A DNA stretch of 36,872 nt. Source: Oligosphaeraceae bacterium (GTDB lineage: Bacteria; Verrucomicrobiota; Lentisphaeria; Oligosphaerales; Oligosphaeraceae). The DNA lies in contig JAAYYJ010000293.1 of NCBI GenBank assembly GCA_012515455.1, forward strand, positions 1 to 36,872. The letters run 5' to 3'. Numbering within the stretch: position 1 is the first letter of the stretch; each line of letters starts with the position of its first letter. Of the stretch, positions 1-36,872 are shown one piece after another. The translations under genes and the position numbers were made by a program. Below the pieces are notes generated by a model. It worked only from the letters and a program-made list of their open reading frames with translations, searched no databases and was not told the origin of the DNA.

Positions 1-2463
1 AATCGCCTGACTCAAGGCTTCAGGGTCGGAATCATGCATAAAAACATCTTTCGAGAAGCCGATCGGGATCGTACGGGACAGCCATGACTGCACCGCCACC
101 AGGTCCAGTTTCTCATGCCGTGGACGTGATGCGAATGCGCTCTCAACACGTTCAACCACAGCAGTATAGATATAGTCCAGCAACATTCCGCGTGAATCTT
201 CAGTCAGCAGGATGTTGCGCCGCAATTCATAAATGCTGGCTCGCTGCTTGTTCATCACGTCATCATATTCCAGAGTGCGCTTCCGGGTGACGAAATGCTG
301 CTGCTCCACCCGCTTCTGGGCACCCTCAATGGTCCGGTTCAGCAGGCTGTGCGAAAGTTCCTCACCTTCTTCCAGGCCCATGCTTTCCATAATCGAAGTC
401 ATGCGATCAGACCCGAACAGCCGCATCAGGTTGTCTTCGAAAGAGACATAGAAGCGCGATGAACCGGGGTCCCCCTGGCGGGAGCAACGTCCCCGCAACT
501 GCCGGTCAATCCGCCGGGAATCGTGCCGCTCACTGCCGATGACATGGAGTCCGCCAGCCTCCCTGACCCCCGGGCCCAGCTTGATGTCTGTACCGCGTCC
601 AGCCATATTGGTAGCGATGGTCACCGCCGCAAACTGCCCGGCTCGGGCCACGATTTCGGCCTCGCTCTGATGATGCTTGGCATTCAGGACGTTGTGGATG
701 ATGTTGCGGCGCGCAAGCAGCCGGCTAAGCAGCTCAGAGACCTCGACCGAGATCGTCCCCACCAGCACCGGCTGGCCGCGCTGGTGGCAGTCGGCAATCT
801 CCGCGATGATGGCGTTGTACTTCTCGCGCTGAGTCTTGAACACCCGGTCGTTGTGGTCGATGCGCTGGCAGGGGCGATTAGTAGGCACCACCACCACATC
901 CAGCTTGTAGATGGACTTGAACTCGTTGGCCTCGGTCTCGGCGGTGCCGGTCATGCCGGCCAGCTTCTCGTACATACGGAAGTAATTCTGGATGGTAATC
1001 GAGGCCAGGGTCTGGGTTTCACGCTCAATTTTCACCCCTTCCTTAGCTTCCAGGGCCTGATGCAGCCCTTCACTGAAGCGCCGGCCCGGCTGCGGCCGGC
1101 CGGTGAATTCATCCACGATGATGACTTTGTTGTCCTGCACCACGTACTGGACATCCTTTTCAAACAGGCAGTAGGCCCGCAGCAGCTGCGAGATGTTGTG
1201 AATCAGCTCTGACTTGCTGTCGTATTCCACCTGCGCGGCCTTGCGCTGCTCCATCTTGGTGCTTTCATCCAGACTGTGATCGGCATCAATGGCGCTGAAG
1301 ATCGTGGGCAAATCCGGAATCACGAACGCCGCCGGATCGCCCGGGCGCAGGAATTGCCGGCCCATTTCGCTTAAATCAGCCTCGTGCTCACGCTCGCTGA
1401 TCGTGAAATAAAGCGACTCCTTGACCCTCTGCAAGTAACCGCGGTTGTTATCGTTATGCAGTTCGACGTCCTTCTGGTCCAAAGCCTTGCGGATGCGCGG
1501 GTCCTCCATCAGGCGCATCAGTTGCTTGTGTTTCGGCATGCCCAGCTGAACCTTGGCCAGCTTCAGGTATGCCTCATCCAGGCGCTCCGCACTGGCTGCC
1601 GGCTCAGCCAGGATGGTCTTCGCCTCCTGGAGCAAATCCGCCATCAGCTGGAACTGCCGGTGGTAAAGCTGAGAAACTATGGGCTTGACTTTGTCAAACT
1701 GATGCGTGCTGACTTTGGCCGGACCGGCGATAATCAGCGGCGTCCTGGCCTCATCGATCAGAATGCTGTCGATTTCATCGATGATGGCATAAAAATAATC
1801 CCGCTGCACCAGTTCGTCTTTGCTGTTGGCCATACCCATATCGCGCAAGTAGTCAAAGCCGAATTCGCTGTTGGTGCCGTAGGTGATATCGCAGGCATAC
1901 TGTTCCCGGCGCTGCTGGGGAGACATATTATTCTGGATGCAGCCGACGGTGAGTCCCAGCCACTTAAACACATGCCCCATCCACTCGGAGTCACGCCGGG
2001 CCAGGTAGTCGTTGACCGTCACCAGCTGCACATTCCGCCCGGATAGAGCGTTCAAATACAAGGGCATGGTCGCCACCAGGGTCTTGCCCTCACCAGTAGC
2101 CATCTCAGCGATGTTGCCCTGGTGCAAAGCTATGCCGCCCAGCAGCTGTACATCGAAGGGAACCATGTCCCAGGGAATCCGGTGACCAGTGACCAGAACG
2201 CTGTTCTCTTCCGGATTCTTGCTCGCCTGCAAGCGGCGGCAGGCATCCTTTACAACCGCAAATGCCTCACACAGAATATCATCTGTACTCTCGCCAGCTT
2301 TCAGGCGATCCTTGAATTCCTGAGTCTTGCCCTTCAGCTGCTCATCGCTTAAACTGCGATAGGAATCAAACCACTCGTTGATCTTGACTACCAAAGGGTG
2401 CAACTGCTTCAGCACCCGGGTATTGCGATTACCGAATATTTTTCTGGCCAGCCAATGCAACAT
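1..2463 (-). CDS. secA: Preprotein translocase ATPase SecA (N-terminal ~821 codons; C-terminus lies beyond the window start)
   Basis: Absent from the ORF track because the ORF runs off the window edge. Minus-strand translation from the ATG (complement of 2461-2463) reads MLHWLARKIFGNRNTRVLKQL..., a typical SecA N-terminus. The Walker A motif EMATGEGKTLVATMP is encoded around 2060-2107. The plus-strand ORFs 523-1212 and 1384-2046 are antisense shadows. Confidence 0.95.
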   Translation of the reverse strand, partial: MLHWLARKIFGNRNTRVLKQLHPLVVKINEWFDSYRSLSDEQLKGKTQEFKDRLKAGESTDDILCEAFAVVKDACRRLQASKNPEENSVLVTGHRIPWDMVPFDVQLLGGIALHQGNIAEMATGEGKTLVATMPLYLNALSGRNVQLVTVNDYLARRDSEWMGHVFKWLGLTVGCIQNNMSPQQRREQYACDITYGTNSEFGFDYLRDMGMANSKDELVQRDYFYAIIDEIDSILIDEARTPLIIAGPAKVSTHQFDKVKPIVSQLYHRQFQLMADLLQEAKTILAEPAASAERLDEAYLKLAKVQLGMPKHKQLMRLMEDPRIRKALDQKDVELHNDNNRGYLQRVKESLYFTISEREHEADLSEMGRQFLRPGDPAAFVIPDLPTIFSAIDADHSLDESTKMEQRKAAQVEYDSKSELIHNISQLLRAYCLFEKDVQYVVQDNKVIIVDEFTGRPQPGRRFSEGLHQALEAKEGVKIERETQTLASITIQNYFRMYEKLAGMTGTAETEANEFKSIYKLDVVVVPTNRPCQRIDHNDRVFKTQREKYNAIIAEIADCHQRGQPVLVGTISVEVSELLSRLLARRNIIHNVLNAKHHQSEAEIVARAGQFAAVTIATNMAGRGTDIKLGPGVREAGGLHVIGSERHDSRRIDRQLRGRCSRQGDPGSSRFYVSFEDNLMRLFGSDRMTSIMESMGLEEGEELSHSLLNRTIEGAQKRVEQQHFVTRKRTLEYDDVMNKQRASIYELRRNILLTEDSRGMLLDYIYTAVVERVESAFASRPRHEKLDLVAVQSWLSRTIPIGFSKDVFMHDSDPEALSQAI

Positions 2464-2644
2464 CTTGCCTATTCTCACGCTTTATGTTCAAACTCAATAC
2501 TGCTCCCGCAGAGAAAGGGGGACGGTCCCTAAAACAAAGACTACCGGAAAACACCACCACCCGTACTGCAGGCACGGGATTTTTACATTCAACAAATTAA
2601 ACCGGCCCGCACCGTCTCCTGTACCGGTTCAGTCTCCCTGGGGA

Positions 2645-3214
2645 TTATTTGGACCCCGGCTTGTCGATGGGCAGTCCCTTCTGGCAGAGCGGGCAGTTCT
2701 CCGGGTTATAGGTCGGTAGCCGCAGCTGCAGCAGTGCCCGGTAGGGGATGCCGAAATCGACCACCCCCTGACTGCGATCGACCAGGGTCGCCACCCCGAC
2801 CGGGATGGCTCCGCAGGAACGTACCAGGTCGATGGTCTGCTGCACCCTTCCACCCTTGGTGACCACATCCTCGGCCACCAGGACTTTCTCGCCCACAGAC
2901 AAGGAAAAACCGCGCCGCAGCAGCAGATTCGAGGCCTCGTCTTTTTCGGCAAAGATCGCTTTCACGCCCAGAGCCCGTCCGACCTCCTGCCCCACAATAA
3001 TGCCGCCAATGGCCGGCGATATCACGGTCTCAATGCCCTGATTCCGCCATGACTCCGCCAAAGCCTGGCAGAGTCTGGCAGCAATCAGGGTGTGCTGCAG
3101 CACCAGCGCGCCCTGAAAATACTGATCGCTGTGCAAACCGCTGCGCAACAGGAAATGCCCGCGCAACAACGCACCGGTATCGGCGAACTGCTTTAAGATT
3201 TCTGATTCTTGCAT
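2645..3214 (-). CDS. pyrE: Orotate phosphoribosyltransferase
   Basis: 189 aa. The PRPP-binding loop VLVAEDVVTKGG and the overall short-form OPRTase pattern (GHFLLRSGLHSDQYF...) are present. Confidence 0.9.
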   Translation of the reverse strand: MQESEILKQFADTGALLRGHFLLRSGLHSDQYFQGALVLQHTLIAARLCQALAESWRNQGIETVISPAIGGIIVGQEVGRALGVKAIFAEKDEASNLLLRRGFSLSVGEKVLVAEDVVTKGGRVQQTIDLVRSCGAIPVGVATLVDRSQGVVDFGIPYRALLQLRLPTYNPENCPLCQKGLPIDKPGSK

Positions 3215-3289
3215 TTTTTCTCCAATATTTGCACTCCGGCCTTTGCCATCTCGATTAATCGCATTAACTTATTAGCAGTAATGCCAGAT

Positions 3290-3318
3290 TTGCATCCAAC
3301 CGGGCAATTGGTTAAGAT
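3290..3318 (+). promoter_or_regulatory. Candidate sigma70-like promoter for the 3342 gene
   Basis: TTGCAT, a 17-nt spacer, then TAAGAT, about 24 nt upstream of the ATG. No clear Shine-Dalgarno follows, and promoter consensus in this lineage is unknown. Confidence 0.3.
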
Positions 3319-3341
3319 AACCTCTCAAAGCAGTAATTTCT

Positions 3342-4910
3342 ATGTGCATTGCAAAATCCCCGCTAATTTTCCTGTCGTTGGTACTCATCCTTTGCCCCCT
3401 GCGCCTCCCTGCGCAGTTTGAGGATATCCCGGCGGAAATCCGGCAGGCATGGCTGAGCGCCTATCTTCTGATTGAGAAAGCCGAGCAGCAGAGCAGCGCC
3501 GGAGATGTCTTAGGCGCGCTGGATTTATTGCGCCAGTCCTGGGAAACCCTGTCGCGGCTCCAGAAGGAACACCCGCGCTGGAACCCGGGCATGCTCGCTT
3601 TTCGGATGGAGAACTGCCGCCAGAAGATTCTAGCGCTGGAAGGCCGGGAGCAGGGCGCGATCGCAGCCATGCCCCGGGAGGAGCTGGAGAAATTTCTGCG
3701 CTCCGCCCGGGAGCGCCTGCGCCTGGCTCACCCCCTGAGCCAGGCATCACCGGTCAGCTCTGCCCCGGACTCGCCAGTGCCGCTGCCCGCCCAGATGGAT
3801 TTCTTGACTCGCCTGAATGCGGAAAAACAGCAGTACCAGGCCGAGAACAGCGATCTCAAGACCAGCCTGCAGGAGCTCAAGGCCAAGCTGGAACAGACTG
3901 AATTGCAGGCGCAGGCCTGGCGGCGCACTGCCGCCGGCATGGACAAGCTGCAGCAGGAAATCACCGCCCTCAAAGCCCAAAACCAGGAACTGGAGAGTTT
4001 CCGGCAAAAAGCCGTGCTTGAACTGCACGAACAGAGCAGCAAGGTCCATACCCTGACCCAGGAACTCAGCGGGGCCAAGACCGCACTGACAGAACTGCGC
4101 CGCACGCCTCAGCCCGACCTCTCCGGGGACAAAATTGCCGCAGCGCAACAGGCTGCCGCACAACAGGTCGCCGCCGCACAGCAGGCTGCGGCCCAGCAAG
4201 TCGCCGCCGCCAAGGCCGAATCCAGCCGTCTGGTCCAGGAACAATGGTCGGCCGCGCAGCAGCAGCTCAAAGACCTGCAAGGGCAGCTCCAGGGCTTACG
4301 CAACGAGCTCGAACAGGTGAAGGCGGCAGAACTGCGGCGCGAGAAGGAAAACCAAGCCCTGGCGGATTTTATTCAGAAGGCCATCAGTTTGGAACAAAGC
4401 GGGGAATGGTCCGCAGCAGCCAAACTCTGGCAACGCATTGCCAGCGCCCGCCCTGGTCACGTCCAGACTCTAGCCCGCATTCCGGTACTGCTGCAGCAGG
4501 CCGGCGAACCGACCCAGGCCGGACTGGCCCTCAATAATTATCTCAACCAGGCGGCCGGAGACTTCAATACTCTCCTCAGCTTGGGAGAATCCTGCCTGCA
4601 GGCTAATCAGCCGGCCTACGCCATCACATTCCTGAGCTGGTGCGCGCTCCTCCAGCCCGAAAACGTCCAAGCCAAAGCCGCACTGGGAATGGCCTACGCC
4701 GCCGCCGAAATGCCGCAGGCAGCCGAGAACTATTTGCGGCAGGCCCTGGCCGCGGACGCTGATTACCAGCCGGCCCTGACGGCGCTGGCCATGATCATGG
4801 CCACCGCCAAGCCGCCCCGGACGGCAGAAGCCAAGCAACTCTATCAGCGTGCCCGCACCGCCGGCGCCGGCGCTAACCCGATCCTAGAGGAATTGCTGCA
4901 GGAGCCATAA
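3342..4910 (+). CDS. Secreted TPR / coiled-coil protein
   Basis: 522 aa. It has an N-terminal signal-like segment (IFLSLVLILCPLRLPAQ) and a central Q/A/E/L-rich heptad-like region that includes AAAQQAAAQQVAAAQQAAAQQVAAAK. The C-terminus carries TPR-like repeats (..GMAYAAAEMPQAAENYLRQALAADADYQPAL..). Confidence 0.7.
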   Translation: MCIAKSPLIFLSLVLILCPLRLPAQFEDIPAEIRQAWLSAYLLIEKAEQQSSAGDVLGALDLLRQSWETLSRLQKEHPRWNPGMLAFRMENCRQKILALEGREQGAIAAMPREELEKFLRSARERLRLAHPLSQASPVSSAPDSPVPLPAQMDFLTRLNAEKQQYQAENSDLKTSLQELKAKLEQTELQAQAWRRTAAGMDKLQQEITALKAQNQELESFRQKAVLELHEQSSKVHTLTQELSGAKTALTELRRTPQPDLSGDKIAAAQQAAAQQVAAAQQAAAQQVAAAKAESSRLVQEQWSAAQQQLKDLQGQLQGLRNELEQVKAAELRREKENQALADFIQKAISLEQSGEWSAAAKLWQRIASARPGHVQTLARIPVLLQQAGEPTQAGLALNNYLNQAAGDFNTLLSLGESCLQANQPAYAITFLSWCALLQPENVQAKAALGMAYAAAEMPQAAENYLRQALAADADYQPALTALAMIMATAKPPRTAEAKQLYQRARTAGAGANPILEELLQEP

Positions 4911-5256
4911 TGCACCGCGGTCAGGCCAAGTCGTCGCTCTGACAGCGGTAGTTCTGCAGCACCGTCTTCCCGGCCTGAACGGTCGACGGAATCATCGGAC
5001 AGCGCAAATCATAGCGGTGCACAGTAAGGCAGACGTCCCCCAAGGACGGGGTGGGGACCAGTTGGTCGGATATCGGCCTACAGTACCTAAGCACCGGCAG
5101 GCGTGCATTCTCTGCACCGCAGATTGACCATACTCAACCTCAGCAGCGGAGGCAATCACCAGCTTACCGATAAATGCGGTCACCCTTGCTACTGCAGTCA
5201 GCCGCAAAACAGCGTTTGGTCTTGATCTGCGGCCTGGGATTATGCCCTTGCCCCGC

Positions 5257-6828
5257 TTACAACGCCAAGCCGAGTTCCTCGTCCAGGGAATCCAGGGCGG
5301 TTTTCTCCTCTTTGGCCATGTTCTTGGGCATCTTGTAAGTGGGCAGATAACGATAATAGACCTGCAGGCTCAGACAGCAGAGGGCAGTGGTATACCAGCG
5401 GTCATAGGCTCCGGGATTGCCGACCTTGCCGGTCTTGGGGTCAGGCTTCAGACCAGGCGGACATTCCCAATAACCTTCTTCTTTCTGATTGCTGACCACC
5501 ATCGGCGCAAATTTCTCGTTCCACTTGCGCCACGAGGACTGACCAGTATGGAACATCACCTGGGTTTCGTAATACCAGTGATACATCGGATTGGAATGTG
5601 CACCGCTGATCAGCAGTTTGGGATTTGACCAGATGATGGTGGGCAGATGCGTTTCCACGATCAGCTTGGAGACCGTCTTGGCTTCCTTGCAGCCGCCCTC
5701 GCCCAACAGCTGCAGACAAAGGGTGCCCGCGCCCTGCATGCCCCAGCTGCCGCCGCCAGGGGAAGCATAGCCCATGGGCTTGGTGGCGTTAGTCTTGGAA
5801 TAGGCGACTTGTTTGATGAAGCTGATCGCCCTGTCGATGGCTTTGTCTAAATCAGCGACACTGGCGCCCGAGACAAAACCGGCCTTCATGGCCTGGAACT
5901 GCCAGCCCGCGACCGACAAATCCCAGCGCTCGGCCTTGGCATAACTGTAATCGTAACCGCCGCTCTTCTGCTGGCCGTCAACCACCAGAAACAACGCCTT
6001 GTCCATGGCAGGCTTCAGATTCGGCAGTTTGGTCATGCCGTACGCTTCCGAAAGGGCATACGCCACAATGCCGTTGGTGTATGGCTCAATCTTGGGCTTC
6101 CCACCCGTTGTCTCAGGCAGACTCTCGACGTGCCGAATCAGGTACTGCATGGCATTCTGAACCGTCTGCCCATATTCTTCGCTGGTCGGCGTCTCACCAT
6201 GGGCCAGATAAGCCAGCAGACAGAGACCAGCCATGGCCGGACGCGAGCTGGGCCCCCAGGAGCCATCACTGTTCTGCGTCTTCTTCAGCCATTGCAAGGC
6301 CTTCACCACTGCCCGCTCGGTTGCGTCATTGCCGCCGAATTTGCGCCGCTGCTGGGTCCTCCCCTCGTTGGTGCGCCCGCCATACAGAGAAGACAACTTC
6401 AGGGGTGAATCATTGGCCCGGATATCCAGCACATCGGAAAAATTCATGGCGTCGTCAGTGGAGGCCATCTTGTCGCTGAAATCATCTACCGAGGCCACGT
6501 CGGTGACCTGCGCATCGCTGACGATATCCGGCCGTTCCACCGTGGGCACCACTTCCTCCGCGACCTCTTCGAGCTTCTCGAGCTTCTCGAGCTCCTTCTG
6601 GTCCAGCTCCTTGACCTCCAGTTCCTTCATTTCCAGCTCAATGGAGGCCCGGGTGGCTGTCGCTTCGGGCTCATAGAACAGAATTACCGAGCCCATCAGC
6701 AGGATATGCACCACCAGGGAAATCACCGGACCGATCATGCTCTCGAGCATTTTCCGGTGCTGGTACTCTGCCAGGATGGCATCGGCATCAAACGCCTGAA
6801 TCGGGCTTTGTTGGTTGTATTCTTCCAT
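5257..6828 (-). CDS. Membrane-anchored protein with a TonB/TolA-like N-terminal topology and a C-terminal QW-repeat alpha/alpha-toroid (prenyltransferase/squalene-cyclase-like) domain
   Basis: 523 aa. It has a single TM segment (MIGPVISLVVHILLMGSVILFY) followed by an E/K-rich spacer (ELEMKELEVKELDQKELEKLEKLEEVAEEVV). The C-terminal domain carries a QW-type motif (ALQWLKKTQNSDGSWG) and aromatic-rich toroid-like repeats. It is the last gene of the ExbB/ExbD operon. Confidence 0.75.
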   Translation of the reverse strand: MEEYNQQSPIQAFDADAILAEYQHRKMLESMIGPVISLVVHILLMGSVILFYEPEATATRASIELEMKELEVKELDQKELEKLEKLEEVAEEVVPTVERPDIVSDAQVTDVASVDDFSDKMASTDDAMNFSDVLDIRANDSPLKLSSLYGGRTNEGRTQQRRKFGGNDATERAVVKALQWLKKTQNSDGSWGPSSRPAMAGLCLLAYLAHGETPTSEEYGQTVQNAMQYLIRHVESLPETTGGKPKIEPYTNGIVAYALSEAYGMTKLPNLKPAMDKALFLVVDGQQKSGGYDYSYAKAERWDLSVAGWQFQAMKAGFVSGASVADLDKAIDRAISFIKQVAYSKTNATKPMGYASPGGGSWGMQGAGTLCLQLLGEGGCKEAKTVSKLIVETHLPTIIWSNPKLLISGAHSNPMYHWYYETQVMFHTGQSSWRKWNEKFAPMVVSNQKEEGYWECPPGLKPDPKTGKVGNPGAYDRWYTTALCCLSLQVYYRYLPTYKMPKNMAKEEKTALDSLDEELGLAL

Positions 6829-6885
6829 CTGTCACCTCAACAGCAGGGCGAGAACAGAGTAGCGTGCTTCCCCGGCAAGGCAGGA

Positions 6886-7275
6886 TCAGCGCAGAGTCAC
6901 CACATTCAGCTTGGTCAGACCAGCCCCCTGGCAGAGGTCCAGTACATTCACCAAATCCTGGGCTTTGGCACTGATGCTGACCTTGATGATCACCGTCAAA
7001 TCCGGGTCCCGGAAAGAATTCAGGGTGGTCTCCAGAGTGGCCAGGGACACACTGGTCCCGCGCAGGGAATACTGCCCGTCATAGACCTCGACTTCCAGCA
7101 GCTGCGGTTTGCTCTCGCTGGCTTTGGCACTGCCCGGTGTCGGCAGATTGATCGCCAGATGAGCCTCGGAAATCTCTTCCTTCTGGGTGATGATAAAATA
7201 AATCAGCAGCAGGAATACCACGTCGATCATGGACGACATCGGCACCGCTAGCTTGTCATCGTACTTTTTCCGCAT
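6886..7275 (-). CDS. exbD: ExbD/TolR-family biopolymer transport protein (paralog 2)
   Basis: 129 aa. The N-terminal TM carries the conserved Asp (PMSSMIDVVFLLLIYFII). Size and periplasmic domain are typical of the family. Confidence 0.85.
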   Translation of the reverse strand: MRKKYDDKLAVPMSSMIDVVFLLLIYFIITQKEEISEAHLAINLPTPGSAKASESKPQLLEVEVYDGQYSLRGTSVSLATLETTLNSFRDPDLTVIIKVSISAKAQDLVNVLDLCQGAGLTKLNVVTLR

Positions 7276-7297
7276 TTGTCGCTCCCCTTGCGCTGCC

Positions 7298-7708
7298 TCA
7301 ACCCTCTACCATGGCGGCAATTCTGACCCGGTACAAACCGACTCTGGCAGCACGCTGCATCACCCGGTCGATGTAATCAAATTTCGTGTTCCCATCACAG
7401 CGGATCAGTAGAGGCAGTGAGTCTCCGGCCTGGATTTTCAAGGCCAGGAGCATCTGCTCCAGCTGGTTCAAAGTAACCGGCTGCAAGGCGATATTGATCT
7501 GCCCGCGCTGATTGACATTGATGGTGACCATGCGGGGGTCATTGGTTTCAACCGCCGGAGACTTCTTGGCCTCAGCGAGGATAATGCTCTCATCGACCAT
7601 ATCCTTGTCAACCGCAGCGGTCACCACGAAGAATATGATCAGGAGAAAAACGATATCAATCATGGAGGTGATTGGCGTCTCCAGATCGTCGCCGCCTCGA
7701 TTGCGCAT
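7298..7708 (-). CDS. exbD: ExbD/TolR-family biopolymer transport protein (paralog 1)
   Basis: 136 aa. The TM carries the conserved Asp (PITSMIDIVFLLIIFFVV), and the gene lies directly downstream of the ExbB-like gene. Confidence 0.85.
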   Translation of the reverse strand: MRNRGGDDLETPITSMIDIVFLLIIFFVVTAAVDKDMVDESIILAEAKKSPAVETNDPRMVTINVNQRGQINIALQPVTLNQLEQMLLALKIQAGDSLPLLIRCDGNTKFDYIDRVMQRAARVGLYRVRIAAMVEG

Positions 7709-7768
7709 ATCTGTACCCTTTATTTAGATGGCCGGAAAACACTGCCCGTCCCAATCCGGACTGCGCCC

Positions 7769-8518
7769 TTATTCTTCCACTTCGGCTTTGCGCAAGGGCT
7801 TGATCAATTCCAGCACCGTGGCTTCCGATTCCAGAATCAAGCGTGTGGCGTTGTTGCGGAAATAAGTATAGAACAGCAGGGCGGGGACGGAAATCAGCAG
7901 CCCCACGCAAGTAGTCCAGAGCGCGGTGGAGATAGAGTTGGCCAACACCCGGGCTTTGGCTGCGCCGGTGGCGCTGGCCAGACCGGCAAAGGCCAGTACC
8001 ATGCCGACCACGGTGCCCATCAGGCCCAGCATAGGCGCAATCTGCCCGCAGATGTTCAGCAGGCCCACCCGCTGCATCAGCTTCTCGGTCTCCAAATCAG
8101 TACGGGAGGAGACCGCCTGCTGCACCACATCGTAGCCGTCATAGATATTGTCGAAGGCTTCCTTGAGGATGTTCGACAACGAGCCGGGATTGGCCTGGCA
8201 GGTGGCAATGGCAGTCTCGAGGTCGCCATTGGCCAAAGCCTGGCGCACTCCATCCACCAGCAGTGCCGGAATCAGCTTGTCTCGGCGCACGACCATGAAG
8301 CCATCGATGGCGAACCACAGCATCGCGAAGGAAGTGGCAAAGATACCGATCCAGATAATCAGATTGATGATGCTGCCGCCATAGAGGATATTCCACATGC
8401 CGCTGCCGGCAGGTGCGGCCTCCGCCTCAGCCGCAGCAGCGGCAGCTTCCTGAGCCATCACTCCGAGCTGCAGGACAAAAAAACTCAGCACGGCGATTTT
8501 TGCAGACAACGCTTTCAT
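7769..8518 (-). CDS. exbB: MotA/TolQ/ExbB-family proton channel
   Basis: The family signature is present (..APMLGLMGTVVGMVLAF..ISTALWTTCVGLLISVPALLFYTYF..). I prefer the internal ATG at 8518 (MKALSAKIAVLSFF...) because AAGGAGAG lies about 5 nt upstream; the ORF-track start is 8560. The N-terminus has a signal-like segment plus an Ala/Glu-rich stretch. Confidence 0.85.
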   Translation of the reverse strand: MKALSAKIAVLSFFVLQLGVMAQEAAAAAAEAEAAPAGSGMWNILYGGSIINLIIWIGIFATSFAMLWFAIDGFMVVRRDKLIPALLVDGVRQALANGDLETAIATCQANPGSLSNILKEAFDNIYDGYDVVQQAVSSRTDLETEKLMQRVGLLNICGQIAPMLGLMGTVVGMVLAFAGLASATGAAKARVLANSISTALWTTCVGLLISVPALLFYTYFRNNATRLILESEATVLELIKPLRKAEVEE

Positions 8519-8571
8519 CGATTCTCTCCTTAAGGTCATAAATGGGCAGAAAATAAACAATCAGTGATTTG

Positions 8572-9330
8572 TTATTGGTAGGCGGCGATTTTATCCACGC
8601 GCGGGTCGTTCAGCTCCCGCATCAGTTTAGTAGCCCTGGATTTGGCCATACTTCTGACCTCATCGACCTTCTTGTTGTTCTCAAACAGCATCAGCACCTT
8701 CAGATATTCCAGCACAGCCTGTTTCTTGTCACCTTTGGCCTCGGCCATTTCCCCGAACAGACAGAAGGCCTGCGCGGCTTTAGCCTCATCGGCGCTGACC
8801 ATCTGGCGTTTCAGCACGCTGTCCGCCTTGTCGTAATCCTTATCGGCGATGTAGATCTTGACCATTGAGGCTTCGAGCAGTTCACGCTGCTCTCCCGCCA
8901 GACGGTTGGCCGCAACCAGCACCCGCTTGGCCTCGGCGACCTTGTTGCCGGTCAGCAGCGCATCAGCGTGCATAGAGGCAATCACATTGCTCCAGCCCAG
9001 GTATTTGTACTTCGCAAACACGCCATCCGCCTGACTGATGACCTGGTCGTATTTCTTCTCGGCGAACAGCTGTTCCAGGGCCGCGACCTCCTTCGGCTTG
9101 CTGACAAAGCCCATCTTGTACTGCCCGGCTCGGAACGGCATCTTGAGCTTGCCGTCCACATCCAGAACCAGATTGCCCTGGTCATCGGCCTTCAGGGCCC
9201 GGCCGCTGATTTTGCGGTTGTCACTGGTGATGACGTAGCAGTCCTGCTTGCCTTGTGCCTGGGCCAAGCCTGGCGCACCGATTACCGCCAGCAACAACAG
9301 ACTGAGCATATACCGTTTACAATTCGCCAT
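8572..9330 (-). CDS. Secreted TPR-like protein
   Basis: 252 aa. It has a signal peptide (MLSLLLLAVIGAPGLAQAQ), a small N-terminal domain and helical TPR-like repeats. GGAGG lies about 9 nt upstream of the ATG. Confidence 0.7.
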   Translation of the reverse strand: MANCKRYMLSLLLLAVIGAPGLAQAQGKQDCYVITSDNRKISGRALKADDQGNLVLDVDGKLKMPFRAGQYKMGFVSKPKEVAALEQLFAEKKYDQVISQADGVFAKYKYLGWSNVIASMHADALLTGNKVAEAKRVLVAANRLAGEQRELLEASMVKIYIADKDYDKADSVLKRQMVSADEAKAAQAFCLFGEMAEAKGDKKQAVLEYLKVLMLFENNKKVDEVRSMAKSRATKLMRELNDPRVDKIAAYQ

Positions 9331-9408
9331 AGCGCATTTACCTCCGCATTTGCCTTATATATTTTCTGAATTGCTGCTGTTTTCCACCTGCCGGCAAGGG
9401 GCACCGAC

Positions 9409-12400
9409 TCAGTTCGCCAGGCGGCTGATTTCCGCCAGGTATTTCCCGCCACTGAACAGCGTTTTGTAACGTTTGACCATCTCGTTGACCTTCTCCTGCT
9501 CGCCCGCCAATGAGTACAGCTTCGCGCTGCCCACCAGTGCCCGTTCGATTAACTCCCGGTTCTCCGGAATCTTCGGGTCAGCCAGCAGGACAATCTGATA
9601 GTTGGACAGAGCAGCATTGCGCTTGCTCGGGTCATTGCTCTTCAGAATCGCATCAGCATAGAGACAGGAAGCCTGGTTGCGCATCAGGGGCGAGGTGGCG
9701 AACATCATCACGTCATAGAGGTCCTGCTCCAGGCCCGCCCAGTCCGGCGGATCGATGTTCGCTTTGGCTTCAGCCAGAATGAATTTGATCTCGAAAAAGA
9801 AATTACTGCGTTCATTCGCGGCCAGGATGCCCTCCAGAATTTTAATGGCCTCGGCATAGCGTTTGTTGCTGGCCAGGCTTTGCCCCAGGGCGAAGCTGGC
9901 GCGCTCCTTCTGCCCGCGGGTGATGGCAGGAGCATCGGGATGCTTCGGGTCATCAGCACGCTTCAGAATTTCCCGGTTGGCTACGCTGGCGGGGATGGGC
10001 AGACCGGCTTTAAGGCAGATATCCGAGACATAATACAAGTTCGCCAGGGCAATCTCCTCCGGCTTGCCCAGCAGTTTCTCAAACGCTTTGGCAGCCTCTT
10101 CCAGATTGCCGTTCTCGGCTTGGGCCCGCCCCAGCATAAACAGGGCTTTCTGGGTCGCGGGGTCTTTCGGGAATTCCGCCGCCAAACGACGCAGGACATC
10201 AGAGGCCTTAACCGGATCCTCGATATCAAACAAATAAATCGAACCTAAGCGAGACATGTTCTCCGGCGCCTTGGAAGAGGGATGCTGCTGCAGAAATTTC
10301 CCAAACCCTTCCACCGCCTTGCTCTTCAGGCTGTCGAACTCTTTTTTGGTCGGTTCATTGCCGGCCGTGACTTCCTCCAGAATCTTGCTGGCGGCGGCTA
10401 TGCCGGCACGGCTGTTTTCTGCCCGCTGGGCGAGATATTCGCCGCGCACTGCAATCTTCTCGCTCAGCAGTTTCTTGCGCGCGTCCTCAGCTTGGAAAGC
10501 AGCTTCAATTGCGCGCTTTAGTTCGTCCTGGGACGTCTTACGCTCCGCAACCGCTTTTTCCAAAATCCCGCCATAGACGCGGTTCAGGGACAGAGTTTTG
10601 CCGGCGGCGAGCTGCTCCGCCTCTACAATCTGCGCCTCGATTTTGGCCAGCGCGAGATCATTTTTCACCCGCAAGGCCTCGGCCTCGGCGGCAGTAACGT
10701 CCTCGGCCAGCTCAACCACCGCCCGCTCGAGGTTGCGGATTTCCGCCTGGGTCTGCTCGCTGCTGGCCTCCTTCTGGCGCACAAACGCGGCCTGGAAGAG
10801 CTCATTCATCTTCGTCGCCGCTTCGGCCAGCTGGTCGAGTTCCTTCTGCAGGTTTTCCTTCTCCTTGCCCTTGGCATCATCGACCCGGCTCTCCATCTGT
10901 GACTTCAACTCCTGCGCGGCCTGGCGTTCTGAGTCCGCGAGAGTCAAAGCCTTGTCGGCATCTTCCTGAGCCTTGCGCAAAGCCACGGCCTGGGCTGCGG
11001 ACTCCTGACCGCGCTTCTTAAGCTCGGCGATGCGTTCGCTGATTTCTTTGGCTTCGTCATTCAGCCGGGCCAGGCGTTTCTCAATCTTCGCTTTCTCCTG
11101 CACCGCATCCGCAGCCCGCTTCTCCTGGGTCAGGTTGTTGCCGACTAGCTCATTTTTTTTCTGCACCTCCAAGTCGGCAATGCGCTTGATGATGCTGCTC
11201 TGCAAGGTTTGCCGGTGGACCTGCTTCTCCGCCTCGCTCATCTTAGCCATATCTTCCGACACCGCCTCAATCTGCTGCGTAGCCAGGGCAGTAAAATCCA
11301 GCAGCATCTCGGCATAGGAATTCTGCAAGGCCGCGAGATTCTCGTCCAGGCTGTTTAGACTCAGCTTTGCCTGTTCCTGCTCGGCCTGTCCCTGGGCGAT
11401 GGTCTCTTCGAAGGCCTTGATGCGATCCTGCAGGACCTTCCTGCGATTTTTGGCGACCGTCATTTCCGGGCGGTATCTCTCCGCTGCCAAATCGTAAGCC
11501 CAGGGCAGGAAGGACAGGCAGTCCTCACGCAACCGGCCCGCGACCTCGCTTTTCAGATCAAAACCGCTGTCTTTGTCGCTGAGGACTTTCTGCAGCTGCT
11601 CGAAATGCCCCACCGCATCCAGAGGATGATCGCTGTAAATCAGCAAATAGGCACCCTGGAATTTCGCCTGCAGGCGGTCGTTGGCGTAACGCGGATTCGA
11701 TTCGCTCTCGAAATAGTTCAGGAAGTACTCTATGGCCTTCTCCCGTTCCCCGACCGAATCATAGCACCAGGCCAGCTTATACTGTGAACGCACACCCGTC
11801 GGGAAAGTCCCGAAGACTTCGACCATGCGCTGATATTTGGGTATCGCCGACCGGAATGCCGCCTGGGCCTCTTCGTGGGCCTTGGCTTTGTCGCTGGCGT
11901 TAGCAGCCTGGTTGGCCCGCTCAGCCAGACGACTCGCCTGCGCGAACGCATTCTCCGCCACCGTGAAGGCAATTTCCGAAGCCTTGGGGTGGGACGGGGC
12001 GGCATCGACAAATTTATCGAAAGCGGACAGAGCCCGGCCCTCGTATTCGGTTTTCAGGGAGGGCTTCTTCTCGTTCTGGGCCTTGGTCCAAAGCATCACT
12101 CCGAAACGCAGGGCGGCATCAGCGGTGCCTTCTGCGCGGGGGGCGACCGCGCTCAAATAATCCAGGAGCGCATCAGCGCCATTGAGGTCATCCATCTCCG
12201 CCAGGCACATCACCAGGCGCAACCCCACCTCCGGGACACGTTTGCCGGTACGTCCCAGCCGCAGTGCCTCCAGGCAAGGCTGGAATGCACTCTGATAGTT
12301 CTTCTGCTGCAGGAAAGCATCCGCCTTTTCCAAGCTGGCCGAAACAATCGCGGCTGAGCCGCTTTGTTTGAGCTCCAGCTTCTCGCCGAATTTTGCTTCC

Positions 12401-13500
12401 GAGAACTTGCTGCAGGCATCGTGTTCGGTGATGGCCTGATTCTGGAAGGCGCTGTCGGGATACTCGTCGAGCAGTTTTTCCAGATATTTGGCTGCGCCCC
12501 GGATTTGCACCTTGGCCTTGTCTGTCTCGCCCTTGGCATAAGTTGTCACGGCGTGACTGGCGAAAGCAATAGCCTTGTAGTACATTGCTTCGACCAGTGG
12601 CGACTTGGGGGAATTCTCCAGCCCCTGCATCTTGGCCAGCTCCTCCAGACGCGGGGTGATCATATCAATGGCTTTGACGGCATTGGCAAAATCATCGATT
12701 TTGCCAATATCCTTGGCTTTTTCCTTTTCTTTAGGCAGCAGCGGCAGAAGCTTGCCCCGCCCGCGGATAATGTATGACCGCGCCAGCTGCACCGCACCAG
12801 CAGCAGCCACCCCGTCACGGATAAACTGCAGGTTCTCCAAACCTTTGATGGCTGCAGCCAGGGCCTTGTCATCAATCTTGCCGCTGGACTTCAGCTTATT
12901 CTCCTCGTTGTCAATGGCGGTCTGAAGCTTCAGAAATTCCATCTGCCGTTCATCGACCGCGCCCTTGATGTTGGCCAGCAACTCCAGAACCTTGGCCGCC
13001 TCGGCCGGCTTGTTCATCGATTTCAGGACGTAGTTGTAGATCATCACCGCCTGTTTGAATTTGTTGGCGTCGGATTTCTTGTTCGAAGCCGGCTGCTGAT
13101 TTTTGGCAAAATATTCTTTATAGACCTTGGCTGCCTCAGGCCATTGCTTGCGGGCGGCAAAAACCTGCGCCTGCAACAGCAGCACTTCGCCCGCCAAGGG
13201 GGAGTTCTTGGGAATAGCCTTCAAGGCGGTATCGGCGTCTTTACTGCGTCCGACGGTATAGAAAATACGGGCCTTCTCCAGATTGATCAGGTCTTTCTGC
13301 TCGGGATATTTTTTCTGCATCTGCCCGAGCTGCATCTCAGCGTAGTCATTGAATTCAATGCGGCTGAGCTCCTGCAGGAAAGTCAAATCCAGTTCGAATT
13401 CATCGATGGCCAAGAGCAGGCTGCTGCAGAACAACATCAGCACCAAGAAAAAAGACCACCGCCTGGAGGACTTTCCCGCTGTCAATATCTTATTGCCCAT
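9409..13500 (-). CDS. Giant (1363 aa) signal-anchored TPR, long coiled coil, TPR protein
   Basis: It has an N-terminal hydrophobic segment (WSFFLVLMLFCSSLLLA) and TPR-like repeats on both sides. The central E/K/Q/A-rich heptad-like segment is about 360 residues (roughly nt 10370-11460). It is the first gene of the ExbB/ExbD operon. Confidence 0.8.
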   Translation of the reverse strand: MGNKILTAGKSSRRWSFFLVLMLFCSSLLLAIDEFELDLTFLQELSRIEFNDYAEMQLGQMQKKYPEQKDLINLEKARIFYTVGRSKDADTALKAIPKNSPLAGEVLLLQAQVFAARKQWPEAAKVYKEYFAKNQQPASNKKSDANKFKQAVMIYNYVLKSMNKPAEAAKVLELLANIKGAVDERQMEFLKLQTAIDNEENKLKSSGKIDDKALAAAIKGLENLQFIRDGVAAAGAVQLARSYIIRGRGKLLPLLPKEKEKAKDIGKIDDFANAVKAIDMITPRLEELAKMQGLENSPKSPLVEAMYYKAIAFASHAVTTYAKGETDKAKVQIRGAAKYLEKLLDEYPDSAFQNQAITEHDACSKFSEAKFGEKLELKQSGSAAIVSASLEKADAFLQQKNYQSAFQPCLEALRLGRTGKRVPEVGLRLVMCLAEMDDLNGADALLDYLSAVAPRAEGTADAALRFGVMLWTKAQNEKKPSLKTEYEGRALSAFDKFVDAAPSHPKASEIAFTVAENAFAQASRLAERANQAANASDKAKAHEEAQAAFRSAIPKYQRMVEVFGTFPTGVRSQYKLAWCYDSVGEREKAIEYFLNYFESESNPRYANDRLQAKFQGAYLLIYSDHPLDAVGHFEQLQKVLSDKDSGFDLKSEVAGRLREDCLSFLPWAYDLAAERYRPEMTVAKNRRKVLQDRIKAFEETIAQGQAEQEQAKLSLNSLDENLAALQNSYAEMLLDFTALATQQIEAVSEDMAKMSEAEKQVHRQTLQSSIIKRIADLEVQKKNELVGNNLTQEKRAADAVQEKAKIEKRLARLNDEAKEISERIAELKKRGQESAAQAVALRKAQEDADKALTLADSERQAAQELKSQMESRVDDAKGKEKENLQKELDQLAEAATKMNELFQAAFVRQKEASSEQTQAEIRNLERAVVELAEDVTAAEAEALRVKNDLALAKIEAQIVEAEQLAAGKTLSLNRVYGGILEKAVAERKTSQDELKRAIEAAFQAEDARKKLLSEKIAVRGEYLAQRAENSRAGIAAASKILEEVTAGNEPTKKEFDSLKSKAVEGFGKFLQQHPSSKAPENMSRLGSIYLFDIEDPVKASDVLRRLAAEFPKDPATQKALFMLGRAQAENGNLEEAAKAFEKLLGKPEEIALANLYYVSDICLKAGLPIPASVANREILKRADDPKHPDAPAITRGQKERASFALGQSLASNKRYAEAIKILEGILAANERSNFFFEIKFILAEAKANIDPPDWAGLEQDLYDVMMFATSPLMRNQASCLYADAILKSNDPSKRNAALSNYQIVLLADPKIPENRELIERALVGSAKLYSLAGEQEKVNEMVKRYKTLFSGGKYLAEISRLAN

Positions 13501-13595
13501 CTATGCGTCCTTTGCATTATGCCAATACTGAGCCGGCAGAAAAAATGCTACGCATCGACAAACAACTCTGTGCGAGTACTGAATAACGATAGAGA

Positions 13596-13674
<79 letters not shown>

Positions 13675-14260
13675 ACTTCTTTCTCAAATTGCCAGACAGA
13701 CAGGGCCAACTCTATGCACCAACTCTGTCAGCACATATAATGTAGCTCGTCTTTCGCTAACAACAACCCCGCACAGCGAAATTTATCGCCAACAAAGCAT
13801 TTTTCGCCTTTTCTGCCACCATCTCCAGCGTGAACACCGTTGCGGCAGGAGACAAAAAACACCAACGGACATAGTATAATCATCATGGCGGAAAATGTCA
13901 AGAAAGAAAAACAAATTATCTCGCTAGGGAATCAATTATTGCCTGATTATAGCCAATACAACGCCCGCGGGCAGGACATGCCCGGGATTCCTTGTCCTTT
14001 ATTGGTCAAAGGATGGAAATTCAAAGAGTTATGGGTAAAATGCGTTTCGGCCCTTGTCGGACCCCCAAAAACAGCTACATTTTGTCCGCATCAACTCGGT
14101 GGGCTCTCAGCCCACCCTACCGAGGGGGGCCTCCAGCCCTAATATTGACGCGCGCGCGAGATGCAAATCAGGGCCGGGACCACGCGGAAACAACCCATTT
14201 TCTGCCAGGAGCGAGTCCCCGACATGGCGAGTCCCCAGGGACAGGGGGGTGCCCCGGCCA

Positions 14261-14814
14261 AGTGGTACAGATGGGGCTGCAGCGGGTCAACAGGACTGGC
14301 GGTGGCAGGGCCGCCGGTGGCACAGATGGGGCCGCAGCGGCCAACAGGACTGGCGGCGGCAGGGTCGCCGGTGGCACAGATGGGGCCGCAGCGGGATAAC
14401 AGGACTGGCGGCGCCAGGGCCGCCGGTGGTACAGATGGGGCCGCGGCGGGATAACAGGACTGGCGGCGCCAGGGCCGCCGGTGGTACAGATGGGGCCGCA
14501 ACGGGATAACAGGACTGGCGGCGCCAGGGCCGCCGGTGGCACAAATGGCGCCGCAACGGGATAACAGGACTGGCGGCGCCAGGGCCGCCGGTGGCACAAA
14601 TGGCGCCGCAATGGGTCAACAGGACTGGCGGCGGCAGGGCCGCCGGTGGCACAGATGGAGCCGCAACGGGTTAACAGGACTGGTGGCGCCAGGGACGCCG
14701 GTGGCACAGATGGGGCCGCAACGGGATAACAGGACTGGCGGCGCCAGGGCCGCCGGTGGCACAAATGGCGCCGCAATGGGTCAACAGGACTGGCGGCGGC
14801 AGAGCCGCCGTGGG
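14261..14814. repeat. Tandem array of ten head-to-tail 55-bp units (one unit is 54 bp), no spacers
   Basis: Unit starts are at 14261, 14316, 14370, 14425, 14480, 14535, 14590, 14645, 14700 and 14755. The consensus is GGTGGCACAGATGGGGCCGCARCGGGATAACAGGACTGGCGGCGCCAGGGCCGCC. ORFs are open in all frames on both strands across the array. Confidence 0.9.
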
Positions 14815-14888
14815 CGGTTGATTGGCGCCCCAGCGGCAGCAATTGCAGGCGCGGCTCGGTCGCCGCCGCTGTCCCCGGAGGATATTTT

Positions 14889-16085
14889 TCACGCCCGGGT
14901 CTGCGCCAGGATCACCGCTGCGTTGTTGCCGCCGATGCCAGCGGAATTCACCAGTGCGGTGGAGAATTCCTTGCAGCGGGGCTGGCCGGCCAGACTGTCC
15001 AGGAAGGCGCAATCGGGGTCGATTTCCTGCAGATTCAGGGTGGGCGGAATAATACCATGGCGCATCGCCAGCAAGGTGATGACGGCCTCCGCCAGACCGG
15101 CTGCGCCTAGCAGATGCCCGAGCTGGGATTTGTGGGCCGCGACGGTCAGCCCGGACAGGCGCTCTCCGAAGATGTTCCGCAGTGCGGCCGCTTCGGTCTT
15201 GTCATTCGCGACGGTGCTGGTGGCGTGGGCGCAGACATGCTCAATGTCAGCCGCGTCCAGGCCAGACTGCCGCAGAGCCTCGTGCATGACTTCCCGCGAG
15301 CCCTCGGCTTCGGGCCTGGGGGCAGTAAGATGGAAGGCGTTGTTGTTGGTGGCCGCACCGAGCAAGTACTGCGCCGGGGCAGCCGACGCAGCCCGGTCGT
15401 CCTCACGCTCCAGCAGCACCGCCGCCGCTCCTTCACTGAAGATGGTGCCCGAGCGCCGCCGGTCGAAGGGACGCATGGTATCACTGGTTATGGTGCGCAA
15501 GTTGTGCAGGCCGCACCAGCAGAACTCACTCAGGATGTCGAAGGCGATGACCAGCACCCGCGCCGCCCGGCCAGTGCGGAGGATATCCCAGCCGGCGGCC
15601 AAAGCCGCGGTCCCTGAGGCGCAGGAGAAGGACAGCTGCTGACAGCCGCCGGCACAGCCCAGCGAGCGGGCCAATCCCGGCAGGAAATCCTCCCAGTGCT
15701 GCTGTGAAGCCAGTGAGACCGCCCCGAGGTCCTGCTTCTCCCGCCAGAGCCACTCCTGGGTCTCCCAGGCTCCAAAATTGCTGGCCAGCACCAATGCCAG
15801 GGCGCTGTCCGGCCGGGCCGGAGCCCCCTCCGGCAATCCCAGGGCCTGCCGGCCGGCCTGCTTAGCCAGTGCGCCGGCTAGCTCATCCTCGGGATAAGCA
15901 TTGCGCAGAAACTCATCCTCGACTTCGGACAGCATCCCCGCCTTTTGCTGCTGATAAGGGGCCGCGGGAAATCTCCATATCGGGCGGAAGGCGTCCTGCC
16001 CGGCACACATGCGCTGGTATACCTCCTCGGGATTGCGCCCCAAGCTGCAGCACAAACCTTGACCCACAAAACGTATTTTTGCCAT
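14889..16085 (-). CDS. Beta-ketoacyl-[ACP] synthase (FabF/FabB-type condensing enzyme, Cys-His-His)
   Basis: 398 aa. The active-site Cys lies in FSCASGTAAL, with His motifs CAHATST and HKSQLGHLLGAAG. The C-terminus NSAGIGGNNAAVIL is typical of the family. AGGAG lies about 9 nt upstream. Confidence 0.85.
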   Translation of the reverse strand: MAKIRFVGQGLCCSLGRNPEEVYQRMCAGQDAFRPIWRFPAAPYQQQKAGMLSEVEDEFLRNAYPEDELAGALAKQAGRQALGLPEGAPARPDSALALVLASNFGAWETQEWLWREKQDLGAVSLASQQHWEDFLPGLARSLGCAGGCQQLSFSCASGTAALAAGWDILRTGRAARVLVIAFDILSEFCWCGLHNLRTITSDTMRPFDRRRSGTIFSEGAAAVLLEREDDRAASAAPAQYLLGAATNNNAFHLTAPRPEAEGSREVMHEALRQSGLDAADIEHVCAHATSTVANDKTEAAALRNIFGERLSGLTVAAHKSQLGHLLGAAGLAEAVITLLAMRHGIIPPTLNLQEIDPDCAFLDSLAGQPRCKEFSTALVNSAGIGGNNAAVILAQTRA

Positions 16086-16103
16086 TCTATCCGCTCCTGA
16101 CCA

Positions 16104-17378
16104 TTATTTTTGCGGTCCATCCGGACCGGCCACTTCATGCTTGCCTGGTTCTTGCGCCGGTGGCCACCAGCCGCGCCGCAACGCATCCGCTCCGAGCTGC
16201 TGGCGCAGACGATCCACCGCCTGATCGAGACAGGCGTTGCGCCGCTGCTCCTGAGCGGGCATGGCCACGCCGGGCTCATCTGCGAACAACAACTGTTGCT
16301 GCGGCCCCGGCACAGGCTCCTGCCCCGGGGCACAGAGTGCGCTGACACCAAACCCAACCAGTCGGACCGGCTCCCCGGGACTGAACTGCGACCACAGTGC
16401 TCCGGCACAATGCAGCAGCACCCGGTCCGCCTGACTGCGGGGCCGGATCGGCATCTGTCGGCTCACGGTGCGAAAATCCTGATACCGCAGTTTTACCGTT
16501 GCGGTCCCGGCCAGCAGTCCGGCCTGGCGCAGGCGTTGCCCCACGACCTCGGCCAGTCTCCACAAGGCCATGCGGACCTGTTCAGGGTCCCGGCAATCGA
16601 CTGGGAAAGTCTCCTCGTGGGAGATAGATTTCTCCTGCGCTTCCTCCGGCTGCACCGCACGGTTGTCCCAGCCGTGCGCCAGGGCCTTGATCTGCTCTCC
16701 TGAGGTATTCCCCAGCATCCGCCTCAGGGCTTCGACGCTGGTTTTCTGCAGGTCGCCAATCCGGCGCAAAGAGTATTTCGCCAGCACTTGTGCTGTCTTC
16801 GGCCCGACGCCCCAGATTTTACCCACCGGCAGCGGGGCCAGAAAGGCCTGCACCTCGGCCGGGTCCACCGGCACCACCGTGAGGCCGTCCGGCTTATGCA
16901 AATCACTGGCCAGCTTGGCCAGGAACATATTCGAAGCCACGCCGACGGAGGCGGTTAGTCCGGTGGTCGCCCTGATCCGCTCCTTCAGCTGCCGCGCTGT
17001 CTCGACTGGGTCCGCAGGCAGGCCATGGACATGGGATAGGTCCAGGAAGGCTTCGTCAATCGAGGCCGGCTGCACGCATGGGGTGAATGCCCGCAATACC
17101 CCCATGACCTGGGCCGAGAGCTCGGCGTAGCGCTCATAGCGTCCGGGAACAAAAATGCCCTGGGGGCAGAGGCGGAACGCGGTCCTTGACGGCATGGCCG
17201 AATGGACCCCGAAACGGCGCGCTTCATATGAGCAGGTGGATACCACGCCCCGCTGATCGGGAGCCGCCCCGACGATCACCGGCCGGCCCCGCCATTCGGG
17301 GTGATCCAGCTGCTCCACCGAAGCGAAGAATGCATCCAGATCGAGATGGAGAATGTGATTGCTTGCGGCTGTGTTCAT
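16104..17378 (-). CDS. dinB: DNA polymerase IV (Y-family translesion polymerase)
   Basis: 424 aa. The N-terminus ILHLDLDAFFASVEQ and the motif VVSTCSYEARRFGV are present, and a clamp-binding-like QQQLLF lies about 65 residues before the C-terminus. Confidence 0.9.
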   Translation of the reverse strand: MNTAASNHILHLDLDAFFASVEQLDHPEWRGRPVIVGAAPDQRGVVSTCSYEARRFGVHSAMPSRTAFRLCPQGIFVPGRYERYAELSAQVMGVLRAFTPCVQPASIDEAFLDLSHVHGLPADPVETARQLKERIRATTGLTASVGVASNMFLAKLASDLHKPDGLTVVPVDPAEVQAFLAPLPVGKIWGVGPKTAQVLAKYSLRRIGDLQKTSVEALRRMLGNTSGEQIKALAHGWDNRAVQPEEAQEKSISHEETFPVDCRDPEQVRMALWRLAEVVGQRLRQAGLLAGTATVKLRYQDFRTVSRQMPIRPRSQADRVLLHCAGALWSQFSPGEPVRLVGFGVSALCAPGQEPVPGPQQQLLFADEPGVAMPAQEQRRNACLDQAVDRLRQQLGADALRRGWWPPAQEPGKHEVAGPDGPQK

Positions 17379-17725
17379 GAGAAAAAGCGGCCGGGGGTCA
17401 GCAACGCCTGCAGCAGTCCGGGCAAACTCCGGTCCTGCTGCAAATATAACCGCAGTTCCGGCAATAACAATGCCCCGCAGCCATGTCCCTGGGGATTATC
17501 GGTCAACTTACTGCAGCGCCCTGGCGCCGGCACAATATTGCAGCATTACCTGGCTGAGAGGAAAAGGGTCCCTGCACCGGAAGCGGCAGGATTCCTTCTG
17601 CACCGGTCTGATTGACTGAGGCGCTGGCTTATTGTCCCTTGCGAATATATATTACCGCAAAAGGCCCTGCTCCAGATGCCTGACTGAGGCGGCAGCTGTC
17701 GGCCAAACAACAAAGGATACACGAG

Positions 17726-18496
17726 ATGGAAATTAACAACCTGGAAAAATTCACCGCCAAGATTGCGGCTGGTCGCCTGTGCCTGGGCAGCGTCATCACC
17801 CTGTCTGATCCGGTGGTCAGCGAGCTGGCCGGCGACTGCGGCCTGGATTTCACCTGGATCGACGCGGAACACGCGCCGTTCTCCCTGGAGAACATCCAGG
17901 GGCATATCATGGCCCTGCGCGGAACCGACTGCGCTCCGCTGGTGCGCGTCGCCTGGAACGACTTCGCGATCATCAAACCGGTGCTCGATCTGGCTCCCGC
18001 CGGAATCATCATCCCCATGGTCTGCACGGCTGCGGAAGCCGCAGAAGCGGTCGCGGCCTGTAAATACCCGCCCCGGGGCCGGCGCGGCTGCGGCGTCCGC
18101 CGCGCCAACCGTTACGGGCAGATGCCCTTCGCCGAATACCTGCGCCATGCGGATGCCGAACCGATGGTCATCATCCAGATCGAGCATATCGACGCGGTCA
18201 GGAACCTGGATGCGATTTTGCAGGTCCCGGGCATTGACAGCATCTGCATCGGCCCCTGCGACCTCTCCGGTTCCATGGGTAAGCTTAACCAGTGTGACGA
18301 CCCGGAGGTGGTGACGGTGATAGAGGAAATCTGCCGCAAGACGCTGCAGGCCGGTCTCATCCTCGGTACCGCTTCAGCGCCCTATTCCACTTGGAAGAAA
18401 CGCGGTCTGCACTGGATGGCCATCACCAGCGACTGCGGCAGCATGAGCGCCACTTACCGGCGCATCCTGGCCGAAGCCTCCGCAGAGCAGTCATAA
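17726..18496 (+). CDS. HpcH/HpaI-family 2-keto-3-deoxy-acid aldolase
   Basis: 256 aa. Family patterns are present (..DFTWIDAEHAPF.., ..IIIPMV.., KYPPRGRRG, ..IQIEH..AV.N...I..VPGID...IGP.DLS). Confidence 0.8.
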   Translation: MEINNLEKFTAKIAAGRLCLGSVITLSDPVVSELAGDCGLDFTWIDAEHAPFSLENIQGHIMALRGTDCAPLVRVAWNDFAIIKPVLDLAPAGIIIPMVCTAAEAAEAVAACKYPPRGRRGCGVRRANRYGQMPFAEYLRHADAEPMVIIQIEHIDAVRNLDAILQVPGIDSICIGPCDLSGSMGKLNQCDDPEVVTVIEEICRKTLQAGLILGTASAPYSTWKKRGLHWMAITSDCGSMSATYRRILAEASAEQS

Positions 18497-18541
18497 AAAG
18501 CCGCCGTCCCAGTACGGTACCAACCCCCACAGGAGTCTGGA

Positions 18542-19342
18542 ATGAAAATGCCGCCATTGTTGCTCGCCGCCGCCTTCGCCATCTTCGCCAGCAGCAGGCT
18601 ATGCGCCCAGGAGGTGAATTTCACCCCGGTGCGCATTGAGCCGCGTTTCCCCGGCCATTGCCAGGGCCTCTGCTGCGATGACGAATTCCTCTACATTTCC
18701 TTTACCAGCGCCATCATCAAGGTCGATTACCAGGGCCGGCTGATTGCTGAAACCGCCATCCCCAGCCACGCCGGGGATCTCTGCCTGGTTGAGGACAAAA
18801 TCTACGTCGCCCAGGCGCTGCGGGGCACAACCCGCAACGGTGGTTACGCCGTGGTGCTGGACAAGGACCTGCAGATTCTCCAGAGCATCCCCCTGCCCCG
18901 CACCCCCAAACCGGGCTGCATCGCATACCTGGACGGCTTTTTCTATCTCGACAACGACGCGTTCGGACGAGAGCCGCACCCGATCAACCACGTCCATAAA
19001 TATGACCGCGATTTCAACTTCCTGCAGCAGTACGAGGTAGCCATCGGGGACACCAAATACGGTGCCCAGACCATGACTGCCCAGCAGGGCTCGCTCTGGA
19101 TGGGATACTACAGCCAGACGCGCTTGGTGCAGGCTGACCCGGACCTGCAGGTCCGGACCAAGTTACCCAGCCCGAACTGCAGTGAGGGACTCTGTGCCGC
19201 ACCACCCCGGCTGTCCGGCAAAAATCCGCGCTTCCTGGTCGCCAACAACCTCAACCGCAAGGACGAGCAGGAGCGCAGGCTCTTCGGCACGCTGATCAGC
19301 CTGCAGGAATTCCGGGACGGCACCTTCGTCATCCTGCCCTGA
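18542..19342 (+). CDS. Secreted hypothetical protein (possibly beta-propeller-like)
   Basis: 266 aa. It has a signal peptide (MKMPPLLLAAAFAIFASSRLCAQE) and GGAG upstream. I recognise no family motif. Confidence 0.6.
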   Translation: MKMPPLLLAAAFAIFASSRLCAQEVNFTPVRIEPRFPGHCQGLCCDDEFLYISFTSAIIKVDYQGRLIAETAIPSHAGDLCLVEDKIYVAQALRGTTRNGGYAVVLDKDLQILQSIPLPRTPKPGCIAYLDGFFYLDNDAFGREPHPINHVHKYDRDFNFLQQYEVAIGDTKYGAQTMTAQQGSLWMGYYSQTRLVQADPDLQVRTKLPSPNCSEGLCAAPPRLSGKNPRFLVANNLNRKDEQERRLFGTLISLQEFRDGTFVILP

Positions 19343-19371
19343 GCCGCCCGCGGCAGGGAAGGCCTCAGTAC

Positions 19372-20454
19372 TCAGCCCCGGAGAATGTCGGCCAGGGCGG
19401 GAAGCATCTGCTTACGCTCCAGCTCCGCCGCCTGTCCGAAGGCGTGGAGAACCGGCCCGAACGCATGGTTATCATTCAGCTTCCAGGGATGCAGGGCGTA
19501 ATCTGCCACGGTCCCGTTGTAGCCGGGCGCCAGACAGCCAATGCAGCAGTTGAAGACCGATCCGTCCAAGCTCACATAACGGAGCAACGCCCGCAACCCG
19601 CGCAGGTAGTGGGGCAGGAAAAGCCCCCTGTCCAGGCTGCCGTTGGCCAAACCCCGCCCCAAGGCATACAGGATCAGCCCCGTGCCCGAGGTCTCGGGGT
19701 AGGAGCCGAAGTCTTCCAGTGCCTGATGCCACATCCCCTGGTCATCCTGATAGGGCAGCACTTTCGCCAGCACCTCCTGGGTAAGAGCGCGCAGCGGCTG
19801 GCAGTCAGGATGCTCTGGCGGGACATCATCAGCCAGCTCAGCCAGCGCGAACACAGCCCAGCCCTGGCCCCGGCCCCAGTGCCCGGGGGTCAGGCAGCCG
19901 CTGTTGTTGGCATTGAAGGCCTGGTGATAAATGCCCAGCTTCGCGTCAAACAGGCGCCGGTGATGCCCCAGCATCTGGCGACAGGCCTCGTCAACGAACT
20001 CAGCCTGGCCGGAAGTCTTCCCGACCCAGAGCAGGAAGGGACAGACTCCGAACACGGTATCAATCCAGACATAGTTGTTGTAAGGCACTAAATGTTTCTG
20101 AAACAGCCCGTCTTCTGAGCGGGGATGCTCGTGGCAGAGCATCCCCGCGGCCGCGCACAGCGTCCCGGCCGCTTCGGGAAGCTCGCCCTGCTGCCACAAC
20201 CAGGCCGCGGCGTTGCCGCCAAAGCGATAGACATTGTAGCCGAAAGTCCCGCCGCAGGTCTTGATCTCACCCAAAATCCAGGGCTGCAGCATTTCGCGCA
20301 CCTGTGCCAGCACTGCTGTATCGCCGCAGAGCCGGCTGTGCCGGGCCATACCGTGCAAGGTCAGCACACTGGTGTAGTTAGGGGAAAAATTATGGCTGCA
20401 CCAGCATTTCCAGACCTGTGAGACCACCTCGGCATAAGTCATTGCTGAAGACAT
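19372..20454 (-). CDS. GH88/GH105-family unsaturated glucuronyl / rhamnogalacturonyl hydrolase
   Basis: 360 aa. The characteristic HWGRGQGW motif and (alpha/alpha)6 barrel-type repeats are present, with GGAG upstream of the ATG. Confidence 0.75.
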   Translation of the reverse strand: MSSAMTYAEVVSQVWKCWCSHNFSPNYTSVLTLHGMARHSRLCGDTAVLAQVREMLQPWILGEIKTCGGTFGYNVYRFGGNAAAWLWQQGELPEAAGTLCAAAGMLCHEHPRSEDGLFQKHLVPYNNYVWIDTVFGVCPFLLWVGKTSGQAEFVDEACRQMLGHHRRLFDAKLGIYHQAFNANNSGCLTPGHWGRGQGWAVFALAELADDVPPEHPDCQPLRALTQEVLAKVLPYQDDQGMWHQALEDFGSYPETSGTGLILYALGRGLANGSLDRGLFLPHYLRGLRALLRYVSLDGSVFNCCIGCLAPGYNGTVADYALHPWKLNDNHAFGPVLHAFGQAAELERKQMLPALADILRG

Positions 20455-20662
20455 CTTCTGCTCCTGTGTGAATTAATTTTTCGTCTGCAGTACCCTCTGC
20501 AGGCCTTTAGTTTACTCTCAAAAAACCTGCTTGCAAGCCGGCACCCCAAAAATCCTTGTCGCTGCGAATGCAATAATCAATACTGCAATTCGTTATATTA
20601 TCAGTGTGCGGCAAACTGCCGAACCAATTTTCTCGCCAGAATAAATTAAAAGGAACACCACG

Positions 20663-21211
20663 ATGATGAAAAAGCTCCTGACTCTGCTGACCATCAGCGC
20701 CCTGGGTACGGTAATGGCCCAGGAAGCCGCTCCCGCCGCTCCCGCCGCCAAACCGGCCGAAGCCGCCAAACCGGCCGAAACCGCTAAGCCGGCCGTCGCC
20801 CGCCCGCAACGCAACCGTGGCGGCGAGCGCAATATGAACCGTGGCGGCGGTGGGGACAACAAGGAATTTTTTGTGAACCGGATGCGTGACGTATCGGCCA
20901 AACTGGTCAAGAAATACGACGCTGATGCTGACGGCACCCTTAATGACGCTGAGAAGGCCGCCCTGCAAAAAGACCTGAAGACGGTGGAGGAATTCACGGA
21001 GATCGCCAACATCTTCCAGATCCGCCAGCTGCAGGCTGCCGACAGTGACGGCGATTTCAGCCTCAGTGCTGAAGAGGTTGAAAAAATTGACATGCAGAAG
21101 ATCCGCCAAAGCATCATGCCTCGGAACCGCCCTCAGCCCCCCAGCCGGCGTGAACGCCCGAACCGCCCCCAGCCAGCTCCGGCGGCGCCTGATGCCCCCG
21201 CGGCACAGTAA
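20663..21211 (+). CDS. Secreted EF-hand calcium-binding protein
   Basis: 182 aa. It has a signal peptide, an AAKPAE-type repeat and two EF-hand loops (DADADGTLNDAE, DSDGDFSLSAEE). The tail is Pro/Arg-rich. Confidence 0.7.
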   Translation: MMKKLLTLLTISALGTVMAQEAAPAAPAAKPAEAAKPAETAKPAVARPQRNRGGERNMNRGGGGDNKEFFVNRMRDVSAKLVKKYDADADGTLNDAEKAALQKDLKTVEEFTEIANIFQIRQLQAADSDGDFSLSAEEVEKIDMQKIRQSIMPRNRPQPPSRRERPNRPQPAPAAPDAPAAQ

Positions 21212-21234
21212 TTACCCCCCAGTATAACCTCAAG

Positions 21235-21279
21235 GGGCGGGCAGACTCAGCGACAGCAGTCTGCCCGCCCTGTTTTTTT
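21235..21279 (+). terminator. Rho-independent terminator of the EF-hand gene
   Basis: A perfect 13-bp stem GGGCGGGCAGACT / AGTCTGCCCGCCC with a 10-nt loop is followed by TGTTTTTTT. Confidence 0.85.
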
Positions 21280-21326
21280 CTCTTCCTCGGCCAGCCCCCC
21301 CCATCCATCGCCCCGGCCGTCCTGGC

Positions 21327-21887
21327 TCAGTGCGGCCCGAGGCTGTTCCAGCAGGCCTTGGCGGCAGCGAGAATTTCCTCGGTCGCGATCATCCGGCCCT
21401 TGCCTTCCGGTCCGCAGGCGACTTTGCCGCTGACCGGTCCCAGGAACTGCACCCCGCGTTCCTGCAGAATCCGGCAATTGCTCTGAGTGGCAGGGTGATT
21501 CCACATGCGCGGATTCATGGCCGGTGCCACCAGCACAGGACCGCTATGCGAGAGATAAAAAGTGGAGAGGACATCATCAGCGATACCCTGCGCCATCTTG
21601 GCCAGGATATTGGCCGTGGCCGGCGCAATCAGCAGCAGCGCCGACCGGTCAGCCAGGTCAATATGACCAGGCTTCCAGTCCGGCAGAGTCCATAAGTCGG
21701 TCAGCACCGGACGCTGCGAGAGGGTAAAGAAAGTCTGGGCACAGACCAGCTTCCGGGCATTTTCGGTCATAATCACCTGCACCGGGATGCCGGCCTGGCT
21801 TAGTTTGCTGGTCAAGTCCGCAGCCTTGTAGGCGGCAATCGACCCGGTAACTCCCAGCACCAGTACCTGCGTCGGCTCTGTGTTCAT
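21327..21887 (-). CDS. coaC: Phosphopantothenoylcysteine decarboxylase (stand-alone CoaC flavoprotein; no CoaB domain)
   Basis: It matches the CoaBC N-terminal half (GVTGSIAAYKAADL.., APATANILAKMAQGIADDVLS, PAMNPRMW, ACG..GKGRM). I prefer the start at MNTEPTQ (21887), which makes an ATGA overlap with the gmk stop; the ORF-track start is 21923. Confidence 0.8.
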   Translation of the reverse strand: MNTEPTQVLVLGVTGSIAAYKAADLTSKLSQAGIPVQVIMTENARKLVCAQTFFTLSQRPVLTDLWTLPDWKPGHIDLADRSALLLIAPATANILAKMAQGIADDVLSTFYLSHSGPVLVAPAMNPRMWNHPATQSNCRILQERGVQFLGPVSGKVACGPEGKGRMIATEEILAAAKACWNSLGPH

Positions 21888-22507
21888 AGCCAAGGCTCCT
21901 TGTTCTGCATGGTAGTGCGGCATTTGGCCGCAGTGATTATGGCCGCCAGGGCGGCAGCAGCCGCATCGGCATTGTCATTAATCAGCAAATAATCGTATTC
22001 CCGCCAGTGCTGCAGCTCCTGCAATCCTGCTTCCAGCCGCCGCTGGATCGCCGCCGCGTCCTCAGTCCTGCGCCCGCGCAGACGCTCTGCCAGGGCGTTC
22101 AGCGAGGGCGGGGCCATGAATACAGTCAGGAAGTGTTGCACTAAGGCGCTGCCGGCGATATTGCCGAGGATCTGCCGGGCGCCTTGGACGTCGATATCCA
22201 GGATGACATTGGTTCCCGCTGCGAGCCGGGGAAAAACCTCACTCTTCAGGGTGCCGTAAAACTGCCCGTGCACCTCAGCCCACTCCAGGAATTCACCTTG
22301 ATCCCGCCGGACTGCAAATTCTTCCTGGCTGACGAAGTTGTAATGCACGCCCTGCTGCTCCCCGGGACGTGGCGCCCGGGTGGTACAGGACACGGAAAAA
22401 CCGGTACTGCTCAGCTGATTAAACAGATTCCTGCACACAGTCGATTTGCCCACGCCGCTGGGACCGGACAGAATGACCGCCATGGCGGCAGGGACGGTAT
22501 TGCTCAT
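21884..22507 (-). CDS. gmk: Guanylate kinase
   Basis: 207 aa. It has the P-loop LSGPSGVGKST and the overall Gmk pattern (..CTTRAPRPGE..G..Y.FV). Confidence 0.9.
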   Translation of the reverse strand: MSNTVPAAMAVILSGPSGVGKSTVCRNLFNQLSSTGFSVSCTTRAPRPGEQQGVHYNFVSQEEFAVRRDQGEFLEWAEVHGQFYGTLKSEVFPRLAAGTNVILDIDVQGARQILGNIAGSALVQHFLTVFMAPPSLNALAERLRGRRTEDAAAIQRRLEAGLQELQHWREYDYLLINDNADAAAAALAAIITAAKCRTTMQNKEPWL

Positions 22508-22577
22508 AGTGTGACCTCAGTATAATCCGAAAAACCGCACGCGACAACCGGGACAAACAGTACTCTTGTTCGCAACC

Positions 22578-24602
22578 CTACGGCAGGACAAAACGCAGCG
22601 CCGACCCATCCGGCGCAGTCAAATTCAGCGACGAGAGCAGGTCCGGCAAAGCTTCGGGGACCCTGCTCGGGGGCACCGCAGAATCCTGCAGCAGCACTCG
22701 CAGCCCGCCCGAGTCCTGCTCCAACGAGACCTGCCCGTCCAGCAGCACTTGACGGCAGCGCAGCTGCTGCCAGAGCGGCAGGGCAGCGAACTGCGGCGCG
22801 GCGGCCAGACGGCTGTAGGCCAGCAGCGGAAACAGACGCGGATTGTAAGGATACCATAGCCGGGCCTGCTCCAGGCTGGCGCCTGCCCCGGCCAGGTCCC
22901 CACGCAGCAGTTGCACCTTGGCTAAACGGCAGTGCGAAGACGAACGGTGCGGCGTGCGCTGCACCAGCAGCCGGCACGAAGCGTCAGCCGCCGCCAGATC
23001 GCCATTGGCCAGAGCAATCTCACTGCGCAGGCGGCAGGGCGTGGGTGAGTAAGGCAGGCGCTCTTCAACCGAACGCAGACGCGACAGAGCCGCGGAAAGA
23101 CTGGAGACCTTTTGAGCTGCGACCAGCTGCAGGTCATGCTCGGCGGAGACCCGCAGCAGCACCAGACCGGCGAGCAGCCCCGCCAGGATGCCGCCGCCGC
23201 GCCAGAGCACATTTGCGCAGCGCCCGGTCGCCCCCGCCAGCCGGGACCGCTCCGGGGCGGGAGCAAAAAGCCACAGCCCGACAAAGGAAGCCAGAAAGAC
23301 CGTGCCGGGGATGGTATCGTTGAACTGGAATTGCGAGTGCAGCAGCCAGGCGCACCAGCCGGAACCGGCCGCCAGCACAAAACGGCGGTCAGGATGCTGA
23401 TGCTGCCGCCAGAAGCCCAGGACCAGCGCCAGCGGAAAGGCCAGGCGCAGGCAGGCCGCCAGCAGCCCCGGCACCCCGCACTGCCCCAGCAGGGCGAAGA
23501 GCATCGAGTGCGGATCGCGGGCCTCTTCTGCCAGTGGCGGCTTCAGGCGCATGTGCCAAGGGAAAAATTCCCCCAGCCCGGCCCCGGTGACAGGATAGCG
23601 CGAGAAAATCTGCACCGACGTGCGGTAGTACTGCAAGCGAACCGAGGCCGAAAGCAGGTCCCGGTCTGTGGCCAAAGTCACTGCCAGCATCAGGGCCAGG
23701 GACAGGGCTGCCCCGCCCCCGAGCAGGCCGAGACGCCAGGACAGACGCAGAGGGCACAGCCAGATGCACACCGCCAAGCCCCCTCCGAAGCCCAGCAGCG
23801 CCCCCCGGCTGCCGCTCCACAGCAGCGCCCCCAGGAACAGCACCCCGCCGCCACCGAGAAAAACCACCCTGCTCCACCGGCGAAGCGCAAATCTCTGCGA
23901 CCAGTTATGCAAGGCCAGTAGCAGCAGCGGACAGGTCAGCAACAGGTGCGCGGCATAGATATTGGGGTCCACAAAATATCCGTAAGCGCGGGTCTGAGAC
24001 AGCTTGGCCTGGATTTGCGCAGTCAGTTCCTGACCGGTCTCGCGGGCGTTCTCCAGCATCATCTGACGATTGGCGGACAGGCCCCCAAAATGCTGTTGCC
24101 AGCCCTTCAGACAGCAGAGCAGGGTACTGAGCGCTATGGTGTTCAGCAAGGCCGGCAGCAACTTCTCGTCACTGTCCTGAGCCCAGTACACTGCCAATGC
24201 CAGACAGGCCGCACCCCAGAAATGCCGGAGCCAGTTAAAAGCGTATTCCCACTCGGTGGTATGGTTCAATCCAGCCAGCCCTGCCAGCAGCGGCACGGCT
24301 GCCAACAGGGGAATGGCCAAACGCACGGAGAGCCTGGGCAGCGGGCGCAGGCAACAGGCCAGCAGCAGGGCAACCCCAGCGGCCGCACCCGGCAGGAAGG
24401 CCGGCCAGCAGGTGAAAAGGGCCCATTCCCAGACATCCAGGGGGAGGTCCGGCTGTTCGCCGCCACCGATAAAGGTGCCAAATTTGAGGGGCAGCAGAAA
24501 AATCAGCAGGCACAGATACCAGCGCACCAGAGTCTGACTGAGCTCAGAAAAACGGTTGGCGTGACTGGCTGTATGGCTGACGGCTGAAGGGTGGTTGTTC
24601 AT
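22578..24602 (-). CDS. O-antigen ligase-like (Wzy_C-type) polytopic membrane protein fused to C-terminal TPR repeats
   Basis: 674 aa. About 12 hydrophobic segments include a large loop region (..WSGSRGALLGF..), and the C-terminal ~200 aa carries TPR-like helices. Confidence 0.65.
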   Translation of the reverse strand: MNNHPSAVSHTASHANRFSELSQTLVRWYLCLLIFLLPLKFGTFIGGGEQPDLPLDVWEWALFTCWPAFLPGAAAGVALLLACCLRPLPRLSVRLAIPLLAAVPLLAGLAGLNHTTEWEYAFNWLRHFWGAACLALAVYWAQDSDEKLLPALLNTIALSTLLCCLKGWQQHFGGLSANRQMMLENARETGQELTAQIQAKLSQTRAYGYFVDPNIYAAHLLLTCPLLLLALHNWSQRFALRRWSRVVFLGGGGVLFLGALLWSGSRGALLGFGGGLAVCIWLCPLRLSWRLGLLGGGAALSLALMLAVTLATDRDLLSASVRLQYYRTSVQIFSRYPVTGAGLGEFFPWHMRLKPPLAEEARDPHSMLFALLGQCGVPGLLAACLRLAFPLALVLGFWRQHQHPDRRFVLAAGSGWCAWLLHSQFQFNDTIPGTVFLASFVGLWLFAPAPERSRLAGATGRCANVLWRGGGILAGLLAGLVLLRVSAEHDLQLVAAQKVSSLSAALSRLRSVEERLPYSPTPCRLRSEIALANGDLAAADASCRLLVQRTPHRSSSHCRLAKVQLLRGDLAGAGASLEQARLWYPYNPRLFPLLAYSRLAAAPQFAALPLWQQLRCRQVLLDGQVSLEQDSGGLRVLLQDSAVPPSRVPEALPDLLSSLNLTAPDGSALRFVLP

Positions 24603-24789
24603 GCATAAAGGCTGCCGGCGGTCTGGAGCGTAATTTTCTAACTATAATCTAACAAATGGCAAATGCAAGACAAAAACGTCTTCCTGCGCACTGTCCGGAC
24701 AGGCCGCGTACAGCCCCAGGGAGAGCCTAAAGGCAGCCAGTAACCCAACGGCCCGGAGGCGAATAATTGCCGCATTATTAGCAAAAAAC

Positions 24790-24817
24790 TTGCAAAACCG
24801 GAAAATAATATTAAATT
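24790..24817 (+). promoter_or_regulatory. Candidate sigma70-like promoter for yajC-secDF-hrpB
   Basis: TTGCAA, a 16-nt spacer, then TAAATT. A 6-bp hairpin (CCGCTG-tcttc-CAGCGG) lies in the putative leader. Confidence 0.3.
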
Positions 24818-24887
24818 GAAGGGTTTACAGTTCGAAGCAATCCGCTGTCTTCCAGCGGGGCAAGTTTATTATTCTACGGAGCAAGCA

Positions 24888-25235
24888 GTGAATTTTTTTC
24901 TGACCCAGGCTATTTTTTTAGGCCAAGCCGCCGGCGGCTCTGGCGGTAGTCCTTTTTCCGGTTTAATCATCCTGATTCCCCTGTTCGGGCTGATGTATTT
25001 CCTGCTTTACCGGCCGCAGCAGCAGAAACAGAAACAGCTGCAGGAGATGCTGAGCAAGCTTAAGGTCGGCGACCGGGTTATGACCAGCAGCGGGGCATTG
25101 GGGGTCATCAGCAAGGTTTCGGAAAAGACGGTGCATATCACCTTGGCCGACAAAGTCGAGATTGAGTTCATCCGGGCTGCGGTAGCGGAAATCATCAAGC
25201 ATGACCCCGAGCCTCCAGCCGCTAAAACGAAATAG
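24888..25235 (+). CDS. yajC: Preprotein translocase subunit YajC
   Basis: The YajC pattern is present (LIPLFGLMYFLLYRPQQQKQKQLQEML..LKVGDRVMTSSGALGVI). I prefer the GTG start at 24888 because GGAG lies about 7 nt upstream; the ORF-track TTG start at 24816 would add an unlikely extension. Confidence 0.85.
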   Translation: MNFFLTQAIFLGQAAGGSGGSPFSGLIILIPLFGLMYFLLYRPQQQKQKQLQEMLSKLKVGDRVMTSSGALGVISKVSEKTVHITLADKVEIEFIRAAVAEIIKHDPEPPAAKTK

Positions 25236-25324
25236 CCCGACGGAGTATTTCCCCGGTTGGGATTATTGACTGCCACCCGGCTGATTTACTACTTATTCTT
25301 ATCAATTCCAAGGTTAAAGAACAG

Positions 25325-28063
25325 ATGAAAAAATCGTTGCTCATCCGCTGGTCAGTCATTTTTCTGGTAATCATTGCCTGGGGCATCGCCATGTTCCCGA
25401 TCACGGACCGTGACTACGTGACGGAATTCAAGGCTTTAGCCGCGAAGCAAGTCGACAAGCATGCCCGGGCCGCAGAGAAAGTCCCCACCGTGCTCCAGGC
25501 AGAGGCCCTGCAGGCCAAGCTTGCGGCGCTCAGCGACCAGGAGAGTCAGGAGTTCCTGGACCTGCAGGCCGAGCACCAGAAGCTGATCGCCTCGCCGGAA
25601 TATCTGGCGGAGAGCAAACTGCCCGAGAATGAGGCCCGCAAATACTTCTCCGACTACCAGGAACTGTGGCAGCGCGTCGAGAACCTCCAGAAGGAGAATG
25701 CGAATCTCTCCGGCTACAAAGCGGTAGAGATCGCCGCCGCCGGCCGAGAACTGGGATACCGCATCAACCTCTCAAATTTTATCAAAATTCCTTTTCAGGG
25801 CCACGCCTCCAACAAGGCCGTCTTGCGTTATGTGCGTCTTAAATCTGCGGGCAAACTGAAACTCGGGCTCGATCTGCAGGGCGGCACTGAGTTCATTGTC
25901 GGTTTCAATCAGGATGATTTGCCCAAGGACGAGGAGGCCGAAGTAATCCGTGACCGGGTGCTGGAAATCCTGCGCAACCGTTTGGACAACACTGGCGTGA
26001 CCGAGCCGGAAATCAAAGCCATCACCCCCGATTCGGTATCGATCCGCATGCCCAGCGTGGACGAGGCTGACAAGACCGACATCCGCAACATCATTAAGCA
26101 AAGTGCGCGCCTGCAATTCCATGTCGTGGCCGAGAACAGCGAGAATGCCCGCCTGGTGGAGGAATACCAGAAGGACCCCCGCACCTTCAAGGTGCCGGTG
26201 GAAATGCTGATGAAGGAGATTGAGGAAGAACGCAATGGCAACGTGCAGACCGAAATCGTCTTCCTGCTGAAGACCCCCGAGCCCATTCTGGGCGAAGATG
26301 TGGTGCGGGCGATTCCCAACGTCAACGAATTCGGCAACTGGTCCATCAGCCTGAAATTCAATACCCGCGGCGCCAATGCCTTCGCCAATGTGACCGGCAA
26401 GAATGTCGGCCGCCGCCTGGCCATCATGCTGGACGACAAAGTCTACAGCGCCCCGAACATCCGCGAGGCCATCTCCGGTGGTCAGGCCGAAATCAGCGGC
26501 TCCTTCACCTTTGAGGAAGCCAAACGCTTGTCAGGGGTCATCGCCTCCGGCAATCTGCCGGTCAATATCGATATCACCAGCGAATTCGGCACCGAGCCCA
26601 GCTTGGGGGTGGACTCCATCCGCAGCGGCGGCATGGCCGGTCTGCTGGGTCTGATTCTGGTCATTGTCTTCATGCTGTGGTATTACAAGTTCGCCGGTCT
26701 GCTGGCAATCTGCGCTCTGATTATCAACACGGTTCTGGTTTTCGGCACCATGGCCCTGACCAAAGCCACCATCACCATGCCCGGCCTGGCCGGAATGGTG
26801 CTGACTATCGGCATGGCGGTCGACGCCAACGTGCTGATTTTTGAGCGCATCCGGGAAGAGCTGAACCGGGGCAAGAGCATCGGCAATGCCGTCAAGGCCG
26901 GCTACGACCGGGTGTTCAGCTGTATTTTTGACTCCAATCTGACCACCTTGATCACCTGCTGGTTCCTGTACAAATACGGCTCCGGCTCGGTGCGCGGCTT
27001 TGCGGTCACCCTGAGCTTCGGTATCGTGGCCAGTCTGTTCACCGCCCTGTTCATGACCCACGCCATCTTCGATCTGATGATCATGAAGGGATGGCTGCAG
27101 AAGCTCTCCATGCGCACCTTCACCTTCCTGCAGGATATCAACCTCGACTTCTTCAAAATGATGCGTCCTTCAATCACGGCTTCAGTCATTCTGGTGCTGA
27201 TTTCAATCATCACGGTAGCCGTCCGGGACAGTGTGCTGGGCATCGATTTCGCCGGCGGCACTCAGCTGACCTATTCCTGCAAAGGTCAGGAGCCTGATGT
27301 CGAAAATGTCCGCTCGTATCTGACCTCGGTCGGCCAGGACCGGGTCAAGGTAGGCTACAAACGAGGGCAAGGTGGCGAGAAGGAGCTGGAAATCGTTTTG
27401 GCCAATTTTGCCGGCGACACCAGCGAGTTCGGACGCCAGCTGGACAAGGCTTTCCCGGAATGCGAGCTCTCACCCTCCTCAACCTACACTGTCGGCGGCA
27501 GCGTAGGCAGCAAATTCCGCAATGATGCCATTTGGGCGGCGGTGCTGTCGTTCATCGCGATTGTCATCTACCTGTCCTTCCGCTTTGAGTTCATCTACGG
27601 CGTGGGAGCGGTAGTGGCGGTGCTGCACGACGTGATTGTCTCAGCCGGGCTGTTCTTCCTCCTGAACCAGGGTGAGTTGTCCCTGACCGTGTTGGCGGCA
27701 TTGATGACCATCATCGGTTATTCCCTCAATGACACCATCGTGATCTTCGACCGCATCCGGGAGACCCGGCTGTTGCGCAAGGACCTGTCTTACCGCGACC
27801 TGGTCAACCTCAGCATCAACCAGACCTTCTCCCGGACCTTGTTGACCACGGTCACCACCATGCTGGTGATTGTCGCCATGCTGATCTTCGGCGGCGGGGT
27901 GATTTTCGATTTCGCCATCGTGATGTTCTACGGCATGATTACCGGAACCTACTCCACCATCTTCATTGCCACTGCCATCGTCGATAAATGGCATAAGCAA
28001 TCCCTGCGGGAAAAAGAGACCGTACCCGGCAGCGCGGCGGCTGACACCCCGGCCAAGGCCTGA
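25325..28063 (+). CDS. secDF: Fused protein translocase subunits SecD/SecF
   Basis: 912 aa. Two RND-like 6-TM modules follow a large periplasmic domain. It carries SecD-type (LDLQGG.., ..GMAVDANVLIFERIREE) and SecF-type (..GYSLNDTIVIFDRIRE) motifs. Confidence 0.92.
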   Translation: MKKSLLIRWSVIFLVIIAWGIAMFPITDRDYVTEFKALAAKQVDKHARAAEKVPTVLQAEALQAKLAALSDQESQEFLDLQAEHQKLIASPEYLAESKLPENEARKYFSDYQELWQRVENLQKENANLSGYKAVEIAAAGRELGYRINLSNFIKIPFQGHASNKAVLRYVRLKSAGKLKLGLDLQGGTEFIVGFNQDDLPKDEEAEVIRDRVLEILRNRLDNTGVTEPEIKAITPDSVSIRMPSVDEADKTDIRNIIKQSARLQFHVVAENSENARLVEEYQKDPRTFKVPVEMLMKEIEEERNGNVQTEIVFLLKTPEPILGEDVVRAIPNVNEFGNWSISLKFNTRGANAFANVTGKNVGRRLAIMLDDKVYSAPNIREAISGGQAEISGSFTFEEAKRLSGVIASGNLPVNIDITSEFGTEPSLGVDSIRSGGMAGLLGLILVIVFMLWYYKFAGLLAICALIINTVLVFGTMALTKATITMPGLAGMVLTIGMAVDANVLIFERIREELNRGKSIGNAVKAGYDRVFSCIFDSNLTTLITCWFLYKYGSGSVRGFAVTLSFGIVASLFTALFMTHAIFDLMIMKGWLQKLSMRTFTFLQDINLDFFKMMRPSITASVILVLISIITVAVRDSVLGIDFAGGTQLTYSCKGQEPDVENVRSYLTSVGQDRVKVGYKRGQGGEKELEIVLANFAGDTSEFGRQLDKAFPECELSPSSTYTVGGSVGSKFRNDAIWAAVLSFIAIVIYLSFRFEFIYGVGAVVAVLHDVIVSAGLFFLLNQGELSLTVLAALMTIIGYSLNDTIVIFDRIRETRLLRKDLSYRDLVNLSINQTFSRTLLTTVTTMLVIVAMLIFGGGVIFDFAIVMFYGMITGTYSTIFIATAIVDKWHKQSLREKETVPGSAAADTPAKA

Positions 28064-30645
28064 TGTCAGAGCGGCAGGACCGGACTGCCGGGGCACCGGG
28101 GCCGACTCTCGCACCAGCGGCACCGGCAGATCGTCGCGAGCTGCCGGTCTATGCGCTGGCTGGGGATATCCGCAGGCTGCTGCCGTCCTGCCGTAAACTG
28201 ATTATCAGCGCTCCCACCGGCTCCGGCAAATCGACTCAGCTGCCCCAGTTGCTGCTGGAACTGGTACCCACCGGGCAGCGCATCGTGGTCCTGCAGCCGC
28301 GCCGCCTCGCAGCGCGGATGCTGGCGGAGCGCGTAGCCTGGGAAACTGGCACGCAGCCCGGCGGGCTGGTCGGTTATCAGACCCGTTATGAGCGGGCGCA
28401 CAGCCGCGACACCCGGATTTTATTTCTCACCGAGGGCATATTGTCCCGGATGTTGCTGTCCTCCCCCAGTCTGCCGGGCATCGGCGCCATCATATTTGAC
28501 GAATTCCATGAGCGCAGCCTGAATATCGACCTGGCCCTGGCCATGGCCCGGCATTGCCAGAGCACTTGCCGCCCCGACCTGCTCTTGCTGGTCATGTCGG
28601 CCACTCTGGAGGCCGCGCCACTCAGTGCTTATCTGGGCTCCTGCCCAGCCCTCTCCGCCAGCGGGCGGCAATTCCCGGTGCAGATATCCTACTGCCTCGC
28701 CAAAACCGGTCTGTATGCCGGAGTCAATGCCGCAGTCCGGGACATTCTGAGCAGTGCCCTGGATGGTGATATCCTGGTCTTCCTGCCCGGCGCGGCGGAA
28801 ATCCGGAACTGCCGGGAGGAACTCCGGCGCGGCTTCTGGCCGGAGGAACTGGAGCTGCTGCCGCTGTATGGAGAGCTGCCGCCGGCGGAGCAGCGCCGGG
28901 TCATGCAGCCCTGCCCCAGGCGCAAGGTCATTCTGGCGACCAATATCGCCGAGACCTCTCTGACTATCCCCGGCGTGCGCCATGTGATTGACAGCGGGCT
29001 GGCCCGCATTATGCGGCATGACCCGGCCCGCGGGGTCAATATTCTGGAAACCTGTGCCATCGCCCGCGACTCCGCCGAACAGCGGGCCGGTCGAGCCGGA
29101 CGGGAAGCTCCCGGCAGCTGCCGGCGGCTGTGGAGCCAGCTGGAGCATAACGCCAAAGCGGCCCGCACCAGCGCAGAAATCGAGCGCCTGGACTTGTCTG
29201 AGGCGCTCCTGGCCATCAACGCGTATGGCTTTGCCGACCCGAATGCCTTCCCCTGGTTCGAAGAGCCCCCGGCCACCCACCTGCTGGCCGCGCAAAACCT
29301 GCTCCTCAGCCTGGGGTTGCTGCTCCCGCACTGCGGCGGACTCAGTGATCTGGGCCGGCAGGTCCTGCGCTACCCCGCCCACCCCCGCTGCGCCTTGCTG
29401 CTGCACCTGGGCCTGCAGCAGGGCTGCGCTCGCGAAGCGGCCTACACCGCGGCCATGCTCGCCGAACGGCCGCTGATTACCGCGGCCAGCAGCGACCGAG
29501 CCACTCTGACCAGACTGCGCCAGGACCGGCGCCAGCTGCCGCCCTCGGATTTCCTGGCCGCGCTGGAATTACTGCAGCAGGCCCGGCAGGCCCATTTCGC
29601 TCCTGAAGTCTGTCAGGACCTAGGCATTCATCCCGGTGCGGCCCGTGATATCTGCCGGGCGGCGGAGGATTATTTGGCCCTGCTGCCCGGTTCCGGCGCC
29701 GGCAGCAGCAACGAGGCGAGTTTTTTGCGTTGCCTGCTGCAAGTCTTTCCTGACCGCCTGGCCCGCCGCCGTGATCACGGCACGCTGCTCTGCGACTTGC
29801 AGAACCAGCGCCGCGCGGAGCTGTCCCGATGCAGCCTGGCGCGCGGCGCACAATTGCTGGTCGCCGGCGAAATCCGCGAGGTCTCCGCCGCCGGCACCCC
29901 GGCGGTAAAACTGGAACTTTCACTGGCCAGCGGAGTCGAAGAGGAGTGGCTCTGGGAGCTCTTCCCGGATGCATTCAGTGAGAACGACGAGGTGTTCTGG
30001 GACAGCCGGGGGCAGCAGGTCCTGCGCCGGCGCAGTTTGTCCTGTCTGCAGTTGAGCTTGGAGGAGTCGGTCCGCAATGATGCACCACCCGAAGCGGCGG
30101 CGGCGCTGCTGGCCGAACAGATTGCCGCCCATGATTTGCATTTGCCAGGCTGGGACGCCAAGGTCGAAGCCTGGATTGCCAGAGTGCGTTTTCTGGCCGG
30201 GCATTTCCCGGAGCAGTCTCTGCCCTGGTATGACGATGCTGACCGCAGGAAGATTCTCCTGGCGCTGTGTCAGGGTGAATATACCTACCGGGCTGTGCGC
30301 AGCAAGGATTGCCTGCCCTGGGTCCGCGGACTGCTGACCCAGAGCCAGATTCAGTTCGTAGAGCGGATGGCTCCCACGCACTTACCATTGCCGAGCGGAC
30401 GCAAACTGCGCCTGGAATATGTACCCGGGCAGCCCCCCAAAGGCCAGGCTCGCATCCAGGACCTGTATGATTGCTCAGACCGGCCCTGCGTTGCCGATGG
30501 GCGCATCCCGGTACTGCTGGACATCCTGGCGCCGAATATGCGGACAGTGCAGATCACCGATGACCTGCCCCGCTTCTGGACCGTGCATTACCCCGCCCTC
30601 AAATCAGCCCTGGCCCGCCGCTACCCGAAACACGAATGGCGCTGA
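28063..30645 (+). CDS. hrpB: ATP-dependent DEAH-box RNA helicase HrpB
   Basis: 860 aa. It has Walker A SAPTGSGKST, the DEFH box IIFDEFHERS and motif VI QRAGRAGR. The start overlaps the secDF stop (TGATG). Confidence 0.88.
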   Translation: MSERQDRTAGAPGPTLAPAAPADRRELPVYALAGDIRRLLPSCRKLIISAPTGSGKSTQLPQLLLELVPTGQRIVVLQPRRLAARMLAERVAWETGTQPGGLVGYQTRYERAHSRDTRILFLTEGILSRMLLSSPSLPGIGAIIFDEFHERSLNIDLALAMARHCQSTCRPDLLLLVMSATLEAAPLSAYLGSCPALSASGRQFPVQISYCLAKTGLYAGVNAAVRDILSSALDGDILVFLPGAAEIRNCREELRRGFWPEELELLPLYGELPPAEQRRVMQPCPRRKVILATNIAETSLTIPGVRHVIDSGLARIMRHDPARGVNILETCAIARDSAEQRAGRAGREAPGSCRRLWSQLEHNAKAARTSAEIERLDLSEALLAINAYGFADPNAFPWFEEPPATHLLAAQNLLLSLGLLLPHCGGLSDLGRQVLRYPAHPRCALLLHLGLQQGCAREAAYTAAMLAERPLITAASSDRATLTRLRQDRRQLPPSDFLAALELLQQARQAHFAPEVCQDLGIHPGAARDICRAAEDYLALLPGSGAGSSNEASFLRCLLQVFPDRLARRRDHGTLLCDLQNQRRAELSRCSLARGAQLLVAGEIREVSAAGTPAVKLELSLASGVEEEWLWELFPDAFSENDEVFWDSRGQQVLRRRSLSCLQLSLEESVRNDAPPEAAAALLAEQIAAHDLHLPGWDAKVEAWIARVRFLAGHFPEQSLPWYDDADRRKILLALCQGEYTYRAVRSKDCLPWVRGLLTQSQIQFVERMAPTHLPLPSGRKLRLEYVPGQPPKGQARIQDLYDCSDRPCVADGRIPVLLDILAPNMRTVQITDDLPRFWTVHYPALKSALARRYPKHEWR

Positions 30646-30732
30646 GCCTCCCGGCACTCCCTGCATCCCTCCTTCCTCCTGGCGTGAGTGGTGCCCAGGC
30701 GGTTCGCCCTAGTGGCACTAGGCCGTGCTTGA

Positions 30733-30754
30733 CGCCCGGCGGGGGCGGTTTTTT
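30733..30754 (+). terminator. Candidate weak intrinsic terminator after hrpB
   Basis: A short GC stem CGCCC / GGGCG with a 5-nt loop is followed by GTTTTTT. The stem is only 5 bp. Confidence 0.35.
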
Positions 30755-30850
30755 CTGGCCCCGGACTTGCAGAACTCGGCCGAGGTTTTATTTTGTTTAC
30801 CAGTACGCGGGGTTTTTCTGGTGCATTAATTTCAAGCATAGGAGCAGATC

Positions 30851-32176
30851 ATGAAATTACAAAACATTTTGCTGGCCGTTTGCACTGGATTGCTGCTCAC
30901 ACTCTCTGCCACTGCGGCGGCCGACTGGCAACAGGAGTTTTTGGGTGCGGAGCTGCGTGATGCCAATGGCGGGACGGTTCCTGTCGAGCGCCTTAAGGGG
31001 AAGATTGTGGGGCTCTATTTTTCTGCCCATTGGTGCCCCCCCTGCCGGAAATTCACGCCTGAGCTGGTCAAGTTCTACGACCAGTTGCAACAGCAGAAGC
31101 AGCCCTTCGAAATTGTCCTGGTGAGTTCGGACAAATCGGAAAAAGAGATGTACAATTACATGCAGGAGACCAAGATGAAATGGCTGGCCCTGCCCTATGG
31201 CAGACCAGAAAAGAAAAGCCTGAGCCAGAAGTTTTCGGTCACCGGCATCCCTGCACTGGTAATCCTGGATGCTACGGGACAAACCATCACCCGGGAAGGT
31301 CGGGCCGAGGTCACCACAAACAGCGCCGGTGCCTTTGCCAAGTGGGAAAAGACCGCCAGCAAAGAAGCAGCGCCTGCCAGCAAAGAAGCAGCGCCTGCCA
31401 GCAAAGAAGCAGCGCCTGCCAGCAAAGAAGCAGCGCCTGCCGGCGAGGACCGCCCGGCCATTTCCGGGGCTGAGGTCGGGGTCTGGACCCAGGATTTCGC
31501 GGCGGCTCAGGCTCTGGCGGCGGAAAAACAGCTGCCGCTCCTCCTCAATTTCACCGGCAGCGACTGGTGTGGCTGGTGCAAATTGATGGACCGCAACGTC
31601 TTTTCCCAGGCCGAATGGAAACAGTGGGCGCAAAAGAACCTCGTCTTGGCCTACATCGATGCGCCGCGGGATAAAAGCTTGGTACCGGAGAAATTCGTAG
31701 CCCGCAACCAGCAGCTCGCACAGCAGTATTCGGTTTCCGGCTTCCCTACCTACATCCTGCTCAAAGCCGATGGGCAAAGTGTGATCGAGCGCTTGGGGGC
31801 CTCCCGTGAAGCTACGGCACAGAGCTTCATCCTGGACCTGAAGAAGGCCTTGCTGCAGACCCGCCCCGGGGGTGTGAAAGCACTGCTCAGCCCTGAGCAG
31901 GTTGCGGCGTTGGAGCAAGCCGAAACCGCCCTGGCAGCGGCACAGAAGCCTTTCGACGAAGCGTTGGTTCAAGCCAGGGAGGAATACCAGCGGTTGAACC
32001 TGGCCAAACAGCAGGCTCAGGACGAGGCAGCCAGCAAAGCCGCCCAGGAGGCACTGGACAAATGGAATGCCGAAATCACCCCCAAAATTGAAAAGCTGCA
32101 TGCTGCTGTTCAGTCGGCCAATGCCAGTATCGCTGCCCTGTACGAAATTGCCGTCCAGAAGGCTGAAGAAAAATAG
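30851..32176 (+). CDS. Secreted tandem thioredoxin-fold protein with a C-terminal coiled coil
   Basis: 441 aa with a signal peptide. Domain 1 is nucleoredoxin/tryparedoxin-like with WCPPC. A 4x ASKEAAP linker follows. Domain 2 is a thioredoxin-fold with SDWCGWC. The last ~100 aa are heptad-like. GGAG lies upstream. Confidence 0.8.
   Translation: MKLQNILLAVCTGLLLTLSATAAADWQQEFLGAELRDANGGTVPVERLKGKIVGLYFSAHWCPPCRKFTPELVKFYDQLQQQKQPFEIVLVSSDKSEKEMYNYMQETKMKWLALPYGRPEKKSLSQKFSVTGIPALVILDATGQTITREGRAEVTTNSAGAFAKWEKTASKEAAPASKEAAPASKEAAPASKEAAPAGEDRPAISGAEVGVWTQDFAAAQALAAEKQLPLLLNFTGSDWCGWCKLMDRNVFSQAEWKQWAQKNLVLAYIDAPRDKSLVPEKFVARNQQLAQQYSVSGFPTYILLKADGQSVIERLGASREATAQSFILDLKKALLQTRPGGVKALLSPEQVAALEQAETALAAAQKPFDEALVQAREEYQRLNLAKQQAQDEAASKAAQEALDKWNAEITPKIEKLHAAVQSANASIAALYEIAVQKAEEK
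31355..31438 (+). repeat. Perfect 4 x 21-bp in-frame tandem repeat (GCCAGCAAAGAAGCAGCGCCT) encoding ASKEAAP x4
   Basis: Read directly from the sequence. The four units are identical and sit in the inter-domain linker of the thioredoxin protein. Confidence 0.95.
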
Positions 32177-32206
32177 CCCTGCCCGGCCGGCCGGGATTGT
32201 GCCGCC

Positions 32207-33034
32207 ATGAGTGACTTGGTCAGGAAATGCATTCTGTTGCTCTGTCTGTTTAGCGCCGGGTGGCTGCCGGCCCAAACCGGCCTGGGGGAGTCGCTGCTGC
32301 TGGAAGGCCGCATGGCGATGGCCCGGGCCGAACAGTACCTTCTGGCGGAACAAGGCGCTGGCGGTTCTTGGCAGGACAGCCTGGCAGACACTGCGCAAAC
32401 CGTGATGGCGCTCGCGAATGCCGGATACGCTGACAGCCCAAAGCTGCAGGCGGCAGGAACTTTCTTACGCTCAGCCGGCACAGCAGCCAACGCGGAGGTG
32501 CTCATCCTCGCTTGCCGCAGCATGCTGCGCTTGGGGCAGCAGCTGACCGTAGAGCACAGGGAAGTACTGCTCCGGCTGGCGGACGGGGAGCTATCCCCCC
32601 AGGCCAGGCAATGGCTGCTGGAAATACACTACCTCCTCGACCGACAAGACCTGCCCCTGCTGCCGCCGGCAGTGGTAGCCAACCAGCTGCTGCTGCTGCA
32701 AAATCCGCACTCCCCAGCCGGTTTACGGCTGTTCGCCGCGCTTTGTGCCCCGGACCACGACTTGCGGTCGCCGGAGCTGGCGGCCTGGCGCCAGGAGGCG
32801 CTGGCGGCCCCGGTTGCCACGGACCCCGACGCCAGATTATGGCTGTGCCGCGCTCTGCGGGCCTTTGCGGTGCTGTCGGGTGGGAACGAAGACGGCTCGT
32901 GGCGGCACACTCTCACCGTTCAGCTCCTGGAGTCTCAGAAGCACGACGGCTCTTGGGGAGAAGGCAGTCGGCAAGTCCTGCACACTGCCTTGTCCTTGCA
33001 GGCTCTGCAACATTGTTTGGCAATTATAGAATAA
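32207..33034 (+). CDS. Secreted QW-repeat alpha/alpha-toroid (prenyltransferase/terpene-cyclase-like) protein
   Basis: 275 aa. It has a signal peptide (ILLLCLFSAGWLPAQ) and QW-like motifs (..QGAGGSWQDS.., ..ESQKHDGSWGEG..). Confidence 0.65.
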   Translation: MSDLVRKCILLLCLFSAGWLPAQTGLGESLLLEGRMAMARAEQYLLAEQGAGGSWQDSLADTAQTVMALANAGYADSPKLQAAGTFLRSAGTAANAEVLILACRSMLRLGQQLTVEHREVLLRLADGELSPQARQWLLEIHYLLDRQDLPLLPPAVVANQLLLLQNPHSPAGLRLFAALCAPDHDLRSPELAAWRQEALAAPVATDPDARLWLCRALRAFAVLSGGNEDGSWRHTLTVQLLESQKHDGSWGEGSRQVLHTALSLQALQHCLAIIE

Positions 33035-33063
33035 CTATTATCTCAAACCGGAAACAGGAAAAA

Positions 33064-33930
33064 ATGGACCTCGAAGAAGCAAGACTGGGGCTAAGCAAGC
33101 ATCAGCAAACTTTCGGTGTTGATTATTCAACCGCTGATTTTACCCCGACGCTGTGCGGGTTATGGGGACTGCGCCCGCCGACCCAGAGCCTGGGGCGAGC
33201 CATCACAGCGGTGCAGGAACTGGGGCACAGCTGCTTCGGCGCTGCCGGACAACTGGAAAAGGCGCTGGTATTCTGTCCCGACGCCATTGGCGATGTCCTC
33301 TGGGAGGATTACCCCGGGGATTTTGCCCCCTTGACCGCCAACTCCGAGGTCCGCATCAAGTGCTCGACGGTGATGCCGAGTGTCACCCCGGTCTGCTTCG
33401 CGAGCATCTTCAGCGGTGCGCCGCCTGAGATTCACGGCATCCAAGCCTACAGTAAGCCGGTCCTGACGGTGGAGACTCTCTTCGATGTCGCGGCTGAGGC
33501 CGGCAAGCAGGTGGCCATCGTCTCCAGTAACAATTGCAGCATCGATAAAATCTTCCGCGACCGCAAGGTGGATTATTTTTCCCTGCGTAATGCTGAGATG
33601 AGCTTCGAGTTTACCAAACTGCTGCTGCGCAACAGCGACTACGATCTGATCATTTCCTATGATGGCAGCTACGACAGCAGTCTGCATAAGACCGGGGGGC
33701 GCTCTGGCGAATCACTGCAGGCCATGCGCACCTCCATCGCCAGATTTGTGGAACTGGCCGGACTAAGCGATGCCATCTGGGGTGGATTCAACCGCCTGCT
33801 GACCTTCACCCCCGATCACGGCGGACACGACAATCCGGAAACCGGCCGGGGCGGACATGGCACGGACGTCTATGACGACATGGTGGTCAATCACTTCTAC
33901 CGCCTGCGCCAGGCCCAGCCCAAACATTAG
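33064..33930 (+). CDS. Alkaline-phosphatase-superfamily (nucleotide pyrophosphatase/phosphodiesterase-like) protein
   Basis: 288 aa counted from the in-frame ATG at 33064. The ORF-track start at 32512 overlaps the preceding gene out of frame. A nucleophile-type motif MPSVTPVCFASIFSG and a metal-ligand motif TPDHGGHD are present. No signal peptide is evident. Confidence 0.7.
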   Translation: MDLEEARLGLSKHQQTFGVDYSTADFTPTLCGLWGLRPPTQSLGRAITAVQELGHSCFGAAGQLEKALVFCPDAIGDVLWEDYPGDFAPLTANSEVRIKCSTVMPSVTPVCFASIFSGAPPEIHGIQAYSKPVLTVETLFDVAAEAGKQVAIVSSNNCSIDKIFRDRKVDYFSLRNAEMSFEFTKLLLRNSDYDLIISYDGSYDSSLHKTGGRSGESLQAMRTSIARFVELAGLSDAIWGGFNRLLTFTPDHGGHDNPETGRGGHGTDVYDDMVVNHFYRLRQAQPKH

Positions 33931-33971
33931 GCCATACAGTATAAGTACAGCAGCAGCAGTACAGCGATCCC

Positions 33972-34823
33972 TCAACCGAGGAAATCCAGACCGATATCGA
34001 CGGCAGTGGCACTGTGGGTCAGTGCGCCCACGCTGATAAAATCCAGCCCCAGATGGCGCAGAGCCGGCAGCCGTTCCAGGGTGATGCCGCCGCTGGCTTC
34101 AGTCTTGGCCCGGCCGGCTATGATCCGGATGGCCTCGGCCATTTCGGCGTCGCTCATATTGTCCAGCAGGATATACTCCACTCCGGCTGCGGCTGCCGCC
34201 CGCACGTCCTCCAGAGTATCCGCCTCGACTTCGATTTCCAGCTGCGGATAGTGCTGACGGCAGGCCTGCACCGCGTGGGGGATGGCATCCGGTCCGCAGA
34301 GCTTGGCCAGCTCGCGGTGGTTGTCCTTGATCATAATCCGGTCATAGAGACCGATGCGGTGATTCTGACCACCGCCGGCCCACACTGCGTATTTTTCCAG
34401 CAGCCGCAGGCCAGGAGTGGTCTTGCGGGTATCCAGGATTTTAGTCTGGGAATCACCCAGGGCCTGCACATAGCGCCGGGTCAGGGTCGCAATGCCGCAC
34501 AGCCGTTGCAGGAAATTCAAGGCGGTGCGCTCAGCCGTCAGGATGGTCCGGGCGCAACCGCGCACACTGGCCAAATTACTGCCGGCCGGGCAGAACTGCC
34601 CCTCCTGAACGTGCGGTTCCAGCACCACGGCACCGGGAAATTCCTGGAACAGCACCTGCAGCACTGGGAAGCCGGCACAGACACAGTCCTGCCGAGTGAC
34701 AAAATGGGCGGTGATCTCCAGCTCTGCCGGCAGAATCGCCAGCGTGGTGGCATCACCGCTGCCGACATCCTCGGCGATGGCCCGCCGGCAGATTTCCCGC
34801 ATTGATGCAGCCGATAAATTCAT
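33972..34823 (-). CDS. nadC: Nicotinate-nucleotide pyrophosphorylase (quinolinate phosphoribosyltransferase)
   Basis: It carries DTRKTTPGLRLLEKYAVWAGGGQNHRIGLYDRIMIKDNH. I prefer the start at MNLSAAS (34823), which has GGAGG upstream and makes an ATGA overlap with the preceding gene's stop. Confidence 0.9.
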   Translation of the reverse strand: MNLSAASMREICRRAIAEDVGSGDATTLAILPAELEITAHFVTRQDCVCAGFPVLQVLFQEFPGAVVLEPHVQEGQFCPAGSNLASVRGCARTILTAERTALNFLQRLCGIATLTRRYVQALGDSQTKILDTRKTTPGLRLLEKYAVWAGGGQNHRIGLYDRIMIKDNHRELAKLCGPDAIPHAVQACRQHYPQLEIEVEADTLEDVRAAAAAGVEYILLDNMSDAEMAEAIRIIAGRAKTEASGGITLERLPALRHLGLDFISVGALTHSATAVDIGLDFLG

Positions 34824-35911
34824 TTCCTGTTCGCCTCCGGGAGATAAAATTGGATAATTGAGACCAGTGCCAGTAGTGCGCCAGTATGAGCGAAGACCAG
34901 GCAGACCCCGGCTGGGGGCAGCCACAGCAGGGTCACCGCGCTGGCCCCGGCGATAAAGCAGAGCAGGCAGACCAGCAATACCGCATAACCGCGCGACAGC
35001 CCGAGATTGACAAAGCGGTGCGAGATATGCCGGTTGTCGCCCACATAGACCGGCAGGTGCAGCCGCAGCCGCAGCACGACCACGGCAGCAGCGTCAAAAA
35101 GCGGTATGGCCAGCACCAGCAGCGGTATCAGCACCGGGGTAGCGGTGGGGCTCTCGCCCGGCATGTAGTAGGTAGTCAGAATCGCCAGCACTGCCAGGCA
35201 GTAGCCCAGAAAATGACTGCCGCCATCACCCATGAAAATCTTGGCCGGCGGACGGTTGTGAGCCAGGAAGCCCAACGCGCTGCCACCCGCAGCAGCCCCC
35301 AGCATGGCCACAAAATGCTGCCCCCGGATTGATGCCACCAGCACCAGAAACAGACAAGCCAGGGCCGCAGTACCACCTGCCAGGCCGTCCATGTTGTCGA
35401 AAAAATTAAGGGCATTGATAACGGTCAGGGTCCAAAACACCGTCACTGCCCAGGTCAGAACCGGGCAGCTCAAGCCCAGGGTCAGACGCGGCCCCCAGGA
35501 GGCACTCAGCGCCGCCAGCAGGAGCTGGAGCAGGAATTTCCGCCCGGCCGGCATCGCCCAGCGGTCATCCCAGACCCCGAGCGCGGTAAATCCCGCGGCT
35601 ACGGCCGCGAGCAGGAGCAGATTCCCCCATACCGCCTTGATGCCCGGCAGGACGTGGCTGATGTCGGCGGGGAGCAGGTCTTTTCCCAAGCTACTAAGCA
35701 CTATGCCGCCGAGCAGCGTCGCCAGCCAGGCCAGGCACATCGCTATGCCGCCGGCCACCGGGGTAGGCTGGCGGTGCCTCTTATGGGCTTCATGCAAGGG
35801 CATGTCCAGCAGCCCCAGACGCGGGGCCAGCATCCGGCAGATTCCGGTCAAGATTACCGCCAGTACCGTCGCAACCAGCCAGGCGATGCCATACAGTACA
35901 ATCCAGCTCAT
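34820..35911 (-). CDS. GT4-family polyprenyl-phosphate N-acetylhexosamine-1-phosphate transferase (WecA/MraY-like)
   Basis: It is a polytopic membrane protein with the NALNFFDNMDGLAGG motif. I prefer the start at MSWIVLYG (35911), which makes an ATGA overlap with the cmk stop. Confidence 0.8.
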   Translation of the reverse strand: MSWIVLYGIAWLVATVLAVILTGICRMLAPRLGLLDMPLHEAHKRHRQPTPVAGGIAMCLAWLATLLGGIVLSSLGKDLLPADISHVLPGIKAVWGNLLLLAAVAAGFTALGVWDDRWAMPAGRKFLLQLLLAALSASWGPRLTLGLSCPVLTWAVTVFWTLTVINALNFFDNMDGLAGGTAALACLFLVLVASIRGQHFVAMLGAAAGGSALGFLAHNRPPAKIFMGDGGSHFLGYCLAVLAILTTYYMPGESPTATPVLIPLLVLAIPLFDAAAVVVLRLRLHLPVYVGDNRHISHRFVNLGLSRGYAVLLVCLLCFIAGASAVTLLWLPPAGVCLVFAHTGALLALVSIIQFYLPEANRK

Positions 35912-36597
35912 TGCTGCTCCCGGATATATGCGGCCAGCCAATCCGCGACCTCATCCTGGGTGCGGCCATCAGTGTTGACCAGCAGCGCATCAGGCGCGGG
36001 ACGCAACGGCGCCACCGCCCGGCTGCTGTCCAGGTGGTCACGCGCCGCGATTTCAGCGGCCACTGCCGCCAGAGTCGCATCCGCAGCGACCTCACCGCGC
36101 TGGGCAAAACGGCGGCGGGCGCGTTCTTCCGGGCTGGCGGTGATGAAAAACTTAAACCGCGCGTGCGGAAAAATCACGGTGCCGATATCCCGGCCCTCCA
36201 TAATCACGATACCGAGCCGGCTGCACTCCCTTTGGCGGTCCAGCAGCCAAGTCCGCAGGGCAGGGATGCTGGCGACCTGGCTGACCACAGCGGTCACCTC
36301 TGGCGCCCGGAATTCCCCGGGCTGCAGTACTTTTCCATTGAGGCAGAGCTGCAGGGTCTGTTTCGGTCCGGGCTGAAGACGGTAGCGCAAGTCCCAGCCG
36401 GGCAGCAGCTCGAGGATTTTCTCCGGTTGCGTCACGGGGTCCACGCCGGCTTTCAAGACCGCCCAGGCTGCCGCGCGGTACATATCGCCAGTGTTGACAT
36501 AATACCCGCCCAAGCGGTCCGCCAGCATCCGGGCGGCAGTGCTTTTGCCTGAGGCCGCCGGACCATCGATAGCGACTTGGTAGTACTGCGCAGTCAT
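35908..36597 (-). CDS. cmk: Cytidylate kinase
   Basis: 229 aa. It has the P-loop IDGPAASGKST and the motif ..YVNTGDMYRA... Confidence 0.9.
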   Translation of the reverse strand: MTAQYYQVAIDGPAASGKSTAARMLADRLGGYYVNTGDMYRAAAWAVLKAGVDPVTQPEKILELLPGWDLRYRLQPGPKQTLQLCLNGKVLQPGEFRAPEVTAVVSQVASIPALRTWLLDRQRECSRLGIVIMEGRDIGTVIFPHARFKFFITASPEERARRRFAQRGEVAADATLAAVAAEIAARDHLDSSRAVAPLRPAPDALLVNTDGRTQDEVADWLAAYIREQQ

Positions 36598-36872
36598 TTT
36601 TCCGCCGCGGTGGACAATTCTGAAGGACTCTCTTGCGGCAGTTCCGAGCCACTGGCATTCTGTTCCACGGCCGGTGTGCTGCTCAGCCAGTAATGCAGGC
36701 GGACGAAGATGCGCTTGCCGTCAAAAACCGTGATATAGAGCATCAGCCCGATCAGCAAAGCCGCGAAGACATTCTGCAGTATTGAGACCAGCTTAACCGG
36801 CAGGCGTCTGCGGATAATCAGTTCCAGCACCGCATAGGCGATATGTCCGCCGTCGAGCACCGGCAGGGGCAG
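36594..36872 (-). CDS. rseP: RIP metalloprotease RseP / site-2 protease, C-terminal fragment (N-terminus beyond the window end)
   Basis: The reading frame stays open to the window edge and reads ..LPLPVLDGGHIAYAVLELI.., the conserved M50 LDGGH motif. Its stop overlaps the cmk ATG (ATGA). Confidence 0.8.
   Translation of the reverse strand: MPLPVLDGGHIAYAVLELIIRRRLPVKLVSILQNVFAALLIGLMLYITVFDGKRIFVRLHYWLSSTPAVEQNASGSELPQESPSELSTAAEK

Follow-up and report, generated by a model that had tools for sequence, protein, structure and literature searches.

A six-gene ExbB-ExbD-ExbD operon of an Oligosphaeraceae bacterium with two TPR proteins and a barrel-headed candidate transducer

The locus

The window analyzed here is a 36,872-nucleotide stretch of an Oligosphaeraceae genome (contig JAAYYJ010000293.1), in which six tightly packed genes occupy positions 5257-13500 of the minus strand (Table 1). 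The ORF listing agrees with the first-pass annotation in coordinates and gene set, and its description of six co-directional genes with gaps of 22-78 bp holds when exbB begins at ATG 8518, the successive gaps then being 78, 53, 60, 22, and 57 bp. The exbB ORF opens at TTG 8560, but the ATG is the likely start; the resulting 249 aa equals the length of the homologues in two related loci (L002, L081). A promoter-like site upstream is a possible promoter of the operon; the evidence is weak, consisting of a consensus match in a region with six such sites against 3.5 ± 2.1 expected.

The neighborhood is of a housekeeping kind (tRNA-Pro, KAS, DinB), and a Wzy-type ligase-like gene lies at 22578-24602, 9 kb from the operon. 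The window encodes no further paralogues of any of the six proteins. Pfam scans of 20 other large ORFs in it detected no TonB_C, TolA, TolB, Pal/OmpA, or TonB-dependent receptor, as the first-pass annotation had stated for the TonB C-terminal domain, TolA domain III, TolB, Pal, and the receptor, and neither operon nor window encodes an outer-membrane partner.

Table 1. Features of the operon and its upstream region
Feature	Residues (aa)	Position (nt)	Strand	Description
Candidate promoter		13873-13901	-	TTGACA-17-TATACT, 11/12 consensus match; upstream of tRNA-Pro and operon
Gene 1	1363	9409-13500	-	TPR/coiled-coil/TPR envelope protein
Gene 1, N-terminal signal or anchor helix	15-31	13408-13458	-	
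Gene 1, TPR-like helical region	~40-680	11461-13383	-	
Gene 1, coiled coil	~685-1045	10366-11448	-	Predicted, composition scan
Gene 1, C-terminal TPRs	~1055-1363	9412-10338	-	
Gene 2	252	8572-9330	-	Secreted β-domain and TPR protein
Gene 2, signal peptide	1-25			
Gene 2, small five-strand β domain	29-75			AF2 single-sequence model
Gene 2, TPR-like helical repeat	80-251			Ten helices, AF2 single-sequence model
Gene 3	249	7769-8518	-	ExbB/TolQ-like stator channel subunit from likely ATG; ORF 7769-8560
Gene 4	136	7298-7708	-	ExbD/TolR paralogue 1, Pfam ExbD
Gene 5	129	6886-7275	-	ExbD/TolR paralogue 2, Pfam ExbD
Gene 6	523	5257-6828	-	Single-pass protein, candidate TonB/TolA-like transducer
Gene 6, membrane helix	31-53	6670-6738	-	Single; carries Ser37-x3-His41
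Gene 6, linker	~54-150	6379-6669	-	Disordered, acidic, ~100 residues
Gene 6, (α/α)6 barrel	~151-500	5329-6378	-	AF2 model
Gene 6, C-terminal tail		5260-5343	-	Acidic/hydrophobic, conserved, ending ...LDSLDEELGLAL

The stator subunits

The gene 3 product matches Pfam MotA_ExbB (E = 1.7e-25) and the products of genes 4 and 5 match ExbD (4.7e-22 and 9.8e-22), which bears out the ExbB-ExbD-ExbD stator operon recognized at first pass. The N-terminus of the ExbB-like protein resembles a signal peptide, and the protein further comprises an Ala-rich extension and three membrane helices. Among NCBIfam models it scores best with tolQ (4e-20; exbB, 8e-13), both below cut-off, and among PDB chains TolQ (2e-9) and ExbB (7e-9) are about equally close. 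The glutamate of the third membrane helix of ExbB/TolQ is replaced by threonine, and it is absent from 31/31 aligned ExbBs of the cluster type, so that the proton path in these proteins may differ.

The first ExbD paralogue has TolR as its best NCBIfam match, while against the PDB it reaches 6.5e-6 with ExbD and 1.9e-5 with TolR. The membrane aspartate that the first-pass annotation had pointed out is present in both paralogues as Asp18, within the motifs SMIDIVF and SMIDVVF. The two proteins match each other at an E-value of only 1e-9, which indicates an old duplication, and the order of their genes is conserved in related loci, the gene 4 type always coming first.

The TPR proteins

Several Pfam TPR families match the 1363-aa protein, including TPR_6, TPR_7, and, above its cut-off, TPR_16 (3e-12). 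The YbgF/CpoB TPR model matches residues 1061-1144 at 4.5e-11, below cut-off. Between the two TPR regions, Pro, Gly, and aromatic residues are nearly absent and the sequence is rich in E, K, Q, A, L, and R, a composition that fits a coiled coil of ~360 residues. Homologues stand at the equivalent position in ~26 loci.

The 252-aa protein shows only weak Pfam TPR matches (TPR_15 and TPR_8; E = 3e-3, below cut-offs). Its AF2 single-sequence model (mean pLDDT 72; helices 70-95) retrieved only generic TPR folds in Foldseek. Profile comparison with hhalign indicates that both TPR proteins are homologous across classes: the first aligns with a 905-aa Luteolibacter protein (probability 97.3, E = 2e-11) and the second with a 297-aa Luteolibacter protein over 217 columns that include the β domain (probability 96.7, E = 4e-10).

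The 523-amino-acid protein

The protein encoded directly after the exbD pair has a conserved N-terminus that the positive-inside rule places in the cytoplasm (N-in). His41 of its membrane helix is present in 66/66 aligned homologues and Ser37 in at least 90%. Across the wider barrel family, Ser-x3-His, the signature of TonB and TolA, occurs in 56/84 members from the surveyed loci, and some linked barrel proteins form a subfamily lacking it. When the first 54 positions were compared as a profile with the PDB, no TonB or TolA chain was recovered, and the N-terminus is TonB/TolA-like at the motif level only. Neither a TonB C-terminal domain nor TolA domain III, either of which would have contradicted the first-pass reading, was found in the protein. 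The AF2 model, built from 66 sequences, has pLDDT >90 over the barrel and <50 over residues 60-75 and 91-143.

Its position after the exbD genes, its Ser-x3-His helix, its linker, and its globular periplasmic head make this protein more than an anchor and the best candidate for a TonB/TolA-type partner, in which the head alone would be new. The first-pass view of a motor wired to TPR giants rather than to TonB, TolA, or Pal thus stands in part: canonical partners are absent and the TPR genes are co-conserved, but the supposed anchor fits the TonB/TolA-type role.

Conservation and paralogues

The first-pass annotation had proposed examining gene order across PVC genomes. All six genes are kept in order in about 26/79 loci from Lentisphaeria, Kiritimatiellia, and Verrucomicrobiota, and also in a Lentisphaerae-type genome, in locus L084, and in the Verrucomicrobiales Luteolibacter flavescens and Prosthecobacter fusiformis. 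Both TPR genes are co-conserved with the stator genes across three PVC classes, with one cluster per locus, and Kiritimatiellia clusters lie among the housekeeping genes MutL, SerS, and TilS. In one Verrucomicrobiales genome (L086), a canonical TonB_C-ExbB-ExbD operon lies a few kb from the cluster, which is therefore an additional, distinct second system there. The possibility raised at first pass, of a sole Tol or Ton locus whose TPR genes are not co-conserved, does not describe the cluster as judged in these related genomes.

The barrel family comprises 8135 representatives at 50% identity (E ≤ 1e-3), and many of its paralogues stand alone or in tandem, dispersed among genes of unrelated kinds. 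Paralogues of tonB are likewise distributed as scattered stand-alone copies; tolA is not. In locus L083, a barrel paralogue adjoins genes for a TPR protein, TamB, and an Omp85 protein, once among >40 stand-alone paralogues. Pseudopilin-like genes adjoin the cluster in three Kiritimatiellia loci; PVC genomes are very rich in such genes, so this adjacency may be due to chance.

Proposed mechanism

We slightly favor the view that the operon encodes a PVC-specific proton-motive-force transducer of the Ton/Tol class that combines a new output head with a scaffold of TPR proteins. An ExbB pentamer would form the channel enclosing an ExbD1/ExbD2 heterodimer, and protons passing the ExbD aspartates would drive conformational work on the membrane helix that carries Ser-x3-His in the 523-aa protein. 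That protein would span the periplasm through its linker so that the barrel head engages a partner or ligand. The two TPR proteins would serve as periplasmic scaffold and may dock on acidic peptide motifs of the transducer, the candidate ligands being a conserved acidic motif within the linker and the conserved C-terminal tail. Stand-alone barrel paralogues could act as alternative transducers on one motor, like multiple TonB proteins. The fold matches of the barrel, which include sugar- and terpenoid-binding proteins, are consistent with this mechanism. Counting against it in the sequences are the missing third-helix glutamate, the subfamily lacking Ser-x3-His, the likeness to TonB and TolA at motif level only, the absence of an outer-membrane partner, and the slightly better scores of ExbB and ExbD1 with TolQ/TolR than with ExbB/ExbD models.

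As to the output, energized import of large glycans through the outer membrane is a tentative suggestion, put forward with somewhat less confidence than the mechanism itself; to our knowledge, these bacteria have no SusC/SusD-type route. The main alternative output is a Tol-type upkeep of the outer membrane, and since the cluster lies amid housekeeping genes rather than in a CAZyme locus, a constitutive envelope role fits at least as well as uptake.

Alternative explanations

That upkeep role would follow directly if the operon were the PVC counterpart of TolQ-TolR-TolA-CpoB, supplying proton motive force for outer-membrane attachment, division constriction, or lipid balance, with the barrel protein as TolA and the TPR/coiled-coil giant as CpoB. 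This reading is rather unlikely overall. In its favor are the TolQ and TolR best matches of ExbB and ExbD1, the YbgF/CpoB-like C-terminal TPRs of the giant and their pairing with a coiled coil, the single cluster per locus in housekeeping surroundings across three classes, the TamB- and Omp85-associated paralogue, and the separate canonical TonB system in L086. Against it, TolB, Pal, and TolA domain III are absent from the operon proteins and the window, the many stand-alone barrel paralogues contrast with a single tolA gene, the margins between TolQ and ExbB scores are small and all below family cut-offs, and the TamB neighborhood occurs just once.

An energized machine for export or assembly of exopolysaccharide, surface proteins, or the outer membrane, with the giant TPR protein as periplasmic scaffold, is improbable. 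TPR domains do serve as such scaffolds in polysaccharide export (PelB, BcsC, PgaA), and the Wzy-type gene of the window, the single TamB/Omp85-linked paralogue, and the pseudopilin-like neighbors could be read in the same sense. The operon, however, has no synthase, glycosyltransferase, porin, or secretin; the Wzy-like gene is distant and no such neighbor recurs across the surveyed related loci, and the pseudopilin-like adjacency has the chance explanation given above.

The barrel itself raises the question of catalysis, i.e., of a membrane-anchored periplasmic terpenoid cyclase/prenyltransferase or glycan-active enzyme that is co-transcribed with the motor and not energized by it. The best Foldseek matches in the PDB are AprG, the type II terpene cyclase MstE, squalene-hopene cyclase, GH76, and cellobiose 2-epimerase (target TM-score about 0.6), database entries bear names such as "terpene cyclase/mutase family protein," which would be roughly right on this reading, squalene cyclase repeats match weakly (2.4e-4 and 7.7e-6 in Pfam and NCBIfam searches), and alignments reveal many invariant polar and aromatic residues. 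Yet identity to every structural match is 10-16%, all enzyme-family scores fall far below cut-offs, the barrel lacks DxDD (found in 2/66 members), DDxxD, and the paired aspartates of GH76, and its predicted periplasmic site does not suit chemistry on isoprenoid diphosphates. Coupling to the motor is favored by the invariant Ser-x3-His helix and by the constant place after exbD-exbD in three classes, and the enzymatic reading is quite improbable.

A surface-motility or cargo-transport motor of the Agl-Glt kind, driving TPR-rich envelope proteins along the cell, is scarcely credible: although one TolQ-like and two TolR-like subunits are encoded with large TPR/coiled-coil proteins, the one-plus-two composition taken at first pass as a pointer to Agl is not specific, being that of Bacteroidetes Ton clusters (one ExbB, two ExbD), Glt-like proteins, TonB_C-bearing GltG/GltJ analogues, and outer-membrane β-barrel genes are absent from operon and window, and many cluster hosts (Victivallales, Kiritimatiellia) are non-motile cocci or rods.

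Comparison with known systems

TonB-ExbB-ExbD systems, including the Bacteroidetes exbB-exbD-exbD-tonB-TPR clusters and the Vibrio TonB2 cluster with its TPR protein TtpD, share with the operon the ExbB channel, ExbD with its membrane aspartate, a transducer gene right after exbD, and a TPR gene in the cluster. TonB likewise has a single N-in Ser-x3-His helix, from which a long, flexible linker leads to a globular head in the periplasm, and it occurs as multiple stand-alone paralogues. In TonB, however, the head is the ~80-residue TonB_C domain rather than an (α/α)6 barrel of ~350 residues, and the linker is Pro-rich rather than acidic and Glu/Lys-rich. The operon further differs in its ExbB without the third-helix Glu, in the lack of a TonB-dependent receptor in the window, and in the coexistence with canonical TonB as a separate operon in L086.

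Likeness to Tol-Pal (TolQ-TolR-TolA-TolB-Pal-CpoB) lies in stator scores marginally nearer TolQ/TolR, in Ser-x3-His of TolA, which also has a long charged helical domain II, in the coiled-coil and TPR composition of periplasmic CpoB, and in the housekeeping setting. The operon differs in having two TolR-like subunits rather than one, no TolA domain III, TolB, or Pal, many transducer paralogues, and a giant five times the size of CpoB, in which TPRs flank the coiled coil. Myxococcus AglRQS-Glt resembles it in subunit composition and TPR-rich envelope partners, but the operon lacks Glt homologues, TonB_C-containing GltG/GltJ, and outer-membrane components, and its transducer head is a barrel. 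Campylobacter PflA/PflB are TPR proteins that position the 5:2 MotAB stator in the periplasm; the operon has no flagellar genes, and the weak match of the gene 2 model to the scaffold chain 9hmf_K is generic TPR (E about 1e-2). With terpenoid cyclase/prenyltransferase toroids and the (α/α)6 proteins GH76, AGE/cellobiose 2-epimerase, and AprG, the 523-aa protein shares the barrel fold and two QW-like motifs (QNSDGSW, QKEEGYW), differing in its missing catalytic motifs, low identity, membrane anchor, predicted periplasmic barrel, and link to a stator operon.

Within the same superphylum, Davey et al. reportedly described in 2023 a mucin utilization locus of Akkermansia muciniphila, MUL1 (Amuc_0543-0548). 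Published accounts present MUL1 as needed for mucin uptake and competitive gut colonization and equate mul1A with Amuc_0544; one paper describes MUL1 synteny as absent from aquatic Akkermansiaceae. By annotation, Amuc_0546 is ExbD/TolR, Amuc_0548 is MotA/TolQ/ExbB, hypothetical proteins accompany them, and no TonB is annotated; the hypothetical gene between Amuc_0546 and Amuc_0548 may be a second ExbD. Also by annotation, the gene order of MUL1 is different: its hypothetical genes come after those of the stator, and no gene separates endonuclease III from exbB. Endonuclease III is a neighbor of the Luteolibacter cluster as well as of MUL1. The sequence searches of this analysis retrieved no Akkermansia protein. 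Compared at the level of annotation, MUL1 appears to be the closest studied system and a precedent for the operon.

Operon Layout and Stator Proteins

The first-pass annotation described six co-directional genes separated by short gaps, a layout that holds on closer analysis. On the minus strand, the operon encodes a 1363-aa TPR/coiled-coil protein (the giant), a 252-aa secreted TPR protein (sTPR), ExbB, two ExbD paralogues of 136 and 129 aa (ExbD1 and ExbD2), and a 523-aa protein with a barrel domain (the barrel protein). The ExbB start is placed at ATG 8518, for a protein of 249 aa that agrees in length with close homologues; the intergenic gaps are then 78, 53, 60, 22, and 57 bp, and no terminator above shuffle expectation was found inside the operon.

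The assignment of the three central genes to an ExbB-ExbD-ExbD motor likewise stands. ExbB matches the Pfam family MotA_ExbB (PF01618; 1.7e-25, 89.6 bits vs. a cut-off of 22.9) and the ExbD paralogues match PF02472 (4.7e-22 and 9.8e-22), both of them retaining the membrane-helix aspartate (Asp18), as had been noticed at the outset. The NCBIfam equivalogs for tolQ, exbB, tolR, and exbD were matched below threshold. ExbB is similarly distant from the solved structures of TolQ (2e-9) and ExbB (7e-9), as ExbD1 is from ExbD and TolR. The exbD duplication is old, because the paralogues match each other at just E 1e-9, and the order ExbD1-ExbD2 is constant in all related loci.

In 31 of 31 cluster-type ExbB sequences (loci L002-L080 of the scan described below), the residues equivalent to E. 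coli Thr148 and Thr181 never vary, whereas Thr, Gln, His, or Met occupies the position of the third-helix Glu (E. coli Glu176, TolQ Glu173). Residues are numbered on what we take to be the E. coli ExbB reference sequence, and alignment with TolQ shows the same Glu replacement. Judged from sequence, the loss of Glu and retention of Thr mark a distinct stator subfamily, the proton path of which is possibly altered. The ExbB N-terminus is signal-peptide-like and continues into an Ala-rich stretch, recalling the ‘long ExbB’ type reported for Serratia (PMC9008036).

Positions of features in the window and in related loci (L numbers)
Sequence	Feature	Position	Strand	Remark
Window	Six-gene operon	5257-13500	minus	
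Window	Tail of barrel protein	5260-5343	minus	follows YYRYLPTYK
Window	tRNA-Pro(CGG)	13597-13674	minus	96 bp upstream of operon
Window	Promoter-like site, TTGACA-17-TATACT	13873-13901	minus	near-consensus; precedes tRNA-Pro
Window	522-aa ORF	3342-4910	plus	convergent with barrel gene
Window	Putative ORF	523-1212		no Pfam match at E<=1e-3
Window	Putative ORF	1384-2046		no Pfam match at E<=1e-3
Window	Putative ORF	17546-18187		no Pfam match at E<=1e-3
Window	Putative ORF	18542-19342		no Pfam match at E<=1e-3
Window	Putative ORF	20507-21109		no Pfam match at E<=1e-3
L086	Canonical TonB operon	14208-16520	minus	3-5 kb from six-gene cluster, opposite strand
L033	ExbB-ExbD-ExbD-barrel block	4585-7984		
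L033	ExbB-ExbD-ExbD-barrel block	9976-13375		scores identical to first block
L083	Barrel paralogue to Omp85/POTRA gene	8001-17845		all on one strand
L014	Pseudopilin-like gene	3682-4335		
L033	Pseudopilin-like gene	14751-15413		
L019	Pseudopilin-like gene, 232 aa			just upstream of giant gene

The Barrel Protein as a Candidate Transducer

Homologues of the 523-aa protein in Lentisphaeria, Victivallales, Oligosphaeraceae, and Kiritimatiellaeota MAGs carry the database names ‘terpene cyclase/mutase family protein’ or ‘prenyltransferase/squalene oxidase repeat-containing protein’. Its best matches are 79-94% identical to it, which assigns the window to Lentisphaerota. No dedicated Pfam or NCBIfam model was found for this protein or for the cluster. 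AF2 prediction from a 66-homologue alignment gave pLDDT values >90 for residues ~155-500 and <50 for residues 60-75 and 91-143. Foldseek placed the confident domain among (alpha/alpha)6 barrels, with target TM-scores of ~0.6 at 10-16% identity, and its matches included the sugar-binding transaldolase AprG, the type II terpene cyclase MstE, squalene-hopene cyclase, GH76 mannanases, and cellobiose and GlcNAc 2-epimerases. The database names are probably misleading, because the catalytic motifs are absent and the scores fall far below the family cut-offs: the barrel contains neither DxDD nor DDxxD (DxDD occurs in 2 of 66 family members), and the protein reaches 20.7 bits vs. a cut-off of 26.1 for SQHop_cyclase_C and 24.8 vs. 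322.7 for TIGR01787. A terpene cyclase or prenyltransferase identity was rejected on these grounds; two QW-like structural motifs are the only ones of their kind in the barrel.

The transducers TonB (Ser16/His20) and TolA (Ser18/His22) share a Ser-x3-His motif where their single N-in membrane helix begins, and this motif is required for coupling TonB to ExbB/ExbD and TolA to TolQ/TolR. The membrane helix of the 523-aa protein has His41 in 66 of 66 homologues and, four residues before it, Ser37 in at least 90%; across the related loci, Ser-x3-His is present in 56 of 84 barrel-family members. The same 66-homologue alignment shows a conserved N-terminus on the cytoplasmic side, a linker that is Glu/Lys-rich and then acidic, with the conserved motif DFSD..ASTD..MDFS.VLD...SPLKLS.LYGGR, and a domain in which ~50 residues, many aromatic, are invariant. 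With its Ser-x3-His motif, a gene placed directly downstream of exbD-exbD, a long disordered linker, and a globular head in the periplasm, this protein is the best transducer candidate of the operon. The head, as modeled, is of a type not previously described for such transducers. TonB_C (PF03544) was found in none of the six operon proteins with Pfam or NCBIfam, the method that picks up a true TonB_C protein in locus L086, and the 523-aa protein lacks TolA domain III as well. A profile of its N-terminus, searched against PDB chains, retrieved neither TonB nor TolA and gave only chance matches to a transporter helix, so the likeness lies at the level of motif and architecture and is not demonstrable homology. 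The first-pass annotation had called the protein a single-pass anchor and the output module unlike any characterized type. The single membrane helix and the core of the second idea survive, although the candidate is TonB-like in its transducer architecture and novel only in its barrel head.

In Lentisphaeria and Kiritimatiellia, the barrel proteins continue into a tail of ~25-30 residues, the last of which alternate between acidic and hydrophobic (DEELGLAL in the window; DIEIEIL, DDVVVDVI, and GLIIE in relatives). This tail could be a docking peptide.

The TPR Proteins

The giant matches several TPR families in Pfam and consists of an N-terminal hydrophobic signal/anchor, a ~640-residue helical-repeat region, a ~360-residue segment nearly without Pro, Gly, or aromatic residues that is read as a coiled coil, and C-terminal TPRs. 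Against the YbgF/CpoB TPR model TIGR02795 it scored 43.4 bits vs. a cut-off of 90.1, over aa 1061-1144 only. The sTPR protein has a signal peptide, and a single-sequence AF2 model gives a beta domain of five strands and, after it, ten repeat helices, for which Foldseek returned generic TPR matches only. Sequence searches of the PDB with either protein yielded nothing or designed TPRs only. Both proteins diverge fast, and pairwise BLAST across relatives is uninformative. Profiles built from Lentisphaeria and Kiritimatiellia nevertheless matched Luteolibacter proteins (sTPR: probability 96.7, E 4e-10, 217 columns; giant: probability 97.3, E 2e-11), and this profile-to-sequence homology across groups indicates that the TPR genes are co-conserved with the motor.

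Distribution and Paralogues in PVC Bacteria

When a single genome of each GTDB species was scanned with the barrel-family alignment, at least 571 loci could be confirmed. Lentisphaeria, Kiritimatiellia (including Pontiella), and Verrucomicrobiota (Chthoniobacterales, Opitutae, and Akkermansiaceae-type) account for the 79 best of these, and the full order giant-sTPR-ExbB-ExbD-ExbD-barrel occurs in ~26 of the 79. Called-gene tables contain all six genes for Luteolibacter flavescens, Prosthecobacter fusiformis, a 4-Mb Lentisphaerae-type genome, L084, and the Verrucomicrobiales genome L086. The last of these also has a canonical operon in which a TonB_C protein (Pfam 1.3e-17) is accompanied by a short ExbB, an ExbD, and a small coiled-coil protein, so the six-gene cluster is not the sole Ton locus of that genome.

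Several features accompany individual clusters. A short ExbB-ExbD pair also lies near the cluster in L014 and L033, and in L033 the ExbB-ExbD-ExbD-barrel block is present twice on one contig, as a result of either misassembly or a recent duplication in tandem. A T2SS protein G-like pseudopilin gene (Pfam T2SSG 3e-16) adjoins the cluster in three Kiritimatiellia-type loci; PVC genomes are very rich in such genes, so that this adjacency may be due to chance. In Kiritimatiellia, the barrel gene is followed by MutL, then SerS and TilS; a seventh conserved downstream gene that had been considered is this MutL, a housekeeping neighbor outside the system.

Among 1.84 billion cluster representatives, the barrel family numbers 8135 at E<=1e-3, 4446 at E<=1e-10, and 468 at E<=1e-30. 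Many members stand alone or in tandem with no exbBD beside them, and in a rough NJ tree these stand-alone copies are intermixed with copies linked to exbB-exbD-exbD, the window protein falling in a linked Lentisphaeria clade. The scattered barrel paralogues resemble tonB paralogues in this respect, unlike tolA. The stand-alone copies have heterogeneous neighbors, for the most part housekeeping genes. One pair alone recurs, the PVC-typical PSCyt1/PSCyt2/PSD1 (DUF1549/DUF1553, ~1100 aa) with DUF1501 (~480 aa), and it adjoins a few paralogues of Chthoniobacterales-type (Spartobacteria) and Roseibacillus genomes (L067, L068, L071, and L074). In a single locus, L083, genes for a TPR protein of 831 aa, for TamB (1260 aa), and for an Omp85/POTRA protein follow a 614-aa stand-alone paralogue, a hint of a connection with outer-membrane biogenesis.

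Genomic Surroundings

The cluster is set in core-genome surroundings in the window and in Kiritimatiellia, rather than in a polysaccharide utilisation locus. The remainder of the window is housekeeping, with genes for SecDF, HrpB, DinB, a ketoacyl synthase, GH88, a Wzy-like protein, Gmk, Cmk, and NadC, along with five putative ORFs of 200-266 aa. As originally noted, TonB_C, TolA, TolB, Pal, and TonB-dependent receptors are absent from the scanned window ORFs by Pfam. The tRNA-Pro gene lies on the operon strand, and transcription starting at its promoter might continue into the operon. The 522-aa ORF facing the barrel gene has a weak, short coiled-coil Pfam match only and is not conserved beside the cluster in related loci. 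G+C content is 0.53-0.58 over the operon vs. 0.65-0.67 in the adjacent ketoacyl synthase and DinB region (window 12001-17000), and the AT skew switches sign at this border.

Proposed Mechanism and Possible Outputs

Sequence and models establish the set of components, their topology signals, the barrel fold, and co-conservation. In the mechanism that we infer, an ExbB pentamer would enclose an ExbD1/ExbD2 heterodimer, and proton flow via the ExbD aspartates would act on the Ser-x3-His helix of the transducer. The transducer linker would cross the periplasm, allowing the barrel head to engage a partner or ligand, while the TPR proteins would make up the scaffold. More speculatively, the acidic linker motifs and C-terminal tail of the transducer might be ligands of TPR grooves or, alternatively, might add a strand to the beta-sheet of a partner.

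Complex sulfated glycans and mucin are consumed on a large scale by PVC bacteria, among them Akkermansia, marine fucoidan degraders, Kiritimatiellia, and gut Victivallales, and large glycans accumulate in the periplasm of these organisms. We know of no SusC/SusD-type route in these bacteria. The TonB-like pattern of paralogues, the sugar-enzyme-like fold, the glycan-degrading hosts, and the precedent of Akkermansia favor energized uptake of large glycans, which by analogy is a possible output and the one that we tentatively prefer. The main rival, a Tol-like role in the envelope, is less likely; it has support from the housekeeping context of the cluster, the slight TolQ/TolR bias of the stator, the likeness of the giant to CpoB, and the TamB neighborhood seen in one locus. 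Anti-phage defence with MotAB-like stators, e.g., Zorya, was rejected, with none of the six operon proteins matching any PADLOC family.

The glycan-uptake reading can be extended to a broader proposal, which we regard as rather doubtful. Barrel-headed proteins would form a third major branch of Ton/Tol-type transducers beside TonB and TolA, confined to PVC bacteria, in which one ExbB-ExbD1-ExbD2 motor and TPR scaffold serves many interchangeable transducers and the (alpha/alpha)6 heads bind glycans or outer-membrane partners directly. Such a system would supply the missing energy coupling for TonB-dependent-receptor-independent ‘selfish’ uptake of polysaccharides and mucin in Verrucomicrobiota, Kiritimatiellia, and Lentisphaerota, with MUL1, the mucin utilization locus of Akkermansia muciniphila (Amuc_0543-0548), as a divergent member.

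The operon is a concrete and testable candidate for the energy supply to the PVC outer membrane in glycan uptake, because it contains both a proton motor and a TonB-like protein with a head fold that is also found in sugar-binding enzymes. The barrel family comprises thousands of sequence clusters, at present filed, probably wrongly, under ‘terpene cyclase/mutase’ or ‘prenyltransferase’. Were the system instead a replacement for Tol-Pal, it would show how the outer membrane is maintained in these phyla; either function would widen the known outputs of 5:2 ion-driven motors.

Comparison with Known Systems

The Agl-type gliding motor proposed as an analogy in the first-pass annotation does not fit, as the operon and window lack both TonB_C, which is present in GltG/GltJ, and outer-membrane beta-barrel families comparable to GltA/B/H/K. 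The cluster does not belong with Agl-Glt systems, terpene cyclases, or known defence systems. Accessible literature on ExbD and prenyltransferase-like clusters in PVC bacteria contains no description of it.

The closest studied PVC system is MUL1, with a likeness at the level of annotation only. Amuc_0544 (mul1A) has been described as functioning in mucin transport, and mucin uptake in Akkermansia depends on MUL1 together with the pilus-like MUL2 locus. Annotations in a transcriptome supplement give Amuc_0546 as ExbD/TolR, Amuc_0548 as MotA/TolQ/ExbB, Amuc_0549 as endonuclease III, and Amuc_0543 to Amuc_0545 and Amuc_0547 as hypothetical. An endonuclease III homologue flanks both MUL1 and the Luteolibacter cluster, while the gene order of MUL1 differs by annotation from that of the cluster. 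According to one paper, aquatic Akkermansiaceae show no MUL1 synteny. Protein searches with an Akkermansiaceae-type barrel protein and with the Luteolibacter ExbB, and a search of cluster representatives with P0152 followed through to the cluster members, gave no match identifiable as Akkermansia.

With the TonB system, the cluster shares an ExbB-family channel, ExbD-family subunits with a membrane aspartate, and, at the motif level, a Ser-x3-His signal-anchor helix; it differs in having no TonB_C domain and no TonB-dependent receptor among the scanned window ORFs. From Tol-Pal it differs in the absence of TolA domain III, TolB, and Pal from the operon and window, and the giant falls below the equivalog score for CpoB/YbgF. 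We infer that the cluster works in the manner of a Ton/Tol transducer system, yet is neither TonB nor Tol-Pal.

Follow-up and report, generated by a model that had tools for sequence, protein, structure and literature searches.

A gene in the last position of an exbB-exbD-exbD cluster of an Oligosphaeraceae bacterium encodes what we propose, with a probability of about 0.6, to be the motor-coupled subunit that transmits force in a trans-envelope system specific to PVC bacteria and powered by an ExbB5-ExbD1/ExbD2 motor. TonB and TolA were long held to be the sole route of 5:2 proton motors across the periplasm, until a vWA-headed family was added in 2025. The protein described here carries an (alpha/alpha)6 toroid as its head, a type not yet described, in the literature that we searched, for proton-driven force-transmitting envelope systems; nor did that search find a paper linking an ExbD/TolR-type motor to a terpene-cyclase-like head. 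Coordinates refer to the window, i.e., the whole 36,872-nucleotide stretch of contig JAAYYJ010000293.1 that was analysed (Table 1).

Table 1. Positions of the toroid protein, its segments and the accompanying cluster genes in the window.
Feature	Coordinates	Strand	Description or basis
Toroid gene	5257..6828	-	523-aa ORF, ATG start
C-terminal tail, aa 498-523	5260..5337	-	Variable linker and extreme C-terminal motif
Single (alpha/alpha)6 toroid head, aa 151-497	5338..6378	-	AF2, Foldseek, PDB profile search
Periplasm-spanning linker ("domain II"), aa 53-150	6379..6672	-	Acidic, mostly disordered
Candidate motor box/D-box, aa 62-75 (S-I-E-L-E-M-K-E-L-E-V-K-E-L)	6604..6645	-	Alternating hydrophobic/acidic, strand-like
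TM helix, aa 33-52, GPVISLVVHILLMGSVILFY	6673..6732	-	Ser37-x3-His41 (SHLS-type motor-binding motif)
Predicted cytoplasmic N-terminus, aa 1-32	6733..6828	-	Alignments and AF2
ExbD/TolR-like subunit 2, 129 aa, TM Asp18	6886..7275	-	PF02472, E 9.8e-22
ExbD/TolR-like subunit 1, 136 aa, TM Asp18	7298..7708	-	PF02472, E 4.7e-22
ExbB/TolQ-like proton-channel subunit, 263 aa	7769..8560	-	PF01618, E 1.7e-25
252-aa secreted protein	8572..9330	-	Signal peptide, six-strand beta domain (31-76), TPR-like repeats (80-249)
1363-aa TPR protein, first cluster gene	9409..13500	-	N-terminal signal/anchor; TPR_16, 3e-12
Promoter-like site TTGACA-17-TATACT	13873..13901	-	Upstream of cluster; consensus scan, 11/12 matches

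The Toroid Gene Closes a Six-Gene Motor Cluster

The open reading frame was as described in an earlier note made from the sequence of the window. Two ExbD genes and an ExbB gene lie directly upstream on the same strand, so the toroid gene occupies the usual position of tonB/tolA, as that note had claimed. It is the last of six genes, in the order giant TPR protein, 252-aa TPR protein, ExbB, ExbD, ExbD and toroid protein. The promoter-like site may be the promoter of the cluster, although it is a weak candidate. A convergent 522-aa coiled-coil/TPR gene (3342-4910) was rejected as a cluster member because it is not kept beside the cluster in other loci, and a role in anti-phage defence (e.g., with Zorya-type MotAB-like motors) was set aside after none of the six cluster proteins matched in PADLOC.

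The ExbB/TolQ-like subunit begins with a signal-peptide-like N-terminal extension. The two ExbD subunits are 33% identical to each other, and the TM aspartate is found in 42/42 aligned sequences of subunit 1 and in 42/43 of subunit 2 (the remaining one has a gap at this position). Its retention in both ExbD paralogues of every aligned locus suggests a competent motor. Both TPR genes accompany the motor in other loci: the small protein (AF2 pLDDT 88), for which Foldseek returned only generic TPR proteins and no specific relative, is co-conserved with the cluster, and the giant one, which contains a charged coiled-coil-like middle (approximately 750-1050) and a YbgF/CpoB-like TPR stretch (1061-1144; TIGR02795 at 4.5e-11, under its cut-off), co-occurs with it.

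The best NCBIfam match of the cluster ExbB is TolQ, at 72.5 bits and far under the 221-bit cut-off, and the ExbDs score 33-39 against TolR, for which the cut-off is 127. Together with the YbgF/CpoB match of the giant TPR protein, these assignments could indicate that the toroid protein takes the part of the TolA missing from these lineages, acting in a remodelled Tol system that mobilises TolB-Pal or that stabilises or constricts the outer membrane at division. There is a gap to be filled: Williams-Jones et al. (2025; PMC12204202) found tolB-pal in K. glycovorans but could not annotate a TolA, and recorded "tolQ-tolR-??? No TolA found" for a Lentisphaerae MAG. One motor-linked Kiritimatiellia copy of the toroid gene also sits among the housekeeping genes mutL, serS, tilS and ftsH. 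We nevertheless regard this explanation as unlikely, given the low TolQ/TolR scores of the toroid-linked motor and the presence, at the same Kiritimatiellia loci, of a separate and more canonical pair (TolQ, 121.8 bits; TolR, 94.5 bits). Neither tolB nor pal occurs within +/-10 kb of the toroid gene in the three loci inspected (L001, L003, and L082), and the paralogue number of the toroid family, which reaches five or more in a genome, does not resemble that of TolA. Moreover, the TolA of V. vadensis was used by Williams-Jones et al. (2025; PMC12204202), so TolA exists in at least some Lentisphaerae.

Membrane Anchor, Candidate Motor Box and Linker

The N-terminus contains a helix conserved in the family alignments as AILAEYxRR(Q/K)MxE (L19, Y22, R25), and the AF2 model places a helix at aa 15-51. 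An N-in/C-out topology is inferred by analogy with TonB and from charge bias, which is weak in the toroid protein. The SHxx-type TM motif, looked for at the suggestion of the earlier note, is present as Ser-x3-His (for the definition of the SHLS type, see PMC10907165 and PMC12204202): among 93 family N-termini, P34 is found in 90, S37 in 80, and H41 in 78. His41 is absent in approximately 15 members, some of which are still linked to exbD.

Beginning about 10 residues past the TM helix is a candidate motor box, in which the following columns are conserved among 98 sequences: I/V63 (79), E64 (82), V/L/I/F65 (92), M/V/I67 (81), and E/D69 (83). Its resemblance to the TonB D-box known from the literature (Phi-z-Phi-z-Phi-Phi-z) is a match at the level of the pattern, with position 6 not hydrophobic. 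The AF2 confidence of this segment is low (pLDDT <50), as would be the case for a strand that forms only with a partner.

The linker as a whole holds 27 acidic, 10 basic and 4 Pro residues and is thus not Pro-rich; the charged spacer pointed out in the earlier note (ELEMKELEVKELDQKELEKLEKLEEVAEEVV) corresponds to aa 64-94 of the protein. With pLDDT <50 across 62-75 and 92-145, aa 53-150 have the length and character of the extended or disordered domain II of approximately 100 residues that is typical of transducers. Toward the head lies a conserved segment, ...MDFSxVLDI...PLKLSxLYGGR. When aa 1-110 were used as a phmmer query against 1.84 billion representatives, all 49 matches were toroid-family proteins or fragments. 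Other heads on the same N-terminal module were sought among these matches, and none of the 49 carries one.

A Single (Alpha/Alpha)6 Toroid as the Head

QW repeats mark the alpha/alpha-toroid fold of squalene cyclases and prenyltransferase beta subunits, a fold that also serves binding. An AF2 model built on a 91-sequence alignment shows the head as an all-alpha toroid of 12-13 helices with pLDDT >90, and every Foldseek return for it was an (alpha/alpha)6 toroid. The earlier proposal of a QW-type toroid thus stands, but its length is about 350 aa (150-497) rather than the approximately 380 aa suggested. The top Foldseek matches were 8pak, AprG, GH76 and MstE (TM 0.60-0.65, normalised by target), at 10-16% identity in the structural alignments. 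Sugar-binding (alpha/alpha)6 proteins are represented among these neighbors by GH76, AprG and cellobiose 2-epimerase; the likeness to six-hairpin glycosidases such as GH76 is at the level of the fold (TM approximately 0.6 at 10-13% identity). In a search of the PDB with the family profile, terpene cyclases were the sole matches (squalene-hopene cyclase at 5.5e-12 and 8pak at 2e-5).

Three QW-like repeats were located in the head (aa 178-191, 279-292, and 441-454), the motif highlighted earlier (QWLKKTQNSDGSWG) being aa 179-192. According to column counts, the near-invariant residues are W180, Q185, G189, W191, H210, E212, E261, Q286, D303, Q312, K315, Q423, Q448 and W454, and the head closes with a conserved segment, V490-YYRYLP496. 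A motif scan of the protein found neither DxDD nor DCTAE, in agreement with the earlier note; across 98 family members, DCTAE occurs in none and D.DD, counted at any position, in only nine. Scores against cyclase-type profiles are low as well (PF13243, 20.7, under the gathering score of 26.1; TIGR01787, 24.8, with a cut-off of 322.7). No Pfam or NCBIfam match to TonB_C (PF03544) or TolA_C was obtained, and the modelled head is all-alpha rather than mixed alpha/beta.

Because the cyclase catalytic motifs are absent and aromatic and polar residues are near-invariant across paralogues, we take the toroid to be a binding head and not a cyclase, although the invariant E261, D303, H210, E212 and K315 could equally form a catalytic site. 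These residues, set in an aromatic-rich toroid, would suit a periplasmic enzyme with a membrane anchor, of a terpene-cyclase/prenyl-binding or a six-hairpin-glycosidase-like kind, that is co-transcribed with ExbBD but mechanically uncoupled from it; the structural neighbors are indeed enzymes, and NCBI names the homologues "terpene cyclase/mutase family protein". Such an enzyme is very unlikely in view of the missing DxDD and DCTAE motifs, the one toroid in place of a beta-gamma pair and the Pfam scores below gathering. An uncoupled enzyme would also leave unexplained the SxxxH motif of the TM helix and the motor-box-like strand, the motor synteny that is fixed across classes, and the invariable occurrence of the N-terminal module and the head together.

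The tail that follows VYYRxLP varies from 22 to 41 aa (median 26) and ends in a motif, [DE][DE]-Phi-x-Phi-x-[IV]-x (here DEELGLAL). This motif was found in 71 of 95 family tails, compared with a mean of 9 and a maximum of 17 in 200 shuffles. This conserved tail, acidic and beta-strand-like, would be the best candidate in the protein for strand addition or for contact with the two TPR proteins of the cluster.

Distribution, Synteny and Paralogues

More than 1118 homologues of the toroid protein were found, and in species-representative genomes, which belong to Lentisphaeria, Kiritimatiellia and related PVC bacteria, the hits number at least 583. Paralogues share a median identity of approximately 44% and retain the near-invariant residues. 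Judged from the number of homologues and from the persistence of these residues across diverged paralogues, the family is real and not a product of chance.

Among 81 fetched loci, 36 show exbB-exbD-exbD-toroid and 29 the complete six-gene order, in both cases across Lentisphaeria and Kiritimatiellia. Co-conservation with exbBD, on which the earlier note had staked its proposal, is therefore borne out, and the toroid gene recurs as the last gene of exbBD operons. Only about one assessable copy in two is placed in this way, however; the others are orphans or tandem paralogues, and the paralogues of a single genome can number five or more. No vWA ORF was present in any toroid locus. The frequent downstream gene in Kiritimatiellia, MutL, and the SerRS, TilS and FtsH genes after it were dismissed as partners and attributed to housekeeping synteny, and antisense "shadow" ORFs near the loci were discarded as products of crude gene calling. 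DUF1559-type prepilin arrays and DUF1592/DUF1552-like pairs beside some orphans were not used as functional clues, because these families are too common in PVC genomes to be informative and a single MAG supplies most of the cases.

The combination of orphan and tandem paralogues within a genome is TonB-like, and the toroid protein might be a functional analogue of TonB whose paralogues share one ExbBD motor that energises uptake across the outer membrane, e.g., of sulfated glycans, through non-TBDT or unrecognised transporters. The hosts degrade polysaccharides, K. glycovorans has been reported to lack TonB-dependent polysaccharide receptors, and both the sugar-binding Foldseek neighbors and the aromatic and acidic cavity residues would fit a glycan ligand. 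We consider this explanation unlikely, as no transporter gene consistently adjoins the family copies, the linked copy described above sits among housekeeping genes and not in a glycan-utilisation locus, and ordinary TBDT and TonB_C genes are present in Pontiella (Kiritimatiellales).

In Myxococcus Agl-Glt, TolQR-like motors, the TonB-like GltG/J and large TPR proteins act together. The giant and small TPR proteins beside a TolQ/R/R-like motor resemble this layout, and by analogy the toroid protein might belong to the motor of a surface machinery for gliding, adhesion, secretion or a pilus-like function. Some orphan paralogues do adjoin arrays of prepilin-type DUF1559-like genes, but such genes are very common in PVC genomes and the adjacency may be due to chance. 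Gliding was suggested by Williams-Jones et al. (2025; PMC12204202) for the sister vWA system; on the other hand, genes for an outer-membrane barrel, adhesin or secretin are absent from the conserved cluster in the three loci compared, and the cluster also occurs in non-motile gut MAGs of the Victivallales type. A surface machinery is in our judgment quite improbable.

Proposed Function and Implications

Under the force-transducer model that we favor, the TM helix would dock at the rim of the ExbB pentamer while the ExbD heterodimer holds the motor box, and proton flow would pull the linker and hence the periplasmic toroid, so that the stator moves a ligand-binding head through the periplasm. 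By analogy with TonB and the Ton box, the head may bind one conserved ligand or a short "box" common to its partners, and a single motor would probably serve the several orphan paralogues of a genome. We regard the system as sister to that of the vWA-headed transducers. As some bacteria of these lineages, at least, also carry canonical Ton and Tol parts, it most likely serves an envelope process separate from both.

A bolder and rather doubtful extension is that the toroid is a PMF-driven gripping or extracting device, i.e., a third head class after TonB_C/TolA_C and vWA, that energises a TBDT-independent route of transport or remodelling in Lentisphaeria and Kiritimatiellia. Pulling might then capture and translocate a glycan or a lipid (polyprenyl- or hopanoid-like) ligand, or open an unrecognised outer-membrane gate, with the DD-Phi-x-Phi-x-I tail as a latch for strand addition or TPR docking.

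Under the force-transducer model, the head would be a module that can be swapped while the TPR-motor chassis is conserved. The hosts of the family degrade glycans anaerobically and abound in gut, sediment and ocean. The family bears on the question of what takes the place of TolA in Kiritimatiellota, where a TolA gap has been reported. It also calls for a correction of annotation, as more than 1000 proteins bear the names "terpene cyclase/mutase" or "prenyltransferase repeat" and it is highly improbable that they are cyclases. Finally, His41, the strand at aa 63-69, the invariant cavity residues and the C-terminal motif provide handles on an all-helical head that may be pulled by a motor.

Comparison with Known Systems

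With TonB, the toroid protein shares a gene position after exbD, a Ser-x3-His TM helix, a linker of approximately 100 aa, and several paralogues in a genome, including orphans; its candidate motor box, a strand-like segment, sits at the position of the D-box. Unlike TonB, it has no TonB_C (PF03544), and its linker is acidic instead of Pro-rich. Its SHLS-type anchor, TolQ/TolR-like motor and co-encoded CpoB-like TPR protein are reminiscent of TolA, whereas it has no TolA_C and, in the three loci inspected, no tolB/pal nearby, and the same genomes encode a more canonical TolQR pair at another site. QW-type repeats and the (alpha/alpha)6 toroid are shared with class II terpene cyclases (squalene-hopene cyclase 1gsz/2sqc, 8pak, and MstE 6sbb), from which the toroid protein differs in having one toroid of about 350 aa without a beta-gamma pair, in lacking DxDD/DCTAE, and in being predicted to be periplasmic and membrane-tethered.

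The nearest known system is the vWA-headed transducer locus of Tichowtungia aerotolerans (CP047593.1). Williams-Jones et al. (2025, Mol Biol Evol; PMC12204202) described the vWA proteins of the PVC group as TonB/TolA-like "monomeric force transducers", with a TM helix carrying SxxxH, a motor box, a domain II of approximately 100 aa and a head that is globular but not of the TonB type. The toroid protein, with its candidate motor box, follows this plan, but toroid, terpene or prenyl heads are not mentioned in that paper. The two loci have in common a large TPR protein, a protein of approximately 260 aa, a tolQ-like gene, two heterologous tolR-like genes, and the transducer. Their ExbBs are 36% identical, and the best matches of ExbD1 and ExbD2 to the Tichowtungia locus preserve the gene order. 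The TPR proteins of approximately 250 aa show no detectable sequence similarity between the two loci, and the toroid-linked motors form a separate coherent group: the cluster ExbB scores 159-437 bits against other toroid-linked ExbBs vs. 108 bits against the vWA-linked one. The principal difference is the head, a QW (alpha/alpha)6 toroid here and a Rossmann-like vWA domain in the transducers of Williams-Jones et al. The initial description of a TonB/TolA-type protein whose head domain had been replaced was thus right about the non-TonB_C head, but rather than a replacement, the head is better seen as another type carried by a chassis that is sister to that of the vWA transducers.

The toroid gene and its cluster

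The earlier note placed the toroid gene in the slot where tonB or tolA normally follows exbD/tolR, and this placement holds, as genes for ExbB and two ExbD paralogues lie directly upstream on the same strand. In all, five same-strand ORFs precede it with short intergenic gaps of 11-78 nt, and a promoter-like site (a strong match, taken as weak evidence) lies 5' of the first. Both ExbD paralogues retain the TM aspartate in every aligned locus. Of the two co-encoded TPR proteins, the 252-aa one models as a secreted beta-domain with a TPR scaffold, and the 1363-aa one has a CpoB-like match. Neither Pfam nor NCBIfam has a dedicated model for the toroid family, and a literature search found nothing on it. 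In 81 related loci, the gene for the 522-aa protein does not recur next to the cluster.

Table. The toroid cluster and other features of the window
Feature	Position	Strand	Remarks
TPR protein, 1363 aa	9409-13500	-	First cluster gene
252-aa protein	8572-9330	-	Second cluster gene
ExbB/TolQ	7769-8560	-	PF01618, E 1.7e-25
ExbD/TolR paralogue 1	7298-7708	-	PF02472, E ~1e-22
ExbD/TolR paralogue 2	6886-7275	-	PF02472, E ~1e-22
Toroid gene	5257-6828	-	523-aa ORF, last of six
522-aa protein	3342-4910	+	Signal peptide, coiled coil and TPR (MamA-like, 3.2e-10); AAQQAAAQQVAAA repeat; convergent with toroid gene
441-aa protein	30851-32176	+	Double thioredoxin-like; 4x SKEAAPA repeat; neighbour of 275-aa protein
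275-aa protein	32207-33034	+	Small, secreted; QW-like repeats GGSWQD, HDGSWGEG; weak SQHop_cyclase_N match, E 8.9e-4
Sharp G+C shift	12001-16000		0.53 (5' part of 1363-aa TPR gene region) to 0.67 (adjacent FabF-like/DinB region)

N-terminal module and linker

Conservation was read from two homologue alignments (n = 28 and n = 91) and a third set of 98 family ORFs recovered from genomes. The alignments show a conserved cytoplasmic helix, AILAEYxRRQMxE, and a TM helix of the pattern GPxISLxxHxxL, in which P34, S37 and H41 occur in 90, 80 and 78 of 93 N-termini respectively. The SHxx-type motif that the earlier note proposed to look for is thus present: S37-x3-H41 is the Ser-x3-His core of SHLS, the route by which TonB and TolA bind ExbB/TolQ (PMC10907165, PMC12204202). 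About 15 family members carry Pro, Cys, Ser or Asn at the His41 position together with a different helix (e.g. RLSAPAAAVLVPFLAL). This subclade was found in the comparison loci L051, L053, L065, L073, L074, L080, and L081, with several members directly 3' of exbD, and may use a different mode of motor docking.

About 10 residues past the TM helix, a conserved alternation, (I/V)-E-(V/L)-x-(M/V/I)-x-E, spans aa 63-69. TonB has its D-box at this position, a "motor box" (ISVTMVT, Phi-z-Phi-z-Phi-Phi-z) that an ExbD dimer takes up as a strand (PMC10907165), and the segment is a motor-box candidate by a match at the pattern level. The linker (aa 53-150) is acidic (27 D/E, 10 K/R, 4 P), is predicted by AlphaFold2 to be disordered, and includes the E/K-rich spacer described previously (aa 64-94). 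When aa 1-110 were searched against 1.84 billion representatives, matches were confined to toroid-family proteins.

Toroid head and C-terminal tail

The alpha/alpha toroid fold suggested for the head is borne out by AlphaFold2, which models residues ~150-497 as a 12-13-helix toroid (pLDDT >90; whole-protein pTM 0.70), and by Foldseek, which matched only (alpha/alpha)6 toroids in the PDB (TM-scores 0.60-0.65 on the target, identity 10-16%), among them 8pak (a single-domain squalene-hopene cyclase), AprG, GH76 mannanases, MstE (a meroterpenoid cyclase), and cellobiose 2-epimerase. Since the family profile matched only terpene cyclases among PDB sequences (SHC 5.5e-12, 8pak 2e-5), the toroid falls in the QW/terpenoid-cyclase superfamily at the sequence level. 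The target sequence alone gave sub-threshold matches to squalene-cyclase models (PF13243, 20.7 bits vs. 26.1; SHC chains, 1.7e-7), which are limited to the QW repeat. Three QW-like repeats occur in the head, and the QW-type motif reported before is present at aa 179-192. As also reported, DxDD and DCTAE are absent from the target head; D.DD occurs in only 9/98 members. In contrast to the beta-gamma pair of class II terpene cyclases, there is one toroid.

Despite a median identity of only ~44% among paralogues, W180, Q185, G189, W191, H210, E212, E261, Q286, D303, Q312, K315, Q423, Q448, and W454 are retained in 89-98 of 98 sequences, which suggests that all share a single site for binding or catalysis. 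The toroid is closed by an invariant V-Y-Y-R-x-L-P. The tail beyond it is 22-41 aa long, and in 71 of 95 members its last eight residues read [DE][DE]-Phi-x-Phi-x-[IV]-x (shuffled tails, mean 9).

Distribution and genomic context

A word-indexed search returned >1118 homologues labelled Lentisphaerae, Victivallales, Oligosphaeraceae, or Kiritimatiellaeota, some named by NCBI as "terpene cyclase/mutase family protein" or [quoted passage not shown] At least 583 encoding loci were found in a one-genome-per-species scan, essentially all in Lentisphaeria, Kiritimatiellia, or "Verrucomicrobiota/PVC" MAGs. Co-conservation with exbBD, on which the earlier note had staked its reading, is seen as exbB-exbD-exbD-toroid in 36 of 81 fetched loci, with all six genes ordered in 29; independent gene calls with Pfam labels confirmed the order in a 3.98-Mb Lentisphaeria contig, a Kiritimatiellaeota contig, and a third MAG. 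Given this fixed synteny and the anchor motif, a free-standing enzyme is unlikely. Beyond the cluster in Kiritimatiellia lie mutL, serS, tilS, and ftsH, a housekeeping neighbourhood. In L065, exbB-exbD-exbD-toroid is apparently duplicated exactly (1579-4981 and 6970-10372, identical E-values, mutL between), either a genuine tandem duplication or an assembly artefact.

Of 98 family ORFs, 42 lie directly 3' of exbD, 11 in tandem after another toroid gene, and 34 are orphans, while 11 are too near a contig edge to assess. A single MAG may hold up to five or more copies, and exbD-linked and orphan copies form separate sequence clades with clade-specific tails; by analogy, this paralogue pattern is that of multiple TonBs sharing one motor. 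Orphans in L039, L041, and L070 adjoin arrays of 2-5 prepilin-type (DUF1559-like) genes, and those in L041, L070, and L026 adjoin DUF1592-like genes, with DUF1552-like pairing in L041 and L070. All four loci come from one Lentisphaeraceae MAG (S10.bin.24), and the DUF labels were assigned by sequence reading. Since PVC genomes are very rich in these families, the adjacency may be due to chance.

Physiological role and proposed mechanism

The toroid protein has been considered here as a stand-in for TolA, as suggested by the CpoB-like match of the TPR protein and by K. glycovorans and a Lentisphaerae MAG, in each of which no annotatable TolA was reported beside tolB-pal (PMC12204202); however, a separate TolQR pair exists, paralogues are many, and no tolB or pal lies nearby in the three loci with Pfam-labelled gene calls. 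TonB-like import fits the multiple paralogues, the glycan-degrading hosts, and the reported lack of TonB-dependent polysaccharide receptors in K. glycovorans, but no transporter is linked to the toroid genes and Pontiella has ordinary TBDT/TonB_C genes. A defence system was ruled out by PADLOC. The reading favoured on these grounds is an energised envelope system of a third, separate kind.

The analysis establishes a TonB/TolA-type anchor motif, a place after exbD, a conserved motor Asp, a disordered linker, a toroid head, and conserved synteny, whereas topology, motor coupling, and binding function are inferred. By analogy with TonB/TolA and the vWA family, the TM helix would dock on the ExbB rim via His41, the ExbD heterodimer would capture aa ~62-75, and proton flow would put tension along the linker to the toroid. 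An all-alpha head is incapable of the strand addition used by TonB_C and TolA_C, which leaves the invariant cavity and the conserved, acidic, strand-like tail at the C-terminus as candidates for making contact. The tail might dock onto the two co-encoded TPR proteins, a plausible but speculative idea.

Comparison with vWA transducers and canonical TolQR

The toroid family is of the TonB/TolA/vWA force-transducer kind, new by its head class. The vWA family came to light through Tichowtungia aerotolerans (Kiritimatiellota). Its members join an SHLS-bearing TM helix to a motor box, a domain II of ~100 aa, and a vWA head, and the study that described them (Williams-Jones 2025, PMC12204202) makes no mention, in text or supplement, of heads of the toroid, terpene, or prenyl type. 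The Tichowtungia vWA locus (L084, CP047593.1) has the same layout as the window cluster, namely TPR(938), 262 aa, ExbB(247), ExbD(143), ExbD(146), vWA(476), and vWA(474). Upstream of it, after a further TPR gene (904 aa) and a 110-aa ORF, lies a third transducer-like gene (809-3154, +). The 781-aa product of this third gene contains two vWA-like modules; it starts with a helix, SAEAAAVSIVVHILLILLAGS, in an N-terminus that is weakly similar to that of the toroid protein (31% over 89 aa).

More canonical TolQ/TolR genes occur just past mutL, ~2 kb from the toroid gene, in L040 (10343-11394, +) and also in L024 and L065. Against TIGR02796 this Kiritimatiellia TolQ reaches 121.8 bits; the accompanying TolR has a score of 94.5 bits. 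No TolA-like gene was seen adjoining the pair in the next-gene context of L040, and the pair may correspond to what Williams-Jones 2025 listed as "tolQ-tolR-??? no TolA found".

The window ExbB scores 159-437 bits against all toroid-linked ExbBs of both classes, 108 bits (36% identical) against the Tichowtungia vWA-linked ExbB, and 60-69 bits against the second, more canonical TolQ of the same Kiritimatiellia loci. Best matches of ExbD1 and ExbD2 (paralogues 1 and 2) between the window and L084 keep gene order, and no vWA transducer was present in any toroid locus examined. Together with an N-terminus that matches the toroid family only, these sequence comparisons argue against recent domain swaps and for two paralogous sister modules, one headed by a toroid and the other by vWA.

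Follow-up and report, generated by a model that had tools for sequence, protein, structure and literature searches.

The array described here lies in a window of 36,872 bp, the whole contig that was analysed, in the spacer between a beta-ketoacyl-ACP synthase (KAS) gene and the promoter of a tRNA-Pro gene. The KAS homologues bear Lentisphaeria/Victivallales MAG names, which points to a Lentisphaerota/Victivallales-like bacterium as the source. Read along the minus strand, the order is DinB (16104-17378), KAS, 74 nt, the array, approximately 360 nt, the promoter, approximately 200 nt, tRNA-Pro and a 1363-aa TPR protein. The features referred to below are as follows:

13597-13674, minus strand: tRNA-Pro, anticodon CGG (ARAGORN; Rfam RF00005, 63.3 bits)
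13873-13901, minus strand: near-consensus promoter TTGACA-17-TATACT facing tRNA-Pro (promoter scan, 11/12 matches; conserved in the related contigs L023, L025, L037 and L043)
14005-14873 (approximate), no strand: lineage-specific segment of about 870 bp that includes the array (short collinear blastn matches to L023, alignment)
14261-14814, no strand: tandem array (Tandem Repeats Finder, unit table, nhmmer)
14370-14424, plus strand: representative A-type unit, predicted to be a self-contained hairpin as plus-strand RNA (-27.9 kcal/mol, z -3.45)
14851-14867, no strand: partial copy, in inverted orientation, of the unit's 3' part (repeat-pair search)
14889-16085, minus strand: KAS, 398 aa (Pfam PF00109 and PF02801; Lentisphaeria/Victivallales homologues)

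The array is downstream of KAS on the same transcriptional side, and 74 nt separate the KAS stop codon from the array end at 14814. This is the distance given in the original prediction, whose further statement that the window has no other long non-coding gap received only a rough check. Conservation of the spacer in relatives begins at the tRNA-Pro promoter, and the array lies upstream of this promoter. The other large ORFs of the window are all housekeeping in character (ExbB, SecDF, HrpB helicase, guanylate kinase Gmk, cytidylate kinase Cmk, QPRTase, a GH88 glycosyl hydrolase, a Wzy-type protein and a thioredoxin-like protein). Searching all window ORFs of at least 200 aa against Pfam revealed no partition, replication-initiator, integrase, transposase, Cas or toxin domains; the sole match to PF10609 (ParA) is a sub-threshold P-loop match in guanylate kinase, and ParB had none. 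An Rfam 15 search of positions 13000-15500, with E-values up to 1, gave no match to the array; only the tRNA exceeded its gathering threshold, and two weak matches below threshold both fall outside the array. A search for an intrinsic terminator between KAS and the tRNA-Pro promoter was negative. Just beyond the KAS stop codon, the inverted partial copy at 14851-14867 can pair with 14792-14808 of the last unit (17 nt, 88% complementary, 42-nt loop), and it is followed by neither a T-run nor a terminator-like site. On the plus strand, a weak promoter-like site (14014-14041, 9/12 matches) is located approximately 220 nt upstream of the array.

Ten head-to-tail units, nine of 55 bp and one of 54 bp, followed by 5 nt, make up positions 14261-14814, with the copy number and unit order coming from a single assembly. 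Tandem Repeats Finder places the repeat at 14262-14810 (period 55, 10.0 copies, 91% matches, 0% indels, score 839), and when the invariant CAGGACTGG is used as an anchor the spacings are 54 and then eight times 55, both in agreement with the unit count of the original prediction. Unit 1 covers 14261-14315, and unit 2 (14316-14369) is the 54-bp unit, with one G missing; thereafter, units follow every 55 bp to 14809, with the 5 nt at the end. The unit consensus is GGTGGCACAGATGGGGCCGCAACGGGATAACAGGACTGGCGGCGCCAGGGCCGCC, and the plus strand of the array is G-rich (G 44%, C 28%, A 19%, T 9%). Two variants are present in the order BBAAAABAAB: ATAAC is linked with GCGCCAG, and TCAAC or CCAAC with GCGGCAG or GTGGCAG, while unit 8 has TTAAC. 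Each unit contains two short palindromes once, CTGGCG-G-CGCCAG and the junction palindrome GCCGCC/GGTGGC; the former is perfect in 5/10 units, has a single mismatch in unit 8 and is disrupted in all four B units. The unit table reproduces the consensus, variant order, variant linkage and unit 8 exceptions that had been described earlier. A CRISPR array was rejected as an identity, as the units abut with a spacer length of zero and no Cas domain was found by Pfam in ORFs of at least 200 aa. A G-quadruplex was also rejected: three G-runs of three or more occur per unit, with loops of 7, 20 and 18 nt that depart from the canonical motif.

The core 16-mer of the unit occurs 10 times in the array at no more than one mismatch, and elsewhere in the window once, at three mismatches; dinucleotide-shuffled versions of the window contain a mean of 0.48 matches at three mismatches, and 0/100 shuffles reach 11. 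A unit-profile search of the window with nhmmer likewise returned the 10 full units and zero elsewhere, and no degenerate extra units were detected by nhmmer in the flanks. As candidates for such degenerate units, the right flank is weakly unit-like, with 169/2000 shuffles scoring equally well, and the left flank is not unit-like; both were rejected. The 55-bp array is therefore confirmed as a real feature of this locus.

The array is non-coding, as originally proposed. One minus-strand frame does remain open across the whole array, giving a 224-aa ORF (14168-14842), and the stops per frame inside the array number 2/3/1 on the plus strand and 2/2/0 on the minus strand. This open frame is what favours a repeat protein with a 55-aa super-period, a reading that is nevertheless exceedingly unlikely given the remaining evidence. 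A unit of 55 bp is not divisible by three, and GC content at codon positions 1/2/3 of the ORF is flat at 0.71/0.72/0.70, compared to 0.56-0.72/0.37-0.51/0.68-0.78 in nine real genes of the window. All three of its frames have a negative codon log-likelihood (-0.24, -0.21 and -0.05), compared to +0.39 to +0.83 for real genes read in their correct frame. Substitutions relative to the unit consensus number 37 in total, with 17/11/9 at codon positions 1/2/3 and no third-position excess, and similarity at every third unit is unclear, with mean differences at lags 1-4 of 4.6, 5.9, 4.9 and 5.8. No Pfam family matches the 224-aa ORF, and neither it nor a 151-aa ORF on the plus strand has a homologue among 5.8 billion proteins. 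Both homology and substitutions respecting codon phase, which had been suggested as possible signs of a protein, were thus looked for and not seen.

An exhaustive phmmer search of 1.84 billion representatives gave only three matches to the ORF, with 26-28% identity and E-values inflated by repeat-on-repeat alignment; these matches appear to be other satellites translated in three frames, and the two that were looked at in detail are ORFs that are themselves repetitive, with a period close to 55 aa. The top match of the three, P0126, was rejected as a relative, being a three-frame translation of an unrelated 80-copy, 55-bp satellite on a 30%-GC contig (L044), so that the shared period is a coincidence; the best circular identity between the two units is 23/55, which 10% of shuffles reach. 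Many KAS homologues are approximately 630 aa long and possess a KAS-like C-terminal domain. The array was also considered as a remnant of the KAS C-terminal domain and this was rejected, as tblastn of the domain against the window was empty and the nearest relatives have a KAS of 395-399 aa and no array.

In searching for the unit elsewhere, a scan of its pattern over 185,579 species-representative genomes yielded 18 hits, all single and none in tandem, a number close to chance expectation; metagenome contigs yielded one match, inside a coding region, and viral contigs zero. Within the sequences searched, which for the source genome comprise this 36.9-kb contig, the unit occurs at this locus alone; further copies elsewhere in that genome may exist. 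The alternative raised at the outset, a dispersed REP-like element, is not borne out, as no further copy was found in the window, the species-representative genomes or the metagenome and viral sets. The array itself was recovered in contigs from three other samples (L001-L003), each with a 100% identical KAS and an identical 81-nt junction on the KAS side, followed by 0.7, 1.0 and 3.8 units across the three and then the contig end. Since the junction and the units are reproduced in these samples, the array is real and inherited in the lineage, and it breaks short-read assemblies.

Related lineages are organised in the same way around the spacer and lack the array. Four lineages have a KAS of approximately 90% nucleotide identity (L023; L037-L040; L041/L042; L043), and a fifth, L025, has 81% protein identity; in all five, the order of KAS, promoter, leader, tRNA-Pro and TPR gene is kept, and a unit-profile nhmmer search found no unit. 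The alignment of these relatives with the window is good from the promoter onward and fails upstream of it. In L023, collinear blastn matches correspond to window positions 14887-14874, 14004-13982 and 13955-13936, and 11 nt join the two flanking homologies in place of the approximately 870-bp window segment. The non-array parts of this insert match nothing but L001-L003. At the corresponding position, the spacer of the approximately 90% identical relatives holds a palindromic element of approximately 150 bp built from 9-mers, which recurs elsewhere in L037; in the L041 spacer, an IS additionally interrupts the promoter at its -10 box, and the L025 spacer is unrelated sequence. Contigs reached through the TPR and ExbB genes stop near tRNA-Pro, short of the left-hand side of the array. 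Insertion of a transposable element was rejected as an origin of the segment, as terminal inverted repeats and a target duplication are absent at the approximate boundaries and the flanks match nothing else. None of the relatives examined has the array, and it is thus not conserved across species. By parsimony, it would have been gained in the lineage of the window, in a spacer that accepts different inserts in sister lineages. A literature search found no paper linking Victivallales with tandem repeats.

Comparison of the units with one another gives an indication of how the array may have changed. Units 3, 4, 5 and 9 differ mutually by 1-3 nt, units 6 and 9 by 2 nt, and unit 7 differs by 1 nt from unit 10, the unit at the KAS-side edge; at the tRNA-side edge, unit 1 is 7-10 nt away from every other unit and unit 2 is 5-8 nt away. 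A homogenised interior with diverged edge units is the pattern expected from unequal exchange, and suggests recent block duplication. Read from the KAS side, L001 contains units 10, 6, 5 (with one T-to-G change) and 4, which is the order of the window minus units 7-9, or 165 bp. Recombination between the near-identical units 7 and 10 would yield this order exactly, an assembly shortcut being possible in a short-read contig; the copy-number difference comes from L001 as a single such contig, which ends inside the array and is possibly collapsed, and no other contig spans the array. The A/B co-variation links positions 27-28 with position 45, which are not paired with each other, and it looks like the descent of unit haplotypes by block duplication as opposed to structural covariation. 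The suggestion that this pattern reflects conservation at the DNA or RNA level is accordingly not upheld, given the unpaired positions and the relatives that lack the array. It is very improbable that the length and unit order of the contig are an assembly artefact of a real array with a different true copy number: the three independent short-read contigs all end inside the array and L001 differs in unit order, but three other samples contain the same junction and unit sequences, and an artefact would alter the count only and not the nature of the feature.

Folding predictions indicate a strong difference between the strands. As plus-strand RNA, the A-type unit is predicted to close into a hairpin with an outer stem GGUGGC/GCCGCC and an inner stem GGGGCCGC/GCGGCGCC, including two invariant G-U pairs. 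In the unit register GGTGGC...GCCGCC, the fold z-scores are -3.45 (A) and -3.2 (B) on the plus strand versus -0.95 and -1.36 on the minus strand. With a register-free null, in which each unit was shuffled and then tripled (400 shuffles), the plus strand has a z of -3.4, with 1/400 shuffles folding equally well, and the minus strand a z of -0.25; the strand asymmetry is greater than in all 400 shuffles. The fold of the whole array gives a z of -8.8 on the plus strand versus -1.4 on the minus strand, and paired cells amount to 96.2% versus 80.2%. At paired positions, the one-sided changes are C-to-U opposite G in 6/6 cases, keeping the pairing on the plus strand only. No compensatory double changes occur in the hairpin, the structure of which was derived from these very sequences, and DNA energy parameters result in the same strand asymmetry in weaker form. 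Hairpin-forming repeats are classic slippage substrates, and the hairpin may mainly be the property that makes the sequence prone to slippage; it could also have a role in a plus-strand RNA. In models of E. coli repeats, expansion is favoured by a hairpin-forming sequence on the nascent lagging strand. The cumulative GC skew of the window declines throughout and most neighbouring genes are on the minus strand; judging from the skew of these 37 kb only, the hairpin-forming plus sequence would lie on nascent lagging-strand DNA.

Three functional readings can be weighed against this background. The hairpins would be of direct use if the array were transcribed into a plus-strand RNA, antisense to the 3' end of KAS, in which ten G-U-containing hairpins act as a protein sponge, a precursor of unit-length RNAs or an antisense regulator of KAS. 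The unit and whole-array folds that favour the plus strand, the 1-2/400 shuffles of the register-free null, the 96% versus 80% pairing with its six C-to-U stem changes opposite G, and the weak promoter-like site at 14014-14041, approximately 220 nt upstream, are all consistent with such an RNA. It is unlikely all the same, as compensatory double changes and an Rfam match are absent and the structure comes from the same sequences, the promoter-like site has only 9/12 matches with no terminator found, orthologous covariation is nonexistent in relatives that all lack the array, no processing or toxin gene is adjacent, and the asymmetry seen with DNA parameters makes RNA unneeded as an explanation. 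The RNA candidate of the original prediction thus gains some weight from the strand-specific hairpin. A more specific form, a recently born plus-strand element of ten approximately 55-nt hairpins serving one Lentisphaerota lineage as a multivalent sponge or scaffold or as a cut precursor, is quite unlikely; if true, minisatellite expansion would have given rise to a structured non-coding RNA de novo. ToxI antitoxin RNAs of type III toxin-antitoxin systems are encoded in arrays of 5.5 x 36 nt, and the present array resembles them in its short tandem units without spacers, which could fold and then be processed into RNAs of unit length. It differs in that no ToxN/AbiQ-like gene was found by Pfam, and in that what lies downstream is an antisense KAS on the plus strand and a promoter with tRNA-Pro on the minus strand.

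On the minus strand, the array could instead act as a 3'-UTR or insulator of KAS, its C-rich stem-loops stopping or slowing read-through towards the tRNA-Pro promoter, perhaps with Rho, or protecting the mRNA 3' end in the manner of REP/BIME elements, which do so in E. coli. The position fits, beginning 74 nt after the KAS stop codon on the transcribed side and upstream of an independent promoter, with no intrinsic terminator found in between; the minus-strand RNA is 44% C and 28% G (C/G approximately 1.6 over 554 nt), and a 17-bp stem can form between the last unit and the sequence immediately after the KAS stop. Rho, however, loads on unstructured RNA, and the predicted minus-strand RNA is heavily paired, unlike Rho loading sites, while folding no better than shuffled sequence (z -0.25 to -1.4). 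Neither role needs ten copies, and relatives do without the array, having quite different sequences at the same place, and this reading is unlikely as well. Decidedly improbable is an array of protein-binding sites (a sopC/parS-like centromere, operator, nucleoid-protein or iteron sites) with a dimer bound to CTGGCG-G-CGCCAG or GCCGCC/GGTGGC every 55 bp. Two short palindromes per unit would suit such binding, and the layout of direct repeats may be likened to sopC of plasmid F, which has 12 direct repeats of 43 bp, each containing an inverted repeat to which SopB binds; the array is similarly spacerless, with a comparable unit length and a short inverted repeat in the unit. In contrast to sopC, it lies in a chromosomal context without a sopA/sopB-type gene on the contig, its palindrome is imperfect in half of the units, and relatives lack it. 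Genes for ParA/ParB, Rep, initiator or regulator proteins are absent from the 36.9-kb housekeeping contig, the 13-bp palindrome is perfect in 5/10 units only, and short palindromes are common in DNA of 70% GC; furthermore, 55 bp corresponds to 5.2 helical turns, which would place the sites on differing faces of the helix. The sopC analogy drawn originally does not carry over, given the missing ParA/ParB-type gene, the housekeeping chromosome and the incomplete palindrome.

The array is probably a young, hairpin-prone, lineage-specific minisatellite (VNTR-type) as opposed to a conserved functional element, situated in the changeable spacer between KAS and the tRNA-Pro promoter. A minisatellite is the most likely reading in view of the restriction to one lineage, the plastic spacer, the lack of a further copy in the sequences searched, the tandem-array dynamics, the missing coding signal, the absence of partner genes from the window and the hairpin-forming unit, and the contigs ending inside the array are as expected for a multi-copy repeat. 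Of the three candidates first put forward, the hypervariable minisatellite is the best fit, given the tandem-array pattern and the absence in relatives. In such a scenario, a GC-rich, self-complementary stretch of approximately 55 bp would have been duplicated, with later amplification through replication slippage at hairpins and unequal homologous recombination of misaligned units. These two processes would also add or remove whole units or blocks of units, and would keep the interior units alike while the units at the tRNA-side edge drift; we infer both this mechanism and near-neutrality. The present effect of the array is most likely a by-product, namely a structured, strand-skewed spacer of 554 bp between KAS and the tRNA-Pro promoter. 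Against neutrality, the plus-strand hairpin is stronger than composition predicts (1/400 shuffles), and the six C-to-U changes could reflect selection on plus-strand RNA or on single-stranded DNA structure. Against youth, the divergence between units is approximately 9%, so the array is not entirely new and has persisted for a while.

If the minisatellite reading is right, the array would provide a high-resolution strain marker (VNTR) for an uncultured Lentisphaerota lineage. It is also a known breakpoint in short-read assemblies of this organism. The locus also displays how one spacer takes different inserts in sister lineages, these being a minisatellite, a palindromic element and an IS. The strand-specific hairpin of the plus strand is the one feature able to raise the importance of the array; if transcribed, the array would offer a clear natural example of repeat expansion giving rise to a structured RNA.

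Among known systems, the closest kind is the bacterial minisatellite or VNTR, which is characterised by direct units of approximately 10-100 bp in several copies (here period 55, 10.0 copies) and by rapid turnover, seen here in the five related lineages without the array, the alike interior and the diverged tRNA-side edge. The MIRU-VNTR loci of Mycobacterium tuberculosis are intergenic, with 40-100-bp units and polymorphic copy number (PMC5056196, summarising Supply et al. 1997, 2000); MIRUs are scattered over 41 loci, have no obvious palindromes and contain small ORFs tied to flanking genes (PMC5056196). The array shares with them the approximately 50-bp head-to-tail repeats in one orientation, the intergenic position and the GC-rich chromosome, and its probable 3-unit difference would be a comparable whole-unit change. 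It differs from MIRUs in being strongly self-complementary, without coding signal or small ORFs, and found at one locus, with no second copy in the 36.9-kb contig or in the related loci. REP elements are 20-40 nt long and occur at hundreds of dispersed sites, in clusters of alternating orientation, with RAYT transposases (PMC3184786). The array resembles REP/BIME elements in its GC-rich, hairpin-forming units and its intergenic position after a stop codon; unlike them, it has a 55-bp unit in all direct orientation at one locus, with no transposase on the contig. Neither REP/BIME nor MITE membership is indicated, the locus being unique in all sequence searched and terminal inverted repeats being absent at the insert boundaries. 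In Borgs, intergenic tandem repeats are specific to a lineage, are missing from the closest relatives and often end contigs, and their unit lengths are mostly not divisible by three, with partial repeats flanking the arrays (bioRxiv 10.1101/2022.05.18.492195). The same study describes Borg repeats as perfect, A-rich and pervasive across Borg genomes (bioRxiv 10.1101/2022.05.18.492195). The present array is similarly lineage-specific, ends contigs and has a unit length not divisible by three, whereas it is 91% matched, G-rich on one strand and located on a bacterial chromosome, as the sole intergenic array of a 37-kb contig.

The tRNA-Pro gene is preceded by a near-consensus promoter, recovered by promoter scan, which lies approximately 200 nt upstream of it.

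Window 13675-13901, minus strand: promoter TTGACA-17-TATACT and the stretch leading to tRNA-Pro.
L041 (contig of one relative) 5416-7110: IS encoding a DDE_Tnp_1_4 transposase.

Alignment indicated that the promoter-to-tRNA-Pro stretch is kept in relatives with 91% and 81% KAS identity, and a consensus fold was predicted for it, with both-sided changes at 5 pairs; a search of the stretch against Rfam returned no match. The stretch may be a leader, a small RNA transcribed together with tRNA-Pro, or the site of a second promoter. In L041, the IS is inserted exactly within the -10 box of the promoter upstream of tRNA-Pro, and terminal inverted repeats (CCTGAATCCGTGAAG...) are seen on the element. 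In the window, the unique flank between the promoter and the 55-bp array holds an alternating (CG)5 run, GCGCGCGCG (14144-14162). Alternating CG runs are able to form Z-DNA.

The spacer between KAS and tRNA-Pro in the relatives with ~90% KAS identity holds an imperfect palindrome of ~150 bp, which is composed of 9-mers (GTATAGGAC and its inverse).

L023 3900-4060: imperfect palindrome.
L037 11330-11480 and 1332-1541: imperfect palindrome, two copies.
L041-L043: imperfect palindrome.

The second copy in L037 occupies a different intergenic region; the palindrome resembles a dispersed family of REP/MITE type, one not present in the window. L037 also carries an intergenic tandem repeat (5834-6017, 9-bp x 20.4, unit CCCGTCCGA), and this group may commonly have such repeats between its genes.

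KAS itself (14889-16085 in the window) occurs in more than one length. Many homologues from Victivallales/Lentisphaeria are ~630-660 aa (P0013, P0025, P0037 and P0087) and carry a KAS-like C-terminal extension of ~240 aa, the form in the window's clade being 395-399 aa; no separate copy of this extension was found in the window.

Further tandem repeats of the window are as follows.

31355-31441: 21-bp unit, 4.1 perfect copies, overlapping the thioredoxin-like ORF 30851-32176.
20744-20795: 18-bp unit.
4137-4210: 33-bp unit.

All three overlap long ORFs and have unit lengths that are multiples of three, in contrast to the 55-bp array, which is intergenic.

Another 55-bp satellite, on contig L044, bears no relation to the array of the window.

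L044 4100-8502: 80-copy 55-bp satellite on a long-read contig of 30% GC.

A gene caller had turned this satellite into a protein of 667 aa that repeats every 55 aa, illustrating a route by which satellite arrays reach protein databases.
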